From: Marsupella aquatica
Lineage: Eukaryota; Plantae; Marchantiophyta
Reading direction: 5' to 3'
Length of the DNA: 64,000 nucleotides
Assembly (NCBI GenBank): GCA_973895155.1
Contig: OZ316892.1
Location: 3,413,223-3,477,222 of the forward strand
Shown piece by piece: positions 1 through 64,000 of this stretch (its first letter is position 1; every line of letters starts with the position of its first letter). The notes under the pieces were generated by a model. It was given only the letters and a program-made list of their open reading frames with translations. It did not search any database and was not told the DNA's origin. Position numbers and translations under genes: made by a program.

Positions 1-821
1 AAATCGACAATGTATCTATGTTATTTCAGATAGCGCTTCTTTCAATACATTATGGATAGTTCCCATAGCGGGAGAAATAAAAAAATCATTGTGATATACA
101 AAAATGTTTATCATTTTCCATTGAAAGATCTATTGTTTTCAACATTCCCATTTCATCGATCAGCACCTGCTTTTCCTCAACTAGATACCAAATTATCCAT
201 TTTTGAAAGAGAATAAAAGTTGCAATTCTGAGAATTATAAGAATCATAGGGTTTTTAAAAATTAAATTTGGGAATAGTCTTGGAATATTCCATTAAATTA
301 GGGGAAAAAATCATTAAAAATAATGATTGACTTAAGTTTTAGGGTGTTTCTTCACCCAAAACTTCACGCGTGATATGGAACACCCCTTGGATTAAGGCCC
401 CCAAGAAATTTGTCAGTCCGAGACTCATTGGAAACCTAGAAAATTGGTATTTTACTCATGATTTACTTGGTACTTGACAAAATGTACCAATGTGATGCTC
501 ATTCAAAACCAACAGATATTCAGAAAATCATGATATCATTTTTTACTCATCTCTCAATGAACCTTTTGTGCTAAACACTTAGAGGCATTTCAGAAAATCA
601 TACCAAACATTGAGAATGAGTGTAACATTAGCAGATTTTTCATTACCAATGAGATCACGGGCCCTCAGCCCATTTGGTTCTTATAAGTTTGAGAAATGGG
701 TTGAGGGACATTAATTTGGACTCAAATTTCCAAGTTACTGACAATAAAATACTTGAAGGAATGAAAAAAAGAATCAGAAAATGACATTCCCGTAGTGGAA
801 TGTTTGGGTTGGGTTCATAAT

Positions 822-822
<1 letters not shown>

Positions 823-858
<36 letters not shown>
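823..858. repeat. (AG)18 microsatellite
   Basis: Perfect AG dinucleotide run. Confidence 0.97.
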
Positions 859-860
<2 letters not shown>

Positions 861-1054
861 GCGGTGCAGAGCTCGATTGAGTAGAATACAATCAGAGCGT
901 CGTGATCTGGTCAGTGGTCAATCTGGTGTCATTAGTGTATATATCGAGGCAGCCAGTGGAGAAAAGGAGATGAGATGGAGGTTACATAAAATATTCCTGA
1001 TGTAAGCTATGCACTGGAATCCAACTGAGTTGGTCCTGTTGCATGGATGGGTGG

Positions 1055-1245
1055 AATTTGTTGTGGAATCACTTTTCTGGGTTGTCCCATTAGTCAGAGA
1101 GCATAGGAAGTCAAAATGTTCAACAAGATTTCTTCTAAGTTGTGAACTAATTTGTTGTGGAATCACTTTTCTGGGTTGTCCCATTAGTCAGAGAGCATAG
1201 GAAGTCAAAATGTTCAACAAGATTTCTTCTAAGTTGTGAACTAAT
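1055..1245. repeat. Tandem duplication, 94-bp unit x2
   Basis: aatttgttgtggaatcacttttctgggttgtccc...aagttgtgaactaa starts at 1055 and again at 1149. Confidence 0.93.
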
Positions 1246-3329
1246 CAGTAGTACTCAAGGGTCCACCAACTATTTGTGTTGAATGTTAAATTATTATTAT
1301 TACTAAACAATCCAGAATATTGTGTGTCATGATTCCTTCAAAATATATTTGCATCTTCCTAAAAAGTGGGAAATAGTCAAAAGGCGAATTTCTGATTCAC
1401 TACGATTGCACATGGATGTTAACAAAGAAAAAGCCGGGAATTGGGAAACTAATGCACCTACTTCATGCCTGCGCAGGCAATATCTTTATTGTCATTTTCC
1501 ACACAATCACTCATCCCAGGTTACTTTAAACTAACCTGAACTGTCCGTTGAGTGCCACTTCCCGTAACCATTGAGCTCGATATACAACAAGACAAGGTTG
1601 GGTTGGGTTATTGATTGTTTTATATTGTAAACTACGTGCATAAGTGGCACAACGCCACCTGGTTTTTGACCTAGTTGGCTTTCGTGAGCCTGGATAGAGG
1701 GTAAGAGTGCGGAAGGGGGGCACGAGCTGGGACAGAGAAGCAGATATAGACCTATAAGCAATGCCGGGAAGCCACAAGGCAGGCCTCTAGTGCCGCCACA
1801 ATACAAAGGATTCCAGCTAGTGACGTTTGGGAAAGTACCTATACCCCGCCTTCATATACAAGAAATTACTCTTCCTCTGGCAGCCGTTAAACACCCCAAA
1901 TACATGCGATACTCAGCACCTGGACGACAATAGGTTATTTTTCCAACATGTCGTCAAGATTTGCAGTGAGGACAGTGCAGATGTTCGCTTTAGTGAAGAC
2001 AAGTACATCTTGCTGCAGATAAATGATGCTGTCTACCTAGTTTGCGAGCCTTCAGGGCGTCCTTCAATATATTGAAATTGTTTTATCTCCATGGTCTCGA
2101 GTATATAAAGGCTCGGATCTTAATAAGGTTGCCCAGATGCTCGTATACTTTTGATTTCATGCGGCCAGTGCTTTAGTCAAAAGAACAAACAAGGACTTAT
2201 ATCTTACAAGGGCATGTACCTATCTGGCCAAACCTTGGTGCAAAACTGAACACGGGCTCAAGTTTGCAAGGATGGTACATCGTCTGGTGGTGTTTGTAGG
2301 GCAATCGATCGATCAGAAGTTTGGTAATGAAAGACTTCGTCTTATTAATACCAGATCTGGGCCTAAACAAACATTTGCCAGACAGCCTTCACGAACCTGT
2401 GTAAAATTTGTTACTCAAGGTGAACGCGCTCTAACTTCTATTATCCATGTCTTGCACCGAGTATTCAAGGGACCATGGTTTCAAGAACTTGCTACACTGA
2501 TCAACAAGGAGGCAGAAAGGATCGAGGGTGAGAACTTTTTCAATTAGGTTGCGCAAATTAACAGTATGCATATGGAGAAACGATCGATGCTATGCATGGT
2601 ACAGTGCTATCCAACGTACATAATTGGCGAGTCTCTTACATTATTTCTGCCTCCATTCAAGCAATTAGTCCTGATAACCATTTTTTCAGATATATAATCC
2701 AGTATCATATCTTCCTATGTATCGGATCTTAAACCCGGCATGTGTAGTACCAAATGAAGAGTGTCCCCTCGGAATCCGACTTGGAATCGAAATGGGCACA
2801 AAAGCTATGTCAGTTTGAATAACTTGGGGATAACTTCACCCCAAATGTCTGCTCCAGTACCTACCCGAAAATGGCTGTAATATTATGATCGAAGTGAGGT
2901 TTGCAGGAAAATTAATGCAAAGATAAAGCTGAGCTTGTGAAAATTATTGTGCTTTGTACTCGGTCAAGGTGTTGGATCGAGCTACGTTGAGTCAATTTAC
3001 TAGACAAGTAAAGAAGCACGTAAGAGTTTTGTGAATTTTCTGTTAGTAGAGACAGTTCCAGCAGCTTCCGCAGGGCATGGTGTGGACGGCTTGTACAGAG
3101 CCCCTGTTGACTATCTGTGTGGAACCAGAGTCTACAATTCAACATCATCCATATTTGGCCTCCTATCGAACTTTATTATTAGTTTCTTGGAAGATCGATC
3201 AATGCCCGAACTTATTTTCAATTGAAAGCTCTCTAACCTCTGCAAATGTAATCAACTTAGCAAGTTGGGAAAATGTATTGCTAGTTGTGGATTGAACACA
3301 ATTTAATTCATGATTTACATCAAAATGTA

Positions 3330-4480
3330 TCCATGCTGTATGACAAAACAAAGTCGATCATATATTGTTATAGGATGCCTCGCCAAATGTTTGTTGTCCC
3401 ACTGTTCGTTTCAGTCAAATTAAATATGAGGAGACTATATAGTTACATGTCTTTCATGATAGCTTGAACAATAAGAGGAGCCTCAATAGCAGTCGATGAG
3501 GAATGCAAGTTGAGTTCCATTTATCAATTCTATAGTAAGTTATATATGGCATTGGACATATCTTGGCATGCGTAAGTTCGTTCTCAATGCCGGATAATGA
3601 GCAACACAGTGCTAACGTTCATCTTCTGAATGGATTGGTACGTTTGACCAAGAAAATCATTTAGATATTGGAAGGAGACGGAGCAATATGCCTGGGTATG
3701 GTTGGGATGAATGGAAATGGCAGAACCATCTCGGCAAAGGCTATGTATAGGAGCATTGCAAGGACTTTTGAGTACGGTTTCTTCCTCGCAATTAATGTGA
3801 AGAAGCTAGGTCATGACACGCAAGGAGGATCCAGATAACCTAAAAAGCAAGTCTGAAGGTAGCCCCGAAGGTAGCTACATGTTTTCAATTGGAACATGTC
3901 AAATGGGAACAGGGTTTTGATTGCATTGGGCATGGACGAATGATATAAATGTCTGAGACTCAAGCGATGGTGGGTCTGACGGTTCAATGGATGCAATTCA
4001 AGCGAGCTCATTGTCACATCTCGACATAAAGGATATCTTGAGAGAGAGGATATACTGGTTACTTCGTGTATCCACTTGATGTTGCGGTTTATCAAAATCC
4101 TTTTTGCCTCAACGTACTGTCTTGAAAATTGAGAGAGGAAGTGTTGGATGACCACAAAGACCGTGTGATGAAAATTGTAAAGAAATCAAGGACACGTTTT
4201 TGAAAGGCGACAAAAATTATGAAGTGTGGTGTCTCCAAGCCCTAGAGTGTCGGAAAATACATTCCGCTGCCAGAGTTTTGGAAACTCTTTCTCATCCTCT
4301 TGAGATCGAAGCTTCAGTCTTACGAGTCTTGAAATTTCACAGTATTGCAACCGTTTGAGAGCAAGCCAGATCGATAGTCTGGCGGAAGCTTTAGGCTTTA
4401 TTAAACTTGAAGATTAAGGTGTTCAGTGGTCAATCTGAGAGCTGGACCTCCACATGATATTTAGGCTTGGGAGCTTCACT
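3330..4480 (+). pseudogene. Decayed NB-ARC (NLR, probably TIR-type) gene remnant
   Basis: Manual translation gives NB-ARC motifs in canonical order: P-loop region LGMVGMNGNGRTISAKAMYRSIARTFEYGFFL (3692-3787), kinase-2-like GNRVLIALGMD (~3905), RNBS-B-like SELIVTSRHKGYL (~4000), a broken GLPL-like segment (~4215-4260) and HD (~4453). The upstream VVPLFVSV (~3393) resembles the TIR VxPIFY strand. There are many stops and frameshifts, and no LRR was seen. Confidence 0.7.
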
Positions 4481-6036
4481 TTTTATTAGTTTGCATTATT
4501 GAATCATGAGAAGGAATGCCGTCCAGATCGATATCATCGGCAATTCTCATTGTCTACATTAATGTTTGGATATATAAAGGATTGCCAGAGTTTGGACGCT
4601 CGATCAAGTTTGTTTTGTGTAGAAGTGATTGTCTTCGTGTTTCGTTGGTCAAATTAATAAGCTTTGGAGACGAATGGAAGAATTACTGATGAAGTATAGC
4701 TAGGGTGCATACTTGAAAGATGCTTCATTCCATTCAGTTCGTTTGGCCGCAATCTATTCATTGAAGCTGCTGTTAATAGGAATTTACATACTCAGTGTAT
4801 ATCGAGTAACGCCCCAAATTGACAAGATGATTGTTTGCGTTCAACCATCGCTCCTACTGATGGGCTGTGAAGGTCTTTTGCCAGCTTTAGTCGATCACCA
4901 GAATCTGTCATTCATCAGAATTTTTTTGCCATTCATCACCGTCTGACACCTTGCAATTTAGTGAGCTTAATTAATTTCTTGGTATATAGCCAAATAGGAG
5001 TGTCCCGGCCATGAAATCTTCTGTCATGGCAATTAAGAGAACTGCTGAAATTAAAGATCGATCAGTGTGATGCGCGTCGATCAATCGATCAAACCAATAT
5101 TAACACTGCCTTATTCATGGCAATTAATTAAGAGAACGCGCATGTATGATTGATAGCAGGTTTGATGCCAGATTAACAGTAAACGAAATGTGATTTCTAT
5201 TGCCAGACAAGAGAAATAAATTTCTCCGATATATGCGAGAATTTGATCATGACCGTTCCTTCGACACTCGAGATGAGTTCACATTATTTTGCAAGTAAAG
5301 ATTGAGGTTTTAGCTTGACTGGAAGATATTACTGGTTGTCAATGGAAGGTGTTTTTTCTGCAACATGCAGGCACAGCTGACTTCTATATTGCTCCCATCA
5401 TTAGGTGATATGGTCCAGGCCTGTCGGCACACACGGTCATGCAAGGTTACTTAACATATATTAGACTCCCCCCTAGCCTCCACCAGGAATATGCCAAGTC
5501 TTCTCTAGTTTACAACTGAGAAAGTCGAAGATCTTTTCCTCTAATGAGAATGGATCTTCTTCTCCAGTGGGAGTAGATCTGAGATTTCCTTTTCCGCATC
5601 AATCCTGAGATTTCCTTGTCCTGATCAATTCGCTGAACAATCTAGATCAACATAGCTAACTTGATCTAGAAAACTCTTAACATGATGCTTGTGAGTGTAC
5701 CTAGTTGATGACAAACATGGTCGCTCACCAAGTAGGCTGGGACTGGCCGGGAGCGAAAACAGGACTTGCCATCGCTCTCTGATTCAATTCCCGTCTCTGA
5801 CTGGCGTGGGAAAGGGTGAGTGCGTGGGCAGGTATGTGGATATGAGATATTGTCCACAGAAAAACCGCTCTAGATAAGTTGATGCTTGGATAAATCTCAT
5901 GTTTGGCTTCAGAAGAGGACTCATACCATTCAAGCACTTAACACTGAAAAAGTGAGTATTCACTAGAAAAGAGTTCTATTATGTTAGCAGAATACGTCAT
6001 TGCAGAATGATGCATGCGGGGATGTATGCGAGTGCT

Positions 6037-6230
6037 GACAGTCCATCTAACCTTCTGAATATAATTGTAGTTTCTCGATCTCTCACATAAGGGTATTGAT
6101 TGAAAGTTTGACAGTCCATCCAAAACTTTGAATCAATTACAATTGAACCTTCTCTCTCGATCATATAAGCCTATTGATTGCGAGTTTTGACAGTCCATCC
6201 AAAACTTATAATTAAATCTAATTGGACCTA
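6037..6230. repeat. Degenerate tandem repeat, ~75-80 bp x ~2.5
   Basis: tgacagtccatc core at ~6037, ~6109 and ~6188, with similar flanks. Confidence 0.75.
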
Positions 6231-9200
6231 GCTTCTCTGTAACATGAGGCTATTTATTCTGCTGCAAAAATTCAATGAAATTGCTCTTCATTCAAAAACA
6301 TCGCTGTTCACTACTGGTCCCATGGAAGTCTAGATTCAGTATTATTACTATAGCTAATTACTATTACTCGTCTTAGATAGTTGAAGCCTGGAAAGAAGGG
6401 CTCTTCAACTTGCAAACGAAATTATGGCATGATACACATAAATCATATGCAGCTTATAAAGTTCAGCTAGTGACGTACTTCTCTACCAGGTAGCATATTT
6501 TCTAGCTAGCGAATTCTAATTAATTAGCACATTCCCGAGCACATTCTAGGGACCGTGATCTATTTGCATAGTGAGGTGGGCGGATAGTGAGGTGGGCGGC
6601 CATGGATAGGCTCCGTAATTCCGACACTTGTACAAACACTTTTAGTCAAAAGTTTTGCTGCATTTCAATTTTAATTGCGCGTTGATCTCTGTTATGGATT
6701 AAGGTTTGCACGCATATTACATTAATGTGTTTGAGCTGTTCAATTGGATGCGGGCAACACGGTTCGAGTTTTAGATTTGGATGAAGATTAATTCTCTATT
6801 AATTGAGTCTGCACTTCGACAGAACTCAACGTTTCATTCATCAACGAGAATGCACCGTCGCTGCTGTCGGAAGACCTACAATTTGTGGATCCGCCCAATG
6901 GTTTACGATTCACAAACCAGGACTTTCCATCCTTGTATTGGTACAACTCAATGGAGTCATGCTCGTGGAACCCGTGGAAGTTCCAGACTCACCACTATCG
7001 CCTGGACAACAGCAACCTCAACCCCAACTTAACAGTATATAACACTTACGCCCAGGCCACTGTGAGTGAAAAGCACGGGGTACAGCAGAGACCTCCAGGC
7101 TAAGTAGGCCCAGCGCCTTTTGAGATCGTGTTCGTTCAATCCGGATTGGGACAACCTGGCTTTCTTGAAACGAGAAATTAGTTAAGGTCATCCCAGCAGA
7201 CGTCATCTAGTCCATATTCCGAACAGTCAGACGAGTAAGATGTATAAAAGCTTCAACGCCACCAAACATTATGTTGGCAGCCGCATCGTGCAACTGCAGG
7301 AACGGTCCTAGTTCTCCATATCCGAGAGCTCAAACCCTCATGATATGAAGTGGGAGACTGGGCAGTTTGAAGTTTTGCGACGCTATATCGGTGACATGGT
7401 TGAATTGAACAACTTCGAGTTTTGTCCTCATAGTTCTGGAACAGTTTTTCCATAGCACTCAGTCCCTGCAGCTCGCTCATGTCCCGGGTAGGGTCCTCAT
7501 CGATGTTGCGGGTGACCTGACTGCGGGCTGTGCTCTCCCTGATACCTATCATAAGTTTACGTGGAGGTTGATCTACAAGGCTCTCCTCGAAATTTGCTCC
7601 ATATTTGGTCAGCGGGGCCATAATTATGCCTGGAATTTATCCTCGACTACCAGAAGGAGCTATGTCACCAGATCTGAACAGCACCCGGACCGCTCCTTCG
7701 AAGCCTGCCCCATATATCATCAACAGCTGCTATGGCCACACAACGTACCTCTTCCACCTCGACCTTACCCCCTGCGCCGGACACGTCTGAACAAGACGCG
7801 GACGCTGGTTTTCCTTGTCCAAGAAGTGCACTATATTCAGGCCATCCACAAGTTAAGAATAACATCTTTTCAGAATGGCCAATCTAGCTCGTCCTCTCCC
7901 TCCTCTACAGCTACAGTGAGGTCCCCTAGATGAGGGCCCACAAAAGTGACAGACGTAGTACAGAAGGAATCCTGATCATTGGGTTCTACAATCACACGCC
8001 GCGAATGACATCAAACTGGAACGGATCCAGCCAGGATCCAGGTCACGAGGATGAGGAATCCGGAGGAGCTTGCTCCAGTCGATCGATTCCACAATTGAAA
8101 CAAGCGGCTAGCTCATTGTCAATACTCAAAACCAACGACGATACAGACTGAAGCATAAGTAAATAAATGCCTCCCCTCCCCCCCTTCTCTACCTCTTTCG
8201 TCTTTCTAGAAGTGATTTCCAAGAAAATAAAAGTACTCCGTAAGAGATACTCATGGCCTTGGATTAAAGACCTTCATCTCTTCCTCGACCAGTGATTAAT
8301 AGTAGATTCTCTCTCTCTCCCTCTCTGAATTGAATAGGCAAATTAAACTTTTTACTCTGAAAGAAACGCTCCCCTCTGAGCCCCCATAAACAGACGATTG
8401 GTTAATGAGTTTTTCCCGCAACACCCTTTAAATTTTTTTTTGCCATTTTTTACTTGGAAACCCCTAAAAACTTAATAAAAATATAATTTTTTTTTTTGGT
8501 GCCACTTTTTACTTGGAAACCCCTAAAAACTTAACAAAAATATTTGTTACTTTTAAATAGGCCTATTTTTGTCACACCCTTTGACATGGACCAATATTTT
8601 GTTACACTTGACGTGTCACTTTTGTGGAAGTGAACCCCCCTTCCCCTCTCTTGGGGGTCTCAGTATAGGGGTCTCCCTATCACTGGGAAGTCTTTAGGCC
8701 TTGGACCCCCTCAAATGCAAGATTTTTTTTTAATCTTTTAACCCCTATGAAATTGGAATATTCTTATAAGTCTCAAACCTGCCTCCATTGTAAGTTACAT
8801 GACGTGCCTCTAATTAATGTGAGGAATGATATTACTATTTAACTATGTCACGGACTAGCTGCCCCAACTTGCTGCATGAATGGTGCATGCCATGTCTTTC
8901 CAAAGCTAGCCTGCAGCATAATTGAAAGGTTGCTCCAAAAATGACAATTGAAAATACGGTAAGTGAAACTAAGTTTCTTTAAGATATTTTATAAGCCAGA
9001 CAGTCTAGTAAGCTGCTCGTAGTATGAGATGAGAGCCCTAGGCTCATATGACAGTACATAGTATGACTGTGTAGAGTAGTGTTGGGGTGAGTGTAAGGTT
9101 CTTCCTATACCAGCCTGGTAAAGGTATATATAGTCGACACCAAGCTGACCAGCAAGGTATCATGGTATTTAACCCCGTATTTAACTGGTATATATGGAGG

Positions 9201-11997
9201 GTCCCCCAAAACAATTTCAGAAAAATTCCAAATATCACCAAAAGTCCTGTTACATACCAACAAATCCCAGATTTTAGAGCTGACACCCAAGCTGACATGG
9301 AAGTATACTAGGGATTTGGATGTGCTGTATCAGGGTAGTAATAAATGGTATATAGATGATAAAAGCTACACTAGGTTAAGACTCACAACAGCATTTTTGT
9401 GCCCAAATTTCAAACACAACTCAGATTTATAGATATGCGTTCATGAAAATGATCGAAATTAAAATGTCTCAACTTTAATTTGCACAATTTGCATAATTAT
9501 CTGTTTGCATAAATTTTATAGCTGCAAACTTGGTGATACAAAACATACTTTTGACTTTAGAGCTAACCTCACTAAAACATCATGAAAATTGTGGAAGCTA
9601 GAACTCTGCCAAGTTGGACAAGGCTCCTTCTCCACCAATCCTGCATCAACCAACCATCATTGGCAGCATTAGTAATCTATCACCTTTGGTAGTTTTTAAT
9701 TATGGTTTCAGTTCACTGAGCTTTTCCATTATCTATGCAACAAATTCATGAATGCTTCTTAAATTTCACAAGTACTGTAGTACTCTGTTCATTTTTTTTA
9801 CTTAATCCGTGGACCCCATGTTTCTTTTAGAGGCACTTATCTAGAAACTGAAGCCTAGATGGACCTCCAAATCTAAAGAAAGAAATTCAAAAATGGACAA
9901 GTCAATGTTTGACACTTGAAACAGTTGCCAAACTTACCAAGGCAACCATAATTAACATCAATCACAAAACCAACTGCAATGTGAACTACTGTTTAATATC
10001 TGGAAAGCTTAATTGCCCACTTCAGCAAAACGGTGCTCGACGGTTTCCTCCACGGTACCGAAGGAATGTTGGATGCACTCAAGTTGCATCGAAAGTAATC
10101 ATTTTTCAATTCCTACACAAAGATAGACGAAGAGAGATAAGTCATCAATGTCATCAAATCACTAACTTTGCATATTTGTTAAAGACAAAATTTTTCATGG
10201 AAACAAATCTACAAATGTGTAATTCGAAATTGATAAAAAATTAGAGAAATTTAGAAACTCATGACCACTTTAGTACTTGATACAATCTCCCAATGTCACA
10301 CTCATTGGAAAGCTAGAGAACATTGGAAATTTATAATCTCCTCAGAATTCCACTAAATTTATCAATGTTAAGTTCATTAAAAAGCTAAAGAAATTCTAAA
10401 ATTCATAATCTCCTTAGTACTCAATAAAATCTGTCAATTTTAGGTTCATTCTCATGGAAGGGGTCAACATTTCAGGGGTTGTACAACAAAAATTTCTATT
10501 CATGTTAGAGATTATGAAATCATGAGAAAAATCTATTAAAAAAATTACTTACTCAATTCTTACCGAATGATGACAATGCAATGCTTCAATGGTGAAGTTG
10601 CCACAAACACAAATACATAAGTTGATTTTATCCAAAACAAGTCTCTTCATGTTTGCAGCGTGCCATGATGATGTGGCACGTTGTGGAGCCAGGAATTTTG
10701 GAAAGGACCCCTAATGTAAGTCCGTAATTAGTGGGTACTTTTGAGCTGTAAGGTTGCATATATGTTAACAGGGGATCTCTATAATTCCAAACCTTTTCCT
10801 TGTCGGATAGGATTCTTGATTTAACTTACATCAGATCTATGGAAATGTGCATTCAACTAGGATGACATGAATTAGCAAACAAAAATATAATTATTCTCAC
10901 ACCAAAAACTTATTGGAATCATGTCATTTGACTTTCAACGTTTGGTATCTGACTTGATTGGATCTCTATTAATTTCCAGACCAAATTTCATTTTCAGACC
11001 AAAGGTTTGGAAATTTTAGATCACTTAGTGAGGTGATCCAAAAATTTCCAAACTTTAGCTCTTTCATTCAAGGGATTTGCATATGCTAAACATTTTGGTA
11101 TGGTGTCTATCTTTAGAACAAGAAGTCCTTCCAACGTGGTTTTGTAAAGACAAAATCACATTCAAGTGCTCTACATGCAAGTCTAGTATGTAAAGTCACC
11201 GGTAACTAAGAGCATTCCTGCCGGTTGCTTCACATATGACTCAGTAAATATATGAAGTCACATGTGGCAAGTTCAGGATTCTGTGAGTTGTTACAGTGTA
11301 GCAGGCCTCGATTCCCACCCAACACACTATTCAAGCAAGGGATCAAGAGTTGCAGCACATGAGCAGAGGTGCATTCACATATATATTATCCCATTTTCAA
11401 CTTATATCAATGGCAAGTCAGAGCGTTTCCAAGCTATTGTGATGTTACATCAAGACAGTCCACAGAAATGGTGGAGGAGTTCCACACTCCAGTTTGCCAA
11501 GTCTAGTGCACAAAAGGCAAAAAGACGGAGGGGCTCAAGGAGAGAGACTGGAAACTTAATTCATGTTTGGAATTATGCAAGTTATCTAATGATGTAAAAC
11601 CATTTTTGGAGGTACCTGGTATTCCCATTATCTCTTGCACTAAAGTAACCTTTGATCAAACAACTCTTACGTATTATAAGCTTCCAAGAAAGCTCCAGAA
11701 AGTTTCCGTTATAGTCAATCAAGTTTTCTTTATTTTTTGGTCACACTATTACAAGGCTAGTAACCTACACTAAAAACCCATTAATATCCTCTAAGTAGTG
11801 GAGAAGGGTGTGATTTAAATTTGACTTTGAGAGCCCAACTCCCTAAACTAGTCACAATCCTCCATGTTGACAGGGCAGGTGGGAATACTGTAACGTACGT
11901 GTCGACGGTGCCCATACCAGATCAGCCCCGACCGTTCACCCTCCGACGGCGACGGTGGTACGGCGCTCGTGAGCCGTGACTGCGTATCGACGGGCAG

Positions 11998-12006
11998 AAA
12001 CCCTAA
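11998..12006 (+). promoter_or_regulatory. Telo-box (AAACCCTAA) in a CpG-rich stretch upstream of the 12750 ORF
   Basis: Exact telo-box within a CpG-rich region (~11890-12300) typical of a plant promoter or 5' end. Confidence 0.4.
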
Positions 12007-12749
12007 TCAGAGTACGGTCAAGTTGGTAAGGTTGGTTTCCTTCAGGAAAAGCGACCCCGGGTATGGAATCTTGCGTGATTCGTCCGTCGTAAAAGGGTGA
12101 TCGGGGTTGTGGTGACGCAGTGCTCTCGCGATGGCCCTCAGCCAGATCGCGCTTGTCCGTCGAGAGGAGGCATGTCCCTCATCGCCCGTTTGTCAGATTT
12201 TACGACAGTCGATTCCCCGTCCAGCACCCAGCTCGCGAAAGTTCATTCCATTGTGTGAGAAGGTAGGGGTTTCTCGTCGTGGGTAGCTGCGAAGATCGCT
12301 GGTTTCAATTTACTCGGCTCGTTGGGTTGTCTGCAATCGCTGCCGCGAGGTTTTCGGAGCAAGCGTGTGTGTTTGCGTTCGTTTTAAGGGAACTGCACCA
12401 TCCAGCTGGAACAGCTGCTGCTGCGTCACATATCACAGAACGTCCTCTACTCGCAGAACGCAGAAAAGTGGTTTCATGAGCGCTTCACGCTTCTTTGATT
12501 GTGTCGGGTTGAGGAGAACCGTTATGGTTGTTGATTTACGGAAAATTTGAGACACGGTTGCATGGGGATCTTTCGGCTGGTTCTCGCTTTTGCTGCAAGT
12601 GGAGGCATTCGCCGAGTGTATTACTTTGATTCTTTTCAGTTTGTGTGCTTCATTCCAATGCTGGTTTCGGCGTCGGGGACTGTCTAATTATGGACTAGGT
12701 AATACGGAGAAGGCAAGGCCGACCTCATCGGTGGTACAGGTGACACTCA

Positions 12750-14061
12750 ATGAAGCGCTCAAGTTCAATTCGCCACTGGGCTTGCTCTCCGAACCCCTTG
12801 GCTGATGATTTAGATTTCGATCCCTGCAAGGACATGTCGTTTTCTTGGTCGGGGATTAAGCTTTTCGTAGACCTGCACATTGGCCCGAACGGCCCGGAAA
12901 ATGTCGAAATTGCTGGCGAGACTTCGGTTGCGGATCATGCTTCTCTGCAGGACAAAGATTCCGAGGATGATGAAACCGAAGGGCCTGGTAGCACGGGCGA
13001 ATCTAGCAGCCTTCAGTCTGACACGGACGCGATCAAGGATCATGTCCTAACGAACCATCAGAACGACGAGAGAGATTGCAACAACGAGACGCCCAGCCAA
13101 ATGTTCGACGAACTTGGAGTTGCGGCCGAGCCTGATACGAATTGGACACATTGTGCATGGCCGGACTGGGGGGAGCCGCTGCCACCTGAAGATCTTGATG
13201 ATGAGATAGAGGTCGAGTACGCTGCAGACGGAGAAAAAACCACCACGGTGAAGAAGGCGGTCACTTTTTCTGATGTTGTCACGTTCGTTGAGCCCAGTAG
13301 CCTGCAAGAAGAAAGGGAGATTTGCAGTTTCTCGTACGCTGGCTCTTCAGACGAAGAATTGGAGCGGGGCACCGAACAGGTTACAAGTAGCAGCGATGGC
13401 TACTCCAGTGATCTTTCGCCTTTGCGAGTTTGCTGCTTAAGAGGTACCGAGATCATCCTCGCTGTCTAGTTTTTCGTCTGTGTATACAGAAAAGTTCTCG
13501 TGGAACGTGGATGTTCTTTTAACTTGTGCATCATCAATATTGTGCGTGAGCCATTTGAAACCATGGAGGGTCCGTAGAGGATTTAGGGTTTCGAAGTCAC
13601 TCAATTACTGCTTCATGTCCATTGCAGAGAAGGAAAGCTTGGATTCGGCGGATGTTTCCGCAGCCCGCCATCTATTAGAACTTGGTAACGAATCGAATTA
13701 CGGCGATTCGAAAGCAGTAGCGCTAGAATCATCGGCACAGTGTGGAAAAAGGAAGTCCGATATTTACGATCCAAGCCGTGACTTGGAAAGGCTTTCTGAG
13801 CTGGTAGAGAACATGTATGCTGCAGTACCTCAGCTGAGCATTGTTAGTAATTCACGAGGGAGCGTTTCGAGCGAAGATGTTTCGCTCGTTTGGACCATAG
13901 AGCTTTCGCAAGATTCAGGAAGGCTCAAAATGAAGAGAATCAAGCGCGAGAAGTGGGCCGGATTCAAAGGCCTCCGTGTTCTAGATGTCGATGATGAGAA
14001 TGATGTGCTAGAGAGACCGCTCTGGAAGCGACAATACAAGTCTCTCAGCAAATTTTCATGA
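12750..14061 (+). CDS. Probable two-exon gene encoding an acidic, largely disordered protein of unknown function
   Basis: Two long same-strand ORFs (239 and 193 aa). A phase-1 donor AG|gtaccg (13444) is compatible with the acceptor tccattgcag| (13627) and joins the frames. Undepleted CpG suggests host genic DNA. The start codon and donor choice are uncertain. Confidence 0.6.
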
Positions 14062-14682
14062 TGGGCATATTGTATGTAAACACACGTGTATATATTTTAG
14101 TAAAATTTTCGAGTTTACTAGGCAATGCCCTTGAATTTCTTTATTGGAATCCCCTGTTTAATATCGTCCTTGCGCTTTCGTCGCCGACCAAGCTTTCAAA
14201 TTCAGGCAAATTCGATTCATTAAATTTACCTCCCACATGTAGAAAACTCGATTTTCAATGGCTTTCATGGCACTTTCATGGACGTCCGAATGGTGGCACA
14301 CGGCTATCAAAATTGTGCAGTAAGCAAAGCAAACCCAGGAGTGGCATGAGAACACTCGAAGGAAACCGACTGGCTAGGACGTCAGTAAAGATTTGCAACC
14401 TAAACAGCTGAACAATGTAAACTTTAGAATTAAGCACGAAGGATATATGCACAAATCAGCACTCTTTTCAGTGCCACAATTTATCTATGAAGGAGAACTC
14501 CACAACGTGATGGCAGAACAAAATTCGCTAACGATCACGACATCGAAAGTATTCATGAATCATGGCAGAAACCCGACGTACGCTTCACGTGACCTGTGGG
14601 GGAGGGTACGCATGAGCGCTGCAAGTACAAAAGCCAAGTTGTCAGTCACAAAGGGTTGCGTACACAGACTCCCCACTGTTTA

Positions 14683-14866
14683 GGCGCCATCCCATCTAGC
14701 CATGGCTAAGTTCTATTCCGTCTAGACCCTTTGTAGGTTGGCATGAGGAGATGCTTGACGGTGACAAGATTTTGGCGCCATCCCATCTAGCCATGGCTAA
14801 GTTCTATTCCGTCTAGACCCTTTGTAGGTTGGCATGAGGAGATGCTTGACGGTGACAAGATTTTGG
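14683..14866. repeat. Near-perfect tandem duplication, 91-bp unit x2
   Basis: ggcgccatcccatctagccatggc...gacaagattttgg at 14683 and 14774. Confidence 0.95.
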
Positions 14867-17800
14867 TGTCCAGTACGAAGCTTTGGTCTGTCCATGACTA
14901 GATGTTTGCAATGATAACATCTTTGTCTCGTCGCTGACGAGCCGTTACTAATCTCAAGGGCATTCCCCAAGAAACCCTAAAATCAGCAAAATGTACTCAT
15001 GAACTTAGAATCGATCATTTTACCAACGTCGTGTCCAAGCAGACACATTGTGTATCCTGTCCTCAATCGCACCTTTGAGTAATGCCGTTCGAGCGTTGCT
15101 CGTCCAGACCCATTGAGGCCTTACAAGGAGATGTTTTGTTGACTCGGACTGGAGCAATCACATCTTCGGTTTCAGTTCTAGTTGGTATCATTTGCAATCC
15201 GTTGCAGCAGATCGATCGAGCTAGCAGAAATCATACAGTGAGACACAAAGGAAGAGGTGCATCACTCCTTTCAAGGTCCAAGAGAAGAACGAGCACAGGT
15301 CCGAACTAGCCCTAATATATTGTTCTCCATGGGAGTAAGAGGTCGAATGTTCTGTAGCATGTGCATCAAAAGAAAACTCAATGTGAGAGGAGAGAAACTG
15401 TAGAAGGCACGATGAGAAACGGGAGCAGTGACTTCTCTAATTTCAGTAGCAGGCTGATGGTCGAATGGCTCTTTGGTGTGAGGGAAGAAATTTACAAAAA
15501 CATCTCAAAGGGATCAATGAGAAAGTACAATGGCAAAATAATCCAGAAACCTATAATCTGCAGCGTCATGCAAGATGGAGCAAGCTTCCCTCCAGATCAT
15601 GAGACACATTCTAGCACGTAAATGAGTCCCATGGATTCCATAGACAGTGTAATACCACATTTAGGGGTAACCCTTTCCTGTGCGTCCCCAGTGATATGAT
15701 TGAAGTTGGAGCTTGTGCCTATGGGTAAATTTATTTAGCTGGGCCATGGAACCACTTCAGTTGTTTACATTGGTGTTGCTTCTTCTGGAGGATTTGTTTC
15801 ATAATTCCTTGTCAAGTATGTATGGCCATGGACATGTGCTTTATCTCTATATGGGCAGATGTTTCCAGCCTGGTATTGGACCATTGCCAAAACAATGTGA
15901 ATTTAAAAAACCCATCTACCGTAATTATAAACAAACTCGCATTAAAAGCTAGCATAAGCTTGCAACCATTTGACCTTTGTGGGAGATGATGAAGCACTTT
16001 CCTCTTAAATAGGCTTGTTATATTGGACTGAGGCTTCATGTCCGATAATTGGCAAGGGGGAAACTGAATTGGCCAAGTTCTAGAAGAGGACTTTTTAATC
16101 TATATTTAAACTATTAGCAAAATGCTCATTTTGACAAAACTACCAAAGAATCTTTCACACCCAAATTCTAATTAAGTATTCATACAAGGGATGTATGAAA
16201 TGTACTATTTCCAAAAATTAAATGTAATGCGTCAGAATATTCTATCCAGGCCCAAGTTAGTTCTCAAAATTGGCGCCCGGATATTTTTAAATTGGTTACA
16301 ACTACTTCAGCTAGACATCCGATTAATGGAGGGAGTTGGAAGCTATCTTTTCATGGTACAGCTCAGTCTAACATCTTACTTAGGAAGTACTCAAATTTTT
16401 ACCGATAAATTCCAACTTGGCTACCAATATAATTTGGATATTCATCATTGAGTCAATTCTATTCTTATTTGCATATGAGCTGTCACCAGGCCCTGAATCC
16501 AAAAATTTCTTTCAGTGCATAGTATGTTCCCATGTCTACACAATAATGTCACACAATGCTATCGCCTCGAGCAGATTATGGATGTATTATCGTTTGCGTG
16601 GCAAAATCTGTTGGTTCTATCCCGCTACTCCAGATGCGCACCGGACACGATAAGCTCATGATTTGCAAGAACGTGGAACGTTGTGAAGACATCGTCAGTT
16701 TGACAAGCTATCTACAGAATAGTCGATAGCAAACGGTCGTTTCTCTCACGTGGATGATATGGGCTTTCTGCAAGATCGTTATTCAGCCAAAGATTGAAGA
16801 TCGTCTTGGGGTCTCATGAAACCTCAGATTTCAAACATCTTTGGTTTATTTAATTTGAGGCTCTACCTATGGACCAGGGCCTCTAGCTATAAGCAGCGAG
16901 AAATTCATTAATGTATACATATATATTCTAACCACAGACCAGTATTATCAGGACTACCATCACGGACGTCTGAACCTGACATCAACCTGACGGCACATGC
17001 CGGAGGAGAACTGTCTCTAAATTAGCATGCATTGTCACTGTTGAATACCTAAACATGAGCCAAGCGATATGTTGTGAAGACATGGACGATGCAATTAAAG
17101 TGTACTTGAAAGCAGCAACCCTAATGAAGTTATCCACGTACTACTTGGGTCACGAGCTATTGCCTTCCATCCTTGGAATTTGATGGTTCTTTTACCGCAT
17201 CTGGTTCCTTCGCTCAAAGTTCTCGATCTGTCCTAGATTTGATAAGTCCCGAGATGTTTGAGTACGTTAAGTTATGATAATCCTAGCCCACGAATAACTT
17301 AGTAAAGGTAAGCTAGCTTCAACTTAACCATTAACATCAAGAACAATCAAAATCATGAATTAATCAACGCGTGCAGGGTACCCTCCTCGTTATGCTGAAG
17401 ATCTAAACGTCCCTAGGCTTGTAGATATTATAACTGATGGCTCGATTTAATTTCACAAACTTTATCTGAGCATTTATTTCATTGACCTAATGCGTAGGAA
17501 GATATGAAAGTGCATCAATCAAAGTGGACGAGATCCGACATTAGTATCTAGTGGACATGTGCTGAAGGAGGCATCAACCGCGCGTCTTTGCGCTCCAGAT
17601 GGTTAAAACAAGTAGAACGAGTCATAGTGGGCCGGCCTGTCACGAAAAGATCACTAGCCAGGCTAGATAAGAAACCCAAGAGCAATCAATGGAAAGCTTT
17701 AAGCTTTGGTGATGGCGGCAGTGACAGCTCTCAGTATCGCAGTGCAGAAATTTGCAGATATATTCAGTGCACCAAGCATTGTGGTGCTGCTCTCATCCCT

Positions 17801-20800
17801 TCACCCTCGCTACCTTCGGACACACCAACACGAGAAGCAGTGAGTGATTTAATTCAACCCTACAGCTCTTAGCCACCCACGTACTTCCTTCCTACAAAGA
17901 CTTCAAGTGCCGACCCTGATATATGGATATGGTTTTGAGTTGAGTATTTCTCGATCTCTAGGTGTCTGTTTTACTAGGGTAATCAACTAGATCGAGTAAA
18001 CTAGCTTACGACTACTGCAGCTTCATCTGCTCTGTCAACATTTTTCTATTGATATATAGAAAGGAACATGCATTCTTCTGTTGGTATATAGCTAGAAAGC
18101 TAGGAGTCTTAGGGCCAAAAATAGAAGAAGAAAACAAACGCAAAGAAAACGAAGACAGTGTTAGTACTTGGAAGCTTGCTACCCTCTACCTTGGGAATCA
18201 AATGGGCATTATAGCCGATTGAAGAACTCAAAGTAATAGCTAGGACATTCAAAGAGAAGGGAAATCTCAAAGGTTGAGATAGGGAGATTTAGATACGGCA
18301 TATGAAGAGAACAGAAGGATATGATAGCCCGTGAATCCAAGAGCAATCTAACAGTGAATGGTAGATACTTTTGGAGCTAGCACAGACTGACATAGTCCTA
18401 TATTTGCAAGTCGAGACATGAGAATCCGTTAACGATTAATTAATTAATGTTTGCAGATGATAAGCTTGCACGTAGTGGTCCTAACAAGCTCAAAGGAACT
18501 AACGGCCTAGATCTAGCCAATATAAGAGGCACTGATAAGGAAGCAAAGGAATACCGGGAGGAATACCGTTGAGATCCTATAAAATCTGATACAGAGATTA
18601 TAGGCTGTAATGGTTGCCGGATCTAGCTAGGTGTGTAAAATTAGTTGAGGCAGAAAGTGTCAACAATTCTAGTGACTGAGAAGTGTGAATGGCCTGCAGG
18701 CTTTGAACCTCTTTGTTTAGGCGACGACAGGGTATCAAAGACGAGCTAAAGTGCTCGTATTACCGGTCCTTGAACTGAAGAAAAACAAACTCTAGCCCCA
18801 AAACGGAACACAAGGCAAAACTGTCACATGCCCTGGTTTGAAATTTATCCCACCTTATGTGGGACTTTTACCTAGCTTGATAAATCCTACTCACAAAAAA
18901 AGGCAACCCTAGAGGATTTGTATTTTCCTTTGGTAATAAGTGGGTTTTTGACAATTCTCTTGTGTTCAGACTGAAATTTGAAGACTTACCTACAAACACT
19001 AATTAAAACTGCCCATAAATGTTCAACCAGAGCATCAATTTGGGCTACAAAAATGGTGTCAATGGCCGGATTCTAAAAGGGGTAATGGTGCATGAATTCT
19101 TAAACATTCTACGTACAGTAAGCAATAGACGTTCCTTGTTCCTCTTAAAAGTACCCCAAATAGTCCCCCAAAGCATCCTCAGGAATTACTACATAGCATA
19201 CTGGGAAAAAAATTGGAAGGGATATTGAGCCGCATGTTATATATGTCGTGCTGTTAATAGAATGATAGTCAATTATATATATATGAGCAAGGCATATATG
19301 TAAGGTACGTAGTTAATTGAAAAGCAGGCTCAGCACTCAGTTAAGTCAGGGAGCACACAGTTAAATGCATTTATCGGACATTCAACCTTGGAGCGAGAAA
19401 TCTCTTATCTGTACAGGATCTAGCTCCATCATTGAAAGGCTACGTCTCGTGGAGTGTCGATCTGTTGTATAGTCCTCTTTCATGTTAGTCAAGGGCTCAT
19501 AAACTATCCAGGGAGGGTACGATGCAAATAAGGGTGCTCCTATCTAAACGAGCTAGTAAATTAAACTTTGCCAGCATAATAAATAAAAGATATCTGTCTC
19601 ACCTTTAGCAAATCATAACACGCTCAATTGTCAGGGACCGATAAATTAGAGCATCGAATACAGGTTGCCCTCGCTCGATCCAACAATACCAAGTTAAATG
19701 AACAGTTAACTAGCTTGATACACGTACATTGCGTCCCCAAAAAGGGGATCCCGGTTCCACAAATACTTTCATTACTTACAAGCTCTGGCTCTGCAACAGT
19801 AGTCGCAGTCAACTTAATAATGGCTCAACTTTAATTTGGTTGACGATTATATTGTGCCGGCAATTGTCACAATTGTGTATATAGGCCAGCGGCAACTAGC
19901 TAGTTCAGTAATATGTACTGAGTAAATATATGGTGTTCAGTGAGGGTGGTGAAAGTTCTCAACTTAATTTATGAAGTTCTAAACTTAATTTATGAATGAC
20001 ATAATGCAGCACAATTATTGTGTGGCCGGGTAGCAACGTACTAGTTCTATGGTCACTTTGGTGACTGAGTGAACTAGTTTCGAGACTACAGTACTACTAA
20101 GTTATTCACAATCTGCATTTAATTTGGCATATATTATACATGTATCAGTTTCGCACTTTCTTTAACCTTAGGTAAACCACTTCCACGTTTGGCACCTAAC
20201 CATGCATGGATAACTAATAACTTTCTACGAGTATATATAAATGTAACGATTAGCGCTAGTGGGAAACTAAGCTCCCTTAGACGAAAACCGTTCTGACAGG
20301 ATGCAAATAACACAGACTTTTTGAAACTAGCTTTGCTTTTGAATCAGTGAGTTAATCAGATAGCACTTTCTTTTATATAAACGCTCACATTTATAGAGAC
20401 TAAACAGTACGTGTTTTAGAGCTAGAAAATTCAGCCTATAACTTTTTCAGCTCAATGAAGTGTTCCACATGATGACTAATATGAGCTAGTAGTTGTGACC
20501 TTGCTAGCTTAATTTAGCTAGATAGGAGTTGGTTAAGATTGTTATCGAATTTATTTGGCTCATATATACCAGGATAGGGCTGACATGATTCAAGCGAGTG
20601 AGTTATGGATTGGATTACATCTTTGGTTCTTGGATTCAAAAATCTCCCCTTTAATTTTATTGGTTCTCTATGCCTGTCTTTTGGTGCAATAGATATTACC
20701 TAATTCCGGTGAGTACACACTTAGAGTGTAGGTTATGCGCTTAGAATCTTGACCACCATCTAAAAATTTGCAACCTAAATTCTGAACACGTTAAGTATGA

Positions 20801-22090
20801 TGAATCGCAGACCTCACCAGGTGGTGAGTCTTGTTGCCCTTAATGTGTTCCTTTTCAGAATTCTTGAAAATAGGCTACGCACACCTTCTTAACATATATC
20901 AAATCATCAATCTGTCTGATAGGATTAAGCTAATTCCACGTACCTGAGATTAGTTCCCAACTCGTCTTGAGCAGCAATAACTAGCGATCCTTAGTTCGTG
21001 TGTGAGTCGATCTCACGCCCCTTCTCACCCTACTCATTTGTCTTGACGACTTGTGAACCTCAATATCCGCATCTGCTGCAATCCATCCTCGGTTAATAGT
21101 CGGAATAGGTCATCGATCAGATTCGAGGGTTAGCACTAGGCCCAGAGCGGTGAGCTTGTTCAGCGGCTTCTCCCCAGATTCGCCCAGGACTGCCATTCGT
21201 GAGATGTTGCATCGTGGTACGTATATACGACCGTACTGTAGTCGACTTAGTTTGAACTGGCCAAGGGCAAGGCCGTTGCACTATAGCTAGACCATCAGTG
21301 AGTTCCTACCCGGAAGCTATGTAACCAGCAAAGCTCTGATCATCAATATCGTTTGCTTTAATTTCTCGACATGAGACTCCTGGAAGAACTAAGCTGCTGC
21401 TTGCAAGGAAGGCATTCTGGAGCTGGAGTATTGTGACTTCTGTAGTGAGTTGGATCTGGTAAATTCCACCTTGCGCAGGTGTTGCAATATATTAATGATC
21501 ATAGTACGTTAGTCAGGACGTCAACCATGATCAGAGGGTCTGCTGCTGGTATCAACAGGATTGACCTCAAGAGCATGACCCTAGCTTATTAATTATTAGC
21601 TCATAATTGAGTGAATGCATTGTTATCTTAAGAGACTTTCTACGCAACTATAGATATTGTATACTAGGCAAGGCTGTACAAGATTATATGGCTTTAGAAA
21701 GGAACTCGCTCTACTTTAAAATTAAACGTTTGATTTAAGTTTGATTTATTTTTTAATCATTTTATGGAGTTAGGCTATACTCTTTTTTATACAACATTCA
21801 AAACTTTCTCTTAAGTCGCTTGCCTCAGATAAAACAAACTAAAGATTGATTTCTTTGTGTAATTTTTTTAGTTTACTTGCTAGTTTGGATACAGACCCCT
21901 ACCTCTAACAAAAGGCATAGAATTTGGGATAAACATATCTTTCCGCACCCAAACATACGTTTGCTTTTAAAGTTAGTTATATACGTGTTCTCTGCTTTCA
22001 GAGGTACACAAGTTTATATGAATAAAATGGAAATGGTAATTAAAACCTCTGAGTAATTAACGTACACCTAGAATACAACGCTGCATCATT

Positions 22091-22263
22091 CAAATCTGCA
22101 GGGGCGTTAATTTTAGGTTAAGGAAATTGAATAAACAAAAAAAATGCAACCCCGCCCTCCCCTGTTACCCTCCCCTCAAATATGCAGGGGCGTTAATTTT
22201 AGATGAATAAAATAGAATAAACAAAAAAAAATGCATTCCCGCCCTCCACTGTTACCTCCCCTC
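22091..22263. repeat. Diverged tandem duplication, ~86-bp unit x2
   Basis: tgcaggggcgttaattttag...cccgccctcc..ctgttacc..cccctc occurs twice. Confidence 0.85.
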
Positions 22264-24258
22264 TTGCCCCATAAAACTTAATTTGGAAGGGCAACATGAT
22301 CATGACTCTCCTGGGGACTCTCCCCTCTGTTGGGCGCCCTGCGCCCCACCCCGCCCATTGCCGATTGCCCGCCTCAAGCAATGCAATGCTCGCCTCAAGC
22401 CTAGCTTGGCCTTGCCTTGCCTCACCTCTAAACCCCTCGCCGCCTTGACTCGAACTCACCCCTCGACCTAATGCCGATTAATAGACCTAGTACTGACTAA
22501 ACAACTAAACAAGAATTTCCATGCTTGAAAGTATCCAATATCTCAGTGACCCCTGCAGTGACCATCAACGCAATGAGAGCTAGAAGAGCTTCCAAGATCG
22601 ATAGACAGGACATACTGGATGACTAACTAGAGAGGCAACCAGTCTGACAGGCAACTATTGCACAGACTGGATCTATGACTAGAAACAGATCGAGAATCTC
22701 TGACGATAAATTGCCATATATCAGAAATTGAACTGGATGAAAACTGAATATGTATGCAATAGCTAGGTGCAGCATCGATGGACAGGAATTACAGTAGCTC
22801 GAAGTGACTGAAACACGAAGGGACAGCAAGTTAAGCAGGCCGACTACCCAGTAGCGGAAGATTGCTGAAGTTGGTGGAGCTAGTACGTGGGAAGCGGGTT
22901 GAAATACAGAATTAGGAAGAATACCACCGAAAGTACCGCGTGCCAAGGGAGCTAAGAGAAGTCGAAGGTGGATTTGGCCAACGAGAAGAAGAAGTACGTT
23001 GGTAAAAGATACGACTTCATTTCGGATTGAGGAATAAGAACAAAAGCAAAATCGTGCAGAAGTATGTGCATGCAGAGTCTCCACCAGTCCCTGAAGCCAA
23101 AATTCAATCCAGCTGCTAAGGAGAAGGAGCTAGGAAGAGGCTCAGCGAGAAAAAGAGTTGAGTGATCTGTTCAACGTTGCTATCAGCCAGCCGAATGTTT
23201 CACGTGGTGTTGATCCAAAATAAATCGTGTGCAAGTTCTTCAGTCGGAAACAGCGTACAACCGGCTTTAAGTGCAGATTTTCTCACGATTTGAACATCCA
23301 ACGTAAAGGTGAGAAGCTAGATTGACATATATTAATTTACAGTACGTAACCAGCCTGATGGAGAGCAAAATACGAAGTGGGACCAGAAACCTTGGAGAAA
23401 TTTCTACGTGGCGTCAAAATTAAGGACAAGAATACTCGCACAACAAACCTACGGAGATTGCTTGTAAGCATTTACTTGAGGCAATTAAGAAAGAAGCATA
23501 TATATGGTTGGTTTTGGGTTTTGGGTTTGCCCCTGTCGACATGCACTTGAAGGAGAAGTTGAAAAGCTCATCACCACATTGAAGGAGGTATATGCTTAAT
23601 AGACCCCCTCTGGAATGTTTCTTACTTAATCAACCCCCTATGTTCATATTTACCCCAATAGACCCCCTTTGACAATTTCTTACATATAGAGCAATATAGG
23701 GAGACTTTACCAAGGTGAACTCTAATTTTCTATCATATGAGCCCGTGATCTCGTCCGTGGTATGCTGCAATTATGTCGAGATAAGAGTCGGCCCACAATC
23801 TACGCATCATGATAAGATCAAATGACACCGAACGCAATCGTGCATACTTTTGTGTTTGACGACAAAACTAGTAAGGTCTTCGAACATTTAGGGTTCTCCA
23901 ATGGGGTCTGTTAGGATTTACTCTTTAGTAGGTCTAGAGTTACGACTGTACCGTAGTTAAGGCTACCTTAGTCACAAACTTGGTTAGATTAGTCATGTTG
24001 TGCACACTTCTATAACCAAACGGTGTTTGCTTGGAGAGTGGGAACTCAGGCTCATTGTTACGGAGCTAGTTGAGGGATAGAGAGAGCTTGCGCTGTGGAT
24101 GCTTGGTATGGCCGATCGGCCTAGAGTGCAGTAAAGCTCATGTGTGTTCCCATGGACGTAGCCTCATGTGGAGGTGAACCACGTATCTCTCTATGTCGCA
24201 ACGTGTGGTGGAGGAAGTTGTTCTACTACCGAAGCTCACTGTAGTGCAAAAGAAGAAG

Positions 24259-27200
24259 ATGGGGACGTTCAAGCTTGGGGCCCGCCCCAAGTATGAAGTG
24301 ACAAAGTATGATGGGCGCTCTGACTACTTTCTCTGGGAGAAGCAGGTGAAGGGAGTGCTCTATGTTTCAGGGATGAGCCAACTGCTGAGCCCTCGTGAAG
24401 ACAATGTTGATGGGAAACAATGGGACCGCATGCAGGAGCAAGGAGTTTGGTGTATTACACTCTATCTCATGTCTCCCATCATCAAGCAGTTGGGTGCACA
24501 TAAGGATTGCATGTCCTTGTTTGCGAAATTGCAGAGCAAGTATTACCATGTAAGGAGTTGTCAAACCGGCTCTACACTTTCTACAAACTTATGAATTTCA
24601 GGATGAAAAAAACCGATACAAAGTTGCAAGACCATGTGGATGCTTTCAACGACATGGTCATTGACTTCGAAAACCTTAGGGAGACTTTGAATGATGAGAC
24701 GAAGGCTCTATAGCTTCTCAGTTCATTGCCTCCATCTTACCAGTCCCTATCACCGGTGTTGTTACATCGTGATAGGGATACCATTTCATACAATGACGTG
24801 ATAAGTTCTCTGCTTAGTGATGATCTTCAACAAAAGATGCACATCATATCATACTTAGCCTTCATCATCTGGTGCTGCCCTCAATGTTAACCATGGGAGG
24901 AGTATGCAGCGATCAACTGGGGACCGTAAAAACCAATTTAGATCTAAATCCAAATCTAAGTCTAGGGGAAAATATATCTCCTCACAGGAGGCAGGTGATA
25001 TGTTGGAAGTGCAACCAGATCGGACACTTCAAGTGAGACTGTAAGGGAAAGACGACTGAATCTTCATCGGCAAATGTGGCTAGGGCTGATGGAGATGCTG
25101 ATTTACTCAATAATGAGTATATATTATGAAGCCAAGGGTATGCCCTATGCACATCATCTAGGAGAGCAAATGATGTATGGATTCTTGATTGTGCTTGCTC
25201 TTTTCATATTTGTTACATTTGTGAGTTTTTCAGTTCTTACTCTATTTCAAACGGTTCAGTCCTGATGGGAAACGATCACTCCTGTCAAATTGAGGGTATT
25301 GGGTCTATGAAGATTCAAATGTTTGATGGCGCTATGCGCACAGTATCTAGAGTCAGGTATGTACTTGGCATGCGTAAGAATCTGATTTCACTCGGTGTGT
25401 TGGATTCAAATGGTCATCAATGGAGCGTTATTGATGGTGATTTTCAAGTCAGGTCAGGAGAGATAGTGATTATGAAGGGAAGCAAAGAGAAGAATTTGTA
25501 TTTGTTGTAGGGCAATACTATATGTGGAGAAGCCACTGTAACCAAATCTCACGAGGAGATGACTCAACTGTGGCATTCACGGCTAGGCCACATGAGTAAG
25601 AAGGGTTTGGCTATCTTACGGAAGAATAGACTCATTTCTGATTTACAATCTTGTAAATTAGAGTTTTATGAGCATTGCATTCTTGGAAAGCAGCATTGTC
25701 GTGCTTTTGGTGTTGGAACTCATCGTTCCAAAGCGGTTCTTGAGTACATACATAGTGACATGTGGGGTCCATCTCTGACTCCCTCACACTTTGGAAAGTT
25801 GTATTATAGATTTATCATTTATAATTGATAATTACTCAAGATTTGTGTAGATTTATTTCATGATGCATAAGTCTGATGTCTTATCCATTTTTAAGAAGTA
25901 GAAGGCCCATGTGAAAAATTAGACTGGAAACACAGTCAAGTGTTTTGATAAAGGGTGAAGAGTCTGAGGTCACAGAACGGCGGGGAATACACTTCAGTAC
26001 GTGGAATTTGAAGAGTACTGTTCGGAATAGAAGATAACTCACCATCTCACCACAGTTTATACTCCGCACAAAATGGTGTTGTTGAGAGGCTCAATCGAAC
26101 ACTATTGGAGCAGTCACGGAGTATGTTGAGCCAATCAGGTTTACCACAAGAATTTTGGGCAGAAGCTGTCAATACTGCAGCTTATTTGGTACATCTTTCT
26201 CCTTCTAGTGCAATCAATTTCAAAACGCCGTTTGAGATGCGCTATAAGCGGCAAGCAGACTATCATGGCTTGGTAGTTTTTGGAAGTGATGCATATGCTC
26301 TCACACCTAAGCAAAATAGGACCAAATTGGATCCTACCTCCAAGAAATGTGTTTTTCTTGGGTACCAGAGTGGTGTGAAAGCCTATAGGCAATAGGATCC
26401 TATTGCCTATAAGCTGATTGTCAGTAGGGATGTTTCCTTCAATGAATCCAGACTATTGAAGGAGGGGGAGAATACTCACGTCTCTCGTATTGACAAAGGA
26501 AAATCTCATATCTCAAATCTCGTTGAGAGGGAGATTGGTCATAACATGACCGGAGATAAGGAGTTTCTCCAATTATAGATTTGGTTCCTGTGCCAGAGGA
26601 ACCAGAAGAGTTTGTTGATGTTGGTGAGTAGCAAGTGGATGCTGCTAAGCTTCAGATTGTACCAGCACACGCAGATCAACCGGAGTCATCGGCTAGAAGA
26701 ATATCTAGTCGCACTGTACGCGCTCCACCAAGGTATGGACAGTGGATTGATTCATCTCTGTTGCAAGAGGATAATTTTATTATTGATGGTCAATTACAAG
26801 CTTGAGGGGGGAAAAAAGGATCTCCAATTTCTCCACCAAAAGGATTCCAGTCTGTCCCAATTTACAAGGGGTGGACAAGGTGTTACACCAAATGGCTAGG
26901 ATTAGTTTGTTGAGATTGGATGGTGAGATCTTGCATGCCAAGTCTTTGGAAGTGTGTCCAGGCTTTTAGGAAGTCATCATCTTCTTGGAAGTGTGCACAA
27001 CAATTTTGGAAGTGTGTCCAACCTTTATGGAAGTGGTGTTCAACTAAATCTTTATGATCTTTGAGTCCTTTTTCTCTCCTTTTTGAGCTAATCCTTTTTG
27101 CGTCCTTTTACCCCCCTCAATCTTGCAATTGACCTAATGATGAGGGTGATGCGTTGATTTTGGAAGAAGGGGAACTTTCTTCATTTCATGAGGCAAGTGC

Positions 27201-28389
27201 TTCTAAGGATAAGCAGGAGTGGACTGTACTAATGCAAACAAAGATGCAATCACTGAAGGACAACAAAACTTGGGAGCTTGTTAAGCTTCCTGAGGGACAG
27301 CAAGTGGTGGATAGCAAGTGAATAGCAAGTGGATATACAAGCTGAAGGATCAGTCCACGGTAGGTTGGTAGCCAAGGGATTCACATAGAAAAAAGGTGTG
27401 GATTACAGACTGAGGTCTTCTCATCGATTGCTAAATACTCAACAATACGACTGTTATGTGTGCTTGTTGTTATGTTTGGTATGCTGCTAGATCAGATGGA
27501 TGTTGTCACAACTTTCTCTATGGCACCTTGGAAGAGGTGATCTTCATGAGATAGCCGCTAGGTTTTGTGAAGAAAGGGCAAGAGGATTTGGTTTGTAGAT
27601 TGCTGAGATCCTTATACGGGTTGAAGCAGTCACCAAGACAGTGGAATAAATGGTTCGATGATTGGATTTGAGCACAAGGCTTTCACAGGAGTGTGTTTGC
27701 CCCTTGTGTGTATCTTAAACCGGTGATGATGTCTTTGGGTTCATTATTTTAGTACTTTATGTGGATGACATGCTTATTGCGGCCAATGATAGATCTGAGA
27801 TTGTTAAGCTCAAGGCACTGCTTAGTGCAGAGTTTAAGATGAAGGACTTAGGGCCAGCTAAGAGGATTTTAGGTATGGAGATCACTAGGGACGCGACTTG
27901 GAGGCTGGCAAGCTATGGTCGACATAGAGCAGTTATGCGAGGAAGGTAATTGCAAGGTTCAACATGGGGGATAGTAAGCCAGTAAGTACCCTGTTGGCTC
28001 CACGTACACTTCAAGTTGTCATCAGCTTTCTGTCCTACGGATGACACAGAGAAGGGGCTGATGTCAAAGGTTCCTTATGACACTTGAGGTAGTGAGGAGT
28101 CTTATGTATTTGATGACTTGCACTAGACCTGATCTTCCCACGGCTATGGGCAAGGTGAGTAGGTACATGTCGGATCCAGGGAAGGTACATTGGGAAGCAG
28201 TGAAGTGGATTATTTGGTACTTGAAGGGTACCGTGGATCATGGTCTATTGTTTGGTGCACATGCATGCTGATAATGCTAGATCATTGATGGGCTATGTAG
28301 AATGATGTTGACTATGCACAGGATCTGGATTGGAGGAGGTCAACAACAGGTTGTGTTCACACTTGGCGGTGGATGCATAAGTTGGAGCC
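24259..28389 (+). pseudogene. Copia gag-pol polyprotein with multiple stops and frameshifts
   Basis: KYEVTKYDGRSDYFLW (gag), CWKCNQIGHFK*DC (zinc knuckle), WILDCACSFH (protease), LWHSRLGHMS, EYIHSDMWGPS and SKKCVFLGY (integrase), LYGLKQSPRQW and YVDDMLIA (RT), RRSTTG...GGCISW (RNase H start). Confidence 0.95.
26788..27134. mobile_element. MITE (347 bp) inserted in copia pol
   Basis: ~30-bp TIRs ggtcaattacaagcttgaggggggaaaaaagga and tccttttacccccctcaatcttgcaattgacc; flanks tattgat and taatgat; internal ggaagtgtg(t/c) repeats. Confidence 0.88.
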
Positions 28390-29699
28390 TGTCCCTCTAG
28401 GCCGACCCATGTGCAATTGCGTCTTGTTTTTGGGCACGCTCTATCTTGTAGTGATAAAATGTCACATTAAAGAATGTCCACTTCAAATAGATCCCCTCTA
28501 TGCCAAAGATGCACAATGACATCAAAATCTCCAACATTGATATCCCTAAGTGTACCTCACACCACTACAATGTCATCTACATTGCATGCAAACTCTAACT
28601 AATAGAAACTGAGCTTCCCATTAACCCCCAATACAATAGATTCTCCCAAACCTCATGACCAACAAAAGTCATCATGACAGAATATGAAACAATGAACATT
28701 TGGATCAAGTTATGTGAGGACAATTCAAAATGAACATCTGAAGACATAACACGTATTGTCTTCACATCTGAAATCTTTGATCATCGTCATCGCGGCGCAG
28801 CCGACCCTAAATGAAGCATTTTATGGTTTAGTCAAGTTGCTTGCACCCATGGACAGGTTCAGGTAGACTGCAATTGCAATACATGGCATGTCATGAACCA
28901 TAAACTATCAAAGGGGCTTGATTGGGTAACAAACATACTTTGGGGGGTCAATTGGGGCAGATTTGAACATAGGGCGTCAATGAAGCAGGAAACAATCTAA
29001 AGGGGGTTGATTAAGCATATACCTTCAGATTGAAGACTAAATTAAAATCAAAGACAGCCATTAATTTTGTCATCCACTCCAATAAATGAGAATCATTTTC
29101 AGAATTGAAGAAAAACAGTACGAGTAAAGGAAAGTACGTACTGTAGATGGCACTTGAAGCAAGGGGATGTAGATGGCCTTGAAAGGATGACCATAATATT
29201 GACCTTTTTGGGTTGGTGAACAAAAAGAGCCCAATGGCACCTAGCCAAAATATGACGTGGAAAGTCAAAAGTGAAATGATCATGGGACAATTCCAAATTG
29301 ATTAGCTAAATAATGGTGTCCAAATAAATCCTGTGTTTAACAATTCTTGCAAGTTTTTCTTGGACAACATCATGGGGTTCGCAAACTTGCATGTACGTTA
29401 CAAGATGAAGAGTACCAGTACATGCACCTAGTTTTAACCACGCGTAATTATAGCCAGCATGCAAGGAGAGAGTAAAAAATCTTCTTTGTTATGGGAAAAC
29501 AATTTTGTGAAGAGAAAAAAAAACTTTAACAAACTCAGTCCCTAGCTAGCCAAAACCTGGTTATTAAATCTGAATTTGGACTACTTTTTTGGCTAGTAAG
29601 TTAACTCGTTAGTCATATGGCAAACAGCAAGAATCGCTCGTGACTAACCAACAATATTCAACAATATATACGTTCTTGGACAAAATTAATATACGTCCA

Positions 29700-31637
29700 A
29701 TAGCTCAATACCCGTGCGTTGCACAAAAGAAGTTGTGTCGGCCAAGATGTCATTGAGAAAAAATGATGTCGTGTTAGCGAAGAGGTCGTGGAGAGAAAAG
29801 ATGTTGTGTTGGGCAAGAGGTCGTGGAGAGAAAAGATGTCGTGTTGCTCAAGAGGACGTTGAGAGTAAAGATATCGTGTCGCCCAAGAGGTTGTTGAGAG
29901 AAAAGAAGTTGTGTTGGCCAAGATGTCATTGAGAAAAAAAGATGTTGTGTCAGCCAAGAGGTCGTTGAAAGAAAATATGTAGTGTTGGCCAAGAGGTTGT
30001 GGACAGAAAAGATGTCATGTTGCCCAAAAGGTCATTGACAGAAAAGAAGTCGTTGAGAAAAAAAGATGTAGTGTTGCCCAAAAGGTCATTGAGAGAAAAG
30101 AAGTCGTTGAGAAAAAAAGATGTCGTGTTGGCCAAGAGGTCATTGAGAAAAAAAATGTTGTGTCGGCCAAGAAGTCGTTGAGAACAAAAGATGTTGTGTT
30201 GGCCAAGAGGTCATTGAGAAAAAAAATATCGTGTCGGCCAAGACATTGTTCAGGGAAAATACACTGTGTTGCGCAAAAGATCGATGTTGTTATGTGAAAG
30301 ATGTCACGAAGTAAAAAGATGTCGTTAAGAAAAAAGAAGTCATTTTGCCAAAGATGTCATTCTGTGAAAGATGTTGTTAAGAAAAAAGTGTCATTTTGCC
30401 AAAGATATTGTGAAGTAAAAGATGTTATAAGAAAAATGGTGTCGTTCCACCCAAGCTATCGTTCTCTGAAAGATGTTATGAAGTAAAAGTCAAGGAAAGG
30501 AGTGAGTCTTTTTCTTGTTTTGTTTTTTTACCCAAAATGCCCTTGCATTTGAATGGCGACCACTCTATAACTTGGCGCAACATTATATTATCGGTTTCAG
30601 GTTTAGTGTTTTAGGGTTTAGGGTTTAGCAAAGATGACCATTTTGTCGGTATCCTTTCAATCCCCATGCATTGCATAAAAGATGTTGTATGGTTAAAGAT
30701 GTTGTTGAGAAATAGATCATTATGGTGCAAAAGATATCATTGAATAAAAATAGTAATTGTTAAGATACATTATTACACAAAAACTTTTGTTGAGTGAAAG
30801 ATATCATTGTGCAAAATAGTGGCTATGGCAGCCACAAAAGTTCACTTTTTTTTTCTTTTTTCTCCTTGCACAAAAACATTCTTGAATAAAAGCTGTCATT
30901 GCACAAAAGACTGGCTATGACAACCACAAAAGTATAATAAAATGAGAGGTTTCTTTTTTTCCTTTTTTTCTCTTATGTTCCTTTTAAACCTTAACCTCCC
31001 CCTTTTCCCCATTTTCCTATTTTTGGTCTTCTCTTTTTCACATAATTACCATCACTCCACTTGTTCGCCCCCCTTCCCCCCTCCCACCCATGTGAGATCG
31101 AGGGGCTACCCTACATTGCGAGTGTGCCCCTCGCCCAATACCTTGCCATCAATGCCCATGCCATGTGCTTCTACTGTCTTTGGGCCTTATTACTTTTGTT
31201 TTTTGGTATTGAAAATGACACTACAAATGACTGTAAAATCACCACAAATATTGGGAGAAAATATTATTAGCAATTAAATTACTCTTACCAGTATTACACA
31301 AAATTATGATGCACACAATATTGAATATGTACAATATAAACTTGCATGTGAATATGTACAATACTTACTTGCATTGATATATCCTCTTTGATCCTCGTGC
31401 ATTGATTCTTGTGCATTCTATTAAAGTCTTTCTTTTTTGTGTCTAGTGTGATTATTCTTGCTTGTGTTGGGCACTGGTGTAACTTTTTGTGACTCACACT
31501 AAACTCAATTCACACTTTGGTTTTATTGCTTACCTTTGACCATTTTTTTGATTTGTGTGCCCTGCAAATTTGAATGAAGACCACTCTAAAAAGTGGGGCA
31601 ACTGTGTATTATAGCAACTGTGTATTATAGTTCTTGA
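29700..31637 (-). mobile_element. Non-autonomous Helitron (copy A)
   Basis: On the minus strand: 5' TCAAGAACTATAATACA; 3' GTGCAACGCAC hairpin + GGGTATTGAG + CTAT (CTAG mutated). It lies between A and T with no TSD. The paralogous segment (~38700) lacks it. Internal ~30-bp degenerate repeats span 29720-30490. Confidence 0.88.
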
Positions 31638-31826
31638 TACGTTCCTTCCTAATCCTCTATCATGTCAAAAATTTAGCTCGGCCAGTCGTTTTGAATATTG
31701 CAAATTTGATACTATATATCAACATTGCATATAGAGAAGCTACTGAAAGGGAAAATTATTATCTAGCATTGACTGAGCTAGAGGCGCCTCATGAGACATA
31801 TAAACTTTTAAGCTGTTAACAAAAGA

Positions 31827-33702
31827 TCAAGAATTATAATACAAGGTTGCGCCTTGTTATGCAGTGGTCGTCATTCAAAAATACAGTGCCTAGAAAAGAA
31901 GTAATCAATACAGAGAAGGGATAAAACCAAAATGAAATTAAATATAGAGTGAACCAAAAAGTACAAGAAATATTTTCACACAAAAAGTAATCAATTGGTG
32001 GACACACAAAACAAAAAACGTAACTAACCCTGTTGCATGCACTTTTCACACAAAAAATAATCTAATGGTGGAAACAAAAGACAAAAAAGTTACCTACCCG
32101 TGTTGTATTCAAGAGTATCATCAGTCACTATATACCATATCCTAAAAAAATGGATATGGTATTAAGTATAAAATCAAGAAAAATGGATATGATATTTATT
32201 TATAAAATCAAGAAAAAATGGGAACAATCTTAAGTCTTAAGTAAAAATTTGTTTTTCTACAACTATAGGAATCATCCATATCTGTATTAATCTCAATTAT
32301 CTCTGCCCAAGCTACCCATAGCCTACCCAAACCCAACCAAGATAAAATTAATTAATTGAAAATTGATCAAAAACTAATTATTAAAATTGAGACTTATTAA
32401 AAACTAATTATTAAAAAAAGAGTTGGATAATAACTTTAAAGTTTTGAAAAAACTTGAGTAAAAATAATATATATATATGATATTAATTTCTCTAAAAATT
32501 TAGAATAAAAAACATTTTTTTTGGTCACTTGGTTGTGCTTGGACTCTATGTTGCGGTGACTATTATCTCAGTCAGTCTCCAATTTCTATGTGCAGCGCAC
32601 GAGTTGTTGCACACCACCGCAACAACTCTACCTTGCCTTGACATATTTTTCTCATCTCGTCATTTTTTCTCACATTGACATCTTTATCTCACGACATTTG
32701 TTTTCACCCTCAACATCGTTTAGGTCCTTGATTTTTGTTTCTCTCCTCAATATATTTTCTCACCTGACTCCACATCTTTTCTCACCTTGACATGTTTCTC
32801 ACCACAACATCTTTCCCTCACCCTCGACATATTTTCTCTCCTAAATGTCTTTTTCTCACCTCGCCATGTTTTTTCTCTCCTCGACATCTTTTCTTCACCT
32901 TGACTTCTTTGTCTCACCTCAACGTCTCTTTTCCTCATTGACATTTGTTTTCACCTCGACATGCATGTGACCTGTTTCTCACCTTCACATTTTTATCTCA
33001 CCACAACATCTTTCCCTCACCCTCAACATCTTTTCCTCATCGTCATCTTTTCTCTCCTTGACATAGTTTTTGCTCTACTTCTTTTTCTTAGCTCAACATC
33101 TCTTTTTCTCATTAACATCAGTCTTTGTTCACCTCAACATTTTTCTCACCTCAACATTTCTCTCCTTTACATCTTTTTCTCACCACACCATCTTTTATGC
33201 AACTTTTGTCTTAACAATGTCTTTTTTACTTAACGACAACTTTTCTCTTAACCACATCTTGGGCAATGTGGCATTTCTTTTGTTAAGGACATATTGGGTA
33301 CCACAACATCTTTTTTCTTAACAATATCTTTTGTCTTAAGGACATCTTGGGTGACACAATATCATTTTTCTTAATTACATCTTGGGTGTCACAACATCTT
33401 TTTTCTTAATAACATCTTGGGTGACACGATATATTTTTTCTTTATTAATGACACATTGGGCGACATAACATTTTTTTTCATGTTTGACATCTTCAGTTGG
33501 GCAACACAACAATTTCTTTCTTAACTACATCTTGGGCGACACCACATGTTTTTTACTTAACGGCATCTTGGGCGACACAACATATTTTTTCTTAACGACA
33601 TCTTGGGTGACACAATATCTTTTTGTCTTCATGACATCTTTTCTCTTAACGATATCTTGGGCAACACGACATCTTTTGTGCAACGCACGGGTATTGAGCT
33701 AG
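31827..33702 (+). mobile_element. Non-autonomous Helitron (copy B, same family as A)
   Basis: 5' TCAAGAATTATAATACA; 3' GTGCAACGCACGGGTATTGAGCTAG. The insertion site is aaaga|ttagaaat, and the empty site aaagattagaaat is present at ~38886-38898. Confidence 0.92.
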
Positions 33703-34087
33703 TTAGAAATATATAGTCTAGTTTTCCTGTGGGTATGAGACTAAGCTTGAATGAGGAGCTTTCTCATTGATTACTACTTAATACGTACCCGGCCCTCTCA
33801 GAAATCAGATCGAATTGTGAAAAGATTCTGACTAGCTAGTGAGTAAGGTTCAAGTTTGGCTGCCTGACAGGATTGAGTCCAGCAGTATCGATCCCCAGTA
33901 TGTTGGATTTTGGGTGGGATTACCACGCGTTGTTAAATTAGGCCAATTAGGATTGTAATATATATAATTGTATGTGTAGGCCCGGTATACCATGTATGCT
34001 AGTTACCGGTTCTATGGGAAATTTCAGAAAGTGGGATTTACTGCCAGAGACATGTCATTCATTGTAACGGTAGGCCAGACTAGAATC

Positions 34088-34288
34088 GATCATTTGTCAG
34101 TTCCCTTCCCAACTAAAGACAGTAGATGGGGTTTAGTGTACAATAGATCATTTGCCAGTCCATTCCCAACTCTTGTATCGTCATTTGTCAGTTTCCATTC
34201 TCTACTCTTTGTACCAGTAGATGTGGAACTCTTGTATGTCATTTGTCAATTTCCATTCTCAACTCTTTGTACCAGCAGATGTGGAATG
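34088..34288 (+). repeat. Upstream array of catttg(t/c)ca...ccattc..aactc repeats (also 39155-39360)
   Basis: Four related units just upstream of a TATA-like tatttaa (~34303), present in both duplicates. Confidence 0.8.
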
Positions 34289-34817
34289 GTGAATTTCAAA
34301 AGTATTTAAGCATCCAAAAAGATCTATCAGGGGCACTGTACAAGGTTCTGAAAATTTTTGAAGGCTTGTTATCCTGAAAGTTGACGAAAGCCTTCTTGTC
34401 AGTACGTTCAATTTGCTTCCACGTAAGTTTCATACGGAGAGCTTTCACTTTGGACGGATTTTTGCAATTATAGAGTAGCAAGGACTGCCGGATCTGACCA
34501 AACGTGGGGACGTGTGGATCTAAAGTAGGGACGAAAATACTGGCCGGGATATCGGAGGCCTGGAGCTAGTGCAACCAGAGCTAAGTGGGCCGCAGCACGA
34601 GGAAATAACCAGGGAAGGAACAAGAGAAGGAACCTCCGGTTCCTAAAATCTTCTAGGGAGGTGAGATCGGCTGGGAGCAAAAGCAAGAGAGATTGCAGCT
34701 GAACTTCAGAGCATCTAAAACCACTAAAGGAGGAGAAACTCTCAAAGGATATACTGCAGAACCTCTGCTTGAGTTTGGTGACATATTTGCAGCTGAAAGG
34801 TAGGCGCGCTCTAGAAA

Positions 34818-36131
34818 ATGGAGTTCAACTGGTATCAAGAGGAGATGCATAACTATTTAAGCCAAGGTTTGGGATTTGACGTGCGGCCAGAGCTCCACGA
34901 ACTAGTACAAACTCATGGGAGCATTGAGGTTCCCAATGTGCAACGTTTCCAAGCTGAAGGGCCAGATCGGGATACATACCAGTTGGACCAATCAAACATG
35001 ATGGATGTAGGCCCTCAAGCTCCAAGTTTTCCAACGGATCATTCCGAATCAGAGCTAAGAGATGGTTGCGGGCAACGACGTCCCAACAATCCAGCACCAG
35101 AATACCACGAATCAGAGATAGGGCAAACTCTCTCCAGCTCACCGGTGCCTGGACCTGATCATGTAGAACCTCCGGTGACATCCGCTGGAGCTGTATCTAG
35201 CCTTGACGCCATGACGGAAGGTTCAGCACCAGAATACCACAAATCGGAGATGGGGCAAACTCTCTCCAGCTCACCGATGGCTGGACCTGATCATGGAGAA
35301 CCTCCGGTGACATCCGCTGCAGCTGTATCTAGCTTTGAATACATGACGGAAGGTCCAGCACCAGAATACCACGAATCGGAGACGGGACAAACTGTCTCCA
35401 GCTCACCGATGGCTGGACCTGATCATGGAGAACCTCCGGTGACGTCTGCTGCAGCTGTATCTAGCTTTGAAGCCATGACGGAAGGTCAAGCATACGCTCT
35501 CGTCACTGAAGACATGACTCTGGAGGCCACTCTATTACTTAATAAAATGGTTGGGAAGGCCTTCTGTGAAACTATGAAGAAGGCAAGATCTCCGATTCTT
35601 CCAACATTACTGGGCAGTCTTGATTCAACTCTTCAGAAATTACAGGCGGATAATGTGCCAGTCACAATGGAAACATTCATAAAGGAGGCTTGCAAATGGG
35701 TTTACACATACATGAGAGGCCAGAACGACAGAAGAGTTGCTGTGCATCCTCAGCACATCAAGGACATTCCTAAAAACTGGCGGCTTCAGAACCCTGGCAG
35801 GTTTTACCCCTCCGACAAAGAATGTGAAGACATAGCACTAGACAACGGAATGGATAAGCGCCAGGTCTCGAGCCTTTTTGAAAATGAAAGGAAGAGAAAT
35901 CTGAAGGAGAATCCTGAGCTCAAAGGAAAACTGAAATCTCACTTTCAACCGCACATCACTAACGCTCTTACAGATTGGCAAGCTCAGAATCCAGGGCGTC
36001 CACAGCCAAATAAAGTCCAACTAAAACTTTTGATTGAGGAAACTGGATTGAACAGAATACAGTTAGTGGATTGGTTTAATAACCACAGAGTTGGAAGAAA
36101 TCGCTCCAAGAGAAGGAATATCCAAGTTTGA
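34818..36131 (+). CDS. Intronless 437-aa protein with two tandem divergent TALE-class homeodomains and a possible MEINOX/KNOX-like region
   Basis: HD-a (~35730-35906): NWRLQNPGRFYPSDKECEDIALDNGMDKRQVSSLFENERKR. HD-b (~35928-36110): DWQAQNPGRPQPNKVQLKLLIEETGLNRIQLVDWFNNHR. Both show TALE W...PYP-like loop spacing and a helix-3 (W/L)FxNxR motif. Confidence 0.85.
   Translation: MEFNWYQEEMHNYLSQGLGFDVRPELHELVQTHGSIEVPNVQRFQAEGPDRDTYQLDQSNMMDVGPQAPSFPTDHSESELRDGCGQRRPNNPAPEYHESEIGQTLSSSPVPGPDHVEPPVTSAGAVSSLDAMTEGSAPEYHKSEMGQTLSSSPMAGPDHGEPPVTSAAAVSSFEYMTEGPAPEYHESETGQTVSSSPMAGPDHGEPPVTSAAAVSSFEAMTEGQAYALVTEDMTLEATLLLNKMVGKAFCETMKKARSPILPTLLGSLDSTLQKLQADNVPVTMETFIKEACKWVYTYMRGQNDRRVAVHPQHIKDIPKNWRLQNPGRFYPSDKECEDIALDNGMDKRQVSSLFENERKRNLKENPELKGKLKSHFQPHITNALTDWQAQNPGRPQPNKVQLKLLIEETGLNRIQLVDWFNNHRVGRNRSKRRNIQV
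35091..35486 (+). repeat. In-frame 132-bp (44-aa) tandem repeat x3
   Basis: APEYHxSExGQTxSSSPxxGPDHxEPPVTSAxAVSSxxxMTEG at 35091, 35223 and 35355. Confidence 0.97.
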
Positions 36132-38680
36132 GACCTTTTAGATTTGATCGAGAAAGTAAGTGGACACTCCTTGTTCCGGAGAATTGAATGTTATGCGAGG
36201 AATTTAACCTGGCTTGCTTTGGCTTAATTAGCCAAACGAGTTTTTTCCATCCTTAATTGATTATTAATTAATTGAAGTACTCACCGTAAGTTTCGTGTGC
36301 CGTATGGTAGGCAGGGTCCATCATCTACTTGGCATAATTCGAGATGAGTCTCAAGTAGGCAGAGTCGAACTAGATTAGAATTCGTGGGAGAAACCCTCCG
36401 CAACCACTGCCGTACTTGGAGACTATCATGGAGAGAAGAGGGGACAAAATTTGTTCTATAGTCATGTTTTAATGCGCTAGCTTTCCTGTCCTACAGTCCC
36501 AACCTCCAAATTCACAATTGATTCAATACTTTCGGGAAATCAAACTCTTTAAGACGCCCTGCAAAAATCTGTCTAAACATGGCGTTTGCAAACGAGGAAT
36601 CATTTACTTTCTTTGTTTCCGGGATAATGTGTACTAATGTAAATTTATTTTGGAATCTTCTCGAGGAGCATATCGTCAAAATAAGACCAAATAATGAAGG
36701 ACTATAAGTATTTTGTTATATTGCTAAGGATATATAAGGCGCTTCGTCCACTTGTTGTGTGTCCCCTACCACCACTCAATATAATGTTTAGTCATTATTT
36801 TGACTGGTCTAGCTACTAGTCAATAACCATTTTCCAATATTCTACATGAACACGTTTTTTCGTCGTAACTGAAGTAAGACCAGGAATGTGGTCCCGAATG
36901 TGGGCCGGTGGTCATGCACCTCAGCAGCCCAATGAAAGCTAAGTGCAATTGTTTACCAATTCACTTCACTTTTAGCCCAAAGCTAATTGCAGTGGTTTAT
37001 CAATGCAAGTTCATGTCACTGTTGGCGCTCTTTTTTGCACTTTACTTTTTGGGGCTCTTAATTTCACTTGCCAAATGCTAGGCCAGAACCCGTGCCAGAA
37101 AGCTACCCAAGTTAAAGTTGTCTAGCTCTGATGGTACATGCAAGTGGTCTATATTGGTCTCTTTACTCGGTAGTAATTTTACATGAACCATGGAATTAAT
37201 ATGCAACAGCGAGAAAATCTGAAAATTTAAACCATCCTGACTCTGCTTATCTGAAAGAATCCCACGATGCCTGCGTTCACTCTATCAAACCCCAAACCAT
37301 TCTTCATCCGTCATGTGCATGCAATTGCCTCTTGTTTTCCGGAAGACCCAAGCTAGAAAGTACCAATTCGACAATATAGTAACACCGACAAACTTTCGCT
37401 GCAGCCCTTTTTCAACCATACAATAGCATTCAAGCTAGCTAGGGCTCCTCATGACAAAGTTGTCGGGCCATGGAAGGTTCTGTAAACTGTTTATCAGTAG
37501 GTCAGATTGTCATGTGGAATATGTCGCCAAGTGGCTCTTTATTAATTCAGCAAAAATTCCAAGCCTGTATTTCCTCAGATTCCAGGATCTGATCGAGTTA
37601 AATGTTCTCCCCTAGCTCTAGGTACACTAATAGGAAAGACCCCCCAAAATGACACGATCCACACAAACAACAAGGCGAGAAGGCAGGTAGACATGATCCT
37701 AACCGGTGTAGACTGGCCAGTGTGGAAGGACGGCGTTGTGTTCATTACGGATTCGGACTATCTACGCAAAACCTTCATACATTCTTTTCATCACCTCGTA
37801 CTGTCTATTGTTCTGATTTTGGTGAAACACATCCTCCCTTTAGCCGGTACAAATATCCATCTTGAGAAGCTTGCTTGTCTCAAAGGGCAATGATTCGTTC
37901 CGTTTAGAGCTTGAGGCCCAAGACTACGCAGGTTATAGAGGCTCACTCAAGATCGAAATGAATTTGACACAGGCTAAATCAATTCCGAGGATGCTTTGAC
38001 TACATACAGCTGTCCCACATGGACCAAGGACAGCCGGCAACAGTGCTATAAGCGTATCATGGACGATCACCATATTCCCAGTTCATTTCATTTTCAATGT
38101 GAGCTGCTCCAAGAAGAGGCAGTCTGGAGTCCAATCATCAACAGATCGGATTTTCGGTTGGACAGAGTTCGCATTGAAGAAAAAGAAGTTGGCCTATCTT
38201 GCTGCCCTTGTCGCTGGGGTCACTACTTTCGAGGGACAATCAATCATGGTCGCAGATCTACAAATATGAACATGGATACAAATAGAGTTTGCTACTGTAC
38301 ATTGATGGCGTTGCGTGCCGCTCTTGGAATGTTTTGTAGCACATACCTTGAGAGTTCAACAGTGGATAAAGCAGACAGACGGACGCAGGTTAAGGACAAC
38401 GACTTCCTACCCTTCAAGACTTCTATCCAGTGATCAAATTGCAGCACGCTCATTCAGCTATTGTATCTAATTTACTTAAACGCGATAATGGAAGCCACCT
38501 TCCAACCAAAGAATAAGTGCACAGTGATTCCCCCTCTGTTCAAAAGGCAAATTATAAAGGTAACCCGTTATAAATTTAGGCTTTTTGAATGAGTTCGCTT
38601 CATAAAAGATCAATCCCATCTGAGCATTCGCATCATGTCGCGTATAAATCAAACACAATCTTACTTGCTTAGCAGTTTGT

Positions 38681-41600
38681 CAAAAACTAATATACGTCCG
38701 TATGTTCCTTCCTAATTCTCATCTCAAAAATTTAGCTCTGCCATTCGTTTTGAGTATGACAAATTTGGTACTATATATTAACGTTGCATATTTTGAAGCT
38801 ACTAATAGGGCAAATTATTATCTAGCATTGACTGAGCTAGACGCAGCCACCTCATTCAACATATGAAATTTTTAAAGCTGTTAGTAAAGATTAGAAATAT
38901 ATAGACCAGTTTTCCTGCGGGTATGAGACTAAGCTTGAATGAGGAGCTTTCCTATTGGTTATTAATTAATACGCTAGCTCTCAGAAATCAGATCGAATTG
39001 TGAGAAGATTCTGACTAGTGAGTAAGGTTCAAGCTTGGCTGCCTGACAGGATTGAGTCCAGCAGTATCCATGTATACTAGTTACCGTTTTTATGGGAAAT
39101 TTCAGAAAGTGAGATTTACTGCCAGAGACTGTAACAGTAGGCCAGAAACGAATTGATCATTTGTCAGTTCCATCCCCAACTCTTTGTACAGTCGATGGGG
39201 TATAGTGTAGAATAGATCGTTTGTCAGTGTCCATTCCCAACTCTTGTATCGTCATTTGCCAGTTTCCATTCTCAACTCTTTGTACCAGTAGATGTGGAAC
39301 TCTTGTGTCGTCATTTGTCAGTTTCCATTCTCAACTCTTTGTACCAGTAGATGTGGAATAGTGAATCTCAAAGTATTTAAGCATCCAGAAAGATCTATCA
39401 GGCCGGGGCACTGTACACTGTAGCGAAATTGTTGAAGGCTTGTTATCCTGCAAGTTGGCGGAAGCCTTCTTGTGAGTTCAATTCGCTTCCATATAAGTTT
39501 CATAGGGAGAGCTTTCACTTTGGACGGACTTTTGCGATTATAGAATAGCAAGGACTGCCGGATCTGACCGAAGGTGGGGACGTGGGGATTTAAAGAAGAA
39601 ACGAGGATATTGGCAGGGATATCGGAGGCCTGGAGCTAGTGCAACCAGATCGAAGTTGGGTGCAGTGTATACGTAGGTACTTGCAGACACGATCGAGGCA
39701 ATTACCAGGGAAGGAACAAGAGAAGGAACCTCCAGTTCCTAAAACCTTCTAGGGAGGTGAGATCAGCTGGGAGCAACAGGAAGAGAGATTGCAGCTGAAC
39801 TTCAGAGCATCTAAAATCACTAAAGGAGGAGAAACTCTCAAGGATATATAGACTGCGGAACCTCTGCTTGAGTTTGGTGACATATTTGCAGCTGAAAGGT
39901 AGGCTCTACAAAATGGAGTTCGACTGGTCTGAAGAGGAGATGGATCGATAAATATTTCAGCCAAGGTTCGGGACTTGAGGTGTTCCCAGAGCTCCACAAA
40001 CCACTACAAACTCATGGGAGCATTGAGGTTCCCAATGTGCACCGTTTCCAATCTGAAGGGCCAGATCGGGATACATACCATTTGGACCAATCAAAGATGG
40101 TGGATGTAGGGCCTCAAGGTCCAAGTTTTCCAACGGATCATTCCAAATCAGAGCTAAGAGATGGTTGCGGGCAACGACGTCCTAACAATCGAGGACCAGA
40201 ATACCACGAATCAGAGATGGGGAAAACTCTCTCCAGCTCACCGATGGCTGGACCTGATCATGGAGAACCTCCGGTGACATCCGCTAGCTGCAGCTGTATC
40301 TAGCTTTTAAGACATGACGGAAGGTCAAGTATACGCTCTCATCACTGAAGACATGATTATGGAGACCACTCTATTAGTGTCCAAAATGGTTCGAAATGTC
40401 TTATGTGAAAGTATGGAGAAGGCAAGATCTCCGATTCTTCCACCATTACTGAGCAGTCTTGATTCAACTCTTCAGAAATTACAGGCTGATAATGTTCCAG
40501 TCACAATGGAAACATATATAAAGGAGGCTTGCAAATGGGTTTACACATACATGAGAGGCCAGAACGACAGAAGAGTTGCTGTGCATCCTCAGCACATCAA
40601 GGACATTCCTAAAAACTGGCGGCTTCAGAACCCTGGCAGCTTTTACCCCTCCGACAAAGAATGTGAAGACATAGCACTAGACAACGGAATGGAGAAGCGC
40701 CAGGTCTTGAGCCTTTTTGAAAATGAAAGGAAGAGGAATCTGACGGAGAATCCTGAGCACAAAGGAAAACTGAAATCTCACTTTCAACCGCACATCACTA
40801 ACGCTCTTACAGATTGGCAAGCTCAGAATCCAGGGCGTCCACAACCAAATAAAGACCAACTAAAACTTTTGATTGTGGAAACTGGATTGAACAGAATACA
40901 GTTAGTGGATTGGTTTAATAACCACAGAGTTGGAAGAAATCGCTCCAAGAGTAGGAATATCCAAGTTTGAGACCTTTTAGATTTGATCGAGAAAGTAAGT
41001 GGACACTCCTTGTTCCGGAGAATTGAATGTTATGCAAGGAATTTAACCTGGCTTGCTTTGGCTCGATCAATTAATTAGCTAAACTAGTTTTTTCCATCCC
41101 CAATTGATTATTAATTGAAGTACTGTAAGTTTGGTGTGCAGTATGGTAGGCAGGAGGTCCAGCATCTACTTGCCATAATTCGAGATATATGAGTCTCAAG
41201 TAGGCAGAGTCAAACTAGATTAGAATTCGTGGGAGAAACCCGCCGCAACTACTGCACGTACGTACTTGGAGACTATCATGGAGAGAAGAGGGGACAAAAT
41301 TTGTTCTATAGTCATGTTTTAATGCGCTAGCTTTCCTGTCCTACAGTCCCAACCTCCAAATTCAAAATTGATTCTATACTTTTGGGAAATCAAACTTGGT
41401 AAGACGCCCTACAAAAATCTGTCTAAACAAGGGGTTTGCAAACGAGAAATCACGTACTTTCTTTGTTTCCGGGATAATGTGTACTAATGGAAATTTGTTT
41501 GGGAATCTTCTCCAGGAGCATCGTCAAAATAAGACCAAATAATGAAGGACTATAAGTATTTTGTTATACTGGGTAGGGATATATATGGCCCTTAGTCCAC

Positions 41601-42410
41601 TTGTTGTGTGTCCCCTACCCATGTTCGGTTTACTCATTATTTTGAGTGGTCTACTGGCCAATACCCATTTTCAAATATTGTACATGAACACGTTTGCCTA
41701 GTAACTGAAGTAAGGCCAGGAATGTGGTCCCGAATGTGGTAAGGTGGTCACTCAGCTGCCCAAAGCTAAGTGCAATTGTTTACCAAATTCACTTCACTTT
41801 TAGCCCAAAGCTAATTGCAGTGGTTTACGAATGCAGATTCATTTCACTTTTGTTGCTCTTTTTTGCACTTTACTTTTGGGGCTCTTAATTTCACTTGGCC
41901 AAAAGCTAGGCCAGAGCCCGTGCCAGAAAGCTACTCAAGTTAAAGTTGTCTAGCTCTGATGGTACAAGTGGTCTAAAGTCGCCTCTTTTCTCAGACACAC
42001 TAGTAAGTTTTCATGAAGCATGGAATTAATATGCAACAGCGAGCAGATCTAAAAGTTTAGACCATCCTGACCCTGCTTATGTGATAGAATCCCAGGATGC
42101 CTGCAGTTCACTCTATCAAACCCCAAAACCATTCTTCACTCCCACATTTGCGTGCAATTTTCCCGGAAAGTTTCCTCTAGCTTGTTTCCTGAACACCCAA
42201 GCTAGCAAGTACCAATTGGACAATATAACAACACGGACAAACTCTTGCTAAAGCTCTTTCTCAACCCTCGTTTCAACCATACAATAGCATTGAAGGTTAG
42301 TGCTCCTCCCTGGGCTCCTCATGACAAAGTTGTCGGGCCATGGAAGGTTTCTGTAATAAAACAATACCAGTAGGTCAGATTGTCATGTGGACTAAGTCAC
42401 CAAGTGGGCT
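38681..42410 (+). repeat. Local segmental duplication, unit 2
   Basis: Matches unit 1 from caaaa.taatatacgtcc through gtcagattgtcatgtgga...ccaagtgg. Confidence 0.9.
39913..40970 (+). pseudogene. Paralog of the double-homeodomain gene with a disrupted 5' part and an intact 218-aa 3' ORF (40314-40970)
   Basis: Homologous ATG at 39913; +4-bp insertions at ~39946 and ~40286; GAA>TAA at ~40307; only one 44-aa repeat unit. Confidence 0.88.
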
Positions 42411-44349
42411 TGTAATTGGTTCAAGTGGGCGCGTACATTTTCCTGAAGGGATCCGATGGTATGTGTATCATATAAGAGGTCCAAAATGTACTAGTGTTTG
42501 GCAAGAGTTTTGGTCCAAACATTTTCAACATGCTCAACAAACGGAACTTACAACCAGTAGTAAGTCAATGTTCATGCACTATCTTTTGCAAGAAACAAAC
42601 ACTCATGTAACTTGACTGTACCCTACCAGTTACCCTAACACTTAGCTTCAGCGTCTTGATTCCAAAGTCGAGCTCCTCTATGGTCCAAGCCTCCAGAACA
42701 GCAATCCGGTAAGGACTAAGTACGGGGAGACTAGTGGGCAATGAGGAGTTGCACTAGCATGAGCCCCGGCATGAGCAAGACGGTAATCCGATGACTCACA
42801 CTAAGGACTTAGACTATGATGGAGTTGGTCGGGTCCTGGGAAGGGTCGGGCTCAGAGCGGACTGTCTGGACCCCCGGATGAACTTTGAATTTTGGCAGCT
42901 TGAATCGGAGCTCCTTTTGGGCCCAAGGCTAACAAAGTTTACTTCATGCGCAAAGGACGCTTGGCTCATGAGATACTGGGCGGCCCGGGTGTGGCCATCC
43001 GGGACCCTCGACTGACAACGGGTTTTGAAGGCTTAGGCATGAGCATTAGGTCAGCCTATTCACAACGGACTAAGGCACTTCACTTACGGACATCTAGCTA
43101 AAACGTTATGAGCATTGCAAGTCATGTCCATGTGTGTGGGTTGGCCCTGGGCCCTCAGTCTTAATTAACTAATATGTGGAGGACATGTGAACGCCTAAAG
43201 GGTAATTTTAATTCATTTTTAGCTAATAATTATAATTATTACCAATAATCACAGAACTATTTATAGTAAAATAGAAATAAAAAGGAGTAAACAGGAAGAG
43301 GTCCCGATCGCAGGGGGTCCACTTCTTTTACATGGAGTGAGGGCCAGGGGGTTGGAATCCAAGTTGAGGGCCAAATATACGAGACGGTCAAAGCCGATGG
43401 GGGGTAACAGGTCTCTAAAATCATATATGAGGGGAGTGGTGTCTCCCTAGGGGCCAATGGCGAGCCCATGTCGTGAGCCATGTCGATCATGACACTAAGG
43501 AGAATTGAAATGTCAAATGGAAATGGCAATAACTTTTCAACGGGAAGTTTGTCGGAGTACTTCTTGGATGCATTGGAAAGATCTTAGATATATCACCACT
43601 CAAACATACACCCTAGCCTAGACAATACAATATGTACAATTCTATGCAAACTTGGAAATTTTCTATATTTGTCGGCAAAGCATGCACGGGTAGAAGCTAG
43701 ATGCAGTCAAACAGCATTGACCATCTGCATGAATGGAAGTTATTACTTTTCCCAAAATCCTTACAAAACAATATTGGTGCGCTCAGTTATACTCCAACTT
43801 CCTTGATTTTACTATGCATCAATTGACCTGTCCCTTTTAATTTATAAAGAACAGTTGGCCTGTTTGAAGCTTACAGGGGGTGTACTCACACCAACCTCGA
43901 CAACAAAGCCACTGAAGACAGTGTGATTAGGCAAGGTTGCAGAAAGAAATGAGAAGAAGGCAGACTTACTAGAAGTGTACCCTCAACCTAGAACGTTGTT
44001 CGTTGCTTGCACCTAGAGACCATCACGAACTATAATTACAGAATCATATTGATGTACATATTTTTATACTCGACATAATGACCAGGGACCAAAAGCTCCA
44101 GAAATTGGAACCAGAAGATTTACAAAGATGAGAGTACTATATGAGGCTGTACGTGAAGGAGGAAGGGTTAAGCTAGTGAGAGCCAATCGACATATGTCCT
44201 ATCCTCTCTTTAAAGCTTTAAGTTTGACTTTTGAAATAGCTAGATTCCCATTAATTAGTCAGTATCGAACTGAATGGAGTAAATTTACAAAAAAAAACTC
44301 ATATCCACATATCCATCCAGAAAACTATCCAGCTATCCATCGAGAAAAC

Positions 44350-47160
44350 TGGTCTGGACGCAGGTCAACCTTCCATCGATGTCAGCAGAGTCTGCTGGAA
44401 ACGGGTAGGGGGTAAGGATCTAGACAAGTAGCGAAGGAAGGAATTCGGAAAATGCATATAACTATGCCAACAGCCCTCCCCTGGCCCATGCAGAATCAAA
44501 ACATTTGAAGCTGACAGAGGCTTCTTCTGAGGAAACTTGCTAGCTCAAATGTTGAATTGAACATTTCAGCAGCGTTGTAGGCATTCTCTGTTGTTTCAAA
44601 GAATTCTTTGAACCAGGAAGGAAACCAGACTAGGCTAGATGGAAGATTAGGCATTAGTTTGAAGTTCTCTTTTCTTCCCTGTCTTCTCAGTATATGAGGA
44701 TAGCCAACCTCGCTAATTTACGTTAACACTTGCTAATAAATGCACGTTTTTTTTATGCTGTATGTGTGGCTAAAGCGATCAGGTAACCCTCATACTCGCT
44801 CTCATATGGCCATCCTGACACTTCTTGCTTGACATCTGAGTCTGGTAGCCGGCAGAGGCTAGGGGAACTTGCGTCCAGAAAGAATTGCAACCTCTATACA
44901 AGTACCAAAAATGGCAACCCAGCTAGGAGTAAGCTTGAATACATTGAATGATATGATCAAGTGCTACCATCTCAGCACGTTGTCGAGATCCAGTGAAAGA
45001 TATGGGACAGTTAAGGGAAACATCCTTCAGTTTTGTCCAACTCTGTCCACCTTCATGATATTGTGCATCATTATGTTGACTTTGTGTGCAGGTTTAGATA
45101 AGAATTGAGGACGCTGCAGTCAGAGAACTTGCAAACTTAAACCAAATTTTCAGAATCCTTGCCCATTCACTGACTATGAAAGTCATTGTTCGCTATGATT
45201 ATTTAACTCATTGACTTGCTAAGCATTGGATACTGCTAGTTGTAATACTGAGGAAGATGTGGACAGAGTACTAGAGGGAATGAGACCAACCTTCAAGATA
45301 TTGGTTAATTGCACAGGCTGTGAGCTCGGCTGTTAGGTTGCGCATATTTCTGACCCGAATAAAAGATGAAGCTGTCTTGGATACGGTCAGGATGTGGTTC
45401 AAGTAACTCAGCAATTTTGGGAAGAATTGAAGATAGAGCAGGCAAAACAAGAGTTTTTATGGAAATTGTCAAAGTTCCCACATCATGCAAAAGGCATCGA
45501 CTTCTGTTGTAATGAAGGCTTACGATTCCTTTCTAAACCTGATAGATAATTATATTGACGAGGGTAAAATATTTTCAAGTCATTGGTGAAGGATGCTTGA
45601 AATTTGGATTCGGATTTGGCTGCGAGTTTGAACTGTGGTTTGATGATCAGTTACTCATATCATGGGAAATTATCTTCAGGAACTCATGATGTCAACGTCA
45701 ATCAATTAAGCACCATCTGTGAGTTTTACAGTGTCACTCGGGACGCCAATCGAGCCAAAGCTCGCCAAGTTAATAATAATATATCCCCACCTTCATCCTA
45801 TTACCAGCTGCAGCTTCAATCAAACAGCGCTTAATACGTAATCCATGTTAATATGCAGGATCAAAACAAAATCCCGCAGGTGTGGAAACGATTTCAGGCG
45901 TCCAAATGTTCTCACATCTTACGATTGTACTTTTTAGAAATAATTATATTTACAACTAATTCCTGAGAGTAGATAGGACTGGCTAGTCGGATCTACTTGG
46001 TATAGACATAGTAGATATATTGGCTTCAACTGGCATTTTTAAATCACATCGCTTCTAATCGAGCAAAGCCACATTTGATCAGTTTCACAAAGATGTCCAA
46101 TGTGACAACGTACACGTCTCAATTTTTGTAAAATGACTTCGTTTCACATCTTCCTAACGGTTTTTTGCGTACATTTTATGAAGTTATACTCCCTTAACTT
46201 GACCTGTTTGCAAGTTCCTAAAAGTGTCTTAGTATTTACTTGATATGCCTGCCAGTTTGACAGAGGGCATTTTTGAAGCTCCATGAAAATTATTTTACTT
46301 ATCTTTGCCCCCATTAGCAGTGCAATTTTCAGGAAATTAACACGAGCATACTTCAAAATTTATATGATTCTTAAGATTAGTGTCGGCCTAGCAGACTGCT
46401 ACAAATTGGATGACCTGCAAGCCCAATTCAAGATTTAGCAGGCAATATGATTAGTGGATGAATCTTCCGAATGAGGTGTGATTTTCCGGACTTTGAATGA
46501 AATGAGCAAACTTGAGAGCAAAGCACTTGCGGCCCTGATAGCCAAGCCTCTGCAAGGATATGCGTTAATTACCCTTACGAGGGGAAAAGTTCCCATCTTG
46601 CATTCAGTCATTTCAGCTATATATTCCACTCTAGACTATGCACTCTACTTCCCATTCTACTCTCATATCAATTGAGACGCAGGAAGACAAAATGGAAGAC
46701 AGGGGAAGAATAAAGTCAGACACATAACTGTACTGTTCGCGAGAAAGGCAAGCAGGTGGAGAAACTCAGAAGACCTACTCCAATCCGACCGTCATGGCCG
46801 GTTCCTCCTAATCTGTAGAAAATGAATCTTTTGGCAGTGCAAGTTTGAGCACAACGATACACTTGTTAATGTAAATGCGATTGAAGCAACAGATGCAGAA
46901 GTTATGTTTGATAACTCAAGCTATGGGGAAAAGTCAGGAAGGTCCATTACTGTAGTACGCGTGCAAAGATTGTACTGGTGCATGCCAAGAGTGTAGCTAT
47001 GGAATTTGGAATGAGGTTGTTAGATGTAGGAATGATCGATACTAAGATGACGTAATACCTACTTTAGCGAAAGATAGATTGCCAACCTTTCGAAAGGAGC
47101 CGAAGCAAATGGACGAAAAGGTATCCAGGGGGGGTGCCACACCAGCCTTTCGGACACCTT
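44350..47160 (+). pseudogene. Possible decayed multi-exon gene, family not recognised
   Basis: Purine-rich, coding-like patches (EEDVDRVLEGMRPTFKILV; QQFWEELKIEQAKQEFLWKL; FRTLNEMSKLESKALAALIAKPLQ) alternate with T-rich intron-like stretches ending in tgcag. There are many stops. Confidence 0.25.
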
Positions 47161-48766
47161 AAGCAGCTTGATTGACAAGGCATGCATATTACGGATGTTC
47201 TAATCGTGTGTTGCATGTTAATTGGTTCTATTTTGTTAGATGGTTATATTTTGTTAGATTGCGTATTGAATGAGTTGAGTTAGCTCAACAGAAGAAACGC
47301 AATCTTTTGAGAATTTTGTATGATCCTCGATGTCGGCCTTGTTCTCAGCTGGTGTTCCTTTCTCCCGTCCAGGCTACGATTGGACATTGATCATACTATG
47401 AATATTTTCAATAGTCTGCAAAGCTAATTACAACCGCGAAGGGCAACTTCATAATCGTCTGTAAATTTAGGTCTTCCTCAAGTGGAAGGGTTAGCGGCTC
47501 ATTACAACCTGCGCTTACTTTGCATATTAAGAGTACGTCTTCAAACCAACGTACACTTGCACCTATTTTCTGCGTCGATCCCCATTTGAAGCCCTCTCGC
47601 AAGCCCTTCCTTTCACTTGCCATGTTGTGCTCGTGTGGTCAATATAACATAGTCGTCGTTCTCAATTGCCGATCAGCTCACTTCTCTCTGTCACAAATCA
47701 AGCTATAATTCTGTTATAATGAACTGCAATGGAACATTGAAATAATAACTCTGTTATAATGAACTCCAAATTTCACCAAAAGTAATAATGAGCTCCATGA
47801 GCTGTGTGCTACACTAGCTTGGACTCTCGACCAACTCTTGTCACAAAACCTGCACGAATCTGTGCAATATCTGTTGAACAGCATGAAAGGTCTTTTCTAC
47901 TATTCATGTCCTCACCAGGGGTCAGAGTTGGCTGATACTAGCACAGAGGCTTAATTTGAAAGCACCGATGTTTAAATCTAACTACTCTCAGAGCCGTAGC
48001 AGCACCAAAGAATGAGAATTTTAGGGAGTTAAGCACAAAATATGAATGGAGAACTTATAGGATAATAGGAGACCCTGGGTTAAATCAACACCGCGTTAAT
48101 GCGCTCCAAGTTTAGCGGCACCCCGTACGCTGCCCGTCACGAAATCCAATGCCGCCTGCCCGTTCCCCGACGCGGCCTAGGTTTATGTTCTACCATTTCT
48201 CCTTCGACTGCCTAAACTGCGTTTCCGTCCGTCGTCCATCCGTTTTGAAATCGGGCGGGAGCGCGAACCGACTCCCCGACCCTGCCAACGCTACCCTCCC
48301 CTGCCCCGTCTCGACAGTCGACTGCTGTCGAACCCTGCGATCCCACTCAAGGGTCCACTCAAGCGCGTTTCCGGACCGCCTGCACACGAGCTCACGGTAG
48401 AATGATGGCAGATTGATTTTCATTCTGAAGTGTCAGGATTGTGATGCCACTACTTTCAACGTGATCGTCATTGCAAGCAAAGGGTGCGTGTGATTCTGCC
48501 ATTGCCACCTGATATCATGTTATGCCGCTGTTCATTTCCACCGGTTGGCTTTCCCCCTAAATGTTTCTGGTATTTGTCAGTTCACATGCTCTTTGTCTTT
48601 GCGTTCGTGGTACTACTTTGCAAACACGTCGCAGTTCAATTTCAATTGCCCTTGCAATGCAAATGCACCCGATCATGAGGTGTGAGTTTTGTACCAGAAA
48701 TATTCGTCTTGTAGTTTTTGTTCTACCAACGCCCAAGATAATTGTTGGGAGCCTTTGCGTAATCCA

Positions 48767-51700
48767 ATGAGTCATGAAACATGGGAGTACGTACAGATTC
48801 CACCGGCTGGGAAATTTTCGTCGCTACAGATTGTTTGGAGCCCATATGACCAAGCTCTCATTCCATGGAACCGTCTCACTGATTTCAAAGATGGCGAAGG
48901 CAGAAAGGATCCAAAATTTGAGAGCTCATTTCATATTAGAACCTCAAGAAAATCTAATTCAAATAACACTGATTGGATAGAATATGCCATCTTCTGGTGT
49001 TCCTATGGCCCACAAGAGGAAGACATGTGTAGTGTAGCTATTCCTCCACTGCCTGGAACAAAACCAACATCAGGAGTACTTGGGAGTAGACCTAGGTTAC
49101 GGAAGAATGCATTCAACAACCATGCCAAGCGAGGATGTCAGTGTCATTTCATTGCGAAGAGGATGAAAGCCAACCCTGATGCTGTTCAGCTCTCCTACAT
49201 AAACAGGCAAGGATGCATTTTGTCTAATTATGCATACTCCAAGTCCGTTGCAGGGTCCACGTTGACATGAATTTATGTGCTGCAGTTTAGGTTTTGCCTA
49301 ATTTTGTGCACATAGTTGTTACTGTCTACCATCTTATTTTGTATGCAATGGTTTATGTTTTGTCTGTGTTCCAATTGCAAAAAGCATTGTAATCAAAGAG
49401 GGGACATTGTGCATGGCGATTGGGATCCACAATTGGGGCCGCCCTCTTGGGGACCAAAATGCAGCATTGCTCCATGGTTGACCAAAGAGATCCGGAAGCA
49501 CCTTGAGGACTTATTGAGGGCAGGATGGTCCGTCCTTGATATTTATGACCTCCATTGTCAATCGCAGTTTGAAAGAGGTGGTCATGATCGTGGACACAAT
49601 ACCACTGATCCTGGTGTGTCACTAACTTTTGATGGGAGAGACGACCTGGTTTCTAAACAAGATCTTCGAAACCTCAAACGAAAAGTTGACAAGGAGACCT
49701 GACTATGGTCTGATAATGACCAGGCATCGATGCGCAAATGGATGGGGATGTATCCTGAGAGAGTGCTTCTTTCACAGGAGTACATGGCGAGCCCACCAGA
49801 GCAGGAATTCATACTTTCATTGCAGTCACCTTGGCAAAGAGCGCAGATGATCACCCTATCTCATGGATCAGTTTTGGCGTTAGATAGTACCTTTGCAACT
49901 AATAAATATGGGGTATGTAATTAGCATTTCATCTCCTCAAGATCTCCATTTCATTGCATTCCATGTCTTCTAGTTCATGTTTTGCCATCTTCATATGTTT
50001 TCTTGTGTCTGTTCCTTCAATTATGGTTCATGTTCTGCCCATCACACCTATTTGACCATGCGACTTCATTTTGTATCTTTGTCGAAGTTCATGTTCTGCC
50101 ATCTTCATATGTTTTGTTGTGTCTATCCCTTCTGTTATAGTTCATGTTCTGCTCTTCATATATTTTGTTTCTAGTATTATAGTTCATGTTCTGCCCATGT
50201 GACCTATTTCATTTGATGTCTTGTAGTTCATGTTCTGCCATGTCACTACACAATGTACTTGAGTTCATTATTTGTCTTCTAGTTCATGTTCTGCCTTTCT
50301 AACCCCAGTGCGGTTGCAGTTCCCTTTCTTCACGCTCGTTGCTTTTGATCAACACCAGATGGGATTACCCATAGCATGGTGCATCTAGCAGTCTGAATCA
50401 GCTGAGCACATCACTACTTTTTTGAAGGCAATAAAGGATACAGCCTTGGCGCACAAACCTGATTGGAGTCCTAGCTGCTTCATTATTGACTGTGCTCAGG
50501 CTGAAGTCAGCGCAATATTGAAAGTTGTCTTTCCCGATATCCCCATTTATTTTTGCAGTTGGCATGTTCGACGGTATGTTCTTCCACATGTCAAACATTT
50601 TGTGTTGCAAGTAATGTTACCACATTTGTAACTCGTCCTATGAAGTTCATGTTTTGCCCAACCCACTTACGTGTTTGTGTATACAGAGCTTGGAAAGAGA
50701 ATTTGATCAAGACTGTACCAAATAGAACCAAGCTTCTGGATATGAATGATGATCTGGGGGATCTCATCTATGCCAATACTGAGGAAGACATGCAAGTTAA
50801 GTGGCGATCCTTCCAAGCAAAGTACCACATGGAACAACGATTCCTAGCTTATTTTGAAGACACTTGGATGCACAGAACAGGTTCATGTTTTGTCCGACCT
50901 CCTACTCATTTTTCCTTGCGATGAGTCAAGCATATTTCTTGGCAGTTTTCTCATGATTACACCTAATTATTGTTTTTATGCATTTGTGGAATCACAGCAA
51001 AGTGGATGAGGGCTGTTCGAGACATGCCTCGAGCCAACCAGAATACAAATGGTGCAATTGAAGGTTGGCATTTAACATTGAAGAAGATGATCAAGAGGAA
51101 TATTGGGTCCATTGGAGCTCTGCGTCTAGGTAGGGTTGTCACTTCTTTGTTCCAGGTTATGCTTCCTTTCTTTTGGTACCAGCTTCGGTGCAAAGCAAGG
51201 GGGAGAGTCATCAATTGCAAAAAGGAAGAGGTTGTCCTCAATAGCCTCCACAAGGCCATGCATGCCATGAAATTCCACAAAGTCTATTTTCCTGATCGGA
51301 GCCTGCCCAACCAGGCAATAGTAAGAAGTGCCAAGCCTGATGGGAAGGAGCACATTGTTCAAAATATATTCTCGAACTTTCCTTCCTGTGATTGTAAATG
51401 GGCGGATGAGGGAAATATGTGTAAACATCAGATTAAGGCTCTCTTATTTAGAGGCTTCGATGGAGGTGTTCTAGTACAACAATTAGGTTCCAGGTTTGGT
51501 ACTCAGATGGGTGGCATTGACCATTTGGAACTGCTTCAACACGAAGAAACAGAGCCGAAAGGAGGACAACCAACCGGAGTCCATGAGGACACAGACATCA
51601 ACCAACAACCTGAACAGGTTCATGTTCTGCAAATCTCTCTGGCTTTAAGTTTACAGAGTTTATTCAAGTTTATGTTCTACACATGTTCATGTTGGCGGCG

Positions 51701-52438
51701 TTTGTTGCGGTTTATGTTCTACACATGTTCATGTTGACGGCGTTTGTTGAGGTAACTTATGTTCTACACATGTTCACGTTGACGGCGTAAGTTTAAGTTT
51801 ATGTTCTGCACCTTTGTTTAATATGTTCTGCCAATGTTTGTTAGCAACATCTTACTGTAATTGTCTGTGATTCAGATTTGACAACACTCTACTGTAGTTG
51901 TTCAGAATAGAGAGCCAAATATGAGGGCGGACTTAATCCACATTTTTATCAGCAATTGGCTATTGTTGAAGGAGATGACTACCTCACAGAACAAGCATTC
52001 TTGGCATCACAAGTCACACTCACCAAACTCAAAGCTCAACAACAAATGAAAGTGCTTTCAGGGAAGGCCAATATAGGTCCTACAAATGCATTTGTAAGGC
52101 CTATAGGGCTGACATCTAAGCGTCGCTTGGGGGTTATAGATATTTACCATGGGGGCAAGAGAGGGTAGCGAACTCGCGCACCATCTATACAATGTGATGA
52201 ACGCCCGGTGCCATGTGCACTGCCTTCAAAGCGTAAAGTAACTAGGGAATCTAACAGACAGCATCTATGTAGGATAGGACTACAATATCAGGAAGGCAAG
52301 CGGCGGTGAAGGACTGCTAATTCATCCTTGCCAGTAGTTCCAAATCGTGTTATTCATCTTGGAGGGGGTGGTAGAGATATTGACATGAATGTCAATATCG
52401 ATCTGAATGTTGTACCTCTCTTGGAAAATGATGAATAA
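48767..52438 (+). pseudogene. Spliced MULE-type DDE transposase with a SWIM finger and several premature stops
   Basis: Exons ~48767-49206, 49381-49912, 50320-50573, 50687-50880, 50998-51617 and 51876-52438. Motifs: WCSYGP, KRGCQCHF...H, ALDSTFATNKYG (D1), CFIIDCAQAE (D2), FCSWHVRRAW (CxxH), NTNGAIEGWH (E) and CDCKWADEGNMCKH (SWIM). Stops at ~49700, ~50386, ~52166 and ~52307; one acceptor mutated AG>AA (49380). Confidence 0.9.
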
Positions 52439-52559
52439 TAACAAAAAATACCCCTTTGTTGTAACCCTTGTATATGTGTGCGGCAAAACATTGACAATGA
52501 GTCTTGTAATACACATAAAATGTGAGTGAATGCAAAACATGAACCATAACTCGGTCAAA

Positions 52560-53150
52560 AGTACACAGAACTCATGACAGAACATAAACTACTATGTCCA
52601 TAATCCATGCCAGAACATAAACCCAAGTATGTTGATGACAGAACATAAACTACTATGCACATGTTGATGACAGAACATAAACTACTATGCACATGTTGAT
52701 GACAGAACATAAACTATGCTGTACATGTTGATGACAGAACATAAACTACGATGTTCATTTTGATGACAGAACATCAACTATGATGTACATGTTGATGACA
52801 GAACAAAAACCCAAGTATGTTGATGACAGAACATAAACTACGATGTACATGTTGATGACAGAACATCAACTACGATGTTCATTTTGATGACAGAACATCA
52901 ACTACATGATGTACATGTTGATGACAGAACAGAAACCCAAGTATGTTGATGACAGAACATAAACCCAAGTATGTTGATGATAGAACATAAACTACGATGT
53001 TCATTTTGATGACAGAACATCAACTACGATGTTCATTTTGATAACAAAACATCAACTACGATGTACATGTTGAACACAGAACATCAACTACAATGTACAT
53101 GTTGATGACAGAACATAAACTACGATGTACATGTTGATGACAGAACATAA
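52560..53150. repeat. Minisatellite, ~29-34-bp unit (atgacagaacataaactacgatgtacatgttg), roughly 18 copies
   Basis: Direct reading of tandem units. Confidence 0.95.
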
Positions 53151-53439
53151 ACCATTACTTGCACGCGGATGGAGATGTCGGTCGCATATCAGTGCATGTC
53201 AAAACGTAACTTAGGATACAGCTATTGTTCAAGATAGGTTGACTTTATTATTGGTCTTGGCATGACAAGTGCGTCGGCAAACACACAATTTAGGCTACCA
53301 TTCATAACCCATAGCATAAAAAGGGTGAAACACCATTGTGTCAAACTGTGGGAGGGGACAATTAACCATTACACCATTATATGGAAAATTCATTGTATTG
53401 AGAGTTGCCAACAGGCAGTTCACTTTACATAGGAAACGC

Positions 53440-53678
53440 TTACACAAAGGCTACCTTGGACACAGGATCACATTTCAGGAGAGGGAACTTGCAAACGTCA
53501 TCTAGAGGCCCAATGCTTGGACAAGTCTGTCCCGAGGCTTTCTGAATTTGAAGATTGTTGAGGGTATGGGAATTTGCAAGTAGGCAGTCGACATGCCTTG
53601 GTAGAATTGGGATGCCATTCGGGCCCACCCGGCCATGGATGATCTGCATGAATAGGTCGAAAAGGCACAACAATTTTC
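53440..53678 (-). other. Putative last exon of a second, convergent MULE gene
   Basis: Minus-strand acceptor ggtttatgttttgtggcgtag| followed by GC-richer open sequence. The upstream intron is cut by the CACTA. The reading frame is undetermined. Confidence 0.35.
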
Positions 53679-54143
53679 CTACGCCACAAAACATAAACCA
53701 TTACACATACGGCTAGGACATATGCAAAACATGAATCAAGTGTTGAGCAGATTGCACTAGAAGAAAATAGGGCCCTTTATGACCAATCACCCAATGACAG
53801 AGATGAATAAATGACCAAAATTTCTAATGACACAAAAAGAATGACAGGGGAATGACTGTCCACAATGACCAATAGACTGAAATGACAAAATGTTAACTTT
53901 TGCGTCATTTTGTATAATGTCTGTAATGACTAATGCGACCAAAATGACCCAATTTTCCTAAATGGTCAATTTAGACACGTGTCTTAAATGACGCAAATAA
54001 TAACAACAATGATAAATCAATGTTTAGCAACATTATAGTCACTCTAGACAATGATAGAAATGACCAAAAATCTATTTAGGTCATTTTGGACAACGGTGAT
54101 AAATGACAAAAAATGTATTACCGTCATTTTAACCAACGGTGTT

Positions 54144-54662
54144 AAATGACAAAATATAGGGTCAATCTGAAAATGAGAATATATCAGTGTTTACAACAAC
54201 ATATTGTCATTATGGACTCCTCGCATAAATGACTAACTCTAGGGTCAATTTTGAAATTAGGACATATCAGTGTTTACAAGAATATACCGTCATTATGGAC
54301 TTCTCTCATAAATGACTAACTCTAGGGTCAATCTTGAAATTAGGACATATCAGTGTTTACAAGAATATACCGTCATTATGGACTTCTCTCATAAATGACT
54401 AACTCTAGGGTCAATCTTGAAATTAGGACATATCAGTGTTTACAAGAACATACTGTCATTATGGACTTCTCTCATAAATGACTAATTCCAGAGTCATTCT
54501 TGAAATTAGGATATATCGGTGTTTACAACAACATACTGTCATTATGGACTTGTCGCATAAATGACTAAATATAGGGTCAATCTAAAAATTACGATATTCA
54601 ATGTTTACAATAACATACAGTCATTATGGACTTATTGCATAAATGACTATTTATAGAGTCAT
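54144..54662. repeat. 83-bp tandem repeat x ~6 inside the CACTA
   Basis: tagggtcaat-type unit starts at 54157, 54240, 54323, 54406, 54489 and 54572. Confidence 0.93.
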
Positions 54663-54751
54663 TAAAGAACCCAAGAGATATGAAAATTAAAATGCTCAAT
54701 AGTCATTCCAGACACCGGTCATAATTGTAGAGTCATTGATATGGTTGATAA

Positions 54752-56950
54752 CCCTTCCACTAAGTGCGGGACACAATACTCATCATTGTCCTCCCACTAG
54801 TTGCGGCATTAGCAATTTGAACACATGTCTTGCATTTACTTTAGGCATGATGCACCTAGCTTTGGGGAAATCACTCCCAGGTCTAACACCTTTGGAGTGA
54901 TTTTCCAGAACTGTCACCATATATAGATGCGTGCATACTATCGTATCCAAAGGCAAATGAAACTTTTTTGTCTCTCCAAGAAGTAGGGCAATACCAATGG
55001 AAGGTTGTCATCCTTTGTTGTAATTGTGTCATGTTTGTGCCTTTGTTTGGATGGCGGATATTCTATTTTGCAAATGAATAGTGACGGGGCAATGAAGGAT
55101 GTAGTGTAATCTTTATTGGGTCATTTTTAGACAAATTTGTGTCATAATGCCAATGACTACAAGTAGAGTCATTAAACTGTCATATGGTATGTCATATGAG
55201 TCAAGTGACGAGACTTGTGGTCATTTGTGTGGTCCCTCATGCAGTCATTAAACACAAGCACAAATGACCAGTTTGGGGCTAGGGGCTTGAGGTGGGCCCT
55301 AGAGTGCCATGGGGCCCCACATAGAGGTGAGAACCCCTCCATTGGGTGCGGGACACTATACTCATCATTGTCCAACCACTAGTTGCGACATAAACACTTT
55401 GGACACATGTTTTTGCGTTTACTTGACCTCGGCATGATGCACCTTTGGGGAAATCACTCCCAAGTCGTACGACTTTGGAGTGATTTGCCAAAAGTGCAAC
55501 CATGGATGTATACCATCCCATCCAAAGGCAAATAAAAGTTGTTTTTGGGTTCTCCAAGAGGTAGTGATGCACCAATGGAATGGGCAGGGGAGTCGTGCTT
55601 CCTGGTATGGTGTGGGTGCGGGTTTAGAGAAGAGGAATATTCAGACCTTCCAAGGAATCTAAAGCGGGCTCTCTTTGGAGGTACTATGGCCCCCATTGGG
55701 TCATTTTTGTGCAAAGTTGTGTCATAAGTTTAGGGACTACAAATAGGGTCATTGAAATTGTCATATAGGATGTCATATAAGTCAAATGACTGGACTTGTT
55801 GTCATTTGAAGGGTCCCTAGTGCAGTCATTGAAGACAAGCCTAATGACCAATGTGGGGCTAAGGGCTGGAGGTCGGCGCTAGAGTGCCATGTAGCCCCAC
55901 ATAGAGCTTGCAACCCCTCCACTATGTGCCAAATACTATATTTATGATTATTCCAACCACTAGTTGCATCATTAGCACTTTGGTCTCATTTCTGTGTTTA
56001 CTTAAGGTATGATACAATCTTGGGGAAATCACTCCCAAGTCATACGACTTTGGAGTAATTTGCCAAAAGTGTCACCATTGATGCATACCATCCTATCCAA
56101 AGGGAAATGAAGCCATTTTTTGTTTCTGCACAAAGTAGCGCAACACCAATGGAAGACTATCATCCTTCCATGTAATTGTGTCATGTTTGTGCCTTTGTTT
56201 GGATGGGGAATATTCTATTTTGCAAATGAATAGTGACGGGGCAATGAAGGATGTAGTGTAATCTTTATTGGGTCATTTTTAGACAAATTTGTGTCATAAT
56301 GCCAATGACTACAAGTAGAGTCATTAATACTGTCATATGGTATGTCATATAAGTCAAGTGACTAGACTTGTGGTCATTTGTGTGGTCCCCCATGCAGTCA
56401 TTAACAGAAGCACAAATGACCAATTTGGGGCTAGGGGCTGAAGGTGGGCCCTAGAGTGCCATGTGGCCCCACATAGAGGTGAGAAACTCTCCACTAGGTG
56501 CGGGACACTATACTCATCATTGTCCAACCACTAGTTGCGACATAAACACTTTGGACACATGTTTTTGCATTTACTTAATGCATGATGCACCCTTGGAGAA
56601 ATCACTCCCAAGTCATACGACTTTGGAGTGATTTGCCAAAAGTGTCACCATGGATGCATACCACCATATCCAAACGCAAATGGAGCCATTTTTTTGTCTC
56701 TCCAAGAAGTAGCGCAACACCAATGGAAGGTTGTCATCTTGTGATGTAATTGTGTCATGTTTGTGCCGGTATTTGGATGGGGAATACTCCATTTTGCATA
56801 TGAATAGTGTCGGGGCATTGTGAGTAGGTGTTGTAATCTTCATTGGGTCATTTTGGAGGAATAGTGTGTCATTAATGCCAAAGACTGCAGTAAGGGTCAT
56901 TTTGGTAGTCATATTGGAGGTCATTTGGAGCAATTGACTGCATATGTGGT
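54752..56950. repeat. ~580-bp tandem repeat x ~3.8 inside the CACTA
   Basis: ccact..gtgcgggacactatactcatcattgtccaaccactagttgc recurs at ~54757, ~55339, ~55919 and ~56491. Confidence 0.9.
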
Positions 56951-57568
56951 CATTAATGAAAACACCTCAAATTAGGGTAATCTTGGTTGTCATACTAGAA
57001 GTCAGAAGTACCAAATGACTGGAAATGTGGTCTTTACAAAGGCTATTGGGGGGTTCTCTTTGGAGGTACAAGGGAGTTCATTGGGTCATTTGTGAATTAA
57101 ATGGTGCTTCAATCTGAGGACTAAACATGGGGTCACTCACGCTGTCAAATTGGAAGCCATTAATGTTTGCATATTGGAGGTCATATAGTCATGGGAAGGC
57201 TCACTTGTTAATGCTTTGGTGTAATACTCTCAAAAACTCTTAGACAACATAGCCTCATATGTAGTGGTCATGTAGCATGTAAGGGGCCCGGGAAGTGGGC
57301 CCTAGACGAGGGTGCTGGCAAGGGCATGTACAAAAGTACACTAATGTAATCCACAACACCCTCACCTCCCATGAAGGATTAATTTGTTTAAATGGTGGTC
57401 AGGTTATGGGTTTAGGGTCAATGTGATTTTGAGCCATAACTCTAGAGCACCAAGTTAGAAAACCAAGGTTTTCCCTTGGTCCAAAAGGACCTTTTATATC
57501 GCGGGCATGATTTTTTATATATAACATTGGTCCTTAACATTCTTGTTGGCACCTACACAAACAGCCAT

Positions 57569-57760
57569 GACCTTATGGGGGGGTTGCGACATTATAAGTT
57601 ATTAACCTTGCCTTCCCTACTTAGGGCCTTATGGGGGCGTCCGGACCTTGTTATTACCCTATATAGTCGGTATTTCCCTAGGGCCTTATGGGGGCGGGGG
57701 GGGGTGGTTTACATTGTTATTAACCTAGTCTCAACTTCCCTAGGGCCTTATGGGGGGTCC
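57569..57760. repeat. Four spaced (taggg)ccttatggggg motifs upstream of the presumed CACTA transcription unit
   Basis: Occurrences at ~57571, ~57627, ~57684 and ~57745. Confidence 0.75.
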
Positions 57761-60700
57761 AGACATATGAGAGATTGTCATGTCAGAACCTAAATCATGA
57801 CCCACGTACAATATCCACCATCCCCATCTGGAGAAATACCTTACTTTTACGGGGTTTAGGCGTCCAACATTAGGTTTTTCCTCCTCAAGTGTTCTCGCGT
57901 ACCAACAGGAGCCCTTTTTCCTGAAAAAACATCGACGGAGAGGGCATGCTCGATGTGCTCTTTTCTTGGCATGCCTTGTGTGCACATTGCAAGGGCTTAG
58001 GATTGCGCAACTTTGTGCATTGCCTCCACCAAGCTTTGACACTCTTCCAAACACATTTGCCCCGGGAGCATAGGTTGGAGTTGCGGGAGGAGAGGAGCTA
58101 CGACACTCTTCCGAGCACATTTGCCCCGGGAGCACAGGGTGGAGTTGCAAGAGGGGAGGAGCTGCAACACAGTTCTTCCGCGCACAGGTTGGAGTTGCCC
58201 CAGGAGCACAAGTTGGAGTTGCGGGAGGGGAGGAGTTGCATGAGGTTGGAGGTGCGGAAGGGAAGAGCTGCGGAAGGGAAGAGCCGGACACAATCAGAAA
58301 GAGTTGAGCGACAAGCTGCGGGTCACGAGCTGCTAGTGAGGAGCTACAATCGGCAACAAGCTGCGCAAGGTGGATGCAGAAGGCATTTGCGCGCTGGGGC
58401 CCCGATCATCATAGAAGGCGATTGCTATGGAAGCTCGTGGAGGCAGTGAAAGCAGGGAGGAAATCATTCTTGCTGCGGAAGGTCGACGATAGCTTCTTGA
58501 AGAGGTTGTGGAGTTTGCGGAAGGGAGCCGGTTGTTTGTTTGGTCTCAACATTCATTTCTTTAAGTGGGTGCGAGCTGCTTGCGGAAGGGGAGAGGTGAC
58601 CTGATTGCGGACGGGGAGAAGGCAAGCTGCTTGCGGAAGGGGAGAGGTCGAGCAGCTGCTTGCAAAAGGGGAGAGGGCGACTCATTGCGGAAGCTGAGAG
58701 TGCAAGCTACTTGCAGAAGGCAACAGAGCACAAGCTGCTACCTGCAAGTTGAGGCCTGCTAGCTTCCGCCTCAAAGGTATGACCTTATTCCCATTGGCGC
58801 CCATGCTGTGATTTGCCTGGTTGCTCTCTGCTCTCCACTTCCGGCTCCACCCCAGCCTGGGACCTGCAATGTGCTGTGTTGGGACCTGTGTTGCTGTGTG
58901 CCAGAGCTCTTTGCTTATGTTTTTTCTCTATCTATCCCTCTCCATTCGCTGTACATGTTCTCTGATCTTCAATTCTATTGCCATTTGCTACATGTTCTTT
59001 GAGTTTGCTGAGTTTTGTTGTCCACCTTCTCGCCCTCTGTAGCCTTTTGCATCACAAGTGCCTGCATTTCCTTCCCTGTCCCATGCTAGCTCCACTGCGA
59101 CCTTCCATTGCTATCTATGCTGATTCCTTCCACTGCTACAAAATTCTGCTTTGCAATGGCATCGCAATGCTCATATGTCCCAGTAAAATTTGGGTAGACA
59201 TAAGTATTAGGCGCGAAGTCTTCTCTCTCTGCCTGCCCAATCTGAATCAAGTGCCCGAGTTCTGACCGAGTTGTCCTCTGTCTGTCTGCTGTTGATTTCT
59301 GATTGCTACTTGTCGGATTTGTCTGCTATTTTCAGTTCAGTTTGTTGTCTTGTTGTCGTCTGGCAATTATTGCCAATTATTCTGACTGCGTGAAAGGCTG
59401 TTCTATTTAGTGTTGCCTAATTGAACATAAAAATATGCTATTAAGTTGATTGAGTTAGGCAAATCAGGATCCCGTACCCTTGTGTTCAAAATTCTATATC
59501 TGGCAGTGTTTGCTGTGTTTGTTGTGCTCAAACAAACAAACATTCTATTGGCAGTGTCAACCTAGAAAGATAACCTGATGTATCGCCAACCTTTTCAGTG
59601 TGCTGCCAAAGTCCCTGTAGATGCCACTCCTTCTCTGTTTTGAATGAGTAAACTCCTTTCCTCCATATTGAAATGTCATCCTGGACCTAAGCTACGAGGA
59701 ACTGCGAGGTGACTCGTGACAATCTTTGTGGTGCAAGGTGAGCTTGATCTCTTATTATTACAATGTAGTCCTTAGTTTTCCATTGTATGATATTTTCCTT
59801 AGTCTGTCAGTGTTCCTCAATGAATTGGTTTCCTTACTCTTCTTTTGACATCCCTCTGTATCATAGCCCTTTTCTTTTCTCTTTTTCTTACTGAAGAGAA
59901 GTGCAGGCATGTATGGTGAATCCTCACTGGATTCCAGCAGCGACTCTGTAGAATTCTGTCGCCAACAAGTTTCAGAGTTTTGTGTGTGGTTTGCCAACTG
60001 CTGTGCCACCTGAGAGAATTCCTCAGTGGCTTTGTACAAGCCTTGCTATTCAACTATGGTACTTTACAGCTAACTGTCTGACGTTCACACAACATCCATA
60101 CACAGCAATGAATACAACTCCATGAATACAGCCACATGATTTCCTTTGGTCTGCAAATTGGACGAAACTAAACTAAAATCAGCTTGGTCAATTTTAAATT
60201 CTTCGTAAGGGTCTCTAATAGCAGCCTGGTATAGTCATCTGTGCACGAAGATAGAGTACGGTGTAGCTTTTGAAAAAGTGGGTGGACCAGCAGCTTGTTG
60301 AGAGTAAAGCAACTTATGGTTCTGTAACAGATGTGTGCAGCAGCTTAAGATGTAGAAGGCACGCAATAAAACTTGATTTTTACAGATTTAAAAAAGGGCA
60401 GGGTGAGTGAGCACTGCATGTTGAACTCACAGGTCCAAATCTTGATTTGATTTTGCTGCTAAAATTCGTATCTCTTGCCTGAGTCCCAGTTTGCTGGAGT
60501 TTTGTTGCTCTCTGTGCTTTGTTGTGTTTGCTCTGTCCATTTTAAAACTTGAGAGCCAAATGAATGCTTTGCTGAAACTCAAGTGCTATTTGTTCTGTGT
60601 TGCCCTTACAGATTTTAAAAAGGCAGGGTGAGTTCGCACTGCTGTACAGCAAACGAAGGCATACAGGTTGCAATATTTGTGATTGCTTCCAATCATAGGC

Positions 60701-60882
60701 CAAGGTTATTTGCCCTGCTCAGTCCTAAATGCTTTGCCATGATCTATAAAGCATTGGTTTGTGCTGCACCCTTGTGGTTACATGTCATATTTTATGTTGC
60801 ACCCTCATTCTTTTGTGTCATGCTGCACCCTGTTATTCCTTCTTGTTTCACAATCTGATGTAGGGTCTGAGTGTGCAGGACC

Positions 60883-61542
60883 ATGGCTCGCAATAAGCAG
60901 AAGGCCATGAATCGTTGCAGAGGTGAATCCTCTCAAGCACCTCAATTGTCCTTATATTCAGACATTGAGATTAACCAGAATAGTCCACATGTATGTGCGA
61001 TTTGTGATGAGGGAGGGGATCTCATTGTTTGTGATGGGCCTTGCCACTGACATTTCCATAAGAATGTTTCCTGTCCTTTGGGTCAGCAATGGCTATGCCC
61101 AACTATATCCCTAGCTGATGGCCATGTTGGAGAATGGCTTTGTGTTGATTGCAAGAATGAGGAACATTCTTGCTTTAAGTGCCATGTGTCTGGAAAAATT
61201 GGTGAAGAGGTAAGAAAATGTCCAGACCCTCTCTGTGCCCGGTTTTACTGTCGGCAGTGTTTGGTTCCTGGCACAACATCATGTGGACTCCATATTTGTC
61301 TTACTTGTGGACAGGGGCCCAATGATGGGGCTAATGGCTTTTTGGTTCAGTGCATGAGGTGTCCTAAGGCATGGCACAAGGACTGCCTGCTGTTTATCCA
61401 GCAGAGGGGATTTGCCCATGATCGAACAATTTGGGATCACTCAGCGCATGGGCAGCCCAAGAAGGGGATGTTTTACTGTCCTGACCATGACATTGACCCT
61501 ACACTAGGCACTCCTGCTAGGAGCCACATATCTTGGATTTGA
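60883..61542 (+). pseudogene. EDM2-like composite PHD-finger protein (219 codons, one in-frame TGA at 61048), inside the CACTA
   Basis: The ATG at 60883 is in frame with the 154-aa track ORF: VCAICDEGGDLIVCDGPCH*HFH...WLCVDCKNEEHSCFKC...KCPDPLCARFYCRQC...CGLHICLTC...VQCMRCPKAWHKDCL...IWD...FYCPDHDIDPTLGTPARSHISWI. The Cys/His spacing and the C-terminal YCxxHxIDxxLxTPxRxH match my recollection of the plant EDM2 PHD region. Confidence 0.82.
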
Positions 61543-62142
61543 TTGAGGCTGGATGGAACACAAACTTGAGATAGAGCTTTTTGATGGTTTCACGTGGACT
61601 TAAACAATTTTCATAGTGCTAAAACATGTGGACTATTTATATGCAGTTTGATGAACTCCTCATGTATACACACTCTACGACAGTGCATTGCGGATTGAGG
61701 CAATTAATTTTGAGAAATCAACTTTATTATCTTTTCCAGGGTAGGATTTTGATTTTCAAGCATGTGCTTTGAGTGTGACTTTCCTCCATATTGATGTCTA
61801 AACTTCACTTGTAAATTTGTCACTGGTGTCACAAATGTTACTTATTCCAGACCTGTCTGCTCACATTCCTAATAGGCAAACAAATACTGGAAATGATGAA
61901 GGCACAGAGATTTACGTTCATAGTATCATTCTGATGACACTGTATGTGATGCTCTATTTGTATGCAAGAAGGAGAAGGTGCCCCACTACAGTGGATTTGA
62001 GAAACTGGGCTCTGTGGGTTTGAGCAATTGGACTGTGGTTGGCATCGGTTGTACAACTGTGACGGTAGGCCCAATTTTGTATGCATGTCACACTGATTCA
62101 GTTTGAAAATCATAGTTTGAATACAATTTCAATCAAGCTAGC

Positions 62143-64000
62143 ATGGCACAATTGCCACAGAATACGTTAGGTGTGGGTAGAACTCCAAAGTTGCCGCTCT
62201 TCCATCCAGCTAGAGTACAACATCGTGATGATGCTTTGTGGGTTCGAGAACAGAAGGCCTGCCACAAGAGTGGGGACCATAAGATGTACTGCCCTTGTGT
62301 GAACTGCAAAGGGAATTATAGGACTAATCGAAATACTGCTAGACTGCACCTTATTAAACATGGTCGGTACCCTGCATGTCGAGTGTGGGTGGGAGAGGGA
62401 CAGGACTCTTCTGATGAAGAGTGGGGTGCTGACTACATGTCACAACATGGCCCAGAGGCACCCTGAGGCACCCTGAGGCACCCTGAGGCAACCTGTGCAC
62501 AACAACCAACTGTAGATGTTGAAGAACATTTATTTGTAGACGTTCCAGAGTATCCAACTGTGGATGTTCCAGAGTATCCAACTGTGGATGTTGAAGAACA
62601 TCCAACTATAGATGTTGAAGAACATATCAGGGCTCTACTAGAAGAAACGTTGCTGAGAACCAGTGAAGAATCCCCTGAACATGAACTAGATGATCAGGAC
62701 CGTTTTGACTTGGATTTTGTACTTGGGGATGATGAGAGTGAAGGAGGTGCCCATCCTGTAAACCCCCTTGAAACCTCTGAAACTCCTGTGGAGACTGATC
62801 CTGCACAGTTATCTTTAGATGCAGCAATGCAACCTTTGTTCCCAGGCAGCAAAATAGATGTTGTGTCATTCATGTTGCTTCTGCTGAACATCTGTCATGG
62901 CCATGGATTCTCAAACAAAGGAGTGAATGCATTGTTGTCTTTGATGGGGGAGCATGGTATGCCTGCAGAGCATAATCTGCCCAAGAACTTATATGCTGCA
63001 AAGCAGCTATTGAGAAAGCTTGGCTTGGATTATGAGAGAATCCCTATCTGTGAGAAAGGTTGCATGCTCTTTAGGGGTGAGAATGCCAAGTTAGAAAACT
63101 GTTCAGTGTGTCAGCAGCCCAAGATGAAGAGAGTGGGGAATTCATTACAGGCAAGGAAGGTGGTGCGGTATTTCCCTATAATTCCCAGGTTGAAGAGATT
63201 GTATGCCACTGCTGGTACATCTAAACTCATGACTTGGCATCATGAGAATAGAAGCACAGACAACATGGTTTGGCACGCAGCAGATTCGAAGGCTTGGAAG
63301 CATGTGGATACAAATATTGATAGGAAATTTGCAGCTGAACCAAGGAATGTGCGATTTGGGTTGGCACTTGATGGGGTGAATCCCTTTGGGAATAATTCCA
63401 CAGCTTGGTCTACCTGGCCAATACTGTTGTTGAATTACAATTTACCTCCTTGGCTTACCACCAAGAAGTTCTTTGTCATGCTAGCTATGCTGATTCCAGG
63501 ACCTGGTTCAGTAACAGAAGAACAGTTGGACATAATATTGGGCCCATTCTATGAGGAGCTGGAGCTGTTGTGGAAGAAAGGAGTGCCTTGCTTTGACAAA
63601 TTGCCACGCCCAGGATTGTCTCAACACTTCAACCTTAGGGCTGTGCTATTGTGGACAATCAATGATTACCCTGCATATGGTTTAATATCTGGACAACAAC
63701 ACTCTGGATACAAAGGATGTGTCATCTGTGGGCCAAAATGTGTGGCACGTGGTTCTAAGCACTTGCAGAAATTAGAGTACAGTGGCCACCGTCGATGGTT
63801 AGCAGCAAGGCATCTTTTTCGTAGACCAGACAGTGCACAATACTTTGATGGTGCAATTGAGAGTCGACCTGCACCGTGTAGAATGACAAGCTCTGATAGA
63901 AAGAAGTGGGGAGACGAGACAACAAAATATTTGAAGAAGGGAGGAACCAAGGTTGAGGATGAGAAATGCCCCATAAAGGTGCATGGAGTGAAGAGGGCTA
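62143..64000 (+). CDS. CACTA TnpD/Tnp2 transposase (Transposase_21 family), runs off the window; one in-frame TGA at 62464
   Basis: N-terminal YCPCVNCK...HLIKHG (transposase-associated domain), then in the same frame LGLDYERIPICEKGCMLF, RYFPIIPRLKRLY, HAADSKAWKHVD, EPRNVRFGLALDGVNPF, STWPILLLNYNLPPW and LWTINDYPAYG. Confidence 0.95.

Follow-up and report, generated by a model that had tools for sequence, protein, structure and literature searches.

Structure of the CACTA element

The window, i.e. the whole 64-kb stretch of DNA that was analyzed, ends within a CACTA transposon in which a stand-alone gene encoding an EDM2-type PHD-finger protein lies beside the transposase gene. The features distinguished within this element are as follows.

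53755..53767, + strand: CACTA left terminal inverted repeat, CACTAGAAGAAAA (sequence, depth step and flank contig end)
53768..57200, no strand: subterminal repeat region with GTCAT/ATGAC motifs, 83-bp and ~575-bp tandem units and palindromes (motif density)
58032..58707, + strand: GC-rich short-repeat region, putative promoter or first exon of the element (GC 0.546 at 58-59 kb; repeat families D15 and D18)
60588..60878, + strand: splice-like sites of a putative spliced 5′ leader (pattern scan)
60883..61542, + strand: stand-alone EDM2-type PHD gene of 219 codons, broken in this copy only (ORF, Pfam and public runs)
60886..60912, + strand: H3-tail-like leader, residues 2-10
60994..61152, + strand: finger 1 (C38-C90), with an EDM2-type insert after H59, His at -2 and an invariant Asp51
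61048..61050, + strand: premature TGA (codon 56), found in this copy alone; all seven runs have CGA
61171..61293, + strand: finger 2 (C97-H137), with His changed to Cys at 123 and ~21 residues fewer than in EDM2
61297..61539, + strand: finger 3 (C139-H202), with an EDM2-type C-terminal TPxxxH tail
62143..64000, + strand: TnpD transposase, continuing past the window end (Pfam)

Seven public runs from five studies contain this stretch, and all seven were aligned to the window; one of them may derive from the window's own source. The left end of the element is formed by CACTAGAAGAAAA at 53755, which starts with CACTA and is the sole such match within the 64-kb window; the right end lies past 64000. 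Aligned depth rises at the bin of the left end in 4/4 runs (in run X1 from 92 to 2488), and the alignment of the X1 flank contig ends at 53754. Bare CACTA motifs were unusable as a signal, since the window contains 118 of them versus 117 by chance. The terminal repeat is followed by a 3.4-kb subterminal repeat region of the CACTA/EnSpm type, where the density of GTCAT/ATGAC motifs is 22.9 per kb, versus 2.5-2.7 elsewhere. The arrays of this region (53768-57200) are nested and consist of 83-bp units and of ~575-bp units, each with a 50-bp palindrome. Depletion of CHG is confined to the same region (o/e 0.43 versus ~1.0-1.2 inside the element).

For the GC-rich region at 58032..58707 we infer a role as promoter or first exon. 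Splice-like sites were found 5′ of the PHD ATG (an acceptor at 60611, a donor near 60627 and an AG at 60877-60878), and a duplicate of this unit is located near 60400. The first-pass annotation, made from the sequence of the window alone, had described the gene as intronless; this is true of the frame itself, while the splice-like sites lie upstream of its ATG. Depth is lower across 57.4-60.3 kb and two runs carry a different sequence just 5′ of 60844; therefore, subfamilies differ in their 5′ region. A nested piece may be present within 57.4-60.3 kb.

The PHD ORF is located 7.1 kb downstream of the left end. As originally described, it is a 219-codon frame with its own ATG, situated inside the CACTA terminus and on the same strand as TnpD, the start of which (62143) lies 600 bp 3′ of the PHD stop codon. 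The transposase was recognized by its Pfam matches (Transpos_assoc PF13963 and Transposase_21 PF02992, E 3.5e-65) and contains an in-frame TGA (62464-62466), which falls within a threefold repeated 10-bp unit.

Elsewhere in the window there are two tandem, seemingly intronless copies of a two-homeodomain gene (34815-36131 and 39896-40970, + strand; Homeobox_KN, E 1.3e-10, two stretches), the second of which is split across two frames. A short + strand frame at 24178-24594 resembles a retrotransposon gag remnant by eye and has no Pfam match at E 0.01. A MULE-like remnant with a weak SWIM finger occupies 48686-52168 (+ strand), and 32-bp units are repeated in tandem at 52.5-53.2 kb. Immediately downstream comes the CACTA end, and the flank is itself repeated in the public runs.

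The PHD ORF and its premature stop codon

The PHD ORF extends from an ATG in good context to a TGA four residues beyond the last conserved His, and is interrupted by a single internal TGA at codon 56. The stop directly after the domain, pointed out previously, is present, but it is weaker evidence than it seemed, as several liverwort host paralogues end 6-7 residues after the same His.

At 61048 the entire aligned depth in 7/7 runs has C instead of T (the support in X7 being one contig at depth 4), and the column of codon 56 is occupied by Arg in 98% of 121 host rows of the alignment and in 15/15 other family rows, which bears out the proposed origin of this TGA from CGA. Because the element is CpG-depleted (o/e 0.19-0.27), the private CGA>TGA change fits methyl-C decay. 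The TGA had been taken for the only lesion; this holds within the PHD ORF, but the copy bears the second TGA in TnpD. With stops in both ORFs and CpG-type decay, the window copy is a dead insertion.

Two Pfam models score above cut-off in the ORF, PHD_NSD (PF22908, E 1.4e-7) and PHDvar_NSD (PF23004, E 2.3e-7), and the match to PHD-1st_NSD (PF23011) is below cut-off. The 219-aa protein matches PHD models only: Pfam detected neither the N-terminal and methyltransferase-like domains of EDM2, nor a SET or PWWP domain, nor a DNA-binding or transposase-binding domain. Of the Cys/His columns that are conserved in 85% or more of host rows, 26/26 have Cys or His in the window protein. The fold predicted from the single sequence has a pLDDT of 36.6, and that from 10 sequences reaches 63, with residues 1-50 below 50, and is too poor to judge the finger-1 pocket.

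Sibling copies in public runs

In X1 a single contig (60780-61983) has a depth of 701 and nine differences, and the TnpD contigs have depths of 841 and 858. The contigs of X6 tile the ORF, spacer and TnpD at depths of 233, 239, 245, 277 and 298. The corresponding depths in X4 are 3652 (ORF) and 3324 (spacer), and in X5 this tiling has depths of 17-64, 22 and 28. The weakest contigs of the same runs have depths of 9, ~29 and 3.5-6. These values suggest tens to more than 100 copies of the element, with depth not to be equated with copy number.

By tiling, the depths of ORF, spacer and TnpD match in organisms A, B and C; no contig bridging the ORF and TnpD is present among the contigs of the runs. 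In three organisms, the PHD gene belongs to the regular content of a multi-copy CACTA family. TnpD depth is far above PHD depth in X5 and X7, and the linkage of the gene to CACTA is seen in the subfamily of this copy only. The possibility, envisaged in the first-pass annotation, that the ORF occurs in a single copy is at odds with its multi-copy presence in the public runs.

A family of stand-alone PHD proteins

The predicted protein belongs to a family of 15 intact stand-alone proteins (211-245 aa, 13 clusters) that share 38-82% identity with the window ORF; in the collections searched, only single-exon members could be found. About a dozen further members are truncated or frameshifted, and broken members beside intact ones are as expected of a mobile gene. 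Family members rank above every host protein. The best host identity is 35.5%, a ceiling that applies to the host proteins found, the source genome's own EDM2 being outside the comparison, and the best host matches are paralogues from Marchantia, Riccia and Calypogeia (33-35%).

Look-ups of family members led to assemblies from Logan, JGI or ENA only, with no informative name and no annotated-genome record for any of them. A search for longer forms yielded host EDM2-like proteins only (8/1708 candidates). Scanning of metagenome contigs confirmed one of 52 candidate stretches, L001, whose flanks are unlike the window and which, at 1495 bp, is too short for a transposase. Related loci were found in 0/117 candidates from viral contigs and 0/16 from prokaryote genomes. 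EDM2 paralogues that lack the methyltransferase-like domain occur in liverworts and moss (P0005-P0009, P0042 and P0051 among the set), and short PHD-only EDM2 paralogues in Marchantia (P0025, 280 aa) and Triticeae (P0026 cluster).

Selection acting on the PHD gene

Within the variant list, of which 40 of 98 rows were examined, at least 12 changes fall in the ORF. Seven of the 12 listed changes come from major subfamilies and five from one low-depth contig; eight are synonymous, three non-synonymous and one is at the stop codon. Synonymous changes account for 8 of the 11 listed non-stop changes, versus 21% synonymous sites (p 0.0003), and for 5 of the 6 listed at high depth (p 0.002). All listed indel rows (9/9) are outside the ORF, and the 600-bp spacer accounts for ~4-5 events (p 0.02-0.05). 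Between the window ORF and L001 (212 codons) the proteins are 44% identical, with pS 0.83 (saturated) and pN 0.38; identity is 37% at third positions and 6/22 at four-fold sites. The PHD gene is under purifying selection and is kept intact, and it very probably has a selected accessory function.

The first-pass annotation had argued for selection rather than recent passive capture, and had named neutral evolution and near-identity to a host gene fragment as observations that would speak against it. The listed changes are mainly synonymous, the listed indels are outside the ORF, the gene is multi-copy, and identity to any host protein found does not exceed 35.5%, all of which agrees with that view.

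Origin of the PHD module

Across 16 family rows, 24/24 zinc-ligand positions are kept, each at 94-100%. Family modules span 176-182 aa from the first Cys to the last His and host ones a median of 205, which makes the former ~25 residues shorter (113 host rows); the earlier impression of retained ligands and shortened linkers agrees with these figures. Family-specific residues are Gln32, His36, Arg181 and His186, and His123 is changed to Cys.

NSD-type PHD arrays had been mentioned as the alternative source of the module. NSD1/2/3 resemble the family in that Pfam NSD-like PHD models match it. The best solved relatives are NSD3 (E 4.7e-10) and NSD2 (E 2.6e-13 with the profile), Foldseek gave a probability of 1.0 to NSD PHD-C5HCH tandems with weak E-values, and an Atlas search pointed to Streptophyta NSD-like PHD clusters (0.84-0.86, a lead only); no EDM2 chain was among the matches of the PDB sequence searches. 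However, NSD2 and NSD3 lack the 10-residue finger-1 insert, and their match ends at profile position 165-169, so that the last 45-50 positions are missing, whereas EDM2-like proteins match the profile to position 213-215. The finger-1 insert and the C-terminal TPxxxH tail are present in the family and absent from NSD alignments, the window protein does not have the NSD-type H-x2-C spacing in the first matched finger, and, unlike NSD proteins, the family protein has no SET or PWWP domain. Because the insert after H59 and the C-terminal tail are shared with EDM2, an EDM2-type origin, as preferred in the first-pass annotation, is favoured and an NSD origin is disfavoured by these alignments; the ligand pattern is likewise common to the family and EDM2. 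The comparison indicates that the gene descends from the EDM2 PHD module, minus the N-terminal and methyltransferase-like domains.

In addition to its reduced size, the absence of these domains and the His-to-Cys change at 123, the family differs from EDM2 in that its gene is transposon-borne and encodes an H3-like leader in place of an acidic patch. The acidic stretch before finger 1, a trait of EDM2, is absent from the family: the median charge upstream of finger 1 is +1, versus -11 in hosts. Asp is found at -3 before finger 1 in 73/101 host proteins, and the family has His at -2. This residue, His36, occupies the alignment column of an Asp that lies two positions ahead of the first Cys in AIRE PHD1, and Asp51 that of the CDG Asp in the same finger; in AIRE these residues bind H3K4 and H3R2, respectively. 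The H3R2 contact may thus be kept and the H3K4 pocket altered. EDM2 reads H3K9me2, according to the available parts of three reports (PMC7472560, PMC9910501, PMC3632883). Because the acidic patch is lost and His stands at -2, this property is not simply transferable to the family. The earlier suggestion that the element's protein reads what EDM2 reads is not supported in that form, given the neutral-to-basic stretch that replaces the acidic one and the His at -2.

The family is monophyletic and has a long stem in both trees (support 99 and 100/99). In the LG+G4 tree (81 rows, with 66 of 121 host rows omitted) it joins the liverwort methyltransferase-less paralogues (SH-aLRT 99), and in the mixture-model tree (50 rows) it is not joined to them. 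None of five placements was rejected by AU tests, i.e. with liverwort PHD-only (p 0.355), moss PHD-only (p 0.214), liverwort EDM2 (p 0.18), fern EDM2 (p 0.075) or seed-plant EDM2 (p 0.072) sequences. Because all five pass, we claim no donor lineage. The phylogeny against host EDM2 proposed in the first-pass annotation recovered a single family clade and left it five EDM2-like positions. In host EDM2 genes the PHD module is probably split over several exons; if so, the copy went through an RNA step or lost its introns.

The H3-tail-like leader

Residues 2-10 of the window protein are identical to residues 1-9 of histone H3 at 5/9 positions, and the closest relative, P0001, reaches 7/9 directly behind its Met (H3 order as given in a table within PMC11172440). 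This leader had been missed in the first-pass annotation. The anchor motif [AST]-R-x-K is present in 19/25 leaders and missing from 6/25. Position 7 is Ala or Ser in 17 of the 19 anchored motifs, and Lys or Arg occupies position 8 in 13 and position 9 in 14 of them. Ala or Ser at position 7 counts in favour of H3 likeness, because a plain nuclear signal would not need it. Between the motif and finger 1 there are 14 to 51 residues, depending on the protein.

Over the 25 leaders, the H3 1-9 order scores 16.6, versus 9.96 ± 1.12 for permuted orders, and 0/4000 permutations scored as high; with each of three subclades alone, 2, 3 and 2 of 2000 permutations did so. In a control with host N-termini, 4/300 permutations were as high, at a much lower score of 4.2. 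The order of the leader residues matches H3 1-9 beyond composition, in a post hoc comparison, as the likeness was noticed on the same sequences as those tested. A nuclear signal could explain the basic residues of the leader, though not their order.

Taken individually, 15/25 leaders beat their own shuffles at p<0.05 and 10/25 do not. Of the 19 anchored motifs, 9 do not begin immediately after a Met, and so no free N-terminus is expected in these. The K9-equivalent is lost in the window copy's own subfamily. A search of PDB sequences with the 23-residue leader (E up to 10) gave no match, to a histone or otherwise.

Proposed role and alternative explanations

We propose that the element carries a selected EDM2-type module with an H3-like leader that would likely act as a chromatin-tethered histone decoy against silencing; judged on sequence, this reading has about an even chance of being right. 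Transcription starting in the GC-rich region around 58 kb, followed by splicing, would give the mRNA of a small nuclear protein. Once its initiator Met is removed, this protein would display the leader A-R-x-K-x-x-A-K/R-K/R like a free H3 tail, on which the host enzymes that write H3K4/K9 marks could act and to which the corresponding readers could bind; alternatively, the leader would bind to finger 1 of the same protein and serve as a switch. With the PHD module anchoring the protein to chromatin or to partners of EDM2, silencing enzymes would be diverted from the element, and TnpD would be transcribed. Such a broad decoy would be unlike the transposon anti-silencers described so far, because those are family-specific, as stated in the available text of PMC6719617. 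We suggest more tentatively, and with some doubt, that an old CACTA lineage domesticated an EDM2 reader together with an H3 mimic, in a virus-style histone mimicry directed at the H3K4/K9 machinery.

The protein could instead be an accessory reader without mimicry, its leader serving as a nuclear localization signal and its PHD module reading heterochromatin in the manner of EDM2 and recruiting or blocking ASI1-AIPP1-EDM2 in favour of full-length TnpD transcripts. The EDM2-type module with all ligands, the alignment of the invariant Asp51 to the CDG Asp of AIRE PHD1, and the position of the ORF between the putative promoter and TnpD, where processing choice matters, are consistent with such a reader, as is the promotion by the AAE complex of distal polyadenylation through intragenic heterochromatin (available text of PMC7472560). 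The acidic patch before finger 1 is lost, though, His stands in place of the -2 residue, and the H3 order fits the leader better than any of 4000 rearrangements of its letters, so we consider this role rather unlikely. An adaptor of integration or of the transpososome, i.e. a PHD protein that attaches to TnpD or to the ends of the element and directs insertion to a particular type of chromatin, with the leader as an auto-inhibitory switch, would account for the one-to-one depth with TnpD and the fixed position beside it. Chromatin readers guide insertion in other elements, as exemplified by the chromodomains of chromoviruses and the PHD of RAG2. Pfam, however, finds no DNA-binding or transposase-binding domain in the protein, and other CACTA families transpose without a PHD gene, as indicated by TnpD depth greatly exceeding PHD depth in X5 and X7; this function is improbable.

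Selection might act on a host family of PHD-only genes, one member of which was recently captured by the CACTA lineage. PHD-only or methyltransferase-less EDM2 paralogues do exist (Marchantia P0025 and the Triticeae P0026 cluster), but none of the members searched for has an annotated-genome record, truncation or frameshift is common in the family, changes among high-depth element copies are mostly synonymous and the listed indels avoid the ORF, which makes a host family very improbable. Capture itself is well known, as described in part of PMC13317346, and the window copy is broken, as would befit a passive, neutrally decaying Pack-CACTA fragment. That explanation is almost certainly wrong: the best host identity is 35.5%, synonymous sites are saturated at 44% protein identity with L001, start, end and ligands are conserved over 13 clusters, and the stop is private to the window copy. 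With no near-identical source among the host proteins compared and no neutral decay, passive capture is contradicted.

Relation to known systems

Precedents for domesticated host modules are the ULP1 proteases captured by MULE and CACTA elements, and the chromodomains of chromoviruses. Pack-CACTA elements likewise contain host-derived coding sequence inside CACTA ends (available text of PMC13317346); the present element differs from them in having its own TnpD and in carrying a gene that is old, whole, selected and far from the host sequences found. Like TnpA (Spm/CACTA), VANC (VANDAL) and mir820 (rice CACTA), the PHD gene specifies an accessory product beside a transposase with a proposed anti-silencing role (PMC6719617 and 10.64898/2026.08.24.746577, both in part). 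TnpA and VANC are transposase-derived, sequence-specific DNA binders and mir820 is a microRNA, whereas the PHD protein combines a zinc-finger module of host origin with a histone-like leader, and Pfam detected no DNA-binding domain in it. Viral histone mimics resemble the leader in being short motifs that copy modified histone sites (part of PMC11738798); they are described for viruses, in contrast to a DNA transposon in which the leader is fused to a reader-type module.

In the full-text literature searched, with subscription journals and Repbase outside its scope, neither a CACTA-borne PHD gene nor a transposon histone mimic was found. The words PHD and EDM2 occur 0 times in the available portion of PMC13547354. 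A survey of 962 Spm proteins (10.64898/2026.08.24.746577) reports, in its accessible text, other accessory domains that are not named; "PHD" is absent from that main text, while figures and supplements may bear on novelty. The protein family is unnamed. The H3-like leader and the loss of the acidic patch before finger 1 add to the first-pass annotation, and the leader makes the gene more unusual than it first seemed.

The predicted protein is a single-exon product of ~220 residues and is thus readily testable, and the family compared with EDM2 offers a natural variant set for mapping the ligands of the unsolved EDM2 module. The known counter-defences of plant transposons are DNA-binding proteins or small RNAs. 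If our reading is true, a selected host chromatin-reader module with a histone-like leader in an autonomous transposon would represent another kind of strategy, with histone marks as its target. TnpA, the accessory anti-silencing factor of Spm, is said to be restricted to flowering plants (main text of 10.64898/2026.08.24.746577); outside this group, the PHD protein could take its place.
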